Source: Macrostomum lignano | Lineage: Eukaryota | Length of the DNA: 64,000 nt | Reading direction: 5' to 3' | NCBI GenBank assembly: GCA_002269645.1 | Contig: NIVC01002520.1 | Coordinates: forward strand, 1-64,000 | Shown: positions 1 through 64,000 of the stretch, piece after piece | Layout: every line of letters begins with the position of its first letter | How positions within the stretch are numbered: position 1 is the stretch's first letter | Notes under the pieces: generated by a model | Database searches by the model: none | What the model was told of the DNA's origin: nothing | The model's input: the letters and a program-made list of their open reading frames with translations, nothing else | Position numbers and translations under genes: made by a program

Positions 1-3000
1 AATCTCCAGACTCGGCCTCACCCCGATTCGCATCGAACTCAGCTGGAGGTCGCTCTCACCGGACGGCACCGCCCTGCCAATCCTTCTGCAAGTCTCGCCC
101 AAGCCGGAGGTGAACTTCGGCGCTGTCCAGCTGAACAACCCGGCCGATGCGGCTTTCACGCTGGCCAACCAATCCGAGACGGCCTACCGGTGCTGTTCGC
201 GTTCCGCAAGATCGCCCACTTCAATGCCAGACCAGAGCGAGGTCAAATTGAGCCAGGCCGCGAGCTGCTCAGCGTCACCTTGCCGAGGTTTGGCAACTTC
301 GACGTCCAATTGGAGATCTGCATAACTCGTCGGGTGGCCGATGATAGCAAGATCCGCTAACGGATTGTTATCCATTCGGTGAGCTCACATAGTAGAACCG
401 TGCAGAAACATTTCCAAACTTCAGTTGAAGTGGCGTGAAAAATGAAAGCTACTACTATTACCGTGTTTTTTAGTAGACAAGGTAGCTCTTGATTATCTGT
501 CAACCTCTGCGGCTGTCACCTCGACTTTAACCAATCAACCTCGCTTGTCACTCCGCCCGTCACAGGTGTTCATGCGCGCTCTCCGGCTCCTGTCGCGTGT
601 TCGGCACTCAGCCAGCCGGTCGCTTCAACCCCGGCATCACCCGCTGGTGGCCAACGAAGTCGGCCTGTGCACCGACACCCGATTCGACGAGCTAAACGAA
701 CGGCCGGTGCAGCCTCCGCTGGCGGCGCTGGTGGCCACACGAATGCCCGGCTGCATCGGCACATCTCGGCCGACGAGGCAGCGGCGGCGACGGTAAGCGT
801 CGGAAACAAGCGCGCATCGCCTTCCCGAATGATCGAGCCGCCAGCCTGCCACCGGAGCGGCGTGGACTATTGGTGAGGATTGGCGCTGGTCGTTAAAGTT
901 CCCTTGGACTGTCTATCCGAAGTACAGTACGCCTCGTATATTCCCAGCAGTCTAAACTTCATAAACTAAACTTCAGTAGTGATCAGTTGCACTAACCATC
1001 CTCCTCATACCAACTGAGCACCCTGTTCACCGCGAGTGAAGCGACACAACTTCGTAGACCCGGACTATGCCTACGAAGACTCCGAAGTAGAGCGCGTCCG
1101 TCAGCACAAGCAGGGCTACGCCGATAGCCAGAGAAACGAACGGAGAATCTCATTGTGTCTCAGCGGGACCGGCGATTAAACGGTTCGAGAATGACAAGAT
1201 ATGGCATGATTCCCGCCATGGGGATGAGGCCTGTCAAGCTGGGACTTGAAGACCTGCGGCCTGATACGCCTCGTGAGTTGGAGGGAAGCGTCTGAATGGC
1301 AATGGATTTTTTAGGTCGGGTGAGATTCCATTATTAGCTATGAGACTCAGTTAGGTAGGTATGAGCTTAACTTAGGTGGGTATGAGATTCGGTTAGTTAG
1401 GTATGAGATTCGGTTAGGTAGGTATGAGATTCGGTTAGGTAGATTCGGTTAGGTAGGTATGAGATTCGGTTAGGTAGGTATGAGATTCGTTGGGTAGGTA
1501 TGAGATTCGGTTGGGTAGGTCTGAGATTCGGTTAGGTAGGTCTGAGATGCGGTTATAGGGGTGAGATTCGGTTGGGTAGGTATGAGATTCGGTTAGGTAG
1601 GTCTGAGATGCGGTTATAGGGGTGAGATTCGGTTGAGTAGGTAAGAGATTCGGTTGGGTAGGTATGAGATTCGGTTAGGTAGGTATGAGATTCGGTTGGG
1701 TAGGTATGAGATTCGGTTAGATAGGTATGAGATTCGGTTGGGTAGCTATGAGATTCGTTGGGTAGGCCTGAGATTCGGTTGGGTAGGTATGAGATTCGGT
1801 TGGGTAGGTCTGAGATTCGGTTGGGTAGGTATGAGATTCGGTTAGGTAGGTATGAGATTCGGTTGGGTAGGTATGAGATTCGGTTGGGTAGGTATGAGAT
1901 TCGGTTGGGTAGGTATGAGATTCGGTTGGGTAGGTCTGAGATTCGGTTGGGTAGCTATGAGATTCGGTTGGGTAGGTCTGAGATTCGGTTGGGTAGGTAT
2001 GAATTCGGTTGGGTAGGTATGAGATTCGGTTGGGTAGGTATGAGATTCGGTTGGGTAGGTCTGAGATTCGGTTGGGTAGGTATGAGATTCGGTTGGGTAG
2101 GTATGAGATTCGGTTGGGTAGGTAAGATTCGGTTAGGTAGGTATGAGATTCGGTTGGGTAGCTATGAGATTCGGTTGGGTACCAGGGTAGGTCTGAGATT
2201 CGTTGGGTAGGTATGAGATTCGGTTGGGTAGGTATGAGATTCGGTTGGGTAGCTATGAGATTCGTTGGGTAGCTATGAGATTCGGTTGGGTACCAGGGGT
2301 AGGTCTGAGATTCAGTTGGGTAGGTATGAGATTCGGTTAGGTATATGAGATTCGGTTGGGTAGCTATGAGATTCGGTTGGGTACTATGGGGTGTTGGCTA
2401 TGAGATTCGGTTGGGTACCAGGTACTATGAGATTCGGTTGGGTAGGTATGAGATTCGTTGGGTAGGTATGAGATTCGGTTGGGTAGGTATGAGATTCAGT
2501 TTTAAAGCTATGAAAGTTCAGCTATGTGATTTTGTATCAATTTCAACGCATTTCAGCGAATGCCAAGTTCACATATTATCATCCAGTCAGGCCAGGTTAG
2601 AGGTTCATCTAGGCTTTTGTGGATTTTTTATTTTTACTCAAATTTTATCCATCCTCTGCGCATAACTTTTTCACGGAATATGTATCGAGATTTCACCTAA
2701 ACACAATGCTATTTGTTGTATTTGTCACCAGAAGGGACTCTTGAAAATGGTTTACAATGGTCAGGAAATTGTCACAAACCATATGAGAAGTTTGTTTACC
2801 TTTAATCAATGTTGCACAATATCGTGGGTCAGCTTGTCAACAGAAAAGTTTTTTTAATTCCCGAAATTACCCTCTACTGACTTTAGCGCGGATGTTTCAC
2901 CTGTTTTTATTTTTTGCTGACCAGCTCATTAAAAGCAGAAAATAGCAAAGCAGTAACCTCCTGCTATTTAATTCGGTGTTTTGCAGCTCCTGAGCCGCCA

Positions 3001-6000
3001 AACAAAGTGTTCCAACTGCTCAGGTCCAGGATGTCAAGGAGACAGCGGCCAACCAGACGGCCAAGGACGGCCTGGGCGCGGTGCCGATGAGCCAGAAGGA
3101 GAAGGAGGAGTGCCGCATGCTGCTGCGGCCGCAAGAGCTACACCAGGTTGTCATCACCCCCGGCACCATCGATTTCGGCGTCGTCTGCCTTCGTTCCGTG
3201 GTCACCCGCGAGCTGATAGTGATGAACAACCTTGAGACGAGCATCCACCTGTGGTGGTGGAGATTGACTGCCGCGAGCTGCGCCACTCCAGCCCGCTCAG
3301 CCAGGTGGTGCCGCCCAAGTCCAAGGCTCTGGTGCCGCTAATCTTTGAGTCCGCCCTCCAGGGCCGATTCCAACGAAACGTCAGCTATGTGATCAACGGT
3401 AACTATCGAAATCACGTGATCGCTCTGGCCGAAGTTGTGCCCGTACAGCTTGAGCTGAGCACCCAAGAGCTCGAGGTCGTGCCATGCGAAGGCCAACCAG
3501 CTGAGGCTGGAATCCGGGGCGTCATCACCCTGTACAACCGGCTGAACCACCCGGCCGAGTTCAGCTGGGAGCCGGTGCTGAAGGAGCGCCAGCACACCGC
3601 CTTCTCAATCAGGCCCCGAGCCGGCGTGGTCGAAGCTTTCAAAGACATCGACTGCGAGGTTGTCTTTCGGCCGTCGTTCAACGCGCCAGACGAAGGCTAC
3701 TTCCGATTGCACGTCGAGGGCGGAAACGATTTGAATTTAAAGTGCGTGGCCAAGTTTGGCCCACAAACGTACAGTTCGTCAATCGTCGCGTGATGTTTGG
3801 CTCGGTGCCGCTCAACATGACCACGGTGAAGAAGGCTGTCCTGGTGAATAATTCTCAGAACCACGCGTACTTTCACGTGATCAACAGCAAGCCCTGGCCT
3901 GGCATGGAGCTCGAGCCGCTAAGCGGCGTTGTCCCAGTCGGCGGACAGAAAGAGATTCGAATCTCGTTTACTCCGTCGGCTGTGTCAAAGTTCGACTGCG
4001 GCACTCGGGTCGCCATCCGCGGCTGGCGCGACCTGGAGCTGCGCATGGGCGGCACAATCCTGTCGCCGTGCGTCGACATTCCGTTAAAAGAGTTCAACTT
4101 TGATGGCGTGTACGTTGGCGCGAGCAAGTCGATCAGCTTCGAGCTGGTCAATCAAACGCAGACAGACTCGCGACTCGAGTTCGATTTGAAACGGTATCCG
4201 GACTTCTCGCTCGACTTCGGCGGTCGGGCGAGCCCAGAGGACCTGGCTAATCCTGGAGTTCACACGGTGACGCTCCGTCCTGAGGAGACTTTAAAAGCTG
4301 TGCTCACTTTCCGGCCCAAGGAAGTGGCGTCTTACAGCTTTCTGATGCCGGTGGTAATCAACAACACTCGAGCGCCGAGTCCTGCCGCTACTCCAGTAAG
4401 TTGCTAATTCGTACAAAGTTAAGTTTGTACTGCGAGCTTGTATATATTAAAACAGAATTTGTACGACCTTACTATCCCGCTTAAGTTGTAGATAGTGTAT
4501 CGTAGTTGGAAGATTCATTATAAAATACACCAAACCATGCAAACCGTAGGTGCCTCCGTCGCCAGCGCCCACCGTGAAGGACGGCATCAGCATGTCTCGC
4601 ATCGACTCGGCCACGAGTAGCAGCAGCGGTCGCGTCGGCTGGACGCCTCACGTGCCCGTGGTGCAGACGCCCCGCAAGCTGGTCAAAGGCATCGCCCTGC
4701 GTCCGGTGCTGCGCCTCTCGCGTCGCGAGTTCGCCTTCCAGCTGGCGCCTGAGGCGCTCCAGGATCAACTGGACGCGCAGGTGTCGCCGACGCCACCGCC
4801 GTTGAACCAGGCGACACCGGCGAATAACCGTCTGCAGCTGCTGACACTGGAGAACACGGGAGACTCAGCCATCACATGGGCTGTAGACCTGCCAAACAGT
4901 CAGAAGGCCCTCCGAGACTCCTGCTTCAGCCTGACTCCAATCGAGGGTACCGAAGCTGCGCCGAGGAGGCGAGCAGCGAATCTGGACGTCGCCTTTTCGG
5001 CCGTCTCGAGCCCGCAGCCACAGTCACCCTGACCGTGCAGTTCTCACCAAGGAGCCCAGGCCAATTTAAAGCCCGTCTACCTGTGGTTATCAACGACGAC
5101 TGGCAGTTCCCCTACGATCACCTGACCCTGCGAGGCGAGCTCACCTGGCCTAGCATCACTTTCGTTCCGCCGGCACTCACCCTGACGCCGTGCCCGCTGC
5201 ACTCGGCCATCTCCGTGCAGTTCTCAATACTGGCTGCCAACTACGCTGCGCCCAGTCGGCTAGAATTCACCTTGCCGCAGGTCGAAGCCGACGACGGTTC
5301 ACCGATCAAACCGCTCCGCCTAGAATACATCGACGGTCGCGGACCGGATATTTTCCCGGCCACAAAAGATCCTGACGCGAACGGTGGCGGAAGTGACGCT
5401 TCGTTGGCGCAGCTGATCGAGCTCAGGTGCCGCCTGACGTTCGAGGCCAGCACGCCGGTATCGATCAGCAAGGAGATCCTCTTCCAGGACAGCTTTGGCA
5501 ACCAGACCCGACTTCCCGTCTCCGCCACCGCCGATAACTGCCTTCTGACACTCTACCCGTTCGTTTTGAAGCATCGAGAAGACTATCACATCGTGACTGA
5601 GCAAGGAAAACTACTCGAAGGTCGTCGAGCTGCTCAACAATTGCCAGCAACTGAAACTGGCGAGCCGCAGATGGTCGCCTGTCGAGCCGAGGATCTGTCG
5701 GGCCTGGCAGCTGCATCGAGCAGGCCGAGCACCACAGCGACCAGCTCCAATTTTGAAGACTCGAGCACCTCCTACGAGGAGACCCTGACAGAGTCGGCTG
5801 CATCCAACACGCCACGCGACGGCGCGGTGAACAATCCCGCGTCGAGTAGCAAAGCCACTGGGCAGTCGGGTCCGCACGTTCCCGGCATGGTTGGCAAGAC
5901 CGGCAAAACCCGTTGGCCGGATCATGCCCTAACGGAGAGCAGCTCCGATGGCCTAGTGGATGAGAACTATCACCTGGAACGGGAAGGACTGTTTTATCGG

Positions 6001-9000
6001 TGAGTCGCTATTTTCAAATGTTGCCAGGCATTTTCTGCCAACGCTGCAAGTTAAGAAGAGTTAGTTTTGGTTAGTACCCAGCTACGAGCTAGATTTTCTG
6101 TGATAGAGGTAGCAACTCTAAGCTGCTGTAGAAATACAAGGTGTGAGTGGCAGCTCTGACAGTGTCAGTACTTTACAACAGTGCTCGAGTACCGACTGAA
6201 AACAAATTCTTTGAAGAAAAATGTTTATATTTGAATTAGAGCCAATCGGAAATTAGATAGACTATCAGGAGACAACCCTGTTTCGGCTAGAGATTGTCAT
6301 TGTTAAAGTACGCTTTTAGTTTCTAGTCAAGAGCTACGGGTAAGTTTCTAGTAGAACATTAGAAGTTTTCAGTTTTAGAAACTAATGGTAATCTGCAGCG
6401 CCCCCTGTTGATGAGCCAACAAAGAATAGAATTTTTTTAATAAAATACATGTAGCCTCTGACCTCTCAGCCTTGACGTCTCGGCAATCGTAGAAAAATAC
6501 TACAGTAGGCTTGGAATAAACGTTTCTGGTGCTTTCGGTCTTAGATACTAGTCAGGGAATCTGGTCGAACCGACAAAATCAATTGATGCTCTTCCGCCAA
6601 CCCGCAGCGACATGCTGAGCATAGTCCAGCGCTGGTTCACCAACTACGGCTGGCCAGGCGGCCAGTTCCCCGTCACGGTGCCGAACAGCATGCGCAGCGG
6701 CCTGTCGCGGAAGCAGCAATCCGACGAGCAAGACGACAGTAGCAATCGAAAGAAGAAATCAACTACGTCGAACGACAAAGACGGTAACAAAGACGGAAAC
6801 AACGCCGGTGGCAAAGGTGCCGCCCTTGACTCCGGCGGCGGTAAAAGCGAAGTGAAGACTATCTACGACATGATTACACACCTGTGCGGCAGGCCGGCCC
6901 CGGGCATCCCAATTAGCGCTGCTTTGCCCAGCCAGGCAGCCGAGCGGGTGAAGCAGATCTACTGGCAGCACGCCACTCTGCTGACCTTCCTGCGCAGTCA
7001 GGGTGGCTGCTTGGCCTCAGTCCGGCCAGAGCATCTCATGGAGCCCAAGGACTACCGCTGTTGGAAGTCACTTCAGGCTAAGAAGCCAAATTCTGCTGCA
7101 GAAGCTTCCGGCTCACCTGAGTCCATCGAAGATGACGGATTGGAGCCTTCGCCGGGTCGTCTGGTACGCGACGTTGAAGAGGCTGGACGCGATGAAGAGC
7201 TGTTCGAATGCGTTTCTAAACGGGCCTGGACAGATGTCCTGCTGCAGATACTCAAGACGCTGGTGTTGTACAAGGTGAGGATGGATATGCTTGGATCAAG
7301 GTACCTAAGTCGAATGAGAAAGTAAAAGCATTTACACGAGTAACTGTATGTAGCAGAGCTCACATATAAATACCTTTGGTTACGTAGGTCAAAGGCGGAA
7401 AATTTTGAGTCAGATAGAAATGGATTTGATCAGTTAGGTCAATCAGTAAATATATTGGATCAGGTAGATCAAACAAAGGAATTTTTTCTATTCTTTCTTC
7501 CCCAGGTGACACCGCGCAGCTTCAAGAACCTTCGCCAGCCGGACCCTCACATGCCGCTACCGAGCATCAGCCTGTCGCCATTGGCATCGAATGTGTACAC
7601 GGTCAACGAGCGGATCTTGCTAGCCTGGCTGAACCATTTCTACGACAACTACAGGACAAAGATCTGGACTGACGGAGACAAGGGTGAGCTTGAAAATCGA
7701 AAAGCCTCAAAATATCGCATCTTTCAGAATATTGGAATTATAAAAGAAATTTCACTCCGATGGCATTTTTCTAAGAGCTTTTTAAATCTTGTCAATCAAT
7801 ATTCATAAAACCGGTCTCTAGTGAGCTTCAAACGATTTTCTGATTTAGCGTCCTCCTTAAGCATTTGAACACTGCAAACAATGAATTTGATCCCTACCAA
7901 CACCTACCAACAATTCTTACTTCAGGCGGGGTACCACCCGCTCGATGGGTAATCAACTTCGACCACGACCTCCTCGATGGCCTGGTCCTGGCTGCTGTGA
8001 TTGGCGCCCACTGCCCCTACCTGATTGACAGTCATCTGCGCGGCATGTACACCGCCCCAAGCACTCCTGAGCAGTGCCTGCACAACTCTCTCCGAGTGGT
8101 CAACGCTATGCGTTTTGTTGGACTGGACTTCGACGTTCAAGCGCTTGACTTGACCGCTCCGAATCCGGTTCTGCTGATGCTGCTGTGCGTGTACCTGTAC
8201 CAGACCCTGCCGCAGTACATCATCAAATCCAACGTTGACTTCTCCGGCGGCCTGCATCAGACCTGTTCGCGTCAGGTGACCTTGGTGAACCCGGTGGCGA
8301 AAACGCCGGCCTACCGGGCAGCCCTGGCCGGCCGGGACGCCGCCGACTTCTCCCTGCCGAAAGGCGACCTCGTCTCGCTGCCTCCCAAAGGCCGGGTGCC
8401 CGTCAGCGTGGAGTTTCGCTCCCGATTCCTTCGGCCAGCCGAGGCCGTCCTGCTGCTCATCGGCCGACCGTCCGGGCCGCATCAGGGTTCTACCCAGGTG
8501 TTTCGCTTGGTAACCCAGGTGAATTCTATTCAACCAATCAGCACGGTTCAGGTGGCATCTCATTGCTACGAGTTGAAGCCGGTCAGACTAAATGTCGTCA
8601 ATCCGTTCAACTGCGAAGCCGTATTCGCGGTGTCACTTGTCGAAGGCGGCACCGACCAGCTGCTGCTAAATGCGTGCGAAAAGCGTCAACAACAGCAGCA
8701 ACAGCAACAGCAGCAGGAGAGGCAAATCGAAAGGAAAAAGTCCAAGCAAGGTCCACCGCCGCCGCGCAGCGTGGACACCAAAGGCGCCCAGAGCCGCCCC
8801 GAGCCGCCAGTTTCTATGAAATCGTTCTTCTGTCACGTGCCAGAAATTCGACTGGCGCCGCGCGGCAGCGCCGAGATCGACATGAACTTCCTGCCGTTCC
8901 AGGTGGACAAGAAGCAGTGCTCAGTGGTGCTGCGCAACCCCACCGTTGGCGAGTTCGTCTACGGAGTCGAGGCGGTGGCGGACCTGCCCGTGCCGACAAG

Positions 9001-12000
9001 AATTCCAATGGAGGAGGCCAACGCAACGCCGGGTGCGCCGCCGACAAAGACCGTTCGAATCAGCAGCGCTGTTGCAGCTAGTGAGTCTTTGTTTTCTGTT
9101 TCTCATAGTGGCACTATTGATAGTATAAAGCAGACAAAAATTTACAATATTGTCCGGTAATTTTTCTGATAGGAATGATTGACACATACTCCTCTGTAGT
9201 ACATTTTGTAGTACAGTTATCATTGTGTTTTAATTTATTTGAATCTCCTTAAGTTTGTACGTTCACTGGTTGCTACTTTTAGTAGGGACTATTGTGTTTT
9301 AATTTATTTGAATCTCCTTAAGTTTGTACGTTCACTGGTAGCTACTTTTAGTAGGGACTATTGTGTTTTAATTTATTTGAATCTCCTTAAGTTTGTACGT
9401 TCACTGGTTGCTACTTTTAGTAGGGACTATTTCAGTTTATCAAATCACACAGTGAGTTAACAGGAATTATGATGGTAACTTTAATTTACGCATTTGTCAG
9501 TTTTCGGGCTTCCTTACTCGCTGGATCAAACCTGCCTACCTCAAAAACAGTTAATTAGAGGTTTACCTTCCCGCAAACGCATTCTCGCAGGCCGCGGTCA
9601 GAGCAGCGTTGTACACGATCACTCCATCGTGTACTGGCGCACCGAAGCCAACAAGGAGGTCAAGGAGGTGCTAAAAATTCCTCTAATTAACGAATACAAA
9701 GAGAAAGCACTGCTCCAGGCGGCACAGCAGCATCTCAGCCTCAAGGAGGTGCAACGGCGTCGAGTGACGGGCACGCTTGAGTCTGGAACCCTCGTGGAGA
9801 AGGCCATGGAAATGCTGAGCGCTGTTGGCGTTGATGGCAAGAAACTGGAGAAGACTAACAGCTCGATTGAAAGGGTATTTAGCAGTTCTTTTTCAGTATC
9901 TTAATACTGCTTTGTTACTCAAAATCTACTTTCGATGCATCTAAAATTAGCTTTTTTATTTATTTACAGCGCAAGTTCCAGTTCAGCAAGGAGACAATCG
10001 ACTTTCAAGTGGAGCTGGACTCTCATCACTTCCGTGCTCCATCCGTGATCAGCATTCCGCATCCTAGGAGCACTGATAATTCGTTGAAGAAAGGTAAATC
10101 TATTTATTGATCTATTTTACTGCCGGTGAATGCATAGCTGAATGCATGATCTTGAGTGGTATTTGATCGTCGAATGAGCCGATTTAGGGCAGTCTTGGTC
10201 CGGATAAGAATTAGGGTCGTTCTCAAAGTTTAGTCGTAAGCAGTGAAACAAATATTTTTGAAAATCAGCCTGAAATATTGAATCTTTTCTTATTTTAGCT
10301 CTAAAAGGACTTAAAAAATATATGCCTCTCATGGGTCTTAATCTTTTTTAACATTGAACTTTTGATGTTAATCTCATCAGAGTGCGCTATTTCATTTTTC
10401 GATATATATTTTTATTATCGCACGAGTTATAATACCCACTTTAGAGAAGCTACATTCTGTTCACGTGGTCTTATTAAAGAAGAAAATTGATAAATGTTAT
10501 TTATAACTTTGGTTAGCACAACCTAGAACCCATTTAACTCTTTGGATTGCAAAGCAGATGTTGCTATTTCGATTTTTGCTAGAAACGTAACATTATGAAT
10601 GATAAAAAAATCCACTTTTAATTAATTTGTTCTGTTGATAGAATACGCTAATAGCTGCGTTTTCTGCTGTTTTTTAAGAAAGATAGTCATATCTAACACT
10701 AAAGTATCAATTAAGGCAGTTTCATTCTATATTAAGAAAGAAAAGTTAAATAAATTCAATTTTAAGTTTTTTTCAATAGCACAAAATTAACCTAACAAAG
10801 AGAGATTTCGCTGACTACAACAAAGCAAGTAGCACCAAAGTTATTTTAATTTAAAGTCCTCATCTGTGGGATGAGAAAAAGTACCACTTTTTTGTCTCTA
10901 GTTATGAAAAAAAAATTTCTCAGCACATTGTTAGGTTTTTTGGATGTTTTTTTATGTACGCTCGTAATTTAGATGAATTTTTGCTATTGATCACCCAATA
11001 TGTTAGTCAGAACAAACAGAATTTGATTTATGTAGATAAAATTGACTTTTTTTCTCTTAAAAACAGTCGTTTTTTGTTGTTTTCACACAATTTTTTCAAC
11101 TGATTTAAAATTTGTATTGTAAGTTACAAGTAAACATAATGAGTCAAAACAAGAGTAGAAGAAAGTAGTAGAAAGTAGTAGTAGAAGAAAGAGAGTAGTA
11201 GAAACTGAAAAGAAAATAAGAGTAACGAATAATAAAAAAGTTGCATGATTTGATTAGTCAAGAAATAGTATTAAAAAAATTTTGTATCTGATTTATTATC
11301 AATGAAATTAGCTGTCTGAAGCACAAAAAATTAATTTCTTTGAAACATTAAATTCATTCTCATATGTTCTGCAATTCATTAAAGATATACATGTAGCAAC
11401 TTAAACATTCAGTTGATACTTTCCACCTTTGGATGCATATAGCTACTAACAAGAAAAAAGACAAAAGAAAAAACTTAATTGCCATTGATGCTGGCAATGT
11501 AATATTAAATATGGTACAGAAAGATGGAATCTCTACAGAGTGCTGCCACACGAATTTTTGAAGTGTTTAACAGATAAGTCATGGCAGTACCATAACAGAC
11601 ATACTATATTTTATATTACTCTTCGATTGACAATTACGCTTTAGATATGTTTTAGATGATGATTTTCCATTGGGACTGACTCTATATACCGAGGCCAGAC
11701 ACAGTTAAGTGCGGCTGACAGCACTGAAGCGGCGGTTAACAGAGAATGCGATGAGCTGTGGCCTGTGGAGACAGCCAGCTGATGTACGAGCATCAGTAGA
11801 AGGGAAAGACATCCAATAGTGTCTTGCTATTGGTTTGTTACATGTACAGCGAACATCTACTTTTATTCTAATGTGATCGATTTAATTCTACTGACCCAAT
11901 TGGCTAAAGCACTGTAAACTGCACACCTCTCGGACGGATATGTAATGCCATTTGCTGCACTTTTACCTGTTTCTCTGCCAGAACACCAGCATCATTGTAT

Positions 12001-15000
12001 GTGCCACAATGCTAAGATGTGCAGTGGTCCTTTGGGTGTGGTTAGTTCTGCAGGCATCGACGTAATTTATCAAATGAGACGAATTGTATACCGAGCATTA
12101 CAGCTAGTGCAGGGCCAGAATCGATTACAGAGGTTCGCCAGAGCAATTGCAGTGATCCATGTGGCTGCCGAGTCAGACGTCTGTAATAGGCTAATTAACT
12201 TACCAAGACCAAAGTATTTAATTTAAATTTATAAGCTGTTCTTTTAGTAGTTATGCAGCCTAATTACATAAGAAAATAGTATAGTAAAATAGTAAAATAG
12301 TATTAAAGCTATGTTGCAGAATATAAATGCTTGCTGAAGTATTTTTTTTTAAAAACGCAAGTCTGTTCGAAAAAAGATACATGCATTTTAGGTTTTAAAA
12401 GAAATGGCTTCCTAGCTCGTTTACTATATATATTCTAATTCAAAAAAACTTTTAATGCTTTAAAAGACATATTTTGCAAGCCTAATTTTTAGCTAAACCA
12501 GTTTTGTATATTTTAAGCTTCATATTTCGGTGTTTAAGTACAATAATTAAGTTCTTGAGTGGTACAATATCAATTAATTCGGGTGTTTCTTGTTACGCGA
12601 TAATTTTAAATACAAGCAATTTATACGAAAAAAACAAAATGTTGATTTAAAAATAACATTTTCTATTGAAATAATACTTATTAAATAGTAAACATAGAAT
12701 AAAAGATGTATCTAATTCATAAAAAAATAAAAGAAAACTTGCATTATTTCACAATTTTTGGTCGTTTTATTTTCCGTTGCGAAAAATAACAAATTGCTAG
12801 ATTTCGTCTTAAATATTTGGTTTCTTGTGGTTTTAACGGCAGTTTTTTAATTAAATTGACGAAAGAATCGTTTTTGCAAAATAATTACTTTATTCAAAAA
12901 CTTTTTTTTCTGTACCAAAACATCATGACCTTAATTTGAGAACTACCCATTATAAGAACACCCATACAGATCATTCAAGCTTGGCTTGTACTTCACTCTT
13001 CTGATAACTACGAACATTTGTTTATAAAACTCGATAATCCGTCCCTGAAATTCCCTCAGACCCGACTGTCACAACTTTCGACCTGCCGTTGGAGTTTCGT
13101 CCGAAGCGACCGGGCGTCTACCCGGTGACGATTATCTTGAAAGCCAACGACGATGTCAGGCTATTCCGCGTCGAATGCATCGTCATTCCGGAGGGCTTCT
13201 CGGCCGAGCTGCAATTCGAAAGTCCCGTCAATCAAGCCGTCCTGCAGAACATTCCCGTGATCAACCAGACTAAGGACGATTGGCGGCTGAAAGCGGAGAT
13301 GCACGGCGTCAACTTCCACGGGCCGGACTACCTGCTGGCCAAGGCGTACAAAACCACCAGCTATCCGTTGACGTTTAAGCCGACGCACGAAGGCGAAGCC
13401 ACCGGTCGGCTGCTGCTAACTAATTTGGACGACGGCACTGAGCACTGCTACGTCCTTGGCGGCATCGGTCGCAAGCCGCTAGCGTTGGACCATCTGGTGT
13501 TCGACTGCCAGGTTGGAGAGTCAATCACCCGAGTGGTGCTGGTGCCAAACAATTCCAAGCGGAAGCTGCTCTATCAGGTGGAGAGCAATCTGTCATTTGT
13601 TGGCGGCAAGAAAGAAGTGACGGTACTGCCGGGAAGGCAGGTTGAGTACACAATCGTCATTGCGCCGAACAAGAGAGGCAAATTTGATGGTAAGTATGGT
13701 ATATTTTTACCGTATCTATCAAAAGTGGAATAAATATTTATTGCTGACACAGATGAAAAAATATTGGAGGTAACTAATTTTGTATACTAGTAAAAGACTA
13801 TAATTGGAAAAATAAGACACTATAATAGAATGAATTCTACCAAAACTTATAGTGCGTCAATGGTAAAAAATAAGAATTTCAGAAGGTTTCTATCCGTGAT
13901 GTTATAAGTACAGTTTATCCGTCTACAACTATTCTTGACTGCAAAATTACAAAAAATGAAAAGTTAAAAGAAAATCTACTGAACACCTACAGAACCTCTT
14001 TGATGACTTTCATAGACTTGCTGTTTAGGTGCAACGGCATGCACAGATAAATAACCAGACGAGATTCGCGACCTCGCAACCGATTCACTAGCTGGTAGAG
14101 CCAGAAGTAGCTGGTCTCGGCGTACTCGCAGAAGTTCAACTTCAACAGGTACTTGGCTTCTACGTCGTTGTCCATGGTTTCGCTGACCACCGATGACAGC
14201 AGGCCGGTGACGAAGTTGATGAACAGAGTGGGCACGAGAAGAACGAAGAAGAAATGTGTCACCAGCAGGTCGACTCGATCCGGCTGTGGTAGGAAAAGCC
14301 CGGTGTCCAAGACGTTCAGCGTCAGCAGAAACGACTGGTAGAATGATTCGGCGAAGCTGAACCGTCTCGCGCCGGCCTGGGTACCGCCGCTGCAGTTACC
14401 TGAAGTCGAGTCGGTTGGCCATACGAAACGGCCAGAAGCTTGGAATAGTCGGGCAAAAATGCTTAATAGTAGTATGTAGCAGAGAAGGAAATTGGCGAAC
14501 ATTGAAAAGCTCTTATAGAAACTATTGATAAACTTGGACATGACCATTGCTAGGCGACTTAAGACCAGAACAGACAGAATGCTAGCCAAGACGTAAAAGA
14601 GCATGATGCAGCCCATGAAGCTGCGTAGTCTATCAGCTCCGATAGACTTGCATACCGCTTCCGGACTGATACCCAAAAAGATAATTACAATAGCCAAGAT
14701 TGCGGATGTTACATAGGGAACCTGCCAGCGCAGTGCGCTATTCAGGCCTGTCCGAAAAAAGGACGGGTAGTTATTTGATTGCCGGTACTTCAATTTTCGT
14801 CTCTCGCCCAGCACACTAATGACAGCCTGCCAGGTGCTTGCAAACAAACTGTAGCCAACGATCACCAGAAATCCTGTCGGTAATCGCTGTCCATTGCTAT
14901 TGTTGCACCTCTCAACCATGTAGTCGCCAACCTCGTAGTCAAAAAAGATAAGCGTCAGGCTGCAGTGCAGAATCCTTTCAACGAAGTACACAACTAGGAG

Positions 15001-18000
15001 CCAGGTGTTGCGCCGGAACAGCGCATCAATCCATGGGGCGATTAGCAAAGGTCGGCGGAAAATACCGATGGTTTTGAGATTCGCTAGGTTGGTCTCTCCG
15101 TACAGATCGTTCATGATGGACAGCGCAGTGAGGCTTCTCGTCGGCGAGGTGCTAACAGAGAATGACAGGTCCACCTGAACATGCTCCATCACTCCGGCGA
15201 CTTTGGCCTTACTGTCCAGAGTATGCGACAGGTACATTAATTTCTCAACCACAAGAACTTTGCCGCGGAATACGCCCCAATCCAGCGGTCGCATGCCAAT
15301 GCAGTTCATAGCATGAGACATTCGATCCACCTGGTCTGACGTAAACAACTCGGCCAGAAAGAAGCGCATGTAATCCATCTCGTTGTTAAGAAGCTCCAGT
15401 GCGTCGACCGGCCAGAGGACGTCTAGTCCAAGGAAGAGGACGTGATAGCCATTAAAATCGAACTCGGCGATTTCGGCAAGGTCCAAATCTGAAGCCGAAT
15501 GCTTAATCAGCTGGCAGCAGCGCCTTGCGTTAAACATGATGGCCATCAGAAATACGTTGGTTGGGTACGGGTGAGTTCTCGGTACGACGAAGTTGCCAAA
15601 CTGAGTGCGCCGATATTCTTGGCCGCAGTGACGCATCTTGCTTGTTGTGTCCCAGCTCTTCAGGAACTTGCGCCATGCATCAACTCCCAGCCGATCAGCG
15701 AAGCCGCGCAGAGCTGTATCGTCATCTGATAGCAGACACTTGATAAGAAGCGGCCACTGCCTCTCATTTACGAAGTTACTGATGTCGTTGTGAGCGTTCT
15801 CAGGCTTGGGCGTCCAGCTGCCAGTAGCTGAAGCTGGTCCTACCTGAAAGAAGTGCTTCATTTTCAAGCAATGGTGGGCCTGATTCTGTTCAGTCAGTTC
15901 TACCGGCAGATATCCCAATAAACTTAACCTTGCCTTCTATGAGCTTTATTTGATTCCATTAGCTAGTTATTTGCTCATCAAGTTTATCCTTATTCAAACA
16001 GAGCGCTGCTACTTGCTAAGTTAACAAGATTATGAGCGAGAATTAATCCATGTAAATCTGCATATTGGTTGGTTACTTTATTTGAATTGTTAGCATTCAG
16101 CTATTCCAATGTAAAATATTGCTCCAGAGTGATCAACGACAAACGACATTTTCGCTTTGGCACACTGAACAATGAGTTTAATGCAAGAGTAAATAGACTA
16201 GACATGTTGCCATGACTTTGCCAAAATGAAGCTCATTCATTCCGCTCTTATTTTTACTGTCATTTTACTCTCAGCTCGGGACGTTTACATTTAGCAACCA
16301 CTGGCATGTGATAAAACCTTCACTATCGCTAAAAACACTGTACCACTTGTCACCAGGCGTAATTGCTTTCGTAGCCGACAAGGACCGCCTAGTCGACTAC
16401 GACTCCGATGGCGAAGAGCTGCCACCAGTCGACGACAATCCTAGCACTGAGCACCGAGTTTGGTACAGCATGGAGCTCAGCGTGGCTCCGGGAGAGCCAA
16501 TGGGCCGTCTCAACGTCACATGCCCGTGCTATCGAACCTGCGAAGTGGAATTCACCGTCAGGAATCCCCTGACCGACAAGGAGATCGAGTTGGACGCAGA
16601 AATTCGCGGCGAGTCCCTCAGCGGCGAAAAAGTGCTGCGTTTGGCGCCGGCCGAGGTGAGAGGCGTCGACACCAGGGACTACTAAATTATTCGGAATAGA
16701 ACACTTTTAGCTTGATAATAACGTAGTCATTAACTGGAGTGGCAACCAGAGAAGTTTTATTCCATGAAATGTTGACCTCACCAATTGCAGGAAGTGACCT
16801 ACCGCCTGGCCTTCTCCCCAGCCCTGGTTGAGGATACAATCGGCTCTGTAATCTTCTTTAATAGTGAGGTTGGTGAATTCTGGTACGAGCTCAACTTGCA
16901 CGCCACTCCGCCTCCGCTCACCGTGCTGGAGCCGATGGAGTGCGAGCTAGGCCAACACGTCTGCCAGGAGATGACGCTTGAGAATCCCAGCTCCGCGCCA
17001 ATCGTGCTCAGACCGCAACTGTCAAACGCCAACAATTTCGGCCTGGAAATTACCGACAGCGAGGTCCACATCCCGGCGGGCGGATCCGTCACGCTGAACC
17101 TGCGGTTCACGCCATCGGATTTGGGATTTGCCGATCACGCCTGTCGCATCACGTTTCACTCCGGTGAGTTCGCCGGTTTGTCTATCATGTTTCGAGAGAC
17201 TTGTTTGAAGTTGATGCGACAATGAAGCTAAGTCTTCGTTAAAGAGCATTAAGCTCAAGAACAAAACCGGGATTTATTTGGTGTCTATTTGGCACACTAT
17301 ACAGCCAACAATCAACTAGGCGGCCTCACGCAACCACGAATAACGTTATATATTTGACTTTTTATGTGGAAGGGGTGGAGGAGGCTAACATCGCTAAAGT
17401 GGAGGAGGGGCTCAGCATGAGTGGGCACAAAAGGGACAGGGGAGGTGAAAAAGTACAGTACGAGCCAATACATTAGATCACAACACCACATTATTAAAGA
17501 CTTACCTACCAAATTCTATTGCTTTAGCTAAGCATTTCGGATGACTCTACTCGCACTATGCATTGAGACTTGATGCAGACTCGATTTTTTTACACACAAA
17601 AGTTTATGCAATTTCCACAACTTTACTACCAATGCATACAGACAAACTCAAAGAGTGGATCTTCGAAGTCAACGGCTCAGGCCTGATGCCGTCGGCCCAG
17701 AATCCAGTCGCCATCACGGCTCCAGCCGGCAGCAATTCCACGCTGATTATTCCGTTCCACAATCCGCTGGACGTGCCCGTCATGTGCGACATCCTGCTGA
17801 CAGACAGCGGCAAGTCAACCAACGACGGCATCAAAGAGCTCGAGAACTCCCCGTTCTGCCTGCTGTTGAAGCACTGCAAGAAAATCCGTCTGGAACCCAA
17901 GGCTCGATTGGACATTCCCGTCAGCTTCGCGCCCGAGAACATGCAACAGCACGAGGCCGTTTGCGTGGTGATCATGCGCCGACGCGACGGCAAAGGCTGG

Positions 18001-21000
18001 CATTATTGCCCGGACGAGCCGAAAGCACTGCCGCGATCCGACAGCGGCGGCATCGCTGAAATTCGCTGGCGATTCCGCGTTGTCGGCGTGCCGGAGAACA
18101 AAGCGGACCGGCCAGAGGTGCCCGCGCCGCTGGTGTCGTGTCCGGCGCGCACCGTGGCCGAGGACCGGCTGGAGGTTTGGCTGGCCGGGGTGGCGCCGAC
18201 CCCGGGGGCGCCGCAGGTGAGCTGACGACTGGAAACTATAGAACTAATCGGATGCATACAACCTCCAAGTAGCCAAATTTTATCTTGAGGCAGATTTTTC
18301 ACCCTGCAAGGTTATAAATTTGAATTTTAGCAACAAAAGTATATGGAATTAGCGAAATTTTGTTCCAATGTTTACTACCGAACGGGCTACTAAAACAAGT
18401 TCGGGGCTTTTTCTGAGGAATATTGGAGACTGCATGGACAGCAAAAATTATTGTGGTTGTGCTGTTTCAACTTTCTTCAATGAATTGATTAACAATTAAA
18501 CTTCTGGGGATCCTCCTCCTCCCTTTCCTCCTCCTCCTCCTCCTCCTCCTCCTCCTCCTCCTCCTCCTCCTCCTCCTCCTCCTCCTCCTCCTCCTCCTCC
18601 TCTTCTTCTTCTTCCACCTTTTTTTCGCCTCCCGGCGTAGGTGGCACCCTGTGTTTCGGACGTTTCCTCTCTTGTCACTCGCCGCATGCTCTCTCGTGCC
18701 GTGCCATGTTGGTTGCTGACAGCCATTTCTTACAGTATCGACATTCTGCTCTCTTCCTTTTGTGGATCCTTGCTATCATTCTCGCCGCTTCGTCGTTCGT
18801 CCTCGGTCCTTCCATTGCCTGGGGCTCCTCCTCGCACTTCTTCCTGTGTCTTGCGTAGTTGGTCTTACTGATCCACTTTTTACAGTTGTTACATTCTTTT
18901 CTTGTGCCTTCCGTCCTGCCTCCCGTGCACCATTTCTCGTGATTTTTTCTTGTCGCTTCCGTTCTGAACTCGCTGTTGCATCTCTCGCATCTCATTCTTA
19001 TGCCCGTATCGGTCTTGTGCATTCTTTTTTGGTGGATGGCTAAGCCTCCTCTCGATCTGCATACTTTTCCGCAGTTCTTTTCCCAACACCTGAAACCTGT
19101 CAGTTCGTTTTCATCCGTTTGAGTGCTGTTGAGCTGGTTTTGTTCCTCCCGTCCTTCGTCGTCTCTTTCTGCACCCTTGCATCTCAGCCGTTCGATCTTC
19201 TCCCACTCGCCGTTTCTTTTCCTGATGATCTCTTTCCACTTGATCCTGTCGTTCGCGTATTGTCCTACCTTGAGTGGGTCGAGTTTTGTTTTCCGGACCA
19301 GCTTTTTCCAGTAGGTGATGATTGTAGTTCTTCTCTTCTTCGGTCTTCTTATCTCCTCTATCCTTTTATTCCATCCCATCACGCAGATCTTTGTGAGGCT
19401 GGTATCCGGTAATCTTAGGACGTGACCCATTCGTCTCCAGTGTGCTACCTCAATTTTCATCTGGATACTTTTAATTCCAAGAGATCGTCTTACGTCCCAC
19501 ATGTTCACTTGCTTTTCTTCCATTTCCCGTAGAGGTTCTTTGGTTTTACTGCTCCAGATAAAGCGGTAGCATTTGTCTATTGTTCTTTGCAGTTGATTCA
19601 CTTCGCCTTGCTTGAACGGTCTCGCCCCTGCGTTGAACGTCATCGTGCTTTCTACACATGCCTCTATCACTCTCGCCTGGGTTCGTTTACTCAATCTTGT
19701 TCTCCTGAGTCTTTTCTTGACTTTAGCCCATGCGTTTGTTGCTCTTTGCAGTCTCTGGTGGATGTCTTCTTTGCTACCAAGCCATACACCCAGCATACGG
19801 ATCTTATTACTTTCCTCTGTTCCCAAGATTGCTGTCTCTTCTTTCTCATCGTTCGTTCTCTCTTCCAACCATCCCATGACTTCCTTCACCGTCTTTGTAC
19901 CTTCCTCGATCTCCTTCTTCTCGCCTATCACTGTGGTGTCGTCTGCGAAAAGCGAGCAGGTGATCCGTGTGGTGATTGATTCTTCTGTGAACTTGTAGTT
20001 TCTCTGTGGGGGCAGGTCATTACCTGGCAGGTAAGTCCATTCGATACCTGTTTCCAGACCTTCGCTTGCTGCTTTGATTTTTCTTTCGGTCTCGGCTGCT
20101 CGCATGACCGCCTGGTGGTAGATATTGAAAAGCACTGGCGAGGTCGCACATCCTTCCCGTAGTCCTCTCTGGGGAAAGAAAGTCTGGCTGTCCTCGTCCT
20201 TTGTGTGTATTCTGTAGGCGGTGTTTTCGTGCAGGTCTTTGAGTTTATGAATCATCTTCTCTGGCATTCCGTGGTGTGCCAACAGTTTCCACAATGCTGG
20301 CTTGTTCACTCTTGGGTAGGCTTTTTTTAGGTCTAATAGCTTTATCACTTCCTCGTTGTTTTCATCGTTTTCTCCGCTCTCCTCATTCTCCGTGTTTGCT
20401 CGTGCTTCTCTCATCAGTGTTGCGTCTTCTTGGAGTCTCAGGATAATCTGCGTGGCGTCCATTGTCGATCTGTTATCTGTTATCTGTTATCTGTCGATCT
20501 GAAGCCTGCTTGATTTTCGTCCAGGCACTCGGTTTCTTCTGCCCACTTGTTAATTCGGGTTGCGATTATTCTCGCCAGTATTCTGCTTGTGATTGGAAGT
20601 AGGCATACTCCTCGGTAATTGTTCAGATTCTTTTTGTCACCCTTCTTATGCTGCAGGGGGATTATTAGACCAAGTTTCTGGCTCTCTCTCCACTTCTTTG
20701 CTGGTTCTTCCCAGAGTCTCGTAATCTCGGTGAGACAATCTTCTTTTACGGTTTCGTTTGCCGCCTTGACGTAGATTAGTCTAACTTCATCCTCTCCGGG
20801 TGCTCCATTCTTCATCTTGTTCAACTCTCTCTCGAATTCTGTCTTAGTAATGGGTTCGATCAGGGCTGTGTTTGCTATCGTTCGCACTTCTTCGGTCACT
20901 TGAGGCTTTTCAAACGCGTCAATCCTGTTCATCATGGTTGTTGGGTCATTCTCGAAGCGATCTTTCTGCACTTGCTCGAGGTGTTCTTTGAAATCGCTTG

Positions 21001-24000
21001 CACTGACCAGATCTTTCCCCCTGCTTTGGTTCTGGTTTCCCATCTCCGCTATACCCATTTCTTTGAGGTTTTCGTACATCCCTGCGATATTTCCTTTCTC
21101 ACAATTTTCTTTGCACTTTTGAGCAAGTCTGTCCCACCAGTCCTCCTCCCATTGCGTAAGTTTCTCGTTCTTCTTCTTCCTTTTCTCTCGGAGTTCTTGC
21201 TTCTTTGTCTCCAGGTTTCTTCTGTCTTCTTCGCTTCGCGTTTCTAGCCATCTGCGGTTTGCTTCGTTTCTCTCCTTCAGTGCGTCTTTGATGTCTAAGT
21301 TAAGTGTCCTTAGTTCACCTTCCTTCCCTGCCAGCCATGGGTTTGTTTGTCTTTTCTTGATTCCGCATACGGCCTCTGCTGTCTTCACTAGGTTTGCTTC
21401 CGTTGTTGTCCACCGGCTCTCTCTTGTTTTCCGGGCCGTTTTTTTTGCGAATCTTTCTCGTATTTCAGCTTCTCTGAGTCTTTCCCATTCGATCCTCTTC
21501 CTCTTTTGCTTCTTTATCGCTGTCGCCTTGTTCTTTTTGATGATCTTCTTGATTTGTTTTGTCAAGTTCGGGTGTATCCACAGGACCTTCGGTAGGTGAT
21601 CTGAGAGCTTCGGGCTGTGGTCCGTGTACACTCTTCTCACGGACTTGTGCCTCTGGTCTTTTCTTACCAGGAAACCGTCCAGTTCGTACCATCTCTTCGT
21701 TTTTCGGTGTTTCCAAGTGCCCCCTTCTTTTGCTTGAAGAAGGAGCTTGTCCATACCAGGTTCAACTCTTCCATCCACAGCATTAAATCTATTCCTTGTT
21801 CGTTGGCCGTTTGCATGTTACATTTTCCTATGCAGGTGAACGGGGTTCCAGATTTCGGGTCATTCTCGTGTTGTTGCTTCCTACTGATGCGTTGAAGTCG
21901 CCCCCGATGAAAACGGCTTTCTTTTGTCCTACCGTTGTCATGAGTCTTTCGAATTCGTTCCGTATTTCTGAGGTTGTCCTGTCGTAGCCTTCGACGCCTT
22001 TGACTGGTTGGTATACCGAGATTAGCATGCAGTCACCTAATTCAATTGCCAGGCTTCTTTCTTGTGGATGCATCTTTCTTCCTTCTTTTAACCACAGTAG
22101 CCATGCTGGTTCTGATAGTAGGATGCCTACTCTTCCGGAGTGGATTAGGTGGCTTGTTCCTTTGTTAGTTCTATACTCCCTGATTCCCACTTGGGTTTCT
22201 TGGGTTTCCGTGATTAAGGTAATTTGGCATTTACAGGCTGTTTTTACGATTTCGCCAAACCTTGTCGATCCGATGTTGGCTCGTTGTACATTCCAGGTTG
22301 CAATCTTTATCCTTGATTCTTTCCATTCCGATTCTGCTTTTTCGGTTTTCTGTTTTATTTGTTTTTGTTTCCTTTTCTTTCTTCTTAGAGTTCTCCTCTC
22401 ATTTCTTGCTCTTCTTTGATCTGCGTTCCTAGGTCCCGGGTTCTTCTCAATGGTGCACAGGTCCTTCTCAATTCTTGCCTTAACCGATCTCTCCGATTCT
22501 TTTTCTAGTTCTTCTTCCTCTTCCTCGTCCGAGTTGGCACTAGGGTGCCTCGCTTTTTTGTTGTTTATAGAGGTGTGGACCGTGGTTAGTGGGCCACCAC
22601 TCTGTTGAAGAGGGTTTCGCCCACGGACCTCAGGCGTTACTCTGAGTCCGCGGGCTCTTCCCCCCCCCTTTGGCTTCTTCTTTGCCAGCCGATTTCTCGG
22701 GCTGTCCGCTTGGCACTTGTGCGTCTGCACGAATGTGGGAAGCCGTTCGCCAAGCCCTCCTCCTCCTCCTCCTCCTCCTCCTCCTCGTCCTCGTCCTCCT
22801 CCTCCTCCCCCTCCTCCTCCTCTTCCTCCTCGTCCTCCTTCTCCTCCTCCTCCTCGTCCTCCTTCTCCTCCTCCTCCTCGTCCTCGTCCTCCTCCTCCTC
22901 CTCCTCCTCCTCCTCCTCCTCCTCCTCCTCCTCCTCCTCCTCCTCCTCCTCCTCCTTCTCCTCCTCCTCCTCCTCCTCCTCCTCCTCCTCCTCCTCCTCC
23001 TCCTCCTCCTCCTCCTCCTCCTCCTCCTCCTCCTCCTCCTCCTCCTCCTCCTCCTCCTCCTCTTTCTCCTCCTCCTCCTGAGGATGACACAGATGTTGCA
23101 TTACGAAGTAATCCTCGCTCAGTGTCTTCTAGGCCCATCCATTTATGATTGATATCAAACTGAGCTAAGCTAAGCTAAAACTCTGTTTTTATTCCTCAAA
23201 GCGACGTCAAAAAAGAGGGCGAGATCTAAGGCACAGGGAGGAAAGAGGGGAGAGTGGGAAGAGTCCTCAAACCCATTTTTTGCTTAGTTTATTCGTATTC
23301 GTACGGCCAATTGTCGCTTAATGCGATGAGTCCAACGTATTTTCGGACGGAGAATAAGCCTCTAGCCGATTCTAAGTGCATGGTAATCTTCTACTGTATA
23401 GCTCGTACTAAATAGTAGTCCTATTCAACGCTCGCATATCCTTCCTTGCAGACGCTGATCCGCGCAAGGACTCGAACTCCGGCTGGCAACCAGCCTGCCC
23501 TCCCAGCTGGTGTCGAAGAAGCCGCCGACGTGCCTGAGCCGTTCACCTTTGGCCTGGTGTCTCTGGACGACAGTTTGGCGGGATTGTTGTCGCAGAGCGT
23601 GAAGCTTGAACTGCTCCGCCAGGTGCGCGACTCTCGCACCGGCATGGTGGTGCTCACCTTCGCGCTCCGGCTGCAGCCGTACAAAACCTTCCGAGTCAAG
23701 ACGCACCTGGTAATCAAGTCTAACGCTGGCGGTTTTTGGCGCTATCCGCTCACGGTGGAGAGCACGGATCCCGAACCGGATGACGTCATCACTATTAACG
23801 CGGCTGGATTGGACAGAGCTAGTAAAGTGATGTTCCGACTGACTAGCAAGGAACTGTGAGTTCTGGGTGACCAGTATCCATATGAACAGATTCTGCGAAT
23901 CTCAATTTTTAGTTAAGATGACAATCGATAATCATGTCCATCGCTGGCCCCTGAGCTGAGCTAGCGGTCTCTATCGCACAAGTTAAGATGGCTGCGCTTG

Positions 24001-25591
24001 GATTTGAACCAGGGGAATAGAACCACATGTAAATTTTAGCGAAAAGTCAAGCTCTGCTAATCAAAATTGATTACACCTGCCCTAATTGGGCAGATGTGCA
24101 ACCGACAGCTCAACCGCAGCTATTACGCGGCGCATCTGAAGGCTGCGAACGGCTATTTAGTCCAAGGATTTCGGGGGAAGGGGGGTCGCCACACACACCC
24201 TCAATTACCCCAGCTAATGCTGGCACCAATTTTACAGAGGGGTGAACTGAAGCAATACAGAGTTAAGCGTCTTTGAATACAAACTGTTCCGACCTTCCAA
24301 TCGTGAGTCCGACGCTGTAACCCCTATTAGTTATTGAGTTATGCAAACTCTGCTGCATCTCTTCTTCTCCTGAGCTCATTAGTTAAATGGGCTTGATTGG
24401 CTATTACCTACGAAAAGTTTGTTTCATTGAAGTAAATTATTGTCCTGCTTTTCCCCATGCAGTCACCCAGTGAAGTTCCGAGCCTACTTCGAGGAGAACC
24501 ACGACTCTGGCGACTTCCACGTTGAGCCTCAGTCGGGCGAGCTGCCGCCGCACGGCACGGACGGCCTGCCGTTCACCGTCACTTTCTTGCCGTCTTATTA
24601 CGGCAAGCCGAAGCGAGTCCGTCTGGTGATTCGAGTGAGTTTTTGGCTAGTTGTTTTACGCGGAATAATATCACACTGGCCTCTCAATTAGACTGAAATA
24701 TCACGACGACGAAAAGTCGTATGAACGACACTACGTTTGGAATTTTTATTTCATGTTAGCGACCCGAACTGTGTATGAGTAATGTGAATGGGAATTTAAG
24801 TACTGGTTATTAGGACAGTAACGTAAAGGCCTAAGAAACGCGCTAACTCAAGAGACAGTGGCGCCCGCCCAGAGAGAGGGACGCCCACCAAAAGACAGGG
24901 GCGCCCACCAAGAGACAGGGGCGCCAACCAAGAGACAGGAACGCCCACCAAAAGACAGGGACGCCCACCATGAGGCAGGGGTGCTCACAAAGACACCAAG
25001 TATTGAAGCCCCTTGGGGTTGCACAACCCCCTCCTATGTACTTACAATGTAAAACTCCTCCGTACGCCACTGTAGTTTCTATACGATAGGTGTGTGACGC
25101 ATTTTGAACTTAAAATCACACATTAAAATTAAATTGTTACCAATGTGGGAATTTAGCACTGTACATATGTCTAGCGAAAGACTCCACATACAAAGGAAGG
25201 TAGAAGCTGTTTCTTACACAGCAACTATTTCGTACTTGTAAATACGCTGCTTTCTCGGTGCAACCCCGGTTGAAGAGTTGCAAGTTGCAACCTACATGTA
25301 CACCGACATTCATTATGATGATTCTATTGCCAAACTAAAGCGCTCTATCAACAATTGCAGACTGACGACATGGAATGGACATACATCATCGTTGGCGAGA
25401 TTCCGGAATACCAGCCGCCCCAGGGCCGCTCCCTGCCGCCGGTCAGCGGTCCCCACCCCAATCCGATCGTGCGCAGTGGCCGAGTGAAGAATTATATCCG
25501 TGAAAATATGCGAATGGAGCACACTGGAGTGAGCTCGCCGATTAAGCTGGCTCCGCTGATGTGCAAGAAGGAGCAGGTGCCGCTGTTCTGA
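1..25591 (+). CDS. CFAP47: Cilia- and flagella-associated protein 47 (multi-exon; 5' end lies upstream of the window)
   Basis: Exons joined by GT/AG sites with matching phases: 1-378, ~530-872, ~1010-1272 (these three are indel-ridden), 2987-4395, 4550-5999, 6608-7274, 7506-7683, 7926-9080, 9591-9874, 9970-10093, 13060-13689, 16357-16655, 16791-17163, 17642-18216, 23452-23855, 24463-24634, 25361-25591 (TGA). Product has repeated ASH/Hydin-like Ig domains, a CH domain (DLLDGLVLAAVIGAHCPYL...LMLLCVYLYQTLPQY) and CFAP47-like motifs (RIAFPNDRAASL, QRWF..YGWPGG, C-terminal MEWTYIIVGEIPEYQPP). Apparent frameshifts near 190, 3040, 3250, 3770 and 5000. Confidence 0.85.
1336..2499. repeat. 21-bp minisatellite (GAGATTCGGTTRGGTAGGTAT)n in a CFAP47 intron
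   Basis: Roughly 50-55 tandem units read directly; the RYEIRLG/MRFGWVG ORFs are by-products of the repeat. Confidence 0.95.
9222..9431. repeat. 3 x 69-bp tandem repeat (intronic)
   Basis: ATTGTGTTTTAATTTATTTGAATC... starts at 9222, 9291 and 9360. Confidence 0.95.
13987..15861 (-). CDS. Intronless TRPV-like ankyrin/6-TM cation channel nested antisense in a CFAP47 intron
   Basis: Uninterrupted ORF (643 codons from TTG 15918; first ATG 15861). Ankyrin-like segments (DFNGYHVLF; MNCIGMRPLDWGVFRGKVLVVEKL), several hydrophobic helices, a pore-like FSFAESFYQSFLLTLNVLD and an S6-like FFVLLVPTLFINFVTGLLSSVVSETM. Lies between CFAP47 exons ending 13689 and starting 16357. Confidence 0.7.
   Translation of the reverse strand: MKHFFQVGPASATGSWTPKPENAHNDISNFVNERQWPLLIKCLLSDDDTALRGFADRLGVDAWRKFLKSWDTTSKMRHCGQEYRRTQFGNFVVPRTHPYPTNVFLMAIMFNARRCCQLIKHSASDLDLAEIAEFDFNGYHVLFLGLDVLWPVDALELLNNEMDYMRFFLAELFTSDQVDRMSHAMNCIGMRPLDWGVFRGKVLVVEKLMYLSHTLDSKAKVAGVMEHVQVDLSFSVSTSPTRSLTALSIMNDLYGETNLANLKTIGIFRRPLLIAPWIDALFRRNTWLLVVYFVERILHCSLTLIFFDYEVGDYMVERCNNSNGQRLPTGFLVIVGYSLFASTWQAVISVLGERRKLKYRQSNNYPSFFRTGLNSALRWQVPYVTSAILAIVIIFLGISPEAVCKSIGADRLRSFMGCIMLFYVLASILSVLVLSRLAMVMSKFINSFYKSFSMFANFLLCYILLLSIFARLFQASGRFVWPTDSTSGNCSGGTQAGARRFSFAESFYQSFLLTLNVLDTGLFLPQPDRVDLLVTHFFFVLLVPTLFINFVTGLLSSVVSETMDNDVEAKYLLKLNFCEYAETSYFWLYQLVNRLRGRESRLVIYLCMPLHLNSKSMKVIKEVL
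18511..18613. repeat. (TCC)n tract plus (TCT)4 at the LINE 3' end
   Basis: Read directly. Confidence 0.95.
18675..22755 (-). pseudogene. LINE APE-RT-ZnF ORF, disrupted
   Basis: Pieces 21828-22755, 20480-21778 and 18675-20462. Frameshifts near 21870 and 21720, and a 20-nt tandem-duplication insertion with a stop at 20464-20500. Confidence 0.85.
22756..23079. repeat. (TCC)n tract at the LINE 5' end
   Basis: About 320 nt of imperfect TCC repeat; the poly-G/E/P/S/L ORFs here are artefacts. Confidence 0.95.
24066..24329 (-). mobile_element. tRNA-derived CORE-SINE copy (diverged)
   Basis: Reverse complement of the 34491 copy's body (CAATTACCCCAGCTAATGCTGGCACC..., CAGATGTGCAACCGACAGCTC). Confidence 0.85.
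24856..25072. mobile_element. Possible hAT-like MITE with internal 20-bp repeats
   Basis: Ends CAGTGGCG...CGCCACTG; about six 20-bp units (GCGCCCACCAARAGACAGGG) at 24861-24985; no clear TSD. Confidence 0.4.
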
Positions 25592-27395
25592 GTCTCTGAA
25601 AAATTAACTCTTGCGTGTGTATTTTTGCTGACTCTGTCTTTTTAAAGAACACCGTGAACTTCTACTTTGTTCGAACGATTTATAACTAAAAACTACCAGG
25701 CTCAACTACAGAAATGCCATGGATATTTGCTTAAAATCTTCAAAGATTCTGAAGGTTTCACTGACTTGCAAGTGATCTAAGTGTGTATGTTTTGTTCGAC
25801 TAAGATAACTATTGATCAATTCCTCGAATCTCGATGTTAAAATATCGAAAAATTTACCCATTATTCTATTTTTACCTTACACATATTTTTGAATGCGACA
25901 TTTTGATCTTCCGGGGGCCGAACTGTGATTGATGTACATGTACATTGATGTGCCTTTGTCTAATTCTTACCTTTTCTTCCTATCCACAAGTTAGATTATA
26001 CGTATTACAAGCTCAATGATGTTCAAATCTTCCTCAATTCGAAACCAGCAGCTTGGGAGTTGCACCTTGTGCTACTAAACTAATAATATTCTTACCTGTA
26101 GTTAACTACCCTTACCTTACTATTGTAGTTCCTATTTTTTGACAGTATATTTATTAATTTGTTAAGATTTACTTGAAGGAACAATTAATTTTTAATACAA
26201 CGCGATAGATAATAGTTTAAATAGCCTCTCGCTTGCAAACTTTTCCTTTTGTCAGAATTTATTCCTTTGATAAAATAATTTTTTATACATCAGTAATTGT
26301 GTCCAGTACAATCCTAAGAAGCACTGACGCCTGTCTAACCGGATCGCATATATATTTTTATTGTTTCTTTTAATTTTTAATAGTGAGGTTTGAATTTGTT
26401 TAGAAAATAAAGAATATTACACCGATTTGCATCGAAAATATTCTAATATTAGAAAGCCTCCGTACGCGCTACGTTTTAAAACGGCTTTCTTGAAAAAGAT
26501 GCAAATTTATTGCGCGATAATTTCTTAAAACTTTCCTGAAGCTTTGGGGACGAATATAACCACAAAAGAGATTGATGTTCCTAGAAGACCTTGATAAGGC
26601 GGTTAAAATTAAAAAGCTATTGTAAAAATAAAAATTCATGTTACAACAGCACGTTGTGACGCAAACTCCAAGCGATTAAACAGAGACAATTTCATCTAAA
26701 CAAGAAGGGGTCATAGATGCCCATGCAGTAGAAATTATAGCAAAAACTGCGGCTATCATATTATCATCATTCTAAGATATAATTAGTTGTCCTTGGAGCA
26801 GTAAAGCGCACCGACAACTCATTCTCTGAGACAGGAAATCTTGGATAAATCTTTGTGTTTTACCGGTAAAAACCTCACAGCAAAGGATAAAGTATTTTAC
26901 CCAATGACGCAAGAAGGCAGCAAATGTTTTCATTGTTAAGCTTTTTGTATTTTTTTTGTATACCTTAAATAAAAACATGTACAGTCGATTACAAAAGTTA
27001 ATAAGCCAGTAGGCAGAATCACAGATGCTAAATACACTGGTTGTTTCACTACTCAACCACATTTAGCAAGACTGTACTCTCCTTTCGGTAGTATGAGCGA
27101 AAAAAGCAACAGAGAGTGGCAAGTGCAACTTGATGCCTAAAGTGTTAAGTGAACCTTCCAATGTATTCAGAATCTGTGAGGTAGCCTGTGGAAATGAATT
27201 TGAGCCAAAAATACAGTCGGTCAACATTCTTCTAAACATAAAAATCCACAAAATCCCAACTTTCAAAGCTGTTGTCAAAAAACTGGATTTTAGTCGTGGT
27301 ACACACAACCGAATTCCATCTCAGATCATATTGTAATTATCAATTTATTGATTTTCAGAGGAAAATGATTTTATAGTTAATCACATTCCCATTAT

Positions 27396-31130
<3,735 letters not shown>

Positions 31131-32464
31131 TAACCTATAAGTAGTGTGTCGTCTATGTCTAGCAGGCCTTTTATCTATATATGGCATGTGCGATTAAGCT
31201 GTATAACGTATACACATGCCACTAAATCGAATTAGTGTCTTCCTTTTTTAGTTACGCCAAGCTTTATAGAAACTTGTATCATATTCATAATACCACACAT
31301 TAAAACTAACACTATATTTTAAAAAGTGTTCAAAGTTGAGATTATTTTATCTATGATTTTCCAAATATGTTTTAACGGTATGTTATTCGCAAATTTGAAT
31401 ATATACTTTTCAAAGAAACTATTTTCTAAATGCGACGTTTAGACTAGGGATATAATAGTAGCGCAACCTTGGGAATCACTCAGCCGTTTCTATTGGCAAC
31501 ACACACACATGTAAGTCGCTATGGGACGGAATAGTAGTCACGTGTTGAAGTGTTGTCAATAGAGACGGCCGGGTGAATCCCTAGTGCGCCCAAGCATGGA
31601 TAGTAGGCAAAATGTATACACTCGTATAGACAAACGTATTGACTATTGAACACAATATTTAGTAAAGTTAAACGTATACACTTCAACCTAAAGTTAGCAA
31701 GTGTACGAAAATTCAGTTTGTATTTTGAGAAGAGGAATGATGCTTGGTCTTTACTCTTTCACACACAAAAATTATGATTGAGTTAGCCTATTCGATTTTT
31801 TTCCTTTAGTTTCAACGAACCTTAAATTCTAATATGATTATGATTTAATGATTAAAAAAGAAAAACCTTACATTATATTGATTTTCTTATAGATCTAGAG
31901 TAGCTTGGTATAGACTAGGCTCATAGTCGATTTTTAGTGGCTTTCCAGGATTTCCAAGATTTTCAAAGTAGTAGGAAAGAGGGCCCAGACAGGCAGATTG
32001 GCCCCCTTATACATATGCAAGTCCAGCTATGGCAAAAGATGGGGTGGCCACCTCACTAACCACTGCCCCCCCCCCCTTAGATTGACATTGTCAATTTTAG
32101 AATATAGACCAAATTATAATTAAATTAGCAATAGTAATAGTAAATACTAAAATTATATTCATACTGTGTTGTTATAAACTATAGCAAGTGGTTATAGATA
32201 GCAATTTTTTTAATCTACAATTTATTATCTATCTTACTATCATATATCTAGTATACTTAATATAATAGTCAATAATATATGCTATAAATATTGTACAAGA
32301 ATTAATGATTTTTATTTGTTTACAGAGGTCTAATGTACAAAATATAGTATTATATCAATATTCTTAGGGCTTGATATACAAAACATTATTTGTTTTATAA
32401 TTCCAACTGAAATAATCTGCCTTAATGCTTTATTTGGTTGTAAGTGTGACAAGCATCAAAATAA

Positions 32465-34432
32465 ATGAACTTCAGAAAGCTTAGAAAAACATCATTGGCC
32501 AAAACTACTCCAACAGTTCAATATTTGGTAAGAGTTTTTATATATGTTTAAAAGATTTTGAATGGCATTGATCATGAAAAATCTTTGTGCAATATAAAAG
32601 TGATTGATTTTTTGCTTGCTTTGTAAAATATTTAAAGGTTCACTTTTTTCAGGTTTTAATTTTAAAGGTGTTTAATTTTTTATGCAAAGTTACCCTCATG
32701 CTCCTTGAAATCTAAGCAATTCTCTCCACAAGCTTTGAAGTCTTAGAAATTTTTTTCATAAGCCTTGAAATATTAGCAATTCCCCTATGAACCTTAAGCC
32801 TAAGCATTTCAGCAACTCCCCATGAGCCTTGACATCTCAAGTGATTCTCACCACTAGAATTTGACATGTCAGCAATTCTCCCCCCCCCCCTAAGAGCCAA
32901 AGCATTTCAGAAATTTAGAGTACATTTATCCAAACTTGTGATATGCTGTCATACAATTGTATATTTTTCTACTAATCATAACTAGGTGCAACCAGGGGAC
33001 ACTCTGTGCAGCCTCGCTGTCCGATTCAACACCAGCACTGGCTGCCTGCGCTCACTGAACTGCCGTGTCGGCTCCGAGCTGCCTCTGCTGCCTGGCACGG
33101 TGCTGAATGTGCCAGCTCCAATTGCGGAGCCGCTTCCAGCGCAGGTTTGTCGGATTAGATTGTGAATTAGCTTCAGCCTAACCTATCACTAACTATGGTT
33201 TCTACAAAGACTAATCAAATTCAACAGCACAATTGAAAGTCCCAATCGATGTTTAGCCAGGCTATAAAAGTGGGTAAAAATGCAAACTTTTAAAAGATTT
33301 TCGGTTTCTATTGTATTAAGTGATGTTTCGAAGCTTTTCTATTAAGAAGGTGTTCAATATTCTTTGGCAAGTAAAGGTCCACTGAAAACGGCACAATATC
33401 GCACTGCTAGACATCAATTGAGCTGTGAGAGTCGCACAGCTGATTTACAAAGCGACGAAAAAATTTCAAGTCGTGTGATCACGCGTTTCCGGTATCTTCC
33501 GGTATCAGCAGCAAAAATACTTAAAGAGGACCTTTCAAAGTGAAATTTATCCATCGTCTGTATCTGTCAATCTTCAGAATGGGTCACCCAACGGGCTGCA
33601 GCGTGAAAATAGCCAGCCAGATCATCCAAATGTCCAAAGCGATGAGCAGAACACTTCGCAACAGGCTGCTGAACTTTTTAATCTGCCATTAGCAGAGCTT
33701 CAGTGTCCTCGGCTGCGCCACTCACCCGAGTCACTCACAGAGCAGTACTGGTCGATAATCTCCCAGCCAGACTCCCTGGACGATGGCTGGACATTTCTCG
33801 ATCCAGACGCTGAGCAGCGAATCCAACCAGGCCGATCCAGTCTCCCACTTCCTCGCCTTTTGGTGCCGAAATACGCGCCTTCCGAAGATCCAACGCCCGA
33901 AGCTTGCTTGCCAGACGAGCTTCTCCTGACGTCCAGTCGTCTGCGCAGTCTTGTAGAAGTGCTTCCGCCGCGGGCCGAAGGTCTCGACCTCTGCCTCCTG
34001 TTCAGCACCAGACGACACGGTCACTCATTGCGCTCTCTTTACGAGCTGTCGCACTCAGCCCAGCTGGATCCCGCAACCTGCTGCCTGTTGTTGGCATCAG
34101 TTGCCAATAGCGACACTCTGCTGGACGCATTTCTGCCTTGCCCGCTGCGTCTACCGTCGAACGGTTGCTATGGTACCGGGGAGACAATGCTGTTGCGTTG
34201 GTTTGACAATGATTTCAAAGTCTATCAGGCCACTAACACTGATGGTTTGTTTTTGCGCAGCTCGCGTCACAGCCTGTCGGTTGGCGCAGGAGCGCTGACG
34301 CTGAGAGCAGATCTGCTGTCGGGCTGCTCGGAGTCAAGCGAAACGTTCAACTCGCCTGCACTGATTCACGGCTCAGAGTTCGCGTTGGGCAGCGTGCAGC
34401 TGTGGGCATTTCAAGTTTTTGACAAAGACTAA
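32465..34432 (+). CDS. LysM-TLDc protein (OXR1/NCOA7/mustard family), ~358 aa, 3 exons
   Basis: Exons 32465-32527, 32986-33144 and 33578-34432, all phase 0. LysM: YLVQPGDTLCSLAVRFNTSTGCLRSLN...LLPGTVLNVP. TLDc: LLFSTRRHGHSLRSLY, YGTGETML, SLSVGAG, LRADLLSGCSESSETFNSPAL, F..GSVQLWAF. Confidence 0.85.
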
Positions 34433-34490
34433 TTGCAAATCTGTGTTGTTAGATGTACATGTAGCAACCCTATTTGACCAAGTTTTGTAC

Positions 34491-34792
34491 GTTGTAGCCT
34501 AGTGGTCAAAGCGTCGGACTCACGACTTTATGGTCGGGGGTTCGATTCCCGATCCACTCGGAACAATTTGTGTCCTTGAGCAAGACGCTTAACTCTGCAT
34601 TGCTTCAGTTCACCCAGCTGTAAAATGGGTGCCAGCATTAGCTGGGGTAATTGAGGGTGTGTGTGTGGCGACCCCCCCCCAGTCCTTGGACTGAACAGCC
34701 GTATGCAGCCTTCAGATGCGCCGCGCAATAGCTGCGGCTGAGCTGTCGGTTGCACATCTGCCCATTGTGGCAGGTCTAATCAATTATTAATG
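34491..34792 (+). mobile_element. tRNA-derived CORE-SINE, near full length
   Basis: A box TAGCCTAGTGG, B box GGTTCGATTCC, a CORE-like block TGTCCTTGAGCAAGACGCTTAAC...TCAGTTCACCCAGCTGTAAAATGGG resembling the MIR core, and an AT-rich tail. Confidence 0.85.
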
Positions 34793-35393
34793 TTATTTTT
34801 TGTGCGTACTTTCCGGTTAAGTCCAAGGAAGCCTCTTTATTCGCTTTGCTTAGCTAGCACAGAAACTACGACGCTGACCTGGCTCCAAATTTTATGCAAA
34901 TTTAGGGCACTACAGTCGCTTTTGTTATAAATCAGCAGGGTAAGGAACCTGTATTCAGCACACTAAAATGCACTGGCGATACAAAAAATGTAGGTTCATT
35001 TACCGGCTGATTTGTAAGAAAATCAAGAGTGGCGTCCTTGTACATTAGTTGTCCATTATTTATTTAATCTCGGCTATTTTTTTCTTTAACTACGCAAAAC
35101 GGATTTCCGTTCCATAAACATATTATGTGTATGATTTAGAGTCGCTAAATCTATATTTATCGGCTGACAACACGGTCCACATTCATAGTTGCTTTCGCGA
35201 GAGTCAGCTGCCTGTATTCCATAATATTATTATTGTGTATTTCTATAGCTTATGTGCATATAGTACACGGAAAATCTAGAACGTACTTTGATTTTTAATC
35301 AGCAAAAGTTTCTAATGCAGGCAATTGTCGATATATAGCTACTCAACAACAGTTAAAAGTGCCACCCCGTGCATATCATGCTTAATCAAAGAG

Positions 35394-35694
35394 CAGGGGC
35401 GTCGCCATGGATTTTATGGTGGGGGGGGGACAAAGCCAAGAATTCTACATGTACATGTACATGACTAAATTCCTACATGTACATCATTTTCCGAATCGGT
35501 GTTGTCAGCGATCATTTTGGCGCCGCAGGCACTCATTTTGGCGCCGCAGCCGCAGGCACCATTTTGATGTTGCAGGCGCAATGTTTTGTAGCCCTGAAGC
35601 AAAAAATTATTGATTTCCATAACGGGTCAACAAGGTGGGGTGGGTGGGCAAAGCATTGACTGGGGACATGTCACCCCCGGTGGCGACGCCCCTG
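35394..35694. mobile_element. hAT-like MITE (301 bp)
   Basis: Perfect 14-bp TIR CAGGGGCGTCGCCA; 8-bp flanks TCAAAGAG/TCAGAGAC match 6 of 8. Confidence 0.7.
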
Positions 35695-36112
35695 TCAGAG
35701 ACAAACTTCTCATTCAAAATTCAACCCACTAGTTATGCAGCAACGCCTCAAACTGAAAGGTGGGTGACAGTCAGTCACACTAGACCGCAACAGTTTATAT
35801 CTAATTATTAGCGATGAGTGCGAAACATTGTCTCCTCAATAATTTTTTTAAACATTGATTGAAAAACCTCTATAGTATTTATATTGCTTACTTTTTCTGT
35901 GTTACACTAACTGTCCAGTTGTAATTGTCTCTTATATCATTATTAATATCGATTCGATTCTTTCGATGGAAGATACAAGTTTAATCTTGAAGTGATTTAA
36001 ATGATTGAAAAGTGCTTTCGAATTAGAATTCGTTTTACATCAAGCACCAGATACGTTTCTTTGTGTGGCTTGGTTTGGTGTGGTTCATTTCATTGAATAA
36101 TCAGCTTTGTAC

Positions 36113-36305
36113 CAAGGAGTTCTACAATTAGCAATCTGGAGCGGAAACGAGTTTTACTCCACGAGGCCACGCCAATTGTAAAGAATAAGGAGCCAGCACT
36201 GAATGTCTATGGCTCTGTCTGACTCTGTCTATGCTAGTCTGGCCTCATGAGGTAAAACTGAAAGACTCGTTTCCACTCCAGGTTGCTAATTAATAGAACT
36301 CGTTG
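36113..36305. mobile_element. Foldback/MITE-like inverted repeat
   Basis: About 60-bp imperfect inverted arms (CAAGGAGTTCTA.AATTAGCAA.CTGGAG.GGAAACGAG); no TSD identified. Confidence 0.5.
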
Positions 36306-37307
36306 TCTTTACAGTCTGTTGTTAGGTTGTAAACAAAGGTTGAGGCCATAGACTATACCATAGTTTTGGCTAGTCTATGATTCTGTGGCAGTAGTTGCTG
36401 CTCCGGTGAATGGAGAGTCTATTTGATCGGCTTGAATATCAATTTAGTTGACGGAAAATATATCTACGACAGGACCAGTTTAGAAGCATTTTATTTTACC
36501 AAGATACTTTTTATCACGCGATTAAACAACATACATTATGCAGCCTGAGGTTGTAAGCAGAAAAACGTTTATTCTAATATTTTCAACTTGGAGATTTCAC
36601 ATCTACATGTAAATCAGCTAGCTGTGAATACTTTGAAAGTTTCGCTAAGTGCTCGGTTTTTCACCCGAAGTCCTAATAAGCTAATTTTGACAGCTAGTAT
36701 AAGCTAATCAACTTCACTTTTTAACTCGACGTTGCAATTTACAAAGTTGAGTTGGAATCTGTTTATCAGTATTTTCTTGAATCTTAAAATCTGACGCGTG
36801 AAAATTTGGCTGTTACTTGTATGAATTTTTAGGCGTTCTACATGTAGGCTAGTGCGAGCGTGTAGGAGAAAGTGGTGACTCATATCTTTTAGCTAAAAAT
36901 AGTATATCAAATGACTAAATTAGTCATAAGCGCTTTTTCTGACACTTCTTGCAATAAAGTTGATCTTAACTCACAAAATCGCCAGATCTGATTTCGCGGT
37001 CGTGGCGTTTTTGGTGTGTAAATTTATATTTAAATGTACGTGTTTATGTTTAAGCAACGTAAATATTGTAGTTATCATGAACTTGTTCGAATTGTTATTA
37101 TTACAGTCTATTTAGGGTTTCTAAAATAGAAGTTCCACTATTCACACGTCAATATTGAAGTCTGCGGGATTGCAGCGTATAACATTTTCGAATTCATGCT
37201 ACATGATGCATGTACAACTAACGTAAGTAGCGACTGTAGAAAATTGTGTGAATCTTAAGCCGTTTCATAAGATTTAGCATCTGCGCTATTAGTTTACCAA
37301 ATAAGGT

Positions 37308-38069
37308 CTAGAATGGTGACAGACACTTGCAAAGAACGCCATTAACATCGCTAGAGTCTTCCGTGACATCAAAGATCCCCATTGAATATTGTATAGCGGT
37401 GTAATCCTCGTTGGAGAGAAAGTCGTTCGGCTGTCCGGTGTTCCAGTAGGCTGGGTTGAGGCGAGTTGAGTTGGAGTTGGTATAACTGCAGCTGGCCCAA
37501 TAAAATAACTCTTTACCGGGCTCTGGGCTGCCAGAAACCTGTACGCCAGATACGAAAAAATATGACGACTCTTTGCCAAGCCGATTGACGCAATTGAGCT
37601 CCGATTCGCTAGCTATATCCGCCATGATGACTAAACCGAAGTCCGTGTTGCACTTTTGCTGACCTAATTTCCAACTAGCCGGTGACATATCGTAGATTCG
37701 ATATCGCTGGTCGCATAAAGTGAGTAGAAATTGCGACTCGGGGGTCACATAGTCGGCGGGACACAGCTGGCCGGGCGGGAGACCAGACTGCTGTCTCAGG
37801 AAAACGGTCATCTTCGCGACAGAGCACGAGCACATTCGGACGGCTTTGCTGCACTTGTCGAACACGAACAGTTGACAGTAGACGGGACAATTCGTCGAGT
37901 CCAGCTGCTGCCGGAATGTCCAAGCCTGACAGTTGGGATTCTTGGCGCACGCGAAGGTGCATTCGGCGCTTATCTTCGCGCAAAATTTCTGCACATACTG
38001 ACAATAGCGACTGTTTCTAAGACTGCAAGCTATAGTTTCCGTGAGGAGTGAGGACTCAGAGCCGGACAT
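37308..38069 (-). CDS. PAN/apple-like + C-type lectin domain protein (253 aa, single ORF)
   Basis: PAN-like ECTFACAKNPNCQAWTF; CTL with WKLGQQKC, MADIASESEL, FYW, WNTGQPNDF and terminal VLCK. In-frame TAA sits directly before the ATG. Confidence 0.75.
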   Translation of the reverse strand: MSGSESSLLTETIACSLRNSRYCQYVQKFCAKISAECTFACAKNPNCQAWTFRQQLDSTNCPVYCQLFVFDKCSKAVRMCSCSVAKMTVFLRQQSGLPPGQLCPADYVTPESQFLLTLCDQRYRIYDMSPASWKLGQQKCNTDFGLVIMADIASESELNCVNRLGKESSYFFVSGVQVSGSPEPGKELFYWASCSYTNSNSTRLNPAYWNTGQPNDFLSNEDYTAIQYSMGIFDVTEDSSDVNGVLCKCLSPF

Positions 38070-38143
38070 TTATAACCGCATGTGCCAATCTGCTGTAAAG
38101 CAAACGCCATTTCTTCCAGATTTTTGTCTTTGTATTTGACGAT

Positions 38144-38277
38144 AGTAGTAGGGGAAATGTGGACTCTGCCGCAGGAATTTCCGTGGGAAAACCACGGGCC
38201 TATGTGTGTAAACATAGCGCCTATGTAAATGCATTGGTGGACTCTGCCGCAGGGAAAGCCACGGAATTTCCATGGGG
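38144..38277 (+). repeat. Maverick left TIR
   Basis: Matches the reverse complement of 52908-53041 at 131 of 134 nt. Confidence 0.97.
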
Positions 38278-39138
38278 TGGGGGGTCGGAGAGCGAAATAT
38301 ACGGGCTTTTCATATTACCGATTCCAGAACCAGAATCGGTTCGAAGCTTTTCATATTGTCTGTTCCGTCTTCATAGTCGGTTCCAGAACCGTGATCCGAT
38401 TCTGGAATTCGGTTCGAGAAATTTTCTCGATCCTTTGTCGTATTTCTATAGAAACGAAAGGACGAATTTGAAATAACATTTCAAACATTTCAAAAAGAAT
38501 ACTAGTTTCTAGATTTTAGATAGACATGTTTTTATCCTTTAAGAAGTAGACAAAAATAGAATAGAAAAATTCGACGCTCTTCATTTTCCTACTACTCGAT
38601 CTTCAATGAAAAAAGCCGAATAGAGCTCTATGTAAATGGATTGGTGGACTCTGCCGCAGGGGAAAGCAGCATAAGTTCCTGGGAAGCCCAAAACTGATTC
38701 TCTAAAAATAGTAAAAAACTTCTCTAGTGTACATTAGCCATAGTTAATTGAGAATTGGGTGAACCTGGCTTCCGATCTCCACAATATTTAAACTTTGTTG
38801 GCAGTGGAAATACATAGTCCTATGTTCATGAGTTCCTCCGCACTTTTGTACGAGTCTCGCAAATTTGACTGAATTTGTTGTGAAAGTGAGCTTGCAAAGC
38901 GCCGTTTATTGCCTTGTTATTGTTTTTCTTGATACTGCTGATTTGGCCGCGGGGAAGTGGGGTGCAGGTCTGGGGTGGAGGTCTTTAAAACTAACTGATG
39001 CACGGGACGGGGGGAATGTTATCAGTTTTATTATTATTATTGCTCAATAACGGTAAGAAAATAATTAGTGCATACACATATGTAACGTGTAAACATATCT
39101 GTATGTGTACATATAGGCGATATTGCCTGGTGATTTGA

Positions 39139-39148
39139 ATATAAGGAC
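39139..39148 (+). promoter_or_regulatory. TATA-like ATATAAGGAC upstream of the leftmost Maverick ORF
   Basis: 102 nt before ATG 39250; an identical 10-mer sits at the other end of the element. Confidence 0.4.
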
Positions 39149-39249
39149 TGAAAAATTCTACTGAGCCATTAAAATATATTTTGTTGAGATTTAAACGGAC
39201 TTCGAAATTTCAAATTTTCACAAAAAACCCCTTGATTAAATTTTAAACC

Positions 39250-40250
39250 ATGAGCCATTCTCGGTGCCCATCCTACGTTCATGAGGTGTGTGTCACCTGC
39301 AATATTAGTATGCTCGGTGGACTAAAGCACCATGTAGCGAATGAAGGCTGCAGTGTCACCCGATGGCTACTATGCCATGAATGCCAGTCCGTTGAGCTCT
39401 TCACCGTTAGAGGCCAAATCAAAAGGCATAAAAATCATTCGACTGTTAATTGGAGCTCTGCTGAAGACCGCGAGCAGGCACGCATTACTGCTCTGGAAGT
39501 TGCACGTCAAGAGGAACGCAACAGGGCGGCAGAACGCATTCGAGAGCCGGTGAGCACTTTGAGTCAAGTTATCACGAGCTTATGCGGCCGAGTAACGAAC
39601 ACTGGTGACCAGCCCAACGCCCAGCCTGCTGCTGCTTCTGCTGCTCTACTCGACGGTGATGTCGGAGCTCCCCTGCTTGATGCTGCTGATGGAGGTGGCA
39701 CCCCTGACTTCGAGCTGAATGAGCTGGACACCGCTTTCTTCGAGAACCTCGATGGTGAGCCTGAAGCACAGGAGCAGCAAGAAATGCAACAGCAGCAGCA
39801 GCGGCGTGCAATCCCTGTTCCCGAAAAAATATGGAGCGTGCCAGGATGCTGGCAGAAGTCAGCCTGTCCGACGTGATTCGCGATATGGACTCAGGCCCTG
39901 CGCCTCCACCACCACCACCACCGACTGAGGTTCAGCCTGCGGCCGAAGTCAGCCTGTCTGACCTGATTCGCGATATGGACTCAGGCCCTGCGCCTCCACC
40001 ACCACCACCACGGACTGAGGTTCAGCCTGCGGCCGAAGTCAGCCTGTCTGACCTGATTCGCGATATGGACTCAGGCCCTGCGCCTGCACCACCGCCACCA
40101 CCGACTGAGGTTCAGCCTGCGGCCGCTAATGAAGTGCAGCAGCCAGCACCTCTCTGCATCCAGCTGGTTCTGCCCAACAGTGTTACGGGTGAATATTGGA
40201 TTGACTTGGGAGGGGCTTTCCGTATTCGCCTGAGCAATTCTCAATTCTAA
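39250..40250 (+). CDS. Maverick accessory protein of unknown function (~333 aa): Cys/His-rich N-terminus, coiled coil, 3 x 30-aa repeats
   Basis: ORFs 39250-39876 and 39831-40250 join if one A is added to the A6 run at 39824-39829. Confidence 0.65.
39855..40124 (+). repeat. 3 x 90-bp coding tandem repeat (EVSLSDLIRDMDSGPAPPPPPPPTEVQPAA)
   Basis: Units start at 39855, 39945 and 40035. Confidence 0.95.
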
Positions 40251-40864
40251 ACTAATGATTCTAATGTACCAGTCGTTAAATATTAAATTAGCAAACATTC
40301 TGTGTTGAATTAAATTGCGAGATGATTATCTGTATATTGCAAAAGTGAATAATATTTATTTTTCTTTTCAACATCTCATTGCTATTTTTAAAGTTCATAT
40401 TTATGCAGGCAGTGCGCGTTGATCAAGCTGTGCTTGGGTGTGAATGCAGATTGGGTTTGATTCTGGTTGGGTTTGCAATCTCCTTCTTTAACTTGTGCTT
40501 CTAATAATGTAGCGTATCATTGCTTTTTTAAAATATAAATTTTAAAGCGCAATGAAGCGCTGAATTTTGGAAAAGTTTGCAGCTTTGAGTTATTTTGAAA
40601 TATTTTTAGAATTCGTTTTATAAGACCCTTTTATTAAACCCTTTTATTAGACCCTTTATTAGACCCCGAAATTTGACACGTAACGACAAGACCCGAAGTA
40701 CAACTTTCGAAAATATGTACACTTAATACGAGCGTATATCCACAAATTAGGGATTTAAATTTACTTTTGCAAGAAAAAATAATTTCACAAATATGTATTT
40801 CAGCAAATTTCCTCATCTAATTCTCATCGAAAATGCTCTAAGCCGTGTCATCAACCGAACCGAG

Positions 40865-43800
40865 ATGGCTTCTTCGAGAGACACTTCATCATCATCATCA
40901 GCAAGTGATCGGCCGCTTGAGTCTACCAATTTTGCTATCGAAATCGAACCAACCAGTGAGTCAATCCAATGTGATTAGTAAAGCCAGTAAAGTAGACTCT
41001 TCCCTCTATAAGTACAAGAAAAAGTAGTCATAAAACCCGATTCCTGATTCGCCGATTCACCGATTCCCGATTCACGGATTCACCGATTCCCGATTCACCG
41101 ATTCACCGATTCACCGATTCACTGATTCCCGATTCACCGATTCACTGATTCCCGATTCACCGATTCACCGATTCCCGATTCACCGATTCACCGATTCACT
41201 GATTCCCGATTCCTGATTCACTGATTAGCGATTCACCGATTCCCGATTCACGGATTCACCGATTCCCGATTCACCGATTCACCGATTCACCGATTCACTG
41301 ATTCCCGATTCACCGATTCACTGATTCCCGATTCACCGATTCACTGATTCCCGATTCACCGATTCACCGATTCACTGATTCCCGATTCCTGATTCACTGA
41401 TTAGCGATTCACCGATTCCCGATTCGCCGATTCCCGATTCACTGATTCCCGATTAACCAATTCCCGCACCATAATGAGGTGGAATTAGGAATATGATTTA
41501 TAAATTTTAACTGTCGAGTGAAACGCGTACATCCAACAACATGCTAATTCATGCAGGCATTCAATTCAGCTCGGCTATTCACGCTAGTGCGCATGATGAC
41601 ACGCTGCAGGTCAGACGCTTCACTCCAGCATCAAGAGATCTCGAGCCATTTCATTTTTTATCATCAACGAAGTTTGCAGTGCTACAGGCTGTTGAGATGA
41701 GATTCGATTCATCCGAGAATAATTCTATTCGAGCGCAGCTCAAGTTCAACATCAGAATGGTGAGAATCAAGGAAGCTGCGGTAATCAATGCAGAAGATAA
41801 GTGGATCGCATGCGGTCTTGAGCTTCTCTCTGATCTAAGAGATTTTGAATTGTGGTGGTTGCAGCAGTTTTCTGAGTTGGAACGCAAGATTGATGCCTAC
41901 AATTCAAATGGGAGCGGTTGGATAGTTGAGCAAATCAACTATTTTGATCTGTGCTCTGCCCTCACTGATCGCATTCGCTACTATCGTGGACGATGCGCGA
42001 ATTTTACTTTGCCCAATCAGCTGGCGGTTAAGAAGGCCATAATCAACCCACCGAGCGATGGAAACAATTGCTTTCTGTTTGCCTGTCTCGCTTACCTGCA
42101 CATCAGAGATCCTGGTGTGATGAAGTCTTGCCATCGACTAACAACTTACAGCAGATGGTTGGATGAAATCGATCTGAGCGGCATCGCACTACCAGTCGCA
42201 ATTTCCGATTTAGACGTTATAGAGGAAAATAATTCCGAAATCTGTTTCACAGTTTTTAGCTGGGAAGATGATGAGGCCTATGTCATTCGCCAGCCTCTTC
42301 CTGGGATTTGTGCCTCTCGCAAGGTTATTCCTCTACTCTTGCTTCGCAACTCCAGCACCGATGATGCTGATGATGATGGTGGTGGTGATGAGAATTGTGG
42401 GACTGGACACTGGTGTGCAGTTTCGAACCTGGACCGGCTCCTGAACAGCAAAAAAGGTCTGAGGAATCGCAAATGGTGTGAGAAGTGCATTTCTCCGTTT
42501 CGATCCCAGGAAGAGTTGGAGCAGCATCGAGACAGCTGCAATCCTCAACTGAAACCAGCCATTATGGAGCGCATGCCTGATGCAAGTAGCAACACAATGC
42601 AGTTCATGGCTTGGGAAAAGACAATCAGTCCCCCATTTGTTGTCTACGCAGATTTTGAAGCTCTGAACACCCCACGTGAACCAGTGGAGTCTGAAAGAGA
42701 AGTTACTGTCACCAAGTTAACTGAGCATGTACCTGTAGCTGCTGGCTACATTGTTATTCCAAGAGAGGGTATGAGCAGCAAAATTCTGAGGCCGAGTGAG
42801 GATGTTTTCCTCTGCAGCGGACCCAATCCGAATTCTGTCGTGAAACAGTTTTTGGCCTCACTCGAACGTCTTGCTCGTGAAGTTTATGGTTGGAATACCG
42901 AGTTTAGTCATCAGATTGCTGACAGAAACAGAGATGACAACAGGCGCAGCTTTCAAGATGCCCCACAGTGCTATTTATGCAATGCAGTGTTTATTTCATC
43001 TTCTGACAAGCACTGGGATCACGACCACCTCAGCGGTGAATACAAGGGTGCTGCCTGCGCTTCGTGTAACAAGCTTGCTCGGCTAAAACGGCGATTTTTG
43101 CCAATAGTTTTCCACAATCTTCGCGGATATGACCTGCATTTGATTTTCTCAACTGCGCTGGGTGACATGACTGGTTGGAGGGTGAGCGTCATCCCCCAAA
43201 CTGCCGAGTCGTACCTCTCCATGAGGGTCGAGTTCCAGATTGATGAGTATGAGAAAGATGGCGTAAAAAAGCCCCTGTTTTTCACGCTACAATTCATCGA
43301 CTCACTGCAATTCCTACACAGCAGTCTATCTCAACTTATTAAGAACTTGCCGGAGGACAACTGTCCCATCACTAATGCGATGCGATCAAAGTATCCAAAT
43401 CTTTCAAGCGATGTACTGTTTAGTAAGGGAGTTTTCCCTTATGATTATCTCTCGAATTTGAATGTGCTTGATGATCGCCAACTACCAAAAGTAGAAAGCT
43501 TTTTTAACCGACTCACCAACAGCCACTGTACCGAGGCGGAGTATCGGCATGCGCAGAAGGCCTGGACTGAATTCGAATCTACAACATTGCGCGATTACAT
43601 GCTCTGCTACTTGGAGCTGGACATCAGGCAACTAGCAGATATCTTTGAGGGTTTCGAAGGCTGAGTTTGCAGGAAGACAAGCTAGATCCGGTGCATTTTG
43701 TGTCAACTCCAGGCCTATCATTCGCTTCTGCACTAAAGTCTTCTCAAGTCAAGATCGAACTGCTAACTGACCTCGAGATGTATAAAATGTTTGAAAAGGA

Positions 43801-45294
43801 ATTCGGGGTGGAATGTCTTTTGTCAATGTACATCATGTCCAGAGCGAAAGTAGCGATGATGATAATGAACCAGCAGGTAGGAGTTTACTGGCTGTTGATG
43901 CTAATAATCTTTACGGTCATGCGCTCACAATGCCCCTACCTGTTGGTGGCTTTCGCTGGCTCAGTCAAGAGGAGCTCTGCTCATGGTCCGAGTGCCGCTT
44001 TCTTTCCCTGGATGATGACGCTCCAATCGGCTACCTTGTCGAAGCGGATTTGCTCTACCCAGCCGAAATCCACACGGCAACGGAGGATCTTCCATTCGCC
44101 CCAGAGAAAAGGTGTCCGAATTTTGAAGAATTTCCGCAGTACATGCGAGAATTATGGGTACTGCTTCAACATGACAATGATCATTCTCAGCATCATCAGC
44201 AGCAGCAGCCCGACGCGAACACGACTGAGAATCCTACCGTTGCGCGCTACCGTGGAGTACAAAAATTAATGCTCACATGCCACAACAAGTTTTCCTATGT
44301 ACTGCACTCGTCTGCTCTCCGATTCTATCTATCGCACGGAATGAAGTTGCATGGGCTCCACAGGATGATCGAATTCAGGCAAGAACCTGTCTTCGCGGAC
44401 TACATTAAGATGAATAGCGAGAAGCGCTCTATGGCGAAAAATGATTTCGAGAAGGATTTCTATAAACTGAAAAATAACTCCCTGTTTGGCAAAACAATGG
44501 AGAACGTGCGCAAGCGGCGGGACATCAGAGTGTGCAGTGACAAGAAAAAAGCCAAGACTGTTTCTTCTCAACCAAATGTCGCATCATTCACAATCATTAC
44601 GCCGTCACTCAGCATCTTTGAGCTTCAAAAGCGCGAAGTAACTCTTGATCGCCAATTTTCATGGGGCAGTGTGTTCTAGATCGCTCCAAGATCATCATGT
44701 ATCGACTTTACTATGACAAAATAAAACCCATGCTAGAATTCCGTGATGGAGCAAGAGTTCGAGTTTGCGGTGGCGATACAGACTCGTTGTTTTTGAGCTT
44801 AGAGAACCTTAGTTTGCAGAGAGAAGTGCTGCCAATCCTGCATGCCGAAGGCCTCTTGGACACCTCCAATTTTCACTAATCATCCTCTCTTCTCGAATCG
44901 GCTAAAGGCCAAGCTAGGCTGCATTAAAGATGAAGCTGGTGGACTGCAACAGATTGAGTGGGTGCTGCTAAGGCCCAAGCTCTATTCTTTCCTCGCTGAA
45001 AGCTCGGCGGCATGCAAAGCAAAAGCAAAAGGCATCCAACGAAGCGTGCTGAAGAATGAAGTCTCCCACGACGACTACGTCAAGATTTTCAAGGGGGCTT
45101 CAAAGCTGTCGCTCACTGTTCGTCGAATTGGAAGTGAGAAACATCGCGTTTTCACCATTGAGCAACGTAAGCTCGCTCTCAGTATCTGGGAGGACAAGCG
45201 AGCGTGGACTGGCTCGAATTCAAGTCTTCCGTTCGGCCACTTTCAGCTGTTAATCAGGGGTAGTCCGAAAAGGACAGCGGACTGCTTAGAGTGA
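40865..45294 (+). CDS. polB: Protein-primed family B DNA polymerase (pPolB); putative 5' exon 40865-40955, main exon 41557-45294; four frameshifts
   Basis: GSGW and KKAIIN..D.NCF N-terminal region, ExoI YADFE, endonuclease-VII-like CYLC...HWDHDHLSGEYKGAACASCN, ExoII FHNLRGYD, KGVFPYDY, DANNLYG, KLKNNSLFGKTMEN, GDTDS, KLYS, KAKGI. Frame breaks at about 43653, 43795, 44652 and 44874. Confidence 0.93.
41036..41460. repeat. Tandem array of 7/8-bp GATTC-core units (GATTCCC / GATTCACC / GATTCACT)
   Basis: Read directly; a higher-order duplication of about 176 bp is marked by TTAGCG at 41225 and 41401. Confidence 0.95.
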
Positions 45295-45386
45295 TGCTTT
45301 GCACATCTGTGTAACCTTGGCGTTGAAATTTATTGACTTTTACTTATGTACTCCATGAATTGTTTCAGTGGTTTAATTAATCTGAA

Positions 45387-45465
45387 TGATGATGATGATG
45401 ATAATGATGGATGATGATGATAATGATGGATGATGATGATAATGATGGATGATGATGATAATGAC
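45387..45465. repeat. (GAT)n-type repeat in the convergent spacer of the Maverick
   Basis: GATGATGATGATAATGATG units. Confidence 0.85.
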
Positions 45466-46049
45466 AATGCTGGAACGAATAGAGCCAATTCAGTTAGTTA
45501 CATATTTGTAGTCTCTAAGCAACTAACTGAACGTAACATTTTCGAGTTGAGTTGTTCCAGATTTATTTCAATACGAACTTGTGAAAGCCATGTTGGAATA
45601 ATTTGCGGCATATTGGTCTGGCTTTCCCCTTTTTTATTATCCTTGAATTTTTGCACAATTGAATGAACTGAGTTACTGTCCTTTTTTATCTTTGCTAGCT
45701 TTGCTACTCATATTTTTTGTAACCATTATCCAATGATTATCTGAAAAATATTGGCTTCCTTTTTCATTTCTGCTAGTTCTTGTTCGTTTTTATTTGTCTT
45801 AGCAGTGCATAATCTGAGTGATGGGTGTGCTTTTTTTCTTGAGTTGGTTGTGGTCTGATTAAATTTTCTATACTCAAACTAATATTGCGATTTCAGTTAT
45901 GAAAATAAAGAAAAAGTCGATCGAAGTCTGATTTTCAGGTATATTGATTAAAATGCACGCATCTTAATACGTGGTATATGCATGCAAGATTATTATATTT
46001 TTGTTCAGCTGTCGTCTTTTTATTTAATTGTTGAAACATATGGTTATTA

Positions 46050-46613
46050 TTAGCACAGAAAACGGACAAGCAAGGAAAAGTCGGAAATTAGCATGCTCAT
46101 TGTTTTTGCACCACTGAGAACGAATGAGCCATTGTGAAAAAGCAGGCATTTGCAGAAGCTTAGTTTGCAGATTAAAGCAGAAAATGATTCTGGCTCATAT
46201 TGAGCATTTGGTAAAGTGTTCACAAGATTAGCGAGGGGAAGTGCTCTGCACAAGTCAATTTTCCCATGCGCAGTAATAGTTTTAATCCGCACATGCACAG
46301 TTTGATGAGGCAGCAGTTGAGCAGGCACTCTGCGATGCAGCATAGCCACGAAGCGACGAGCGGCCCTGACTGAGGCCGAGTAGCTCCGGGCGCCACAGAT
46401 ACTCAGTTGTCCAGTCGGATAGAGCAATAGAGTCACTCTGGGACTCCGCATCCTCTTGATAAGCACTCGGGGCCAGACGGGGCGATAGATGACATGAGCC
46501 ATGCTGAGAGCCAGTTCCCGCAGAGGCAACTGGGCACCCCTGTCTCCAGCAAGTCTCAGATCCACGCCGCCGACCAGATTGGTCACTCGCAGGGCTGTCG
46601 CAGGTGTACTCAT
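46050..46613 (-). CDS. TATA-binding-protein (TBP/TFIID)-like protein encoded by the Maverick (187 aa)
   Basis: Two TBP repeats: LRVTNLVGGVDL...YRPVWPRVLIKRMRSPRVTLLLYPTGQLSICGARS and IKTITAHGKI...QYEPESFSALICKL...LLFHNGSFVLSGAK. AATAAA at 46018-46023 (minus strand) follows the stop. Confidence 0.85.
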   Translation of the reverse strand: MSTPATALRVTNLVGGVDLRLAGDRGAQLPLRELALSMAHVIYRPVWPRVLIKRMRSPRVTLLLYPTGQLSICGARSYSASVRAARRFVAMLHRRVPAQLLPHQTVHVRIKTITAHGKIDLCRALPLANLVNTLPNAQYEPESFSALICKLSFCKCLLFHNGSFVLSGAKTMSMLISDFSLLVRFLC

Positions 46614-46630
46614 TTAGAGAGTCCTTTCTG

Positions 46631-47127
46631 TCAGTGGTGCTGTCTTTGCGAGCTTTTGAGTGGTGCGGGCACACCTCGCTTCTTAAGTTGATACAGAACT
46701 TCGGTTTCAGCCAGTTGTAGTACAGTAATACATTTTTCACTGCACAACCAGTATCAGATGCTTGAATCAAAGGTGATCCCAGATCCTCTAGGTTGTACAC
46801 CTGTCTGCCAAGCAGCTCAGTCAGAAAGATGGACTTTTTCACCCCGCTTGTCCAGGTGGGACCGTAAGCAATGTTTAGAATGTCATTAGCCAAATGCATG
46901 TACGGTCGGGATCCATCTGTCCACTTGAAATGATGCAAATTCTTTGAGAGCTTTCTGTAATGTACTTGCATCTCAGGTGAGATTCTGTCCCATGAGAACG
47001 GAGAGGCGTACACGTGATGAGTGATATGGTAACTGCCAGCCCGGACTTGGGCAATGGCCAGCTCCTTCACAACGAAATCTCTGCTCGATCTCTCGCGTGG
47101 GAAGCCTTGGAAGTCAATATAGTTCAT
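46631..47127 (-). CDS. Maverick DxQGF...KELA protein, predicted 3'-5' exonuclease-like fold
   Basis: MNYIDFQGF...VVKELA...HHFKWTDG...VYNLEDLG...CAVKNV pattern. As assembled the ORF runs to 46282; the end given assumes one missing base. Confidence 0.55.
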
Positions 47128-47139
47128 GATCGGATGGTT

Positions 47140-47862
47140 TCAAGACGCAAGATGTCGGGAAGCCGACTCAGTTCCCCTTCTTAAATAGTTTTTTTTCCTG
47201 CTCAGGTGTAGCCAGGCTCTCCCACTCCCGAATCCCTTAACTGTATGATGTGCAGGGGTGGCCTCTGGAGAAACAGCCGGTTTAGAAATTAGCTGCCTTA
47301 CTGACTTTCCTATAGCCGAAGCTGGGATGTTAAGCTTTTTGTCTTGAAGCAATGAGACAAACTCACTCCAGCCTACCGGCTCGCTGGCACATTTCGAATC
47401 CCTCACCGCACTGTGAAACAAATCCAGGATGTTTGAGGAGGGTATTGTCTTCCCAGAAATTTGCGCCTCGCCATTTTCGGACACCTGAATCAGAGAGGGA
47501 TTGCCAGATAGGATGGCCCATAGACTGCGGGCTCTCGCTTTAAACTTCTGCGGCACGGATTGGGTGATCTTTTCCCCCCAGCTGCTTGGTGCAATATCTG
47601 TTTTCAGCATCTTTGCATCACTCGCAGGTACCGCACCATCCTTTCCAGTCCGCTTGCGCTTGACCAGCAAACTCTTCATCGCATCATGGTACATGGCAGC
47701 TTTCACATCGTCTGGGCAATCCTCGGCAAGCAAAATATCATTGCATTTCCTCTGCGCATATCTCACAGCAGTGTCCATTTCAGACTCGACTGGCTTCAAA
47801 TTCTGTGTGAGCATGTCGTACTCTGACTTGGGGATCAGAACCATTTCTGAGAACTTATTCAT
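47140..47862 (-). CDS. Conserved Maverick protein (PW-like), 240 aa
   Basis: EMVLIP, VPQKFKARARSL, GE..ISGKTIPSSNILDL, EPVGWSEF...NIPASAIG pattern typical of this Maverick family. Confidence 0.75.
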   Translation of the reverse strand: MNKFSEMVLIPKSEYDMLTQNLKPVESEMDTAVRYAQRKCNDILLAEDCPDDVKAAMYHDAMKSLLVKRKRTGKDGAVPASDAKMLKTDIAPSSWGEKITQSVPQKFKARARSLWAILSGNPSLIQVSENGEAQISGKTIPSSNILDLFHSAVRDSKCASEPVGWSEFVSLLQDKKLNIPASAIGKSVRQLISKPAVSPEATPAHHTVKGFGSGRAWLHLSRKKNYLRRGTESASRHLAS

Positions 47863-48172
47863 TTTGCTTCTTTTTCTTCACTAGCTTTATTAGAATGTAG
47901 AGAATTTTGATAAAACCCGTATTTAGCAGATCCGCAGTTCTTCTATGTGTAGAAATTTTGCGGATTATTTGCTTTTGCTTCACCAGCGCTGCCTTTTCAG
48001 TGAGTGAGAACGACAAAGTGTTTTGCAATAGGTTGTAGCAGGCCTCAATGAGAAATTCACGTACGGCTTTTGGACCCGCTCTGATCAACAGACGTTTAAA
48101 GCTGATGGAATATTTCGGTGACGCGAGAACATCAAACAAACTTTCATGTGAGTCGAATGTTTCCATTATCAT
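47855..48172 (-). CDS. Small conserved Maverick basic/amphipathic protein (105 aa)
   Basis: LLIRA...FLIEACYNLL...KQKQIIRKI pattern; overlaps the next start by 8 nt. Confidence 0.65.
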   Translation of the reverse strand: MIMETFDSHESLFDVLASPKYSISFKRLLIRAGPKAVREFLIEACYNLLQNTLSFSLTEKAALVKQKQIIRKISTHRRTADLLNTGFIKILYILIKLVKKKKQNE

Positions 48173-48219
48173 TAGTGTTGCAGAATATAGAGCAAATGGC
48201 GAAATCTCGGCTGTTATTC

Positions 48220-48873
48220 TTAAGTGTAAACAAGGTGGGGTCGCTGATTGGGCAGGATTCGAGCCCGGACGCGCAGCTCATCAGGGGTGGAAGGGTGAAA
48301 ATCCAGGAGCAGGTAGGCTCCCCTGCCGTGCGATGTCACGTGCTTGAACACTGACAGCAGAAATCCGGGCTTCTCAGCAAAGCACTGCCTGCCCAGCGCT
48401 GCAATCTGCAGCTGGTCTCTGGGGTTCTTCATGATCACAAAGTACATCGCATTCAGACTCATTGTTCGCAACTCCTTCCCTTTAAAAAATACATTTTGGG
48501 TGAGCATAACCAGAAAGCAGGGCAAATGATGGGCAATTCCAGTGAAAACATTTCGCATTGCAGCAGAATTGGAAGTTTCTTCAATCAGGTCATCAAATAC
48601 AACCAGGTCATTGGGTCTCAGTGCGGTCTCGATACTGCTGGGAAATCCCTGCTGCAGGTGCACGCCGAGACTGCTGAGCTCAGAGTGTGCTGCTTGTGAA
48701 ATCCCGTAGTACCACAGAACTCTCCCAGGCTTCACATCAAACATTACATCCTTGTATTGTATCAGATGTTTCACGAAGGTTGTCTTTCCTGCATTTGTAG
48801 GCCCGCTGACAATCATGCAGCTTCCCTGTCGCAGGCGCACATCATAACAGTTTATCCGCTCACGTGTTTCCAT
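48220..48873 (-). CDS. FtsK/A32-like DNA packaging ATPase (217 aa)
   Basis: Walker A GPTNAGKT, Walker B LVVFDD, LTQN, PRD..QI..LGRQ, YLLLDF; uninterrupted. Confidence 0.93.
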   Translation of the reverse strand: METRERINCYDVRLRQGSCMIVSGPTNAGKTTFVKHLIQYKDVMFDVKPGRVLWYYGISQAAHSELSSLGVHLQQGFPSSIETALRPNDLVVFDDLIEETSNSAAMRNVFTGIAHHLPCFLVMLTQNVFFKGKELRTMSLNAMYFVIMKNPRDQLQIAALGRQCFAEKPGFLLSVFKHVTSHGRGAYLLLDFHPSTPDELRVRARILPNQRPHLVYT

Positions 48874-48899
48874 TGCCTGTTGAGCTAAATTCTTGATTT

Positions 48900-49424
48900 T
48901 TAAAATCTAATTAAATTTCTTTTTCTTAAGCAACTCTCAAACCTTTGCAGCATTCTCTCATTCAAGTGGCTCTGCTGATTTGCATGGAGGTGCCGCAGAA
49001 CCCACTCAAACGAGCGCTTGAAACGAAACTTTTGATAGGCAAACAAGAGACAGAACAAACCGCATTTAGCAGAGTCACAGCTCTGAATTCGATTCACATT
49101 GCTACGTAAGTAGAATGGAGAATACCAAAAGGATTTCAGTGCTCTGTGAATGATCTCTAAAGTGCTGGAGTCCCAGCCCAGAGAGTTAAAGAGTTCTATG
49201 GAATTCTCCTTATCAGCATAACAAACCACCCAGTGACCGAAGGATGAGCTGTACTGAAGCAGAAAGAAAATAAACTTACATCGAGATAAATTTCTTTTGA
49301 GAGTTGCTCGCTGAATAAAGTTTAAAGCATAAGATGTTTTATTTATTGAATTCAAGACAATAATTAAACAGTTATTTTGTGGCAAAAAGCTTTTAGCCAG
49401 TTGAGGCAGTTGAAAAGCATCCAT
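48900..49424 (-). CDS. Adenain-like (C5) maturation cysteine protease (174 aa)
   Basis: GHWV, FNSLG (usually F/YDSxG), IQSCDSAKCGLFC. Confidence 0.88.
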   Translation of the reverse strand: MDAFQLPQLAKSFLPQNNCLIIVLNSINKTSYALNFIQRATLKRNLSRCKFIFFLLQYSSSFGHWVVCYADKENSIELFNSLGWDSSTLEIIHRALKSFWYSPFYLRSNVNRIQSCDSAKCGLFCLLFAYQKFRFKRSFEWVLRHLHANQQSHLNERMLQRFESCLRKRNLIRF

Positions 49425-49447
49425 ATTAGCGTTGCGCCAGCGTACTC

Positions 49448-49588
49448 CTAGGATGGAAAATCTAACAGAATCTCCCTGTGCTTGGTGACCTCAATCAGTG
49501 AGTCATACAGGCACATAACAATCAGAGATACAGGCTCCTCCAGGGCCTGTCGGAAGCGAATCTCCAGCCGCAAATTGCCCTCCTTCTG
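49448..49588 (-). pseudogene. Major capsid protein (double jelly-roll/hexon) C-terminal remnant, 46 codons
   Basis: A frame not in the ORF track reads QKEGNLRLEIRFRQALEEPVSLIVMCLYDSLIEVTKHREILLDFPS*, matching the Maverick MCP end pattern G.LRLE..F..AL...V..IV......IE....R....D. The stop lies 24 nt before the protease ATG. Confidence 0.85.
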
Positions 49589-49919
49589 TCCTAGACCTCC
49601 CTTTCTTAGGTTTATTTCGCCCTGACTGGCTTCTTTTCGGTGATTTCTCCGTCTTACTCTTTTTCTTCTTTTTTGTCTGCTTCTTACTGCCCTGTTTGAC
49701 TAGTCGCTGCTTTGGTCTGTTTCTATTGCTTCTGCTGTTGCTGCTGCTACCGCTGGCGGTGGTATGGGCTGGCTTTGATAGCGATATTGACTTTGTGGAA
49801 GCTTCTGGAGGAGGCTGGTAAGTCATGATTCCTGGAAAACTCCCACAGCCATAGAGCGCCGGCTTTTGGCTTCCTGCCAGAGTCCCTGAATACTGACGAA
49901 TCAGCTGTTGGTAGTTCAT
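49503..49919 (-). CDS. Basic core-like (pVII-like) protein, 3' end truncated/fused at the deletion
   Basis: Y...Q...LYGCG N-terminus containing an adenain consensus (L)xGx-G, then a Lys/Arg-rich tract. The ATG overlaps the minor capsid TGA (ATGA). The last ~30 codons are MCP sequence read out of frame. Confidence 0.6.
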   Translation of the reverse strand: MNYQQLIRQYSGTLAGSQKPALYGCGSFPGIMTYQPPPEASTKSISLSKPAHTTASGSSSNSRSNRNRPKQRLVKQGSKKQTKKKKKSKTEKSPKRSQSGRNKPKKGRSRTEGGQFAAGDSLPTGPGGACISDCYVPV

Positions 49920-50743
49920 TGTATTAGCCTTTCCCGAATATGAACTGTGAGCAGAACAGGGCTGCTGCTCCGAGCAGTCAGTGAGTAGCCAAAGATGTCA
50001 CGCAGTTGAAATCTAATGCCATGTAGAAAATTAGCTTTCTGAATCGGGAAGAAAATTGCTTTCTTAAACACTTTGCTCATGTAGCTGCCCCATTCGACAT
50101 CGGATGACATGCTCACAGTTCGCAGCACGGAGTTCCAGTTACAGTTTGTTCGCTCCACAATGCTGCAGTGCAAGTTGATCAGGTTGGTGGGCGGACAACC
50201 GATGCAGCAGAGTGACACTTGCCGTCCGGGTGGGATCTTCACAGGCTGGTTTCCGAATCCCAGCCACTGCAGAATTTTACTTGATGGAAGGAACAATTCT
50301 GCTCGAGCCGTGTTGTTGAGCACTACCGTTCTCAACTCTTGGATTTCAAACTTTATGCCAATATCTTTAGCGCTGCTCCGCCCCATTAAACCGGACTCAT
50401 CAGCTTCCATTTCAGACTCCCTTTCGCTCATTGCATCGAAGAACAGTGACTCAGAGTTGGCCAGCAGCTCATTCAGGCGTTCCACCAGTTCCTCCACTCT
50501 AGCAAAGCGTCCGGGTTGAAGAACCAGGGCCTCATGCTCTCTTCCATCTGAGACAGTGAAGCAGTAAGGCTCGTCAACATTGAACCATGCAGCAGGCAGA
50601 TGGATTTCAGCCAGACCTGCCTCATAGTCCACATTTCGATCCAAGTAAATAGATGAAGGCAGGTGAAAATGAAAGTCACTAGGAGTACCTTCAGCATTTT
50701 CGCTACAAATGATGATGCTTCTCATAGTTGGGAATGGCTGCAC
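49916..50743 (-). CDS. Minor capsid protein (penton, single jelly-roll; 275 aa)
   Basis: F.FHLPSSIYL...YEAGLAEIHLPAAWFN and C-terminal FFPI...IRFQLRDIFG...VLLTVHIR. Confidence 0.85.
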   Translation of the reverse strand: MQPFPTMRSIIICSENAEGTPSDFHFHLPSSIYLDRNVDYEAGLAEIHLPAAWFNVDEPYCFTVSDGREHEALVLQPGRFARVEELVERLNELLANSESLFFDAMSERESEMEADESGLMGRSSAKDIGIKFEIQELRTVVLNNTARAELFLPSSKILQWLGFGNQPVKIPPGRQVSLCCIGCPPTNLINLHCSIVERTNCNWNSVLRTVSMSSDVEWGSYMSKVFKKAIFFPIQKANFLHGIRFQLRDIFGYSLTARSSSPVLLTVHIRERLIQ

Positions 50744-50755
50744 AATGTCGGTATC

Positions 50756-51823
50756 TTACACTTTTCTTAAGTCCTTCTCATCCACCCAGTCAGTGGACTT
50801 GTAGCCGGCCCACTTGACGAGATATCGGATCTTACCCTTCCGCTTCTCAGTCTTCAGAACCTTCTCGATTACATACAGCCGCTGCGAGTCCGGAACAGCT
50901 TGCAGCTCATGCTCGTGGAAGAGGCCTCTTATGTCTTCCCCCTTCATGTCTCGAATCCTGTACATGTAGGGATAATGCTTTGGTGCCCTAGACACTATGG
51001 TGTACACCTCTTCGCTCCAGTTCGCCTTGTATCCCTTCCTGAAGAGTCTGGGTGCATTGGAAATCCGCACTGATTGGTTTTCACAGAACTTCGGTTTTCT
51101 CAGTTTCTCAACTGTCTCAATCGCTTTCCCATCATAAAGGTTCATCCACACTTCAGTCTCGTTTGCTTTGCTGACATTCATTGGTGTAGTCTTGATGCTT
51201 CTGTGGAAAGTATTGTTATAGGACTTGACCAGTTTAGGCAGCACATCAAGCCATTGTAGAGTGCTGTTGTGAGTAAAGTAACGCCACATCTTGCTTTTTA
51301 AAGTTCGATTCCATCTTTCAATTATGGCTTCTTTGTGCTCACTGCTAGTTGGAAACGCCAGAATCCCCCGGTCTATGCAGAACTGGCGAAAAATTGCGTT
51401 GACAAACTCCTTTCCCTGATCTGTGCGGACAGTGCGCGGCTGCCGCTTTGAGCTCTTCAGCATGCTCTCAAACGCAGATTTCACTTCTGCCGCGCTCTTA
51501 GACTTCAGTGCTCTGGCCATTGCAAATTTAGACAAAACATCAATGCAGGTGAGAATGTATTTATGCCCGCGATTATACTTTGCAAATGGAATCATTTCCA
51601 CCAGATCCATCTCCCACTGATCATCAATGGCTCTTACTATTATTGGCGCCCTTGGAAATCGTACTCTAGCTGGCTTATGCAGAGTGTGTACTGGCTGCTG
51701 ACTTAGCCACTGCTCAATGCTCTTGACTCCAATATGCTCGCCTCTTTTTCGCAGTTCAGGTTGCAGTTTTGAAGAACTGCAATAGCTCGCTGGCTGGTTT
51801 GGATTGAAATAAATTTTTTCCAT
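50756..51823 (-). CDS. int: Retroviral-like (rve) integrase with C-terminal chromodomain (355 aa)
   Basis: KIYFNP..PASY, DDQWEMDL (D1), RTDQGKEF (D2), IIERWNRTLK (E), chromodomain YVIEKVL...YLVKWAGY..DWV; intact from ATG 51823. Confidence 0.95.
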   Translation of the reverse strand: MEKIYFNPNQPASYCSSSKLQPELRKRGEHIGVKSIEQWLSQQPVHTLHKPARVRFPRAPIIVRAIDDQWEMDLVEMIPFAKYNRGHKYILTCIDVLSKFAMARALKSKSAAEVKSAFESMLKSSKRQPRTVRTDQGKEFVNAIFRQFCIDRGILAFPTSSEHKEAIIERWNRTLKSKMWRYFTHNSTLQWLDVLPKLVKSYNNTFHRSIKTTPMNVSKANETEVWMNLYDGKAIETVEKLRKPKFCENQSVRISNAPRLFRKGYKANWSEEVYTIVSRAPKHYPYMYRIRDMKGEDIRGLFHEHELQAVPDSQRLYVIEKVLKTEKRKGKIRYLVKWAGYKSTDWVDEKDLRKV

Positions 51824-51992
51824 TTTCGGAAACAAAGAAACATTTTTATTTTTAGGTTTTCTTAAGACATTGAAAATGCATAGCGCATGTGAAAGCAAGC
51901 ATATATATTTTTTTTCAAACAAAGAGATGGAAAGCAGGTCTGGATAAATAGCTCGTAGCACAGAGTTTGTCTCAATGTCAGAGGGTCTGCAA

Positions 51993-52757
51993 TCAGTCGA
52001 AGCACGGCCTGGGCAGCTTCATGGCATCCAATCTGCGCAGAGCGAATGGCGGCTGCTTGCGTTTCCTGGCGTTCTCAGCGGCGGCTGCTTGAGCTCGGAA
52101 CTGGTACCAGACTGGGTCCTCTTGCAGATCAGTGTCCTGCCGAGGAATCGCTCCAGCTGCAGGCTTGGTCAGTTGCAGAGGCGTTGAAGTGGCAAACGCT
52201 GTGTCGATTTGCAGATTGGATGGCATGCCTGCCTCGCCAGCAGCAGCAGCAGCATCGTCCTCCGCCTTCACTACCGGCTTGGTCTCTTCCGCGTTTTCGC
52301 CAGCATCGTCTTCATTTTCGATGCTGTCGGAGGAAGATCCCGACTCCAGCTCGTATGCATCGGAAATCTCACGTGGAGCCGATAGCTGCTCGTCGATCCA
52401 ATCCGCGTACTGCCACAGCTTTCGCCACAGCGGCGGTGTCAGCGGCACGGTGTTCCGCTTAAGAAACTCGTCGCAGCAGTCCTCCGGCAATCGCTTTAAC
52501 CAGATAATGCCGTTTTTCACTTCGATGAACTTATCGAAGCCGAGTTTGACAACCTTTGGCTGTTTGTCCAAGGCCGCCTTGACAAGCGATCGCTTCAACT
52601 CCTTGAGCTTCTCCCACTGACGGATGTTCAAATTGAAGCCGGGGACTCCAGGTTTCAAACTCGCAGTGCTGCCATGTCGGTAAAATTTTCTGATAGCAAT
52701 GAACATAACTCCTTCATACTCCTGTATTTGGAGTTTATATCCTTCGCCGATGTCCAT
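51993..52757 (-). CDS. PC4/Sub1-like ssDNA-binding / coactivator protein with two tandem PC4 domains and an acidic low-complexity tail (254 aa)
   Basis: Domain 1 DIGEGYKLQIQEYEGVMFIAIRKFY...KPGVPGFNLNIRQWEKLKE matches the PC4 pattern; domain 2 KLGFDKFIEV...VPLTPPLWRKL...WIDEQL is a diverged repeat. Confidence 0.78.
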   Translation of the reverse strand: MDIGEGYKLQIQEYEGVMFIAIRKFYRHGSTASLKPGVPGFNLNIRQWEKLKELKRSLVKAALDKQPKVVKLGFDKFIEVKNGIIWLKRLPEDCCDEFLKRNTVPLTPPLWRKLWQYADWIDEQLSAPREISDAYELESGSSSDSIENEDDAGENAEETKPVVKAEDDAAAAAGEAGMPSNLQIDTAFATSTPLQLTKPAAGAIPRQDTDLQEDPVWYQFRAQAAAAENARKRKQPPFALRRLDAMKLPRPCFD

Positions 52758-52832
52758 GACTTAAACTCTAACAGAAAAAAAAATCTCGTTGAAAAAAAAT
52801 TCGATTTTTCATGAATCAAAGAGATTTTTTTG

Positions 52833-52887
52833 GTCCTTATATAGACTAAACCACTGCAGCAGACATACAGCAATAGAAAAACATTGG
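52833..52887 (-). promoter_or_regulatory. CCAAT plus TATA-like ATATAAGGAC upstream of the PC4-like ORF
   Basis: CCAAT at 52883-52887, (T)ATATAAGGAC at 52833-52843, 76 nt before ATG 52757, next to the right TIR. Confidence 0.45.
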
Positions 52888-52907
52888 CCTATGTTCTCTC
52901 ACTAAGG

Positions 52908-53041
52908 CCCCATGGAATTTCCATGGCTTTCCCTGCGGCAGAGTCCACCAATGCATTTACATAGGTGCTATGTTTACACACATAGGCCCGTGGTTTTCCC
53001 ACGGAAATTCCTGCGGCAGAGTCCACATTTCCCCTACTACT
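52908..53041 (-). repeat. Maverick right TIR
   Basis: Matches the left TIR at 131 of 134 nt. Confidence 0.97.
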
Positions 53042-53874
53042 GACGATTTACTTTGAAAGTCAAACAAAAGATTGACAGCTGGATGAGAATTATAATGGGG
53101 TAATGCTGTCTATCCGCAAAGCTTTGCAGGAAATCACAGGCGACTTTTCTTTCACTTTTTAGCAGTGTGATGACAATGTTTGCCTTGACATGACGGGAAT
53201 AAGTTTTTTTCGAGCAAACTTGCGAGAAATTTGTTTGGCTTTGCTAGAATCACGTAGAGGTGACATATGTTTTTGCATAGAGATGGCGTAGCTTTTTGGG
53301 CGACTACCATCATATTATACCAGCCGTTAAGGTTGTTAACGAGAAGCGAAGTTTAATATAACGATTTGTTTACGGCTGTAGCACCCCAACAACTATACTT
53401 TGTCAACACGGCTACTGCTACTGGTACTGGTGCTGGAGCCCTAAAGACGCCATTGTTACCATCCAATACGGAATTCACATCGGGATGAAATATGTCGTAG
53501 TAAGAAAGTACGCTTTGGACACCCTGGACCCAGGACAACTGGGTACCCTGGACACCAATAATAACAACAAAATACGTTGTCAGCCAGTCACAAGCGTATT
53601 AAGAGAGGCAAAGACAATGTCACAGGGCGCGTTTCAGGGCCTGGGCGCGAACATAGGCCGCACCGCTGGCAGTATCCGGGGCGTCAGCATCAGCATTGTT
53701 CCGCAGTGGCGAAATTGACACATGTTAACCAATAGACTAATTGATAGACTAAATTGACCAATTAGCACCAGTGGACACCGGATGTTCACAGATTCACTAT
53801 CCTAGTTATCACAAATGTCCACCGCAAGCCATTTTGAATGGGTTGACGCTTAAATTAGCTCGTACAATGGTATT

Positions 53875-54152
53875 AATAACAATTATTATTAATAATTAAT
53901 TATTGATTATACCTGCTCCGATTGGGCCAGGTGTGCAACCGACAGCTCAGCCGCAGCTATTGCGCGGCGCATCTGAAGGCTGCCGTCAATTACCCCAGCT
54001 AATATAATGCTGGCACCCATTTTACAGCTGGGTGAACTGAAGCAATGCAGAGTTAAGTGTCTTGCTCAAGGACACCAATTTTTCCAGTGGGATCGGAAAC
54101 CGAACCCCCGATCTTCAAGTCTTGAGTCCGACGCTTTAACCACTAGGCTAAA
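53875..54152 (-). mobile_element. CORE-SINE copy with internal deletion
   Basis: Reverse complement of the 34491 copy, lacking about 70 nt of the middle; (AAT)n tail. Confidence 0.85.
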
Positions 54153-54446
54153 AATGCTAATAAGTTTACCGACTTAACACGCAGCTTACTTAACTACTCT
54201 AAAATATTATCTTCTTAGTAAGGTACTCTTTTCTACGATCTTTCTTGTTAAAAAAGAAAAAAGTTAAGAATGCCTTTAGTATTTTTCACTATTCGAAGAA
54301 AATGCTTAAAGTTCAATAAGCCGAGTACGGTAGACAATCGGGCTGATTGGAATTAATGATGTATTTAATTTTTATTAAATTTTCGCTCAAATCAACGCAA
54401 ATGATAACCATTATAACTAGAGGTCTACCGCATCATAAAACTACTT

Positions 54447-57400
54447 TTAAGAAGCTGCCACGGCTTTGCTTGACGCTGATTTTCTAGGCCGACTGGTTCC
54501 GACAGTCTTTTTCCGACCTGCAATACGAGCAAAAAACTAGCATGTTAGGCGGAATAGAAATATGAGAGGTGAGATCAGACTTTAACAGCTATGACTCGTG
54601 TGTTATCCACTGTTGACATCATTTTAATTTTGGTTCTCTTGGTTTGGCTAAGATGTACAAAACAGAGACTGCGATTAAGTTTTCCTGCCTACGCTTGTAA
54701 GATATCAACAGCCCCCATTTTGAGCCGTGGCATCTCAGCAACTCCCCAATACGGCATCTCAGCAACTCCCCAAGACGGCATCTCAGCAACTCCCCATTGA
54801 GCCATAGCAAAATCCAAAACAACCGCATGCATCTAGCAAACAAGGGGTCTCCCATTGCTTCTAGTTCAGATAGACATGTACGGCAAGAACAATAAGCACT
54901 CACCAGTCATGGGCACCAACTGATCCAACGAGTAAGCCACCCGTAGTTTGTCCTCGCCAGCAAGCTTGGCAGATCCACGCAACAGTTGAATCCGCGCAGC
55001 CGAAGCGGCAGTCGCCGTCTCAAAGTTAATTAACGCCAAACGACCATCTGAGGCCATACTAAGGCGTTTTGCTTTCAATCCATTATCGGCTAGAAACTTT
55101 AGCAGAGTGGATTTCTTTGTGCCCTGCAGTAAGTTGGCTACAATCAGTCTGGATTTCGTTCCACTCCGTTGCATTTCGCTATCATTTGATGAAGCCACCT
55201 TCCGGTGCCCGTAGGTCACCGTGGGCCAGTCGGGGTCCTCGGCAGCGGCTGGCCAAGCGGCCAAATCTGCTGCGCAAGCGGCTTCGGTCTCGTAGGCGGC
55301 CACGGCAACACCGGAGCCGCGACGCTCCAATTTGGTGCAGCGGGGCAGGGCGAGCAGCAGGCGGGAGTCGGTCATGGCTTTGTTGACGCCTGTCAGCACC
55401 AGGGTGCGCCTGTCAACCTGTGTCGGGAATGACATTGTGGGCGGCAGGTTTTATAAAATTACTGAAAGCTCATAAAGAATTGTATATGGGGTTGTAGCCT
55501 AGTGGTCACGACTTGAAGGTCGGGGGTTCGTTTCCCGATCCTACTCGGAACAATTTGTGTCCTTGAGCAAGACACTTAACTCTGCATTGCTTTAGTTCAC
55601 CCCAGCTGTAAAATGGGTGCCAGCATTAGCTGGGGTAATTGAGGCTGTGTGTGGCGACCCCCCCCCCCTCCCAGTCCTTGGACTGTACAGCCGTGCACAG
55701 CCTTCAGATGCGCCGCGCAATAGCTGCGGCTGAGCTGTCGGTTGCACATCTGCCCAATAAGGCAGGTGTAATCAATTATAATTATTACTATTACTACAAT
55801 ACCTAACGCCAAAACCTGCAGTTCTGAAGCTTTATTTGCAACTTATCTAAATAAGACACAATTGAGACTCTTGAAAACACTTTCTACAAGCAGAAAGTCA
55901 CAGATTGACACAGAGAGTACTTCACAGCCAAATTTAGACACTTGAGCATTAAAATAAGCACTAACCAGATGCTTAGGCTTCGGTTTGCCAGGAATTTTCT
56001 CCAGCATCCACGAAGTCTTGCCGCCGCCAACAACGGCGCCCTGACAGCTGAGCACGGCGTCTAAAGCTTGACGCGCATCGGCAAAGGTGATTACTGCGAC
56101 GTTTGGCGCGTGTCGTCCCCTACTAGCGCCGGCGCCAGCTTCCGGGAAGCGAACTCGCTGAGCGCCCGGGGCCAGCTCCAACAGCTGACTAGCGGCGATG
56201 CGACCCTCCAGAGAGGAGACAACAACGCGGCGAGTATTGTACTGGCTGGCAGATATGGAGTCCGGCTGAACCGGCGGAATTGAGGTCGCGAGTTCGCGCG
56301 CTCCGCCTAGAGCTCGACTGCCCTGTTATTGGGTTTGGTTGAATAAGGCATCCTGAATAGTTAACGCTGGTACTAAGACGTTTCAACTAATAGACAATTC
56401 CTGAGAAAAACTGTATAAAAATACATTAAGAAATTTTCTACTAACAGTAGTATTATTTGACATTTTGACAGACCAATAGCAGGGAAGTGTACTAACTTGT
56501 ACTAAGTCTACTACAAAAACAAGTTCAAGAAACTGTGTGGATTACCAATTATTATTAGCCAAATGAAATGATGGAGCCCAAATGTGAACTGAAGCAATGC
56601 AGGCAGAGATAAGTGTTTTGCTAAAAGATACAATTTTTTATTTATCGTATCTCCATAGTGCTTTCAGGAAATTTCGTTTTTGACGCATGATATATATAGG
56701 GTTTTGCATCGCTTCTTATAGATAAAAAAACTGAAGTTGAAGCTTGAAGTTAGCCAGAAGCTACACAATTCAGTTGAATCCGCACACACACACACACACA
56801 CACTCACGTGCAGAACAGCCGCATGCTTCGCAGCAATCTCTGGATTGGCAAATTCGAGAAAGGCGACACCTTTATGGCGACACCGAGCCCGGTTCCACGG
56901 CAGCCGGGCGGCCACAGCCGACGGGCACAGGGCGTACAGGTCAGCTAGTCGGCAGCGATTCGGTAGCGGTCGAATTCGCACTGTGCTGCGAAGTCGGCGA
57001 GTCACGCAGTCAACAATGGCCTTATCTAGACTCGAATTGTCAACTGACTCAGCTTGATTCGTAGCTGCTGCTGCGGCGACAGGCTGCTATGGAAATCAAT
57101 CGAAATTGAACAGTTTTCAGGCCTTGAATAATGATCGGCTGTCACGAGTGGCTGAGATCGCTCAATATTCTATGGCCTAAACAAGTCCCGCGATCATTGC
57201 GTACCGCTTAGAATTGTCTCAAAGGATTGGCCATAGACAATTTTAGAGCTTGGATAGAAAGACTAAAGGGAAGAGTTAGAGGCTATACGGTCGAACATAA
57301 GGCAGGGCCTTAAGGCAGGTTTTCTAAGGCAGGGCCAGATTATACGCATATTTTATATTTACATGTATGTACGAGTATATCCTCAATTGCCTAGTGTATT

Positions 57401-57942
57401 TATCGTCACTTCTGTTTTGTCTATGGTTGAAATGCACGTTGGAAGCCTGGAATAATGGCGTTCCTCGGACAATAATTAAGGCTCGGGTAGGCCATGTCTT
57501 GTGCCTAAAACCATTAAAAAATGGCACAGCTCGGCTCATTGGCTTTATGAATCTATTATCATTCTTAGCTAACTGTGTAACAAAATGTGTGACAGCGATG
57601 ATAAGAACTTTACATCAGATTAAAAAATCAACATAGAATCCTAATTTTAAAAATCCTATAGAATCCTAATAGAGCAATAAGAAAGGCACAAAAAATCAAA
57701 AGATGAACATTGGGGCTGCCACCAATCGAAAGCAATAACAATTTTTGTGCTAAAAAGGAAAACTTTCTATCTCTACGAAAAGCAGATGTTATATTCACTA
57801 TTGAATCTTACAAAGCTTTGACAAACATAAGCGTTGTTTGAAGAATTCAAATATAAGTTAATAAGGAATTATAAAATAAGTAGAATTAGCTCACCTTTGT
57901 CTTTGGAGATGCAAGCTTTCTTTTCTTTGCCACTACCTTCAT
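54447..57942 (-). CDS. Four-RRM RNA-binding protein (nucleolin-like architecture), ~422 aa, 5 exons
   Basis: Exons 57942-57895, 57086-56808, 56322-55966, 55417-54904 and 54517-54447 sum to 1269 nt in frame. N-terminal KKRK, RNP1-like KGVAFLEF, VAVITF, VAVAAY, LALINF. Confidence 0.75.
54729..54797. repeat. 3 x 24-bp tandem repeat (GGCATCTCAGCAACTCCCCAA)
   Basis: Units at 54729, 54753 and 54777, in the last intron of the RRM gene; a related CAGCAACTCCCC occurs near 32810. Confidence 0.85.
55488..55800 (+). mobile_element. CORE-SINE copy in intron 3 of the RRM gene
   Basis: Near-identical to the 34491 copy with a short deletion in the tRNA-like head. Confidence 0.88.
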
Positions 57943-60013
57943 ATTTGCAGCTATAAGCTTTTGATAAAGCACATGAAAGATTAATAATTAAACCAATTGT
58001 CAAAAATGGCTAGTACTAATATTAATAATATCAAAAAATTCTTTAAAAAAATTTGAAACCTCTTAAAGATAATCAGATAAGATAAACCAATCATTATTAA
58101 TGTTGGTAAGCATAAAATAAACAGTTCTATATTAACTGTATATAATACACTCAAACTAAATTCTATTACTATACATGACAGATAATGTAAAAGTTTCTAA
58201 GACTAGAGTTTACTAACACTTTGGTTTCAATTGCTTTTAGTGATTATACATTAGGTTGGATTATTGAAATCTGATGCAACACAAATTGGCTGAAAAATAG
58301 CTAAGAATATTAATATTCTATAGACTCTAGGCTTTCATCTATGGTACAAGATATATCTTATAAGTATAATGGATTCTGAGATATATACAAATGGAAATAT
58401 GATGCAAATTATGCACAATTTATGTCAAGTAGTTTACAATTTAAACAATTAAACAAAAACAAACTTTTTTTTGTTTTCAAGGTATATAAAATGATAGTAA
58501 TAGTACTATACTTTGGGCTAAGCTTTAGAGTACACACTAAGTATCATTGAAAAATAAGCCCATCATTGAAGTAGCAGCCTGGCCCTCTCAAATAGTTTTC
58601 CTATACATTAATTTGCTAACTATATTTGCGCATTATAGTTTCTTTAACAATATAATCAAATTGCTATATTTACCTTTATCATTTATAATTAAAGTAAGCA
58701 TTATTTTGACTTATTAATAAAACATTACTTAGTTACATAAATATTAGGCTATGATATTTTGTTTAAATGGATTTTTTTCTATACCCAGGACAACTTAATT
58801 AAATGCAAAGAAATATTGTTTCAATTTTTTGCTTTTTTTTCTTTGTAATAATTTGTCTAGCATACCCACCTCCCTTGAATGACTATAAATAAAAGCAATT
58901 TTAGTTTGTTTAGGTTTTGCTTATTATTTTACCAAGTCAGTTTAACAAATTTAGGAAAAAAATAAACATTTTGACTCAATTATTCTTAATGAAAAAAAGC
59001 CCAACTAATAGCAAAAAAAGAAAATAGACACCTAGAGGATAGTAAGAAATGTGATAGAGGGTATTTTTCTGTCTTTATGAATGATCCCATAGCTGTCACC
59101 AGGACACCAGCTATGATAGGGGTCTTTCCTGTGCAATAAAAAATTCTACTGTTAAGCCACTAGCTATGATAGGGCTGCTTTTCTAATTCCTCTTATTGAA
59201 TATCCTAAAGCTGCCACACCAATTGTTCTAAGATTTTATTTCTCTTTAGACTCTATAAAATGTACTAAATACTAGTAGCTGCCACTAAGACTATTCTATT
59301 ATGAAATTGTATTTCCTAGAATAAGTCTAAAAATATTTCTTAGGATAAGTCTAGTTATATATTTGAGTATTTGTCTAAGTATTTTATCTTAGCTTGGATC
59401 TAGGTATTTGCCTGAGTATTATTATTAGAATACAAGTAGCATTCATATCATTATTCTAAAGTAATTATTATTATTTTGGTAGCGTTTACTATTAATTTGG
59501 CCTGAGTGGTATATTGGTCTATTGGTATATATACTTTATGTATTTCCAATCCTGGGCATTACTAGGCTAAGATCAGGGGGTCACAGCCTCTGTAGTTTTT
59601 TATGTATTGCTAGGATCTACTTTATCTTTTTCTACTGCTTTTATTTCTTATGAGTATATAGGGGCCTACTATATATGCTCTCTGCCACTTCACTTCTTTT
59701 CTGCAAATGAATAACTTGGAAAACAGCTTCACTTATAATAATTTGCTTAAGAACACTCCTTTCAATTTCCTAACTAGTAGGTCTAGTGCGTAAAACTATA
59801 TGTTCTAAGAAAATTTTCTTTAAAGCCGCTTGGCAATAATTATTCAATAAAATTATGTATTGATAAATAGCTAAATGAATATGAAAGACTGCTAAAACAG
59901 ATAGACACATAATTAGTTATCTCTGTTATTAGCATTACTATCAGAGATGCAACTTAATTAGTTTTGTTTATTGCTAAGAGATCGAAGATGCAGATCATAA
60001 GATGCATTTTCAC

Positions 60014-60654
60014 GGGAACCAGTTAATTCGGCGACAGGTTAACTCGGCGACAGCCAATTCGGCGACAAGTCAATTCGGCGACAGTCAGTTCGGCGACAGG
60101 CTTTTTACCGGTTTTAAATGTCAAACGTATTTCAGTAAAACAAATTTTGAGATACAAGTACAAGAATTTCCCTCTTGAAAAGCCGCCAGCAAATCGCTGG
60201 CGATCGTTAGCAATTTAGTGGCGATTTTTTCTTGACAAATGCTGCGAACCAACCTAGTATATTATAGTTAATATAAAATATAATAATAATCCTAAATAAC
60301 CAACCATCAAACTATTTAAGCCCATTATGTTGGGTCAGGTGGGAAAATGGTATACATGGACATGTATCCCCCCAGCATACGCCATGCCTAATGTCTCTGT
60401 GGAAAGCATAAAATGTTATAAACTTTTTTGAAAATGTGCGATTTGACATAGTTAAAACAATTTTTCTATAATAATGGTCAGGGGCGAATGGCTATGCGTA
60501 TACATATGTAAAATTCAAAGACTTGTAGTAGCTTTATGCAATGATCTGCCTTAATTCGCCTTAATTAGCATTCGCCGAATTGGCTGTCGCCAAACTGACT
60601 TGTCGCCGAATCGGTTGTCGCCGAATTGGCTTGTCGCCGAATTGACTGGAAGCC
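60014..60654. mobile_element. Non-autonomous DNA element with inverted arrays of AATTCGGCGACA (MULE-like MITE?)
   Basis: About 5 direct copies at 60025-60100 mirrored by about 5 inverted copies at 60570-60645; 9-bp flanks match only 6 of 9. Confidence 0.55.
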
Positions 60655-60974
60655 AATTTTCCAATTTAGCCAATTTTCACTACATAGCTACACAACTGAT
60701 CGAAACGATCGTACTGAACAAAAATTAGATCACGACATCCACAAAAATTTCGGCCTACAAGTAAAAAAATTAGGTTTGCTACAATTACAATGATGTGTTA
60801 AAATGTGCATATGCATTCCAAGGACTACACATGTTAAGGAGGCCATGGTTTTCGCCGAAAAACACACTACGGAGAAAGAAGTTTTTTTCTGATGAAAATT
60901 GTTTCGTGTCGTTTATCACAATTATAAACAGGTGAATCTCTTTATTAAGCCTACACAGTCGACCCGCGGTTCTC

Positions 60975-62540
60975 CTGAGTTGTTGTTGTTGTTTCCGGTC
61001 GGCAGTCCGGGGGGGGGGACGAGACCCGACCTCCTTCAGAAAGTCCACCACCCATCTGAAACTGTCGCTGAGCGCTTGTAGGCTCGGGTTATTGCCAAAG
61101 TGCCGGGCTCTGGCTTTTTGATGTGCGCGACAGATCTTTATAAGATGTTCCAGGTCCTCGTCGGCTTTGTCGCAGTGCGGGCACGCTGGGCTGTCAGCTT
61201 GGCCGATGCGGTGGCGCGGTACTTACTGCCGGAGCAAGGGAGAGTGACCGGTACGGAGCTGAACGAGTTTAATCTCGTCTTTTCTGGTGAGCGTCCTCTA
61301 GGTATGGCACTGCTGCTGGTGGTAGGCGGTGCGTAGTGCAAATGCGGGTCCGTGATGTAATCTGCTTTGAAACGGGACTTGGCGGAGCGGTCGATCGCCG
61401 CTTTAGCCGCAGCCAGGCTGATTTCGCGTAGGACTGAGATCAAGAGTCGAGCCGGCTTTGGCTGTCACGTCCGCGTATTCGTTAAAGAGGAGTCCAGCAT
61501 GGCCAGGCACCCATTGAAGGTCAATGTGCGTCGATGTCGAGTAGAGGAGAGGAGCTCCCAAATCGCGCAGCAGCCCAGAGAGCACGCTTTCGCAGGGCCT
61601 TGTTGGAAGGAGCAAAGGAGCGATTGGGAGTCAGTGAGGCACCTGATGCGGTTTGGAATTTGAGCTGGGTAAGACGCGAAGGACCGCAGAGAGGCCGAGG
61701 CGAAGGGATTCCTCTTCGGCCTGAAAGGAGGAAGTGATGATCCCGGCTGCATGGGCCAGTGATCTTTTCCACTACGATCCGGTTCCGTACAATGCCCCGG
61801 CGCCGCCACCATAGGTGCCGTCCTTAGCCGAGCCGTCCGTCCAGATCTCGACACCGTAACCGGGAGCTGGTCGAGCGTCTCGAGGGCGGCGAGTTTGCGG
61901 ATGTGAGGCGCGGGTCCTCCTGGTTCGTACTGGTGTTCGGGTTCAGTAGATGTTCACTCTGGACGTGTCCGTCCATGACGGCGGTGCGAGGGTGTCTGTG
62001 ACGCTCGGGGCGTTGAGAAGGCCGGCGGCCGTGGAGACGTTGATGGCCGTGTTGCGCCAGTCTTGTCGGAACGCGCTTTGTTGTCCGTGAGCCTGTAGGC
62101 GCGGTCGCGGCAGCAGCTTGCTCGCAAGGCGAGAAAGTGGAGTGGGGCTGTCATTGCCGGGCGGCCATTTTGAATAGCTTGGCGGCCGCGGCCTTCGCGA
62201 GGGTCGTCAGGGGGAGCAGATCTGCTTCAGTGAAAAGAACGTTGGTCATCCTGTGATGACTCTGGCCGCCGAGTTGTGGACGGTCTCTGCTCCCCTGCGA
62301 CAGCTTTCCGATGCGATGGTCATCCAGGCTCTGGCTCCGTAGAGGGCGACTGACTGAACATAGTTCTGGTAGAGTCGGCTCAGCGCTTCGGCGTTTTGAT
62401 CCCAGTCACGGCAGGGATCGCATTGAGGCGCTTCTGCATGGTGCGTTTGGTGATAGTGGCGTGGTGGCGGAAGGTGAGCTGGGTCAATGTGGACTCCGAG
62501 TAGGCGCGGATTTTCGCCCGCGTCGCCGCTGCCTGCCAGC
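60975..62540 (-). pseudogene. 3' fragment of an RNase H-bearing LINE (I/Ingi-like)
   Basis: RLLGVHID and LY..YVQSVALYG..W...AARVITG (RT thumb); RNase H IWTDGS, AE, LTDS, WVPGHAG..NEYAD; CPHC...EDLEHL...C knuckle; (CAA)4 near 60980; many stops and frameshifts. Confidence 0.8.
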
Positions 62541-62544
62541 TTTG

Positions 62545-63778
62545 TGCTCCAACTGGACACGCCGCTCCCAGCTGAGGAGGACTTCTGCACCAGCCCAGTC
62601 ACCACGGAGGACGTTGTGCTGTTCGCTCGAAAAACAACAGGCGGCAAGGCGCGATCGGCCCCGACGAAGTTCCGGTCGAAGCACTGCAGCTCCGCTGCGT
62701 GGCCTCCCAGGTCACAGGCGTCGTGAACCGCGTGCTCGCCGGCGCCCCTGCGCCCACCGAGTGAACCGTCGCGCACATCGTGCCGATCCGGAAGAAGGCA
62801 GGGACAACGCGGAAAGAAGACCACCGCGAAATCTCACTGATTTCCTGCACCTCGAAGCTCTTTAACCGGCTGCTGCTCGATCGTATGCAGTCGGTGCAGG
62901 ACCCATACCTGCGGTACGAGCAGAACGGATTCCGGCCGCCAAGCTGGAACACAGACAGATCCTCAAACTCCGTCGTGTCATCGAGGAGGCGCACAACTGC
63001 CAGTATACGCTGATCATTGTCTTCGCTGACTTTGCGACGACTTTCGAAAGGCGTTTGACTCTGTGTTGAGAGCCGCGCTTCCCTTCGTCCTCGACCCTAT
63101 CGGGTCCCGCAGCAGCTAATCGACGCTGTCATGTCGCTGTATTGCGATACTCGAGCTGCTATGGTGACGGTGGACCGTCTGTCTGACCTGTTCGACACCT
63201 CATCAGAAGTTCTGCAGGGTGACACGCTGGCGCCGTTCCTCTTTGTGCTGCTGCTGGACTGGGTGCTTAGGACCGCACTCCCCTCGGCTGACGACGGCTT
63301 CCTGCTGCGTCCTGAATGTCCTCCAGTCCGAAGCGCTGCCCGACCGCGACAGGGCTCGGCTGTGGCAGGCGGTGGTCGAAACCGTCCTGCTATACATGTA
63401 CAACGCCGAGACGTGGACGTGGACTATGCTGGAGCGGCAGTTGGACTCGGCGCACTCAGGGCTACTCCGTGTGGCCAGCTTTCGAGCTGACAAGAGCGTC
63501 GGGACCGAGGCCCTGTACGATCGGGCCTAGCTGCAGCGGCCGTCCATCAAACCTGTGTTATGGAGCTACTGCCTCCAACCTGTGTTCAGGACGTTCTGAT
63601 GCTCACCTTGCAGGGCCCGTTCCGGTGGGTGATTCCTATGCGATGCTGAGGCACCCGAGACTACCAACGGGGCGGACTTCGTCCGATCTCAGGCTCTGAC
63701 GCGCCATCTGACGCGCCCTGCTCTCATAGTGACCTTGTATGCGGGGCTGCGTACTTGTTGTTGTTGTTGTTGTTGTTG
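62545..63778 (+). pseudogene. Truncated RTE-like LINE RT fragment with (TTG)n tail
   Basis: GPDEVP, IVPIRKK, HREISLISCTSKLFNR, QNGFRP, KAFDSV, VLQGDTLAPFLF; the YADD region is missing (jumps from DDGFLLR to the thumb); (TTG)n at 63756-63778. Confidence 0.8.
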
Positions 63779-64000
63779 ACATGACCAAATTCAATTAACT
63801 GTACACTGTTCTGGCCGTGTTCCATGTACATGTGAAATTAAATCGCTGGGGCCAGCCAGCCAGGTTTTCACGTCTGCACATGTAAACTGTACATGACGCT
63901 GACAGACAGGCGAATGCATGAACTTAAGCGACAAATATCAACTAGCAGTCGCGTGAACGTCTTCATGCATGTACTGCCTGTACCCCCTACAGCAAATCCG

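Follow-up and report, generated by a model that had tools for sequence, protein, structure and literature searches.

The Maverick element and its genes

The 64,000-nucleotide stretch of DNA analysed here (the window) contains a Maverick element of Macrostomum lignano, at positions 38144-53041 of contig NIVC01002520.1. It is bounded by terminal inverted repeats (TIRs) of 134 nt each that are 98% complementary and have AG-rich ends (AGTAGTAG), and is flanked by a 6-bp target-site duplication (TSD), GACGAT. The TIRs, 6-bp TSD, pPolB, retroviral-type integrase, packaging ATPase, C5 (adenain) protease and capsid genes are all shared with Mavericks, Polintons and adintoviruses, as described in the sections of PMC8502044 drawn on here. 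The copy in the window is defective: polB is in pieces, and the capsid gene is mostly deleted, an internal deletion of ~1.2 kb having removed all but a remnant of the major capsid protein gene. Capsid labels are based on position and likeness, with no family match. The features are listed below by window position and strand.

38138..38143 (.): left copy of the GACGAT target-site duplication
38144..38277 (+): left TIR, with the AGTAGTAG end
39250..40250 (+): left-arm gene with no assigned function, in two frames in this copy
40956..41556 (+): GT..AG intron 5' of the coding region of polB; one contig (run X8) skips it
41541..45294 (+): feature between the polB intron and the TBP gene
46019..46024 (-): AATAAA immediately 3' of the TBP stop codon, putative polyadenylation signal for the block
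46050..46613 (-): gene for a two-lobed, TBP-like protein of 187 aa
46282..47127 (-): 281-aa ORF, N-terminal motif presumably DEDD-exonuclease-like
46680..46687 (-): box CTTAAGAA within the upstream ORF, TAAGAA 72 nt 5' of the TBP ATG
47178..47185 (-): box TTTAAGAA ahead of the 281-aa ORF
47140..47862 (-): 240-aa conserved Maverick ORF, without box
47855..48172 (-): 105-aa conserved ORF
48217..48224 (-): box CTTAAGAA ahead of the 105-aa ORF
48220..48873 (-): A32/FtsK-like packaging ATPase (P-loop; weak Pfam matches)
48923..48930 (-): box CTTAAGAA ahead of the ATPase
48900..49424 (-): adenain-like C5 protease, without box
49451..49591 (-): major capsid protein gene remnant, last 47 codons
49603..49610 (-): box CCTAAGAA, ahead of the capsid gene in related copies
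49503..49919 (-): K/R-rich core-protein-like ORF, 3' end changed by the deletion
50061..50068 (-): box TTTAAGAA ahead of the K/R-rich ORF
49916..50725 (-): 269-aa gene, probably for the minor capsid (penton) protein judging by its location and length, without family match
50764..50771 (-): box CTTAAGAA ahead of the penton gene
50756..51823 (-): retroviral-type integrase with chromodomain
51859..51866 (-): box CTTAAGAA ahead of the integrase
51993..52757 (-): PC4-like gene encoding 254 aa: a PC4 domain at residues 3-53, probably a further repeat at ~65-126, and an acidic low-complexity tail
52836..52843 (-): canonical TATA box TATATAAG ahead of the PC4-like gene
52908..53041 (-): right TIR
53042..53047 (.): right copy of the GACGAT target-site duplication

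As the earlier note on this DNA described, the TBP-like and PC4-like ORFs lie inside the TIRs and are uninterrupted, the PC4-like gene being the first and the TBP-like gene the last of the minus-strand block. Family and structure searches with the 281-, 240-, 105- and 269-aa ORFs returned no match (for the 281-aa ORF, in Pfam, PHROGs or PDB), and no relatives of the 281-aa ORF or of the ATPase were found in IMG/VR. We take the 240-aa ORF to be PZ-like. The TBP ORF overlaps the final 110 codons of the upstream 281-aa ORF; protein-level selection on this overlapping tail was rejected, its omega of 0.9-4.1 being explained by the shadow of the TBP frame.

A diverged TBP under selection

The 187-aa ORF, proposed to be TBP-like from its letters, is a two-lobed TBP by three routes, and the earlier concern that it might lack a TBP fold falls away. 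It matches both repeats of PF00352 in Pfam (E 4.5e-22), its AlphaFold2 model (24-row alignment including cellular TBPs) has a pLDDT of 93.4 and a pTM of 0.83, and Foldseek aligns this saddle with human TBP (1cdw, E 1.2e-13, TM 0.82). Purifying selection acts on the gene (dN/dS 0.15-0.27), for which the genome contains at least 152 matches. A quick tree of 78/79 rows (P0150 left out, clade E not included) places it in a clade on a long branch, separate from the host's TBP and TRF2, both of which are intact in the genome, and the 10 viral-contig TBPs in the tree do not group with it. The phylogeny thus does not nest the element TBP among host TBPs, and this distance, together with the number of genomic matches, leads us to reject recent capture from the host. 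It is ~28-33% identical to cellular TBP, multi-copy, mobile, and intronless in two TBP-bearing lineages, A and B. Judged by its sequence, the element TBP is genuine, old, selected, family-wide and diverged. No relatives were found in IMG/VR and JGI metagenome contigs. Short divergent TBPs from the library were rejected as Maverick genes, their 13 viral loci carrying no Maverick gene among the queries used.

Its DNA-binding face departs from that of a canonical TATA binder, which has four intercalating Phe and two Asn. The motifs YRPVWP and LLYPTG occur as first reported; the N-lobe Phe columns are Pro and Tyr and the C-lobe Asn is Thr, with the C-lobe Phe pair and N-lobe Asn kept. In all three TBP clades (A, B and clade E), a Pro occupies the first N-lobe Phe column or a place next to it, and the second such column reads Y-P-x-G. 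The N-lobe Phe-to-Pro change and the lost C-lobe Asn could mean weak DNA binding. Lineages A and B retain both C-lobe Phe and the EPE stirrup, whose glutamates E140 and E142 are invariant in 10/10 rows; clade E has D-A-E or D-K-E at this site. The saddle, the C-lobe Phe pair and the stirrup glutamates, which contact TFIIB, are shared with cellular TBP/TRF (PF00352) as presented in the portion of PMC7221094 used here, from which the element TBP differs in its N-lobe Phe columns, its C-lobe Asn and its long branch.

A variant TATA box

The box 8-mer, YWTAAGAA, is the TATA consensus (YWTAWADN) with G at position 6. TAAGAA lies 37-147 nt 5' of 8/10 integrase and virion-block genes in each of three lineage-A subfamilies, whose sites are not independent of each other (Fisher p 3e-5 to 1.3e-4, with no antisense matches). 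No box precedes the protease or the 240-aa gene, which, like the spread of distances (31 to 166 nt), speaks against the switch proposed below. In the distant lineage B, it precedes 5/9 and 5/8 genes (p 0.006 and 0.003), and the shorter TAAGA precedes six genes in each of these two sets. An unbiased ranking of hexamers puts TAAGAA, or the overlapping TTAAGA, first in both lineages. Positions 1, 2 and 8, which played no part in site selection, fit the consensus at 37/38, 36/38 and 38/38 sites, respectively, and within coding sequence the box is kept as rare TTA-AGA codons (3-4 observed vs 0.45-0.47 expected). Some sites (TATAAGAA) are one change away from the consensus and may be readable by host TBP. 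A variant TATA at terminal promoters was rejected, most of these being canonical TATATAAG or TATAAAAG.

Clade E, the third TBP-bearing clade, has its TBP gene on the polB side (identity at most 20-29% over long alignments) and carries TATAAG[CT] ahead of 5/8, 5/8, 5/8 and 6/7 genes, with none elsewhere. The core that is invariant over A, B and E is TAAG, and position 7 is clade-specific. In the TBP-less Polinton families C and D the box precedes 1/12 and 0/9 genes. TBP and a G6 box co-occur in three clades. With A, B and E probably descended from a common ancestor and C and D distant, this presence/absence pattern amounts to about one contrast rather than five.

Where lineage A has its box 5' of TBP, lineage B has a canonical TATAAAAG aligned to it in the same codons, which identifies the lineage-A box as an element in TATA position. 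This bears on the very improbable reading that TAAG is the late promoter of the RNA polymerase of a hypothetical helper virus, as virophages share helper promoters. The invariant TAAG core would suit it, late promoters of the baculovirus/nudivirus type being DTAAG, but besides the alignment with TATAAAAG, the sites keep a distance of at least ~31 nt from the ATG, like a TATA box (a single site in B, at -10, departs from this), and the polB introns and the acceptor-like starts of clade-E TBP genes point to Pol II. The GT-AG intron joined in a run contig indicates spliceosomal processing, the run being RNA by a program's guess; no run is on record as RNA, and the contigs give neither starts nor levels.

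Least credible of all is that the motif, instead of being a promoter, marks 3' ends or splice sites in the packed block. Several sites do fall where the upstream gene ends; three sites, however, lie 100-400 nt inside upstream coding sequence, one is in the intergenic gap before the integrase, AAG is a poor acceptor, some sites have no pyrimidine tract, and no joint is listed at any of them. Nor is a joint listed that would splice the lineage-A TBP gene to the gene upstream of it, and three contigs are unspliced over the TBP start, run contigs being unable to show absence of splicing. Internal AATAAA hexamers occur in the minus-strand block, so nested 3'-coterminal transcripts stay candidates only.

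A further alternative, which we regard as unlikely, is that host TBP/TFIID or TRF2 reads the box as a weak variant of TATA, with the element TBP acting as a decoy for host regulators, as a repressor, or as a protein that binds the ends of the element. The box departs from YWTAWADN at position 6 only, the host factors are intact, the N-lobe DNA face of the element TBP is strongly changed, and lineage-A TBP sits behind the very box it would need to read. Yet a uniform G6 in three clades with a clade-specific position 7 is hardly a host preference, terminal genes retain canonical TATA boxes, and TBP-less families have no box.

The PC4-like gene

The PC4-like ORF matches PF02229 in a single stretch (residues 3-53, E 3.6e-6), and this ssDNA-binding domain, common to the PC4/Sub1 family, matches host PC4 with a probability of 97.7%; in the column of the base-stacking Trp it carries Tyr, which PDB 4usg does too. 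Of the two repeats implied by the description "tandem-PC4", this first one is clear and the second is weakly supported. Residues 65-126 align with host PC4 over 54 columns (E 0.01, probability 4%), and residues 64-128, searched by themselves in Atlas, bring up PC4 clusters (best 0.87), as a lead only; for a second repeat, Pfam gave 0/5, PDB nothing relevant and repeat-vs-repeat comparison nothing. A single-sequence fold of the protein reaches a pLDDT of 42, too low to be of use. Compared with PC4/Sub1, the element protein has a probable tandem repeat and an acidic tail, its role being predicted; it begins directly at the DNA-binding domain, and host PC4 has a long N-terminal region, the Ser/acidic and Lys-rich part of which we take to serve the coactivator role.

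In the survey of co-occurrence and dN/dS that the earlier note proposed, TBP and PC4-like genes are both present in 7/9 lineage-A and 7/8 lineage-B copies fetched, and the PC4-like gene, too, is under purifying selection. These facts, the adjoining of the two genes in lineage B and the standing of host PC4 as, by name, a Pol II coactivator would suit an element-borne initiation pair in which PC4 is coactivator or promoter-melting factor. We nevertheless find such a pair, as originally proposed, quite unlikely. The PC4-like gene stands behind a canonical TATA box at the element end in both lineages and not behind the variant box, is on the opposite strand in B, lacks an N-terminal region like that of host PC4, and failed to turn up in 20 stretches of clade E holding 7 TBP genes, where a highly diverged PC4 could escape, since the host PC4 query alone missed that of lineage B. 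A protein-primed, strand-displacing replicon, moreover, needs an SSB. Complex prediction for the TBP and PC4 domains scored 0.18 (mark 0.34) and gave no verdict. The PC4-like protein is likely a separate ssDNA-binding protein rather than a TBP partner.

A putative late-gene switch and its parallels

The reading we favour, and hold to be reasonably probable, is that the diverged TBP binds the G6 box and recruits the host machinery for late genes. The element-encoded TBP would likely bind YWTAAGAA boxes and, once bound, is predicted to bring in TFIIB and Pol II from the host; this would turn on the integrase, capsid and packaging genes, which we infer to be late, and the PC4-like protein would likely act early, as ssDNA-binding protein for replication. 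TBP and box together would likely form a private late-gene switch on host RNA polymerase II, with transcription starts predicted for the box genes. As lineage-A TBP lies behind a variant box, its first expression would need leak or read-through; the lineage B gene has a canonical TATA. The non-canonical box before structural genes fits the proposal that a diverged TBP alters promoter recognition.

The closest functional parallel is in the beta/gamma-herpesvirus viral TBPs (KSHV ORF24, EBV BcRF1 and HCMV UL87). According to the part of PMC12529657 drawn on here, ORF24 uses a TATT late box before structural genes and host Pol II. The element resembles this late system in its virus-type TBP fold, its non-canonical TATA variant before structural genes, its ordinary TATA at presumed early genes and its predicted use of host Pol II. 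The herpesvirus late system also involves five more viral factors and depends on DNA replication; the ORFs next to the element TBP gave no family match. In the same account ORF24 differs in being larger, with N- and C-terminal domains and a six-protein complex, in keeping the four Phe, and in lacking the TFIIB glutamates and binding Pol II directly, whereas the Maverick TBP is a bare 187-aa core with the glutamates kept. The likeness is a functional analogy only, the shared part being the TBP fold. NCLDV and mirusviruses also carry a viral TBP in a dsDNA virus, usually accompanied by viral TFIIB (PMC7221094, in the portion used), but their genomes are much larger; the element has 15-17 kb and no TFIIB or polymerase among its ORFs.

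TBP-bearing Mavericks had been seen before to the extent of a label, so that the earlier note's condition of existing literature applies in part: in Starrett et al. 2021 (PMC8502044), the Fig. 5 legend labels one gene of a mapped MELD virus as TBP-like but does not analyse it, and the text does not name the element or mention promoter, selection, function or PC4. No promoter logic of Mavericks was found in the literature searched.

Implications

A one-protein late switch with a defined 8-mer could be put to the test directly in this flatworm, which is open to transgenesis and RNAi. Such a switch would support a viral early/late programme in Mavericks and would be a convergent parallel to the herpesvirus vTBP. 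Natural altered-specificity TBP-promoter pairs would also be useful for studies of TATA recognition. More tentatively, a bare TBP core feeding into host TFIIB/Pol II, with clade-private TATA variants (TAAGAA in A/B, TATAAGC in E) and box and N-lobe co-evolving, might be the smallest virus-style late switch yet described; if so, a single animal genome would harbour several TBP-promoter codes that are orthogonal to each other.

Element architecture

The window carries one Maverick/Polinton element, organised as follows.

38144-53041: Maverick/Polinton with 134-nt terminal inverted repeats (TIRs), AGTAGTAG ends and a GACGAT target duplication
Plus strand: left-arm gene, then pPolB in three pieces
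Minus strand, in order: PC4-like protein (254 aa), integrase, probable penton, K/R-rich ORF, capsid remnant, C5 protease, ATPase, ORFs of 105, 240 and 281 aa, TBP-like protein (187 aa)

This copy is defective, because an internal deletion (about 1.2 kb, at 49591/49592) has removed most of the major capsid gene and spared just its last 47 codons. Part of the TIR repeat unit is present as a third, internal copy (38628-38683). A host ORF with a weak PAN match (37308-38069), to which we presumptively assign C-type-lectin-like motifs, begins 75 nt beyond the left TIR, and a dispersed repeat family has several copies in both orientations (24081-24273, 34492-34764, 53925-54153 and 55547-55762).

A divergent TBP encoded by the element

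The 187-aa ORF had been read as a diverged, TBP-like protein, and this reading holds; the evidence speaks against a recent capture from the host. It matches PF00352 with two repeats (Pfam, E 4.5e-22), 34 of its 35 PDB sequence matches are titled TBP or TBP-containing (the remaining one is ECU04_1440), and its AlphaFold2 model (pLDDT 93.4, from 24 aligned rows, cellular TBPs among them) has human TBP as top Foldseek match (TM 0.82). The genome holds at least 152 matches, from a search that scored 150 of its 237 candidates; among the 150 listed, some 90 are near full length, free of stops and 76-100% identical. The TBP of a distant lineage, B, is 37% identical to that of lineage A, which includes the window element, and has about 40 genome matches; the host's own TBP and TRF2 are present in three copies each. 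A quick IQ-TREE analysis of 78 rows, with long branches, has one branch (SH-aLRT 95) that sets apart 11 A, B and similar rows plus one unplaced library protein, distant from host TBP. Outside the M. lignano genome there are five matches below 1e-30 in a 50%-representative library, including P0009 (52%), and P0019 of that library resembles the lineage B TBP. dN/dS is 0.15-0.26 between the window copy and eight other lineage A copies, and 0.19-0.27 for three further pairs. Judged from sequence and predicted structure, the element TBP is real, old and selected.

Between some subfamilies, synonymous divergence is severalfold higher in TBP codons 111-187 (the second lobe) than in the first lobe, which suggests recombination between TBP subfamilies. 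The 281-aa ORF continues without a stop across the first lobe (46282-46613), for 108-111 codons in A and 130 in B; synonymous resampling yields so long an open run in 0.2-2% of trials, and dN/dS showed no protein-level selection on this overlapping tail.

A TATA-like box before the block genes

The minus-strand integrase and virion genes (block genes) are preceded by a box, YWTAAGAA. Three lineage A subfamilies each have its core, TAAGAA, 37-147 nt before eight of their ten block genes (p 3e-5 to 1.3e-4), with one or two further matches on the sense strand and no antisense match at all. In two lineage B copies it precedes 5/9 (p 0.006) and 5/8 genes (p 0.003), counts that include one misplaced gene start (codon CAT). 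An unbiased hexamer count ranks TAAGAA or TTAAGA top in both lineages. The window copy has the box before seven of its nine remaining block genes, plus an orphaned capsid site; the protease and 240-aa genes are without it.

The 8-mer derives from 38 sites in five non-independent copies, with positions 3-7 fixed by site selection. The free positions 1, 2 and 8 match the TATA consensus YWTAWADN (PMC1935006) at 37/38, 36/38 and 38/38 sites, and so the box is a TATA box with G at position 6 (G6). That it is instead served by a helper-virus polymerase is very unlikely. Within coding sequence each copy retains the box as TTA-AGA at 3-4 places, where about 0.46 would be expected; a role as a processing signal seems extremely improbable. 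The site before TBP occupies the same upstream-gene codons in both lineages, as CTTAAGAA in A and canonical TATAAAAG in B. Genes at the element ends have canonical boxes, including a canonical TATA before PC4 in 8/9 copies shown.

Other Maverick families

A third TBP-bearing clade, E, was found through an ATPase search. In seven of ten fetched elements the polB side holds a TBP that is more diverged, the other three being interrupted or cut by contig ends; all three TBPs tested match TBP in Pfam, two above cut-off. TATAAG[CT] precedes 5/8, 5/8, 5/8 and 6/7 block genes and occurs nowhere else (p ~1-2e-4). Clade E elements (L103:6872-8290, L107, L098, L114) also have deoxynucleoside kinase and dUTPase genes, a single open frame in L103 (6872-8290) holding both TBP and kinase; the four E TBP frames inspected start at or near splice-acceptor-like sites.

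Two distant families, C and D, were found by capsid profile, and neither TBP nor PC4 was found in 20 stretches. TAAGAA precedes 1/12 and 0/9 of their genes. The whole comparison of families with and without TBP amounts to little more than one phylogenetic contrast and is not proof of co-evolution. Most start codons in C (L077, L078, L093, L094) and D (L082, L085) follow an A-run, often TAAAA(A)TG, which we take to resemble a poxvirus late promoter. Family C further carries a D5-type primase region together with an F5/8 lectin domain and an Eco47II-like endonuclease.

The PC4-like protein

Domain 1 of the 254-aa protein is a clear PC4 domain; the second repeat of the proposed tandem is weak but probable from sequence comparison (two comparisons for, three blank). 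The gene is under selection (dN 0.10-0.35, dS saturated) and has at least 150 genome matches. One of them, L096 (G000:C269:376212-376586), is a lone, broken copy, 39-41% identical, with no other Maverick gene detected nearby.

The earlier note had proposed that TBP and PC4 form the element's own basal-transcription pair. Both genes do occur in 7/9 A and 7/8 B copies fetched, but the PC4 gene sits at the element end behind a canonical TATA, lies on the opposite strand in B, and encodes a protein without the N-terminal region of host PC4. PC4 was also not detected in 20 clade E stretches, which cover part of the E ends and where a very diverged PC4 could escape (host PC4 alone missed that of B). 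We consider such a pair quite unlikely. Altered promoter recognition, also suggested there, fits the diverged TBP and box-bearing block genes, without the PC4 partnership. What stands out as a unit is the TBP with its box and not the TBP with PC4; the PC4-like protein may act as an SSB in strand-displacement replication.

Expression

None of the runs is recorded as RNA. A 601-nt GT-AG intron preceding polB is absent from one contig of run X8, a sign that transcripts of the element family are spliced. The upstream exon and this intron (40812-41765) adjoin or span a GATTCACC-type tandem repeat. Coverage of the block comes from contigs of four studies; three contigs read across the TBP start without splicing. 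Against 46329-47017, all 14 listed differences in run contigs are common to the L015 subfamily and not the window copy, which makes sister copies the likely source of the signal.

TBP residues and a proposed cascade

The N-lobe of TBP reads the 3' half of the TATA box. In A and B, compared with host TBP, the first N-lobe Phe column has become Pro and the second Tyr within Y-P-x-G, Val and Thr of the following strand are mostly Ser/Thr and Cys, and the C-lobe Asn is Thr; the C-lobe Phe pair, N-lobe Asn and E-P-E stirrup are retained. Clade E TBPs show the changes to Pro and Y-P-x-G as well, and they too have the second Glu of the stirrup. The stirrup contacts TFIIB (PMC7221094). That host TBP reads the box, with the element TBP as a decoy, is unlikely.

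The closest working analogy to the element TBP and box is herpesvirus ORF24 with its TATT box, although ORF24 is of another size, has other partners and has lost the TFIIB glutamates (PMC12529657). Viral TBPs are usually accompanied by a viral TFIIB (PMC7221094), and TBP occurs in mirusvirus-like elements (PMC10675990). In Starrett et al. 2021 the figure legend of a MELD virus marks one gene as TBP-like, the accessible text giving no element name (PMC8502044; preprint 10.1101/697771); one of its supplements gave no TBP match. The PC4 label in PMC11662393 is unrelated, and the accessible part of 10.64898/2026.06.19.733378 has no TBP. Our searches, with subscription journals and Repbase outside coverage and one swamped by general TBP papers, found no publication that describes a TBP of a Maverick together with a promoter box.

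We favour a model in which host TBP would start the terminal genes from the canonical TATA boxes at the element ends. Element TBP would be made early in B and E, and through leak or read-through in A; it would bind the G6 box, and its kept stirrup would recruit host TFIIB and Pol II, whereupon short-leader transcripts of the integrase, capsid and packaging genes would start. These elements likely express their genes as a cascade, canonical-TATA terminal genes first and then box genes driven by the element TBP.

What the first reader, a model, noticed from the sequence alone, without database searches (positions are those of the whole stretch)
49448..49620. Major capsid gene (and the usual PZ gene) deleted, leaving a hidden 46-codon MCP tail: a capsid-less defective Maverick
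Seen: no ORF large enough for an MCP exists in the element, but an unlisted frame at 49448-49588 encodes the typical Maverick MCP C-terminus, abutting the Lys-rich part of the core-like ORF, with the junction near 49590-49620. Integrase, ATPase, protease, minor capsid, TIRs (3 mismatches) and TSD (perfect) are intact. Inference: a young internally deleted derivative, comparable to a defective-interfering or satellite genome, that may still be mobilised or packaged using MCP from a complete helper copy.
Basis: partly seen in the sequence, partly recalled or inferred. Interest (0 to 1): 0.75.

Follow-up and report, generated by a model that had tools for sequence, protein, structure and literature searches.

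The report
Capsid-gene deletion in a Maverick copy
One copy of a virus-like jumping element in an animal genome has lost most of its shell-protein gene in a clean internal deletion while sister copies keep it; this is ordinary decay of a known kind of element, with no sign yet that the shortened copy spreads as a satellite.

Summary
A 14.9-kb Maverick/Polinton (38144-53041; 134-nt TIRs, perfect 6-bp TSD) keeps only the last 47 codons of its major capsid gene. They match residues 381-427 of 427-aa relatives (81-87% identity) whose model is a double jelly-roll capsid; no other capsid piece lies in the window. Contigs from three studies leave the window exactly at 49591|49592 and run on into other sequence (capsid-coding where shown), so the break is sharp and undeleted sister copies exist. 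Corrections: the upstream basic 'core-like' gene is cut too and joins the tail out of frame, so the tail is a passive relic; loss of PZ is unsupported (a PZ candidate sits beside the ATPase by gene order); the polymerase is split in this assembly, possibly through long-read errors. The junction itself was not confirmed in reads (32 of 1,544 pieces shown, none bridging), and contigs running into the deleted part are as deep as their neighbours, which argues against an amplified deleted subfamily. Most likely a real, single or rare deletion derivative (about 0.65); artefact about 0.15; helper-spread satellite about 0.12. Capsid-less Polintons are in print. Low interest.

The parts
38138..38143 (.). 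Left target-site duplication (6 bp)
   Evidence: Identical to 53042-53047
38144..38277 (+). Left terminal inverted repeat, 134 nt, begins AGTAGT
   Evidence: 98% complementary to the right arm, 3 mismatches; terminal 21-mer occurs twice in the window, 0 in 100 shuffles
41541..45294 (+). [quoted passage not shown]
   Evidence: PF03175 hits in two pieces (24.7 bits, below cut-off 25.8; 35.1 bits, above) and PF02945; frames; run contigs differ from the window by small indels in this stretch
46050..46613 (-). TATA-binding-protein-like accessory gene
   Evidence: PF00352 E 4.5e-22; 82% identical over 120 aa to sister-copy gene model P0005
46282..47127 (-). 281-aa ORF overlapping the TBP gene; N-terminal part looks like a nuclease common in Mavericks (recalled, not tested)
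   Evidence: no Pfam or PHROGs hit
47140..47862 (-). 240-aa conserved ORF; candidate PZ by gene order only
   Evidence: 62% identical over 186 aa to P0006; homologues P0052, P0053 at 50% and 46%; atp-pm-pz order from PMC8097293 section 7; no family hit
47855..48172 (-). 105-aa ORF; candidate PM by gene order only
   Evidence: no family hit
48220..48873 (-). Packaging ATPase (P-loop)
   Evidence: Open 217-aa frame with Walker A; only weak P-loop family hits; matches P0005/P0006
48900..49424 (-). Adenovirus-like maturation protease
   Evidence: PF00770 22.2 bits, cut-off 21.3
49448..49591 (-). Relic of the major capsid gene: last 47 codons and stop
   Evidence: Residues 381-427 of P0003/P0004/P0007, 81-87% identical; P0004 folds as a double jelly roll
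49591..49592 (.). Deletion junction, no overlap between the two sides
   Evidence: X1 contig laid 48334-49591 then 399 other letters; X3 and X5 contigs laid from 49592 with 792 and 104 other letters beyond
49503..49919 (-). Basic core-like ORF, cut at codon 110 and ending in 28 out-of-frame codons read from the capsid relic
   Evidence: 51% identical to P0051 over residues 1-109; P0051 goes on for 28 more residues; frame arithmetic
49916..50725 (-). 269-aa ORF, probable minor capsid protein (position after the integrase and recalled motif; not shown)
   Evidence: searches and fold uninformative
50756..51823 (-). Retroviral-like integrase with C-terminal chromodomain
   Evidence: PF00665 E 2.6e-16; PF00385 E 1e-4, below cut-off
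51993..52757 (-). PC4-domain accessory gene
   Evidence: PF02229 26.8 bits, cut-off 25
52908..53041 (-). Right terminal inverted repeat
53042..53047 (.). Right target-site duplication (6 bp)

Best explanation
This is one genuine copy of a recently active Maverick family in which a single internal deletion of at least about 1.2 kb removed the end of the core-like gene, anything between, and the first 380 of about 427 capsid codons. Shown: the break point, the loss, the out-of-frame join, the existence of undeleted sister sequence. Inferred: the ends were joined bluntly (no shared letters at the break), as in end-joining repair of a double-strand break, either in place after insertion or during copying of the element. 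The copy cannot make its own virion; the 47-codon tail is left-over DNA in front of the protease gene and is not made as capsid protein. It keeps both ends and an open integrase, so passive copying or packaging by a sister copy is possible in principle, but nothing shows that it has happened. It is most likely a single or rare dead-end copy.
For: Tail equals residues 381-427 of 427-aa double jelly-roll capsid proteins and nothing else of MCP is in the window. Contigs of three studies leave the window at exactly 49591 or 49592; the 30 loose letters shown for X1 encode, read by hand, the residues just upstream of the tail in P0004. The core homologue P0051 stops aligning at the same codon. The two sides do not overlap and share no word longer than 6 letters nearby (32 letters on one side against 109 on the other), so there is no repeat for an assembler to collapse. 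Substitutions between the window and the run contigs are 18 synonymous of 31 coding sites against 0.27 expected (p 2e-4; 40 of 171 sites were shown, 9 of the 40 fell outside the frames scored), so the window is a distinct copy, not a noisy version of the commonest one. Contigs running into the missing part are as deep as neighbours: X1 38.4 against 22-39, X3 17.7 against 15-18 for adjoining contigs, X5 156 against 153-192, which fits a rare deleted form. Defective copies are the rule: 96% of 3,511 vertebrate loci (PMC8097293).
Against: No piece that bridges the junction was seen, though only 32 of 1,544 pieces were listed and contigs drop rare variants. The window differs from run contigs by small indels that look like long-read errors, among them those that split the polymerase, so this part of the assembly is imperfect. 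No whole genome was available to count copies. Contig depth is not a copy number. Zero overlap at the break rests on where the alignments stop; the loose letters on the core side were not among the 24 of 259 shown.
Confidence: 0.65

Rival explanations
1. Assembly artefact: the locus is a full-length Maverick and a chimeric read or a misjoin inside a multi-copy element dropped 1-3 kb.
For: All three listed contigs that reach the junction run on into the undeleted form. The same stretch of the assembly shows small indels of the kind long reads make. None of 10 window proteins is in the 15-billion collection as an exact sequence, including the fused core ORF; this is uninformative for the junction because the 9 others are missing as well.
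Against: No repeat or overlap at the break, which is what misjoins usually need (general knowledge). The synonymous excess shows a real distinct copy that need not be the one kept in contigs.
Confidence: 0.15
2. Defective-interfering or satellite subfamily: the deletion arose once in a replicating genome, and the capsid-less form has since been copied to several loci or packaged with capsid protein from complete sister copies.
For: Both TIRs, the TSD, integrase, ATPase and protease frames are kept; undeleted near-identical sequence is present in runs of three studies, so a helper is available; at 14.9 kb the copy lies within the 12.7-24.6 kb range of intact vertebrate Mavericks (PMC8097293).
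Against: No depth step between kept and missing parts in three runs (weak measure). The deletion also damages the core-like gene. Only one locus is known. Gene models P0005 and P0006 of sister copies both retain residues upstream of this break, so they do not share the junction.
Confidence: 0.12
3. Capsid-independent transposon lineage: the copy still encodes a working polymerase and integrase (the polymerase breaks being assembly errors) and moves inside the cell without virions.
For: Small indels between window and run contigs fall in the stretch where the polymerase frames break. Polintons without capsid genes are described (13 of 72 by subtraction, PMC4028283 section 4).
Against: ATPase, protease and probable minor capsid frames are still open and near-identical to sister copies, so there has been no time under a capsid-free regime; no second copy is known.
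Confidence: 0.08

Closest known systems
Animal Mavericks/Polintons (polintoviruses, adintoviruses; PMC8097293, PMC8502044)
   Same: AGTAGT...ACTACT ends, TIRs, 6-bp TSD, RVE integrase, family B polymerase, ATPase, adenain-like protease, double jelly-roll MCP family; order integrase - minor capsid - small gene - MCP - protease as in the second module of vertebrate Mavericks.
   Different: MCP reduced to 47 codons; core-like gene truncated; ATPase block on the same strand as the capsid block; TBP and PC4 accessory genes; host probably a Macrostomum flatworm (closest named relatives P0005, P0006 are M. lignano gene models).
Defective and MCP-less Polintons (PMC4028283 section 4; PMC8097293 section 6)
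   Same: Of 72 Polintons, 46 had a full MCP, 13 a split one and, by subtraction, 13 none; 96% of vertebrate loci are defective.
   Different: Nine of the MCP-less elements had also lost protease and ATPase; here both remain, and the break is fresh and mapped to the base.
Truncated endogenous mavirus-like elements of Cafeteria burkhardae (PMC8547959, passages)
   Same: Shortened integrated DNA-virus genomes that are still flanked by TIRs; 3 of 33 resolved elements, one type lacking morphogenesis genes.
   Different: Virophages of a protist that depend on a giant virus; here an animal Maverick with one internal deletion.
Defective-interfering genomes and non-autonomous deletion derivatives of DNA transposons (recalled, not from a call)
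   Same: Ends kept, internal genes lost, helper present in the same host.
   Different: These are defined by amplification at the helper's expense, which was not shown here.

Membership tests
Maverick/Polinton | Terminal inverted repeats with AGT or AG end motif | tested here: met
   134-nt TIRs starting AGTAGT; motif from PMC8097293
Maverick/Polinton | 6-bp target-site duplication | tested here: met
   GACGAT on both sides
Maverick/Polinton | Retroviral-like integrase | tested here: met
   PF00665 60.2 bits
Maverick/Polinton | Protein-primed family B polymerase | tested here: met
   PF03175 in two pieces; gene split in this assembly
Maverick/Polinton | Adenovirus-like protease | tested here: met
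   PF00770 above cut-off
Maverick/Polinton | Packaging ATPase | tested here: inconclusive
   P-loop ORF at the expected place; only weak generic NTPase hits
Maverick/Polinton | Minor capsid protein | tested here: inconclusive
   269-aa ORF at the expected place; no family hit, model pLDDT 31
Maverick/Polinton | Double jelly-roll major capsid gene (at least as a recognisable relic) | tested here: met
   47-codon relic of a 427-aa protein whose model matches PBCV-1 VP54
Intact Maverick (sense of PMC8097293) | All conserved core ORFs whole | tested here: not met
   MCP 380 of about 427 codons missing, core-like gene cut, polymerase split
Defective-interfering / satellite genome | Deletion derivative of a helper present in the same host | tested here: met
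   Undeleted, about 99% identical contigs in runs of three studies; assumes the junction is real
Defective-interfering / satellite genome | Keeps the cis-acting ends | tested here: met
   Both TIRs present; packaging signals are unknown
Defective-interfering / satellite genome | Amplified: the same junction at several loci | tested here: inconclusive
   No genome; no listed bridging piece and no depth step, listing cut
Defective-interfering / satellite genome | Packaged in helper capsids or interferes with the helper | not testable with these tools
   Needs particle data

The most novel reading that the evidence does not exclude
The capsid-less form is a mobile subfamily: the same junction stands at several insertion sites with their own TSDs, so it was copied after the deletion, either inside the cell by polymerase and integrase alone or in capsids supplied by sister copies. 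It would be a natural test of whether animal Mavericks need virions to transpose.
Probability: 0.12. Interest if true: 0.55.

Novelty: new member of a known kind. Interest (0 to 1): 0.2.

Why it matters
As it stands it is one broken copy of a known kind of element, useful mainly as a record of a recently active Maverick family in a flatworm-like host and as a warning that surveys which demand an MCP gene (for example the screens in PMC11131425 and 10.1101/2023.08.22.554363, passages) skip such copies. It would matter more if the junction recurred at several loci: whether Mavericks spread as virions or as intracellular transposons is open (particles not observed according to the abstract of PMC8097293), and a spreading capsid-less subfamily beside an intact helper would make that testable by counting.

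Tried and rejected
No whole genome was held, so copies could not be counted. Pfam finds nothing for the tail or for the full-length relatives P0002-P0004, nor does a PDB sequence search with their profile; identity as MCP rests on the fold. Searches for relatives with DNA context found none: viral contigs 4 protein scans, all empty, metagenome contigs 2 scans, both empty, phage records empty; so the size and content of the missing segment are unknown beyond a lower bound of about 1.2 kb. A 30-nt junction pattern has 0 matches in viral contigs, which says little for an animal genome. No RNA holder is on record among the 24 runs listed; nothing follows for expression. In one search no listed piece bridges the junction (32 of 1,544 pieces shown; run X14 shows no listed piece there): absence is not shown. 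Exact look-up of 10 window proteins found 0 of 10. The fold of the presumed minor capsid failed (pLDDT 31); the Atlas gave only scores below 0.9 for a homologue of the 240-aa ORF. Rejected: an in-frame core-MCP fusion (frames differ by one); the tail as a translated mini-protein (no ATG in its 83-codon frame before residue 25 of the 46); MCP moved elsewhere in the window; P0006 as proof of a second deletion (it joins a basic stretch to MCP residue about 106, but it is a gene model that also skips the protease, so the join may be a predicted intron). Paper searches: Macrostomum + Polinton gave 1 unrelated listing; Polinton + nonautonomous + terminal inverted repeats + deletion derivatives gave 0; searches gave no listing whose title or abstract start describes this family; one search timed out. 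The library lacks most subscription papers and no supplements were read, so Repbase-type descriptions may exist.

Full report
The element. The window holds a Maverick/Polinton at 38144-53041 (14,898 bp): 134-nt TIRs with three mismatches that begin AGTAGT, and the same six letters GACGAT on both flanks. On the minus strand lie a PC4 gene, an RVE integrase, a 269-aa probable minor capsid gene, a basic core-like ORF, the capsid relic, a protease, an ATPase, ORFs of 105, 240 and 281 aa and a TBP-like gene; on the plus strand lies a family B polymerase split over several frames. The closest named relatives are two Macrostomum lignano gene models, so the host is probably that flatworm or a relative (inference). 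No whole genome was held.

The tail is a capsid relic. The 46-aa peptide finds 5 proteins among 15 candidates, including 427-aa P0003 and P0004 at 83% and 80%, and 44 representatives at E<=0.001. tblastn of full-length relatives on the window gives a single significant match that starts at 49591 with residue 381 of 427, so 47 codons remain and 380 are gone, with no other piece in 64 kb. Pfam and a PDB sequence profile do not know the family, but the AlphaFold model of P0004 on a 21-sequence alignment (pLDDT 79, pTM 0.82) matches PBCV-1 VP54, Sputnik, mavirus and iridovirus capsids (best E 2e-16, TM about 0.58) and MELD-virus, adomavirus and virophage proteins. The same match to VP54 defined the Polinton MCP in PMC4028283 (section 4 read).

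The break. Of 24 runs listed, 20 in 8 studies hold the stretch, at best 80% of its words. I laid 4 runs, one per study, on 41480-53400. In X1 a 1,658-letter contig fits 48334-49591 and goes on for 399 other letters; the 30 shown encode, read by hand, the residues just upstream of the tail in P0004. In X3 a 1,720-letter contig and in X5 a 792-letter contig fit from 49592 upward and go on for 792 and 104 other letters, which were not shown. The two sides meet at 49591|49592 without overlap, and no shared word longer than 6 letters was found nearby. The core-like ORF agrees: it aligns with its one homologue P0051 (51%) up to residue 109, the junction lies in codon 110, and P0051 continues for 28 residues. 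So the core-like gene is cut as well. It reads across the junction in a frame shifted by one from the capsid frame and stops at 49503; the capsid frame has no ATG before residue 25 of the peptide. The tail is therefore a passive relic. The loss is at least about 1.2 kb (1,140 capsid letters plus about 84 of the core gene); what else lay between is unknown.

PZ. In vertebrate Mavericks PZ lies behind the ATPase with pm between, and the gene between minor and major capsid is PW (PMC8097293 section 7 read). The window has ATPase, a 105-aa and a 240-aa ORF in that order, and the 240-aa ORF is conserved in sister copies. I could not test it against a PZ profile (searches gave no family). The claim that PZ is deleted is thus unsupported; whether a PW- or GasderminX-type gene (PMC8502044, passages) was lost is open.

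Real or artefact. No listed piece bridges the junction, but only 32 of 1,544 pieces and 24 of 259 loose ends were shown and contigs drop rare variants, so this is neither support nor refutation. For a real copy: the window differs from the contigs by substitutions that are mostly synonymous (18 of 31 coding sites against 0.27 expected, p 2e-4; 40 of 171 sites shown, the best supported, 9 of them outside the frames scored, two in one codon), so it is a distinct member of the family that contigs may have dropped; and the break has no repeat for a misjoin. Against: 12 of 26 indel rows were shown, four of them in the polymerase stretch, each a change in length of a one-letter run, the pattern of long-read consensus error (general knowledge). 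Two of these four lie in runs of four letters, which cover 7% of the region, the other two in runs of one or two, which is weak. The assembly here is probably imperfect, and the polymerase may be whole in the animal. I put a real junction at about 0.85.

Dead end or satellite. If a deleted subfamily were common, contigs that enter the missing part should be shallower than those in the kept part, or stop at the fork. They are not: X1 38.4 against 22-39, X3 17.7 against 15-18 for adjoining contigs, X5 156 against 153-192 (the tool warns that depth is no copy number). Gene models P0005 and P0006 keep residues upstream of the break and so do not share it. The perfect TSD and near-perfect TIRs date the insertion as recent but cannot tell whether the deletion came before or after it. 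Helper-dependent spread is possible from the anatomy (ends, integrase, undeleted sisters) and has no positive evidence.

Mechanism. Shown: one internal deletion with a sharp, overlap-free break that removes most of MCP and the end of the core-like gene. Inferred: blunt end-joining after a double-strand break, in the chromosome or in a replicating copy; no virion from this copy alone; at most passive use of sister copies' proteins. Confidence 0.65 for a single or rare real derivative, 0.15 artefact, 0.12 helper-spread subfamily, 0.08 capsid-free transposon lineage.

Known or new. Defective Mavericks are the rule (96% of 3,511 vertebrate loci; PMC8097293 section 6 and passages). Of 72 Polintons 46 had a whole MCP, 13 a split one and by subtraction 13 none, nine of which also lacked protease and ATPase (PMC4028283). 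Truncated elements with TIRs are described among endogenous virophages (PMC8547959, passages), and loss of the capsid module gave plasmids and transpovirons (PMC11161782, passages). Passages of 10.1101/2022.07.12.499685, 10.1101/2023.08.22.554363, PMC11131425, PMC12166617 and 10.1101/2025.02.07.637071 showed no mobile MCP-less Maverick subfamily, and searches found no paper on this family or on such derivatives in the held library; no supplements were read. Earlier AI notes of this scan describe other gene-depleted Mavericks (unchecked). Verdict: new member of a known kind, interest 0.2.

Noticed in passing
window 46050-46613 (-): The Maverick carries a two-repeat TATA-binding-protein-like gene (PF00352 E 4.5e-22), conserved in sister copies (82%). 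TBP is named in a figure legend on adinto-like viruses in PMC8502044 and in two earlier AI notes.
   Followed up: partly
window 41541-45294 (+): The polymerase is split over several frames; run contigs differ from the window by small indels in one-letter runs in this stretch, so the breaks may be assembly errors. It carries an endonuclease VII-like insert (PF02945).
   Followed up: partly
window 37308-38069 (-): The element sits 74 bp upstream of the ATG of a 253-aa host ORF that looks like a C-type-lectin-type protein by eye (recalled motif; no Pfam hit at E 0.001), so the insertion may affect its promoter.
   Followed up: no
window 38628-38683: A third, 80% alike copy of part of the TIR lies about 350 bp inside the left TIR (I10); the TIR itself has an internal repeat (I14, I16).
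   Followed up: no
window 39851-40125 and 41037-41463: A 90-bp repeat in 3.1 copies inside a proline-rich accessory ORF, and a 427-bp array of 7-8-bp units just upstream of the polymerase gene.
   Followed up: no
window 52909-52944: Loose ends in runs X5 and X14 show related ends that leave this TIR and finish in an ACT-type terminal motif, pointing to sister subfamilies with other TIRs.
   Followed up: no
protein P0006: This Macrostomum gene model joins a basic core-like stretch directly to MCP residue about 106; it may be a predicted intron or an independent deletion in a sister subfamily. No DNA was available.
   Followed up: partly
window 18675-23138 (-): A strongly strand-skewed retroelement with a reverse transcriptase (PF00078 E 1.4e-15), in three ORFs.
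   Followed up: no
window 3793-7325 (+): Exons of a host CFAP47/CFAP65-like ciliary gene.
   Followed up: no
window 24058-24326, 34492-34764, 53925-54153, 55547-55784: Four copies of a short dispersed repeat (SINE-like by size; not tested) in both orientations.
   Followed up: no
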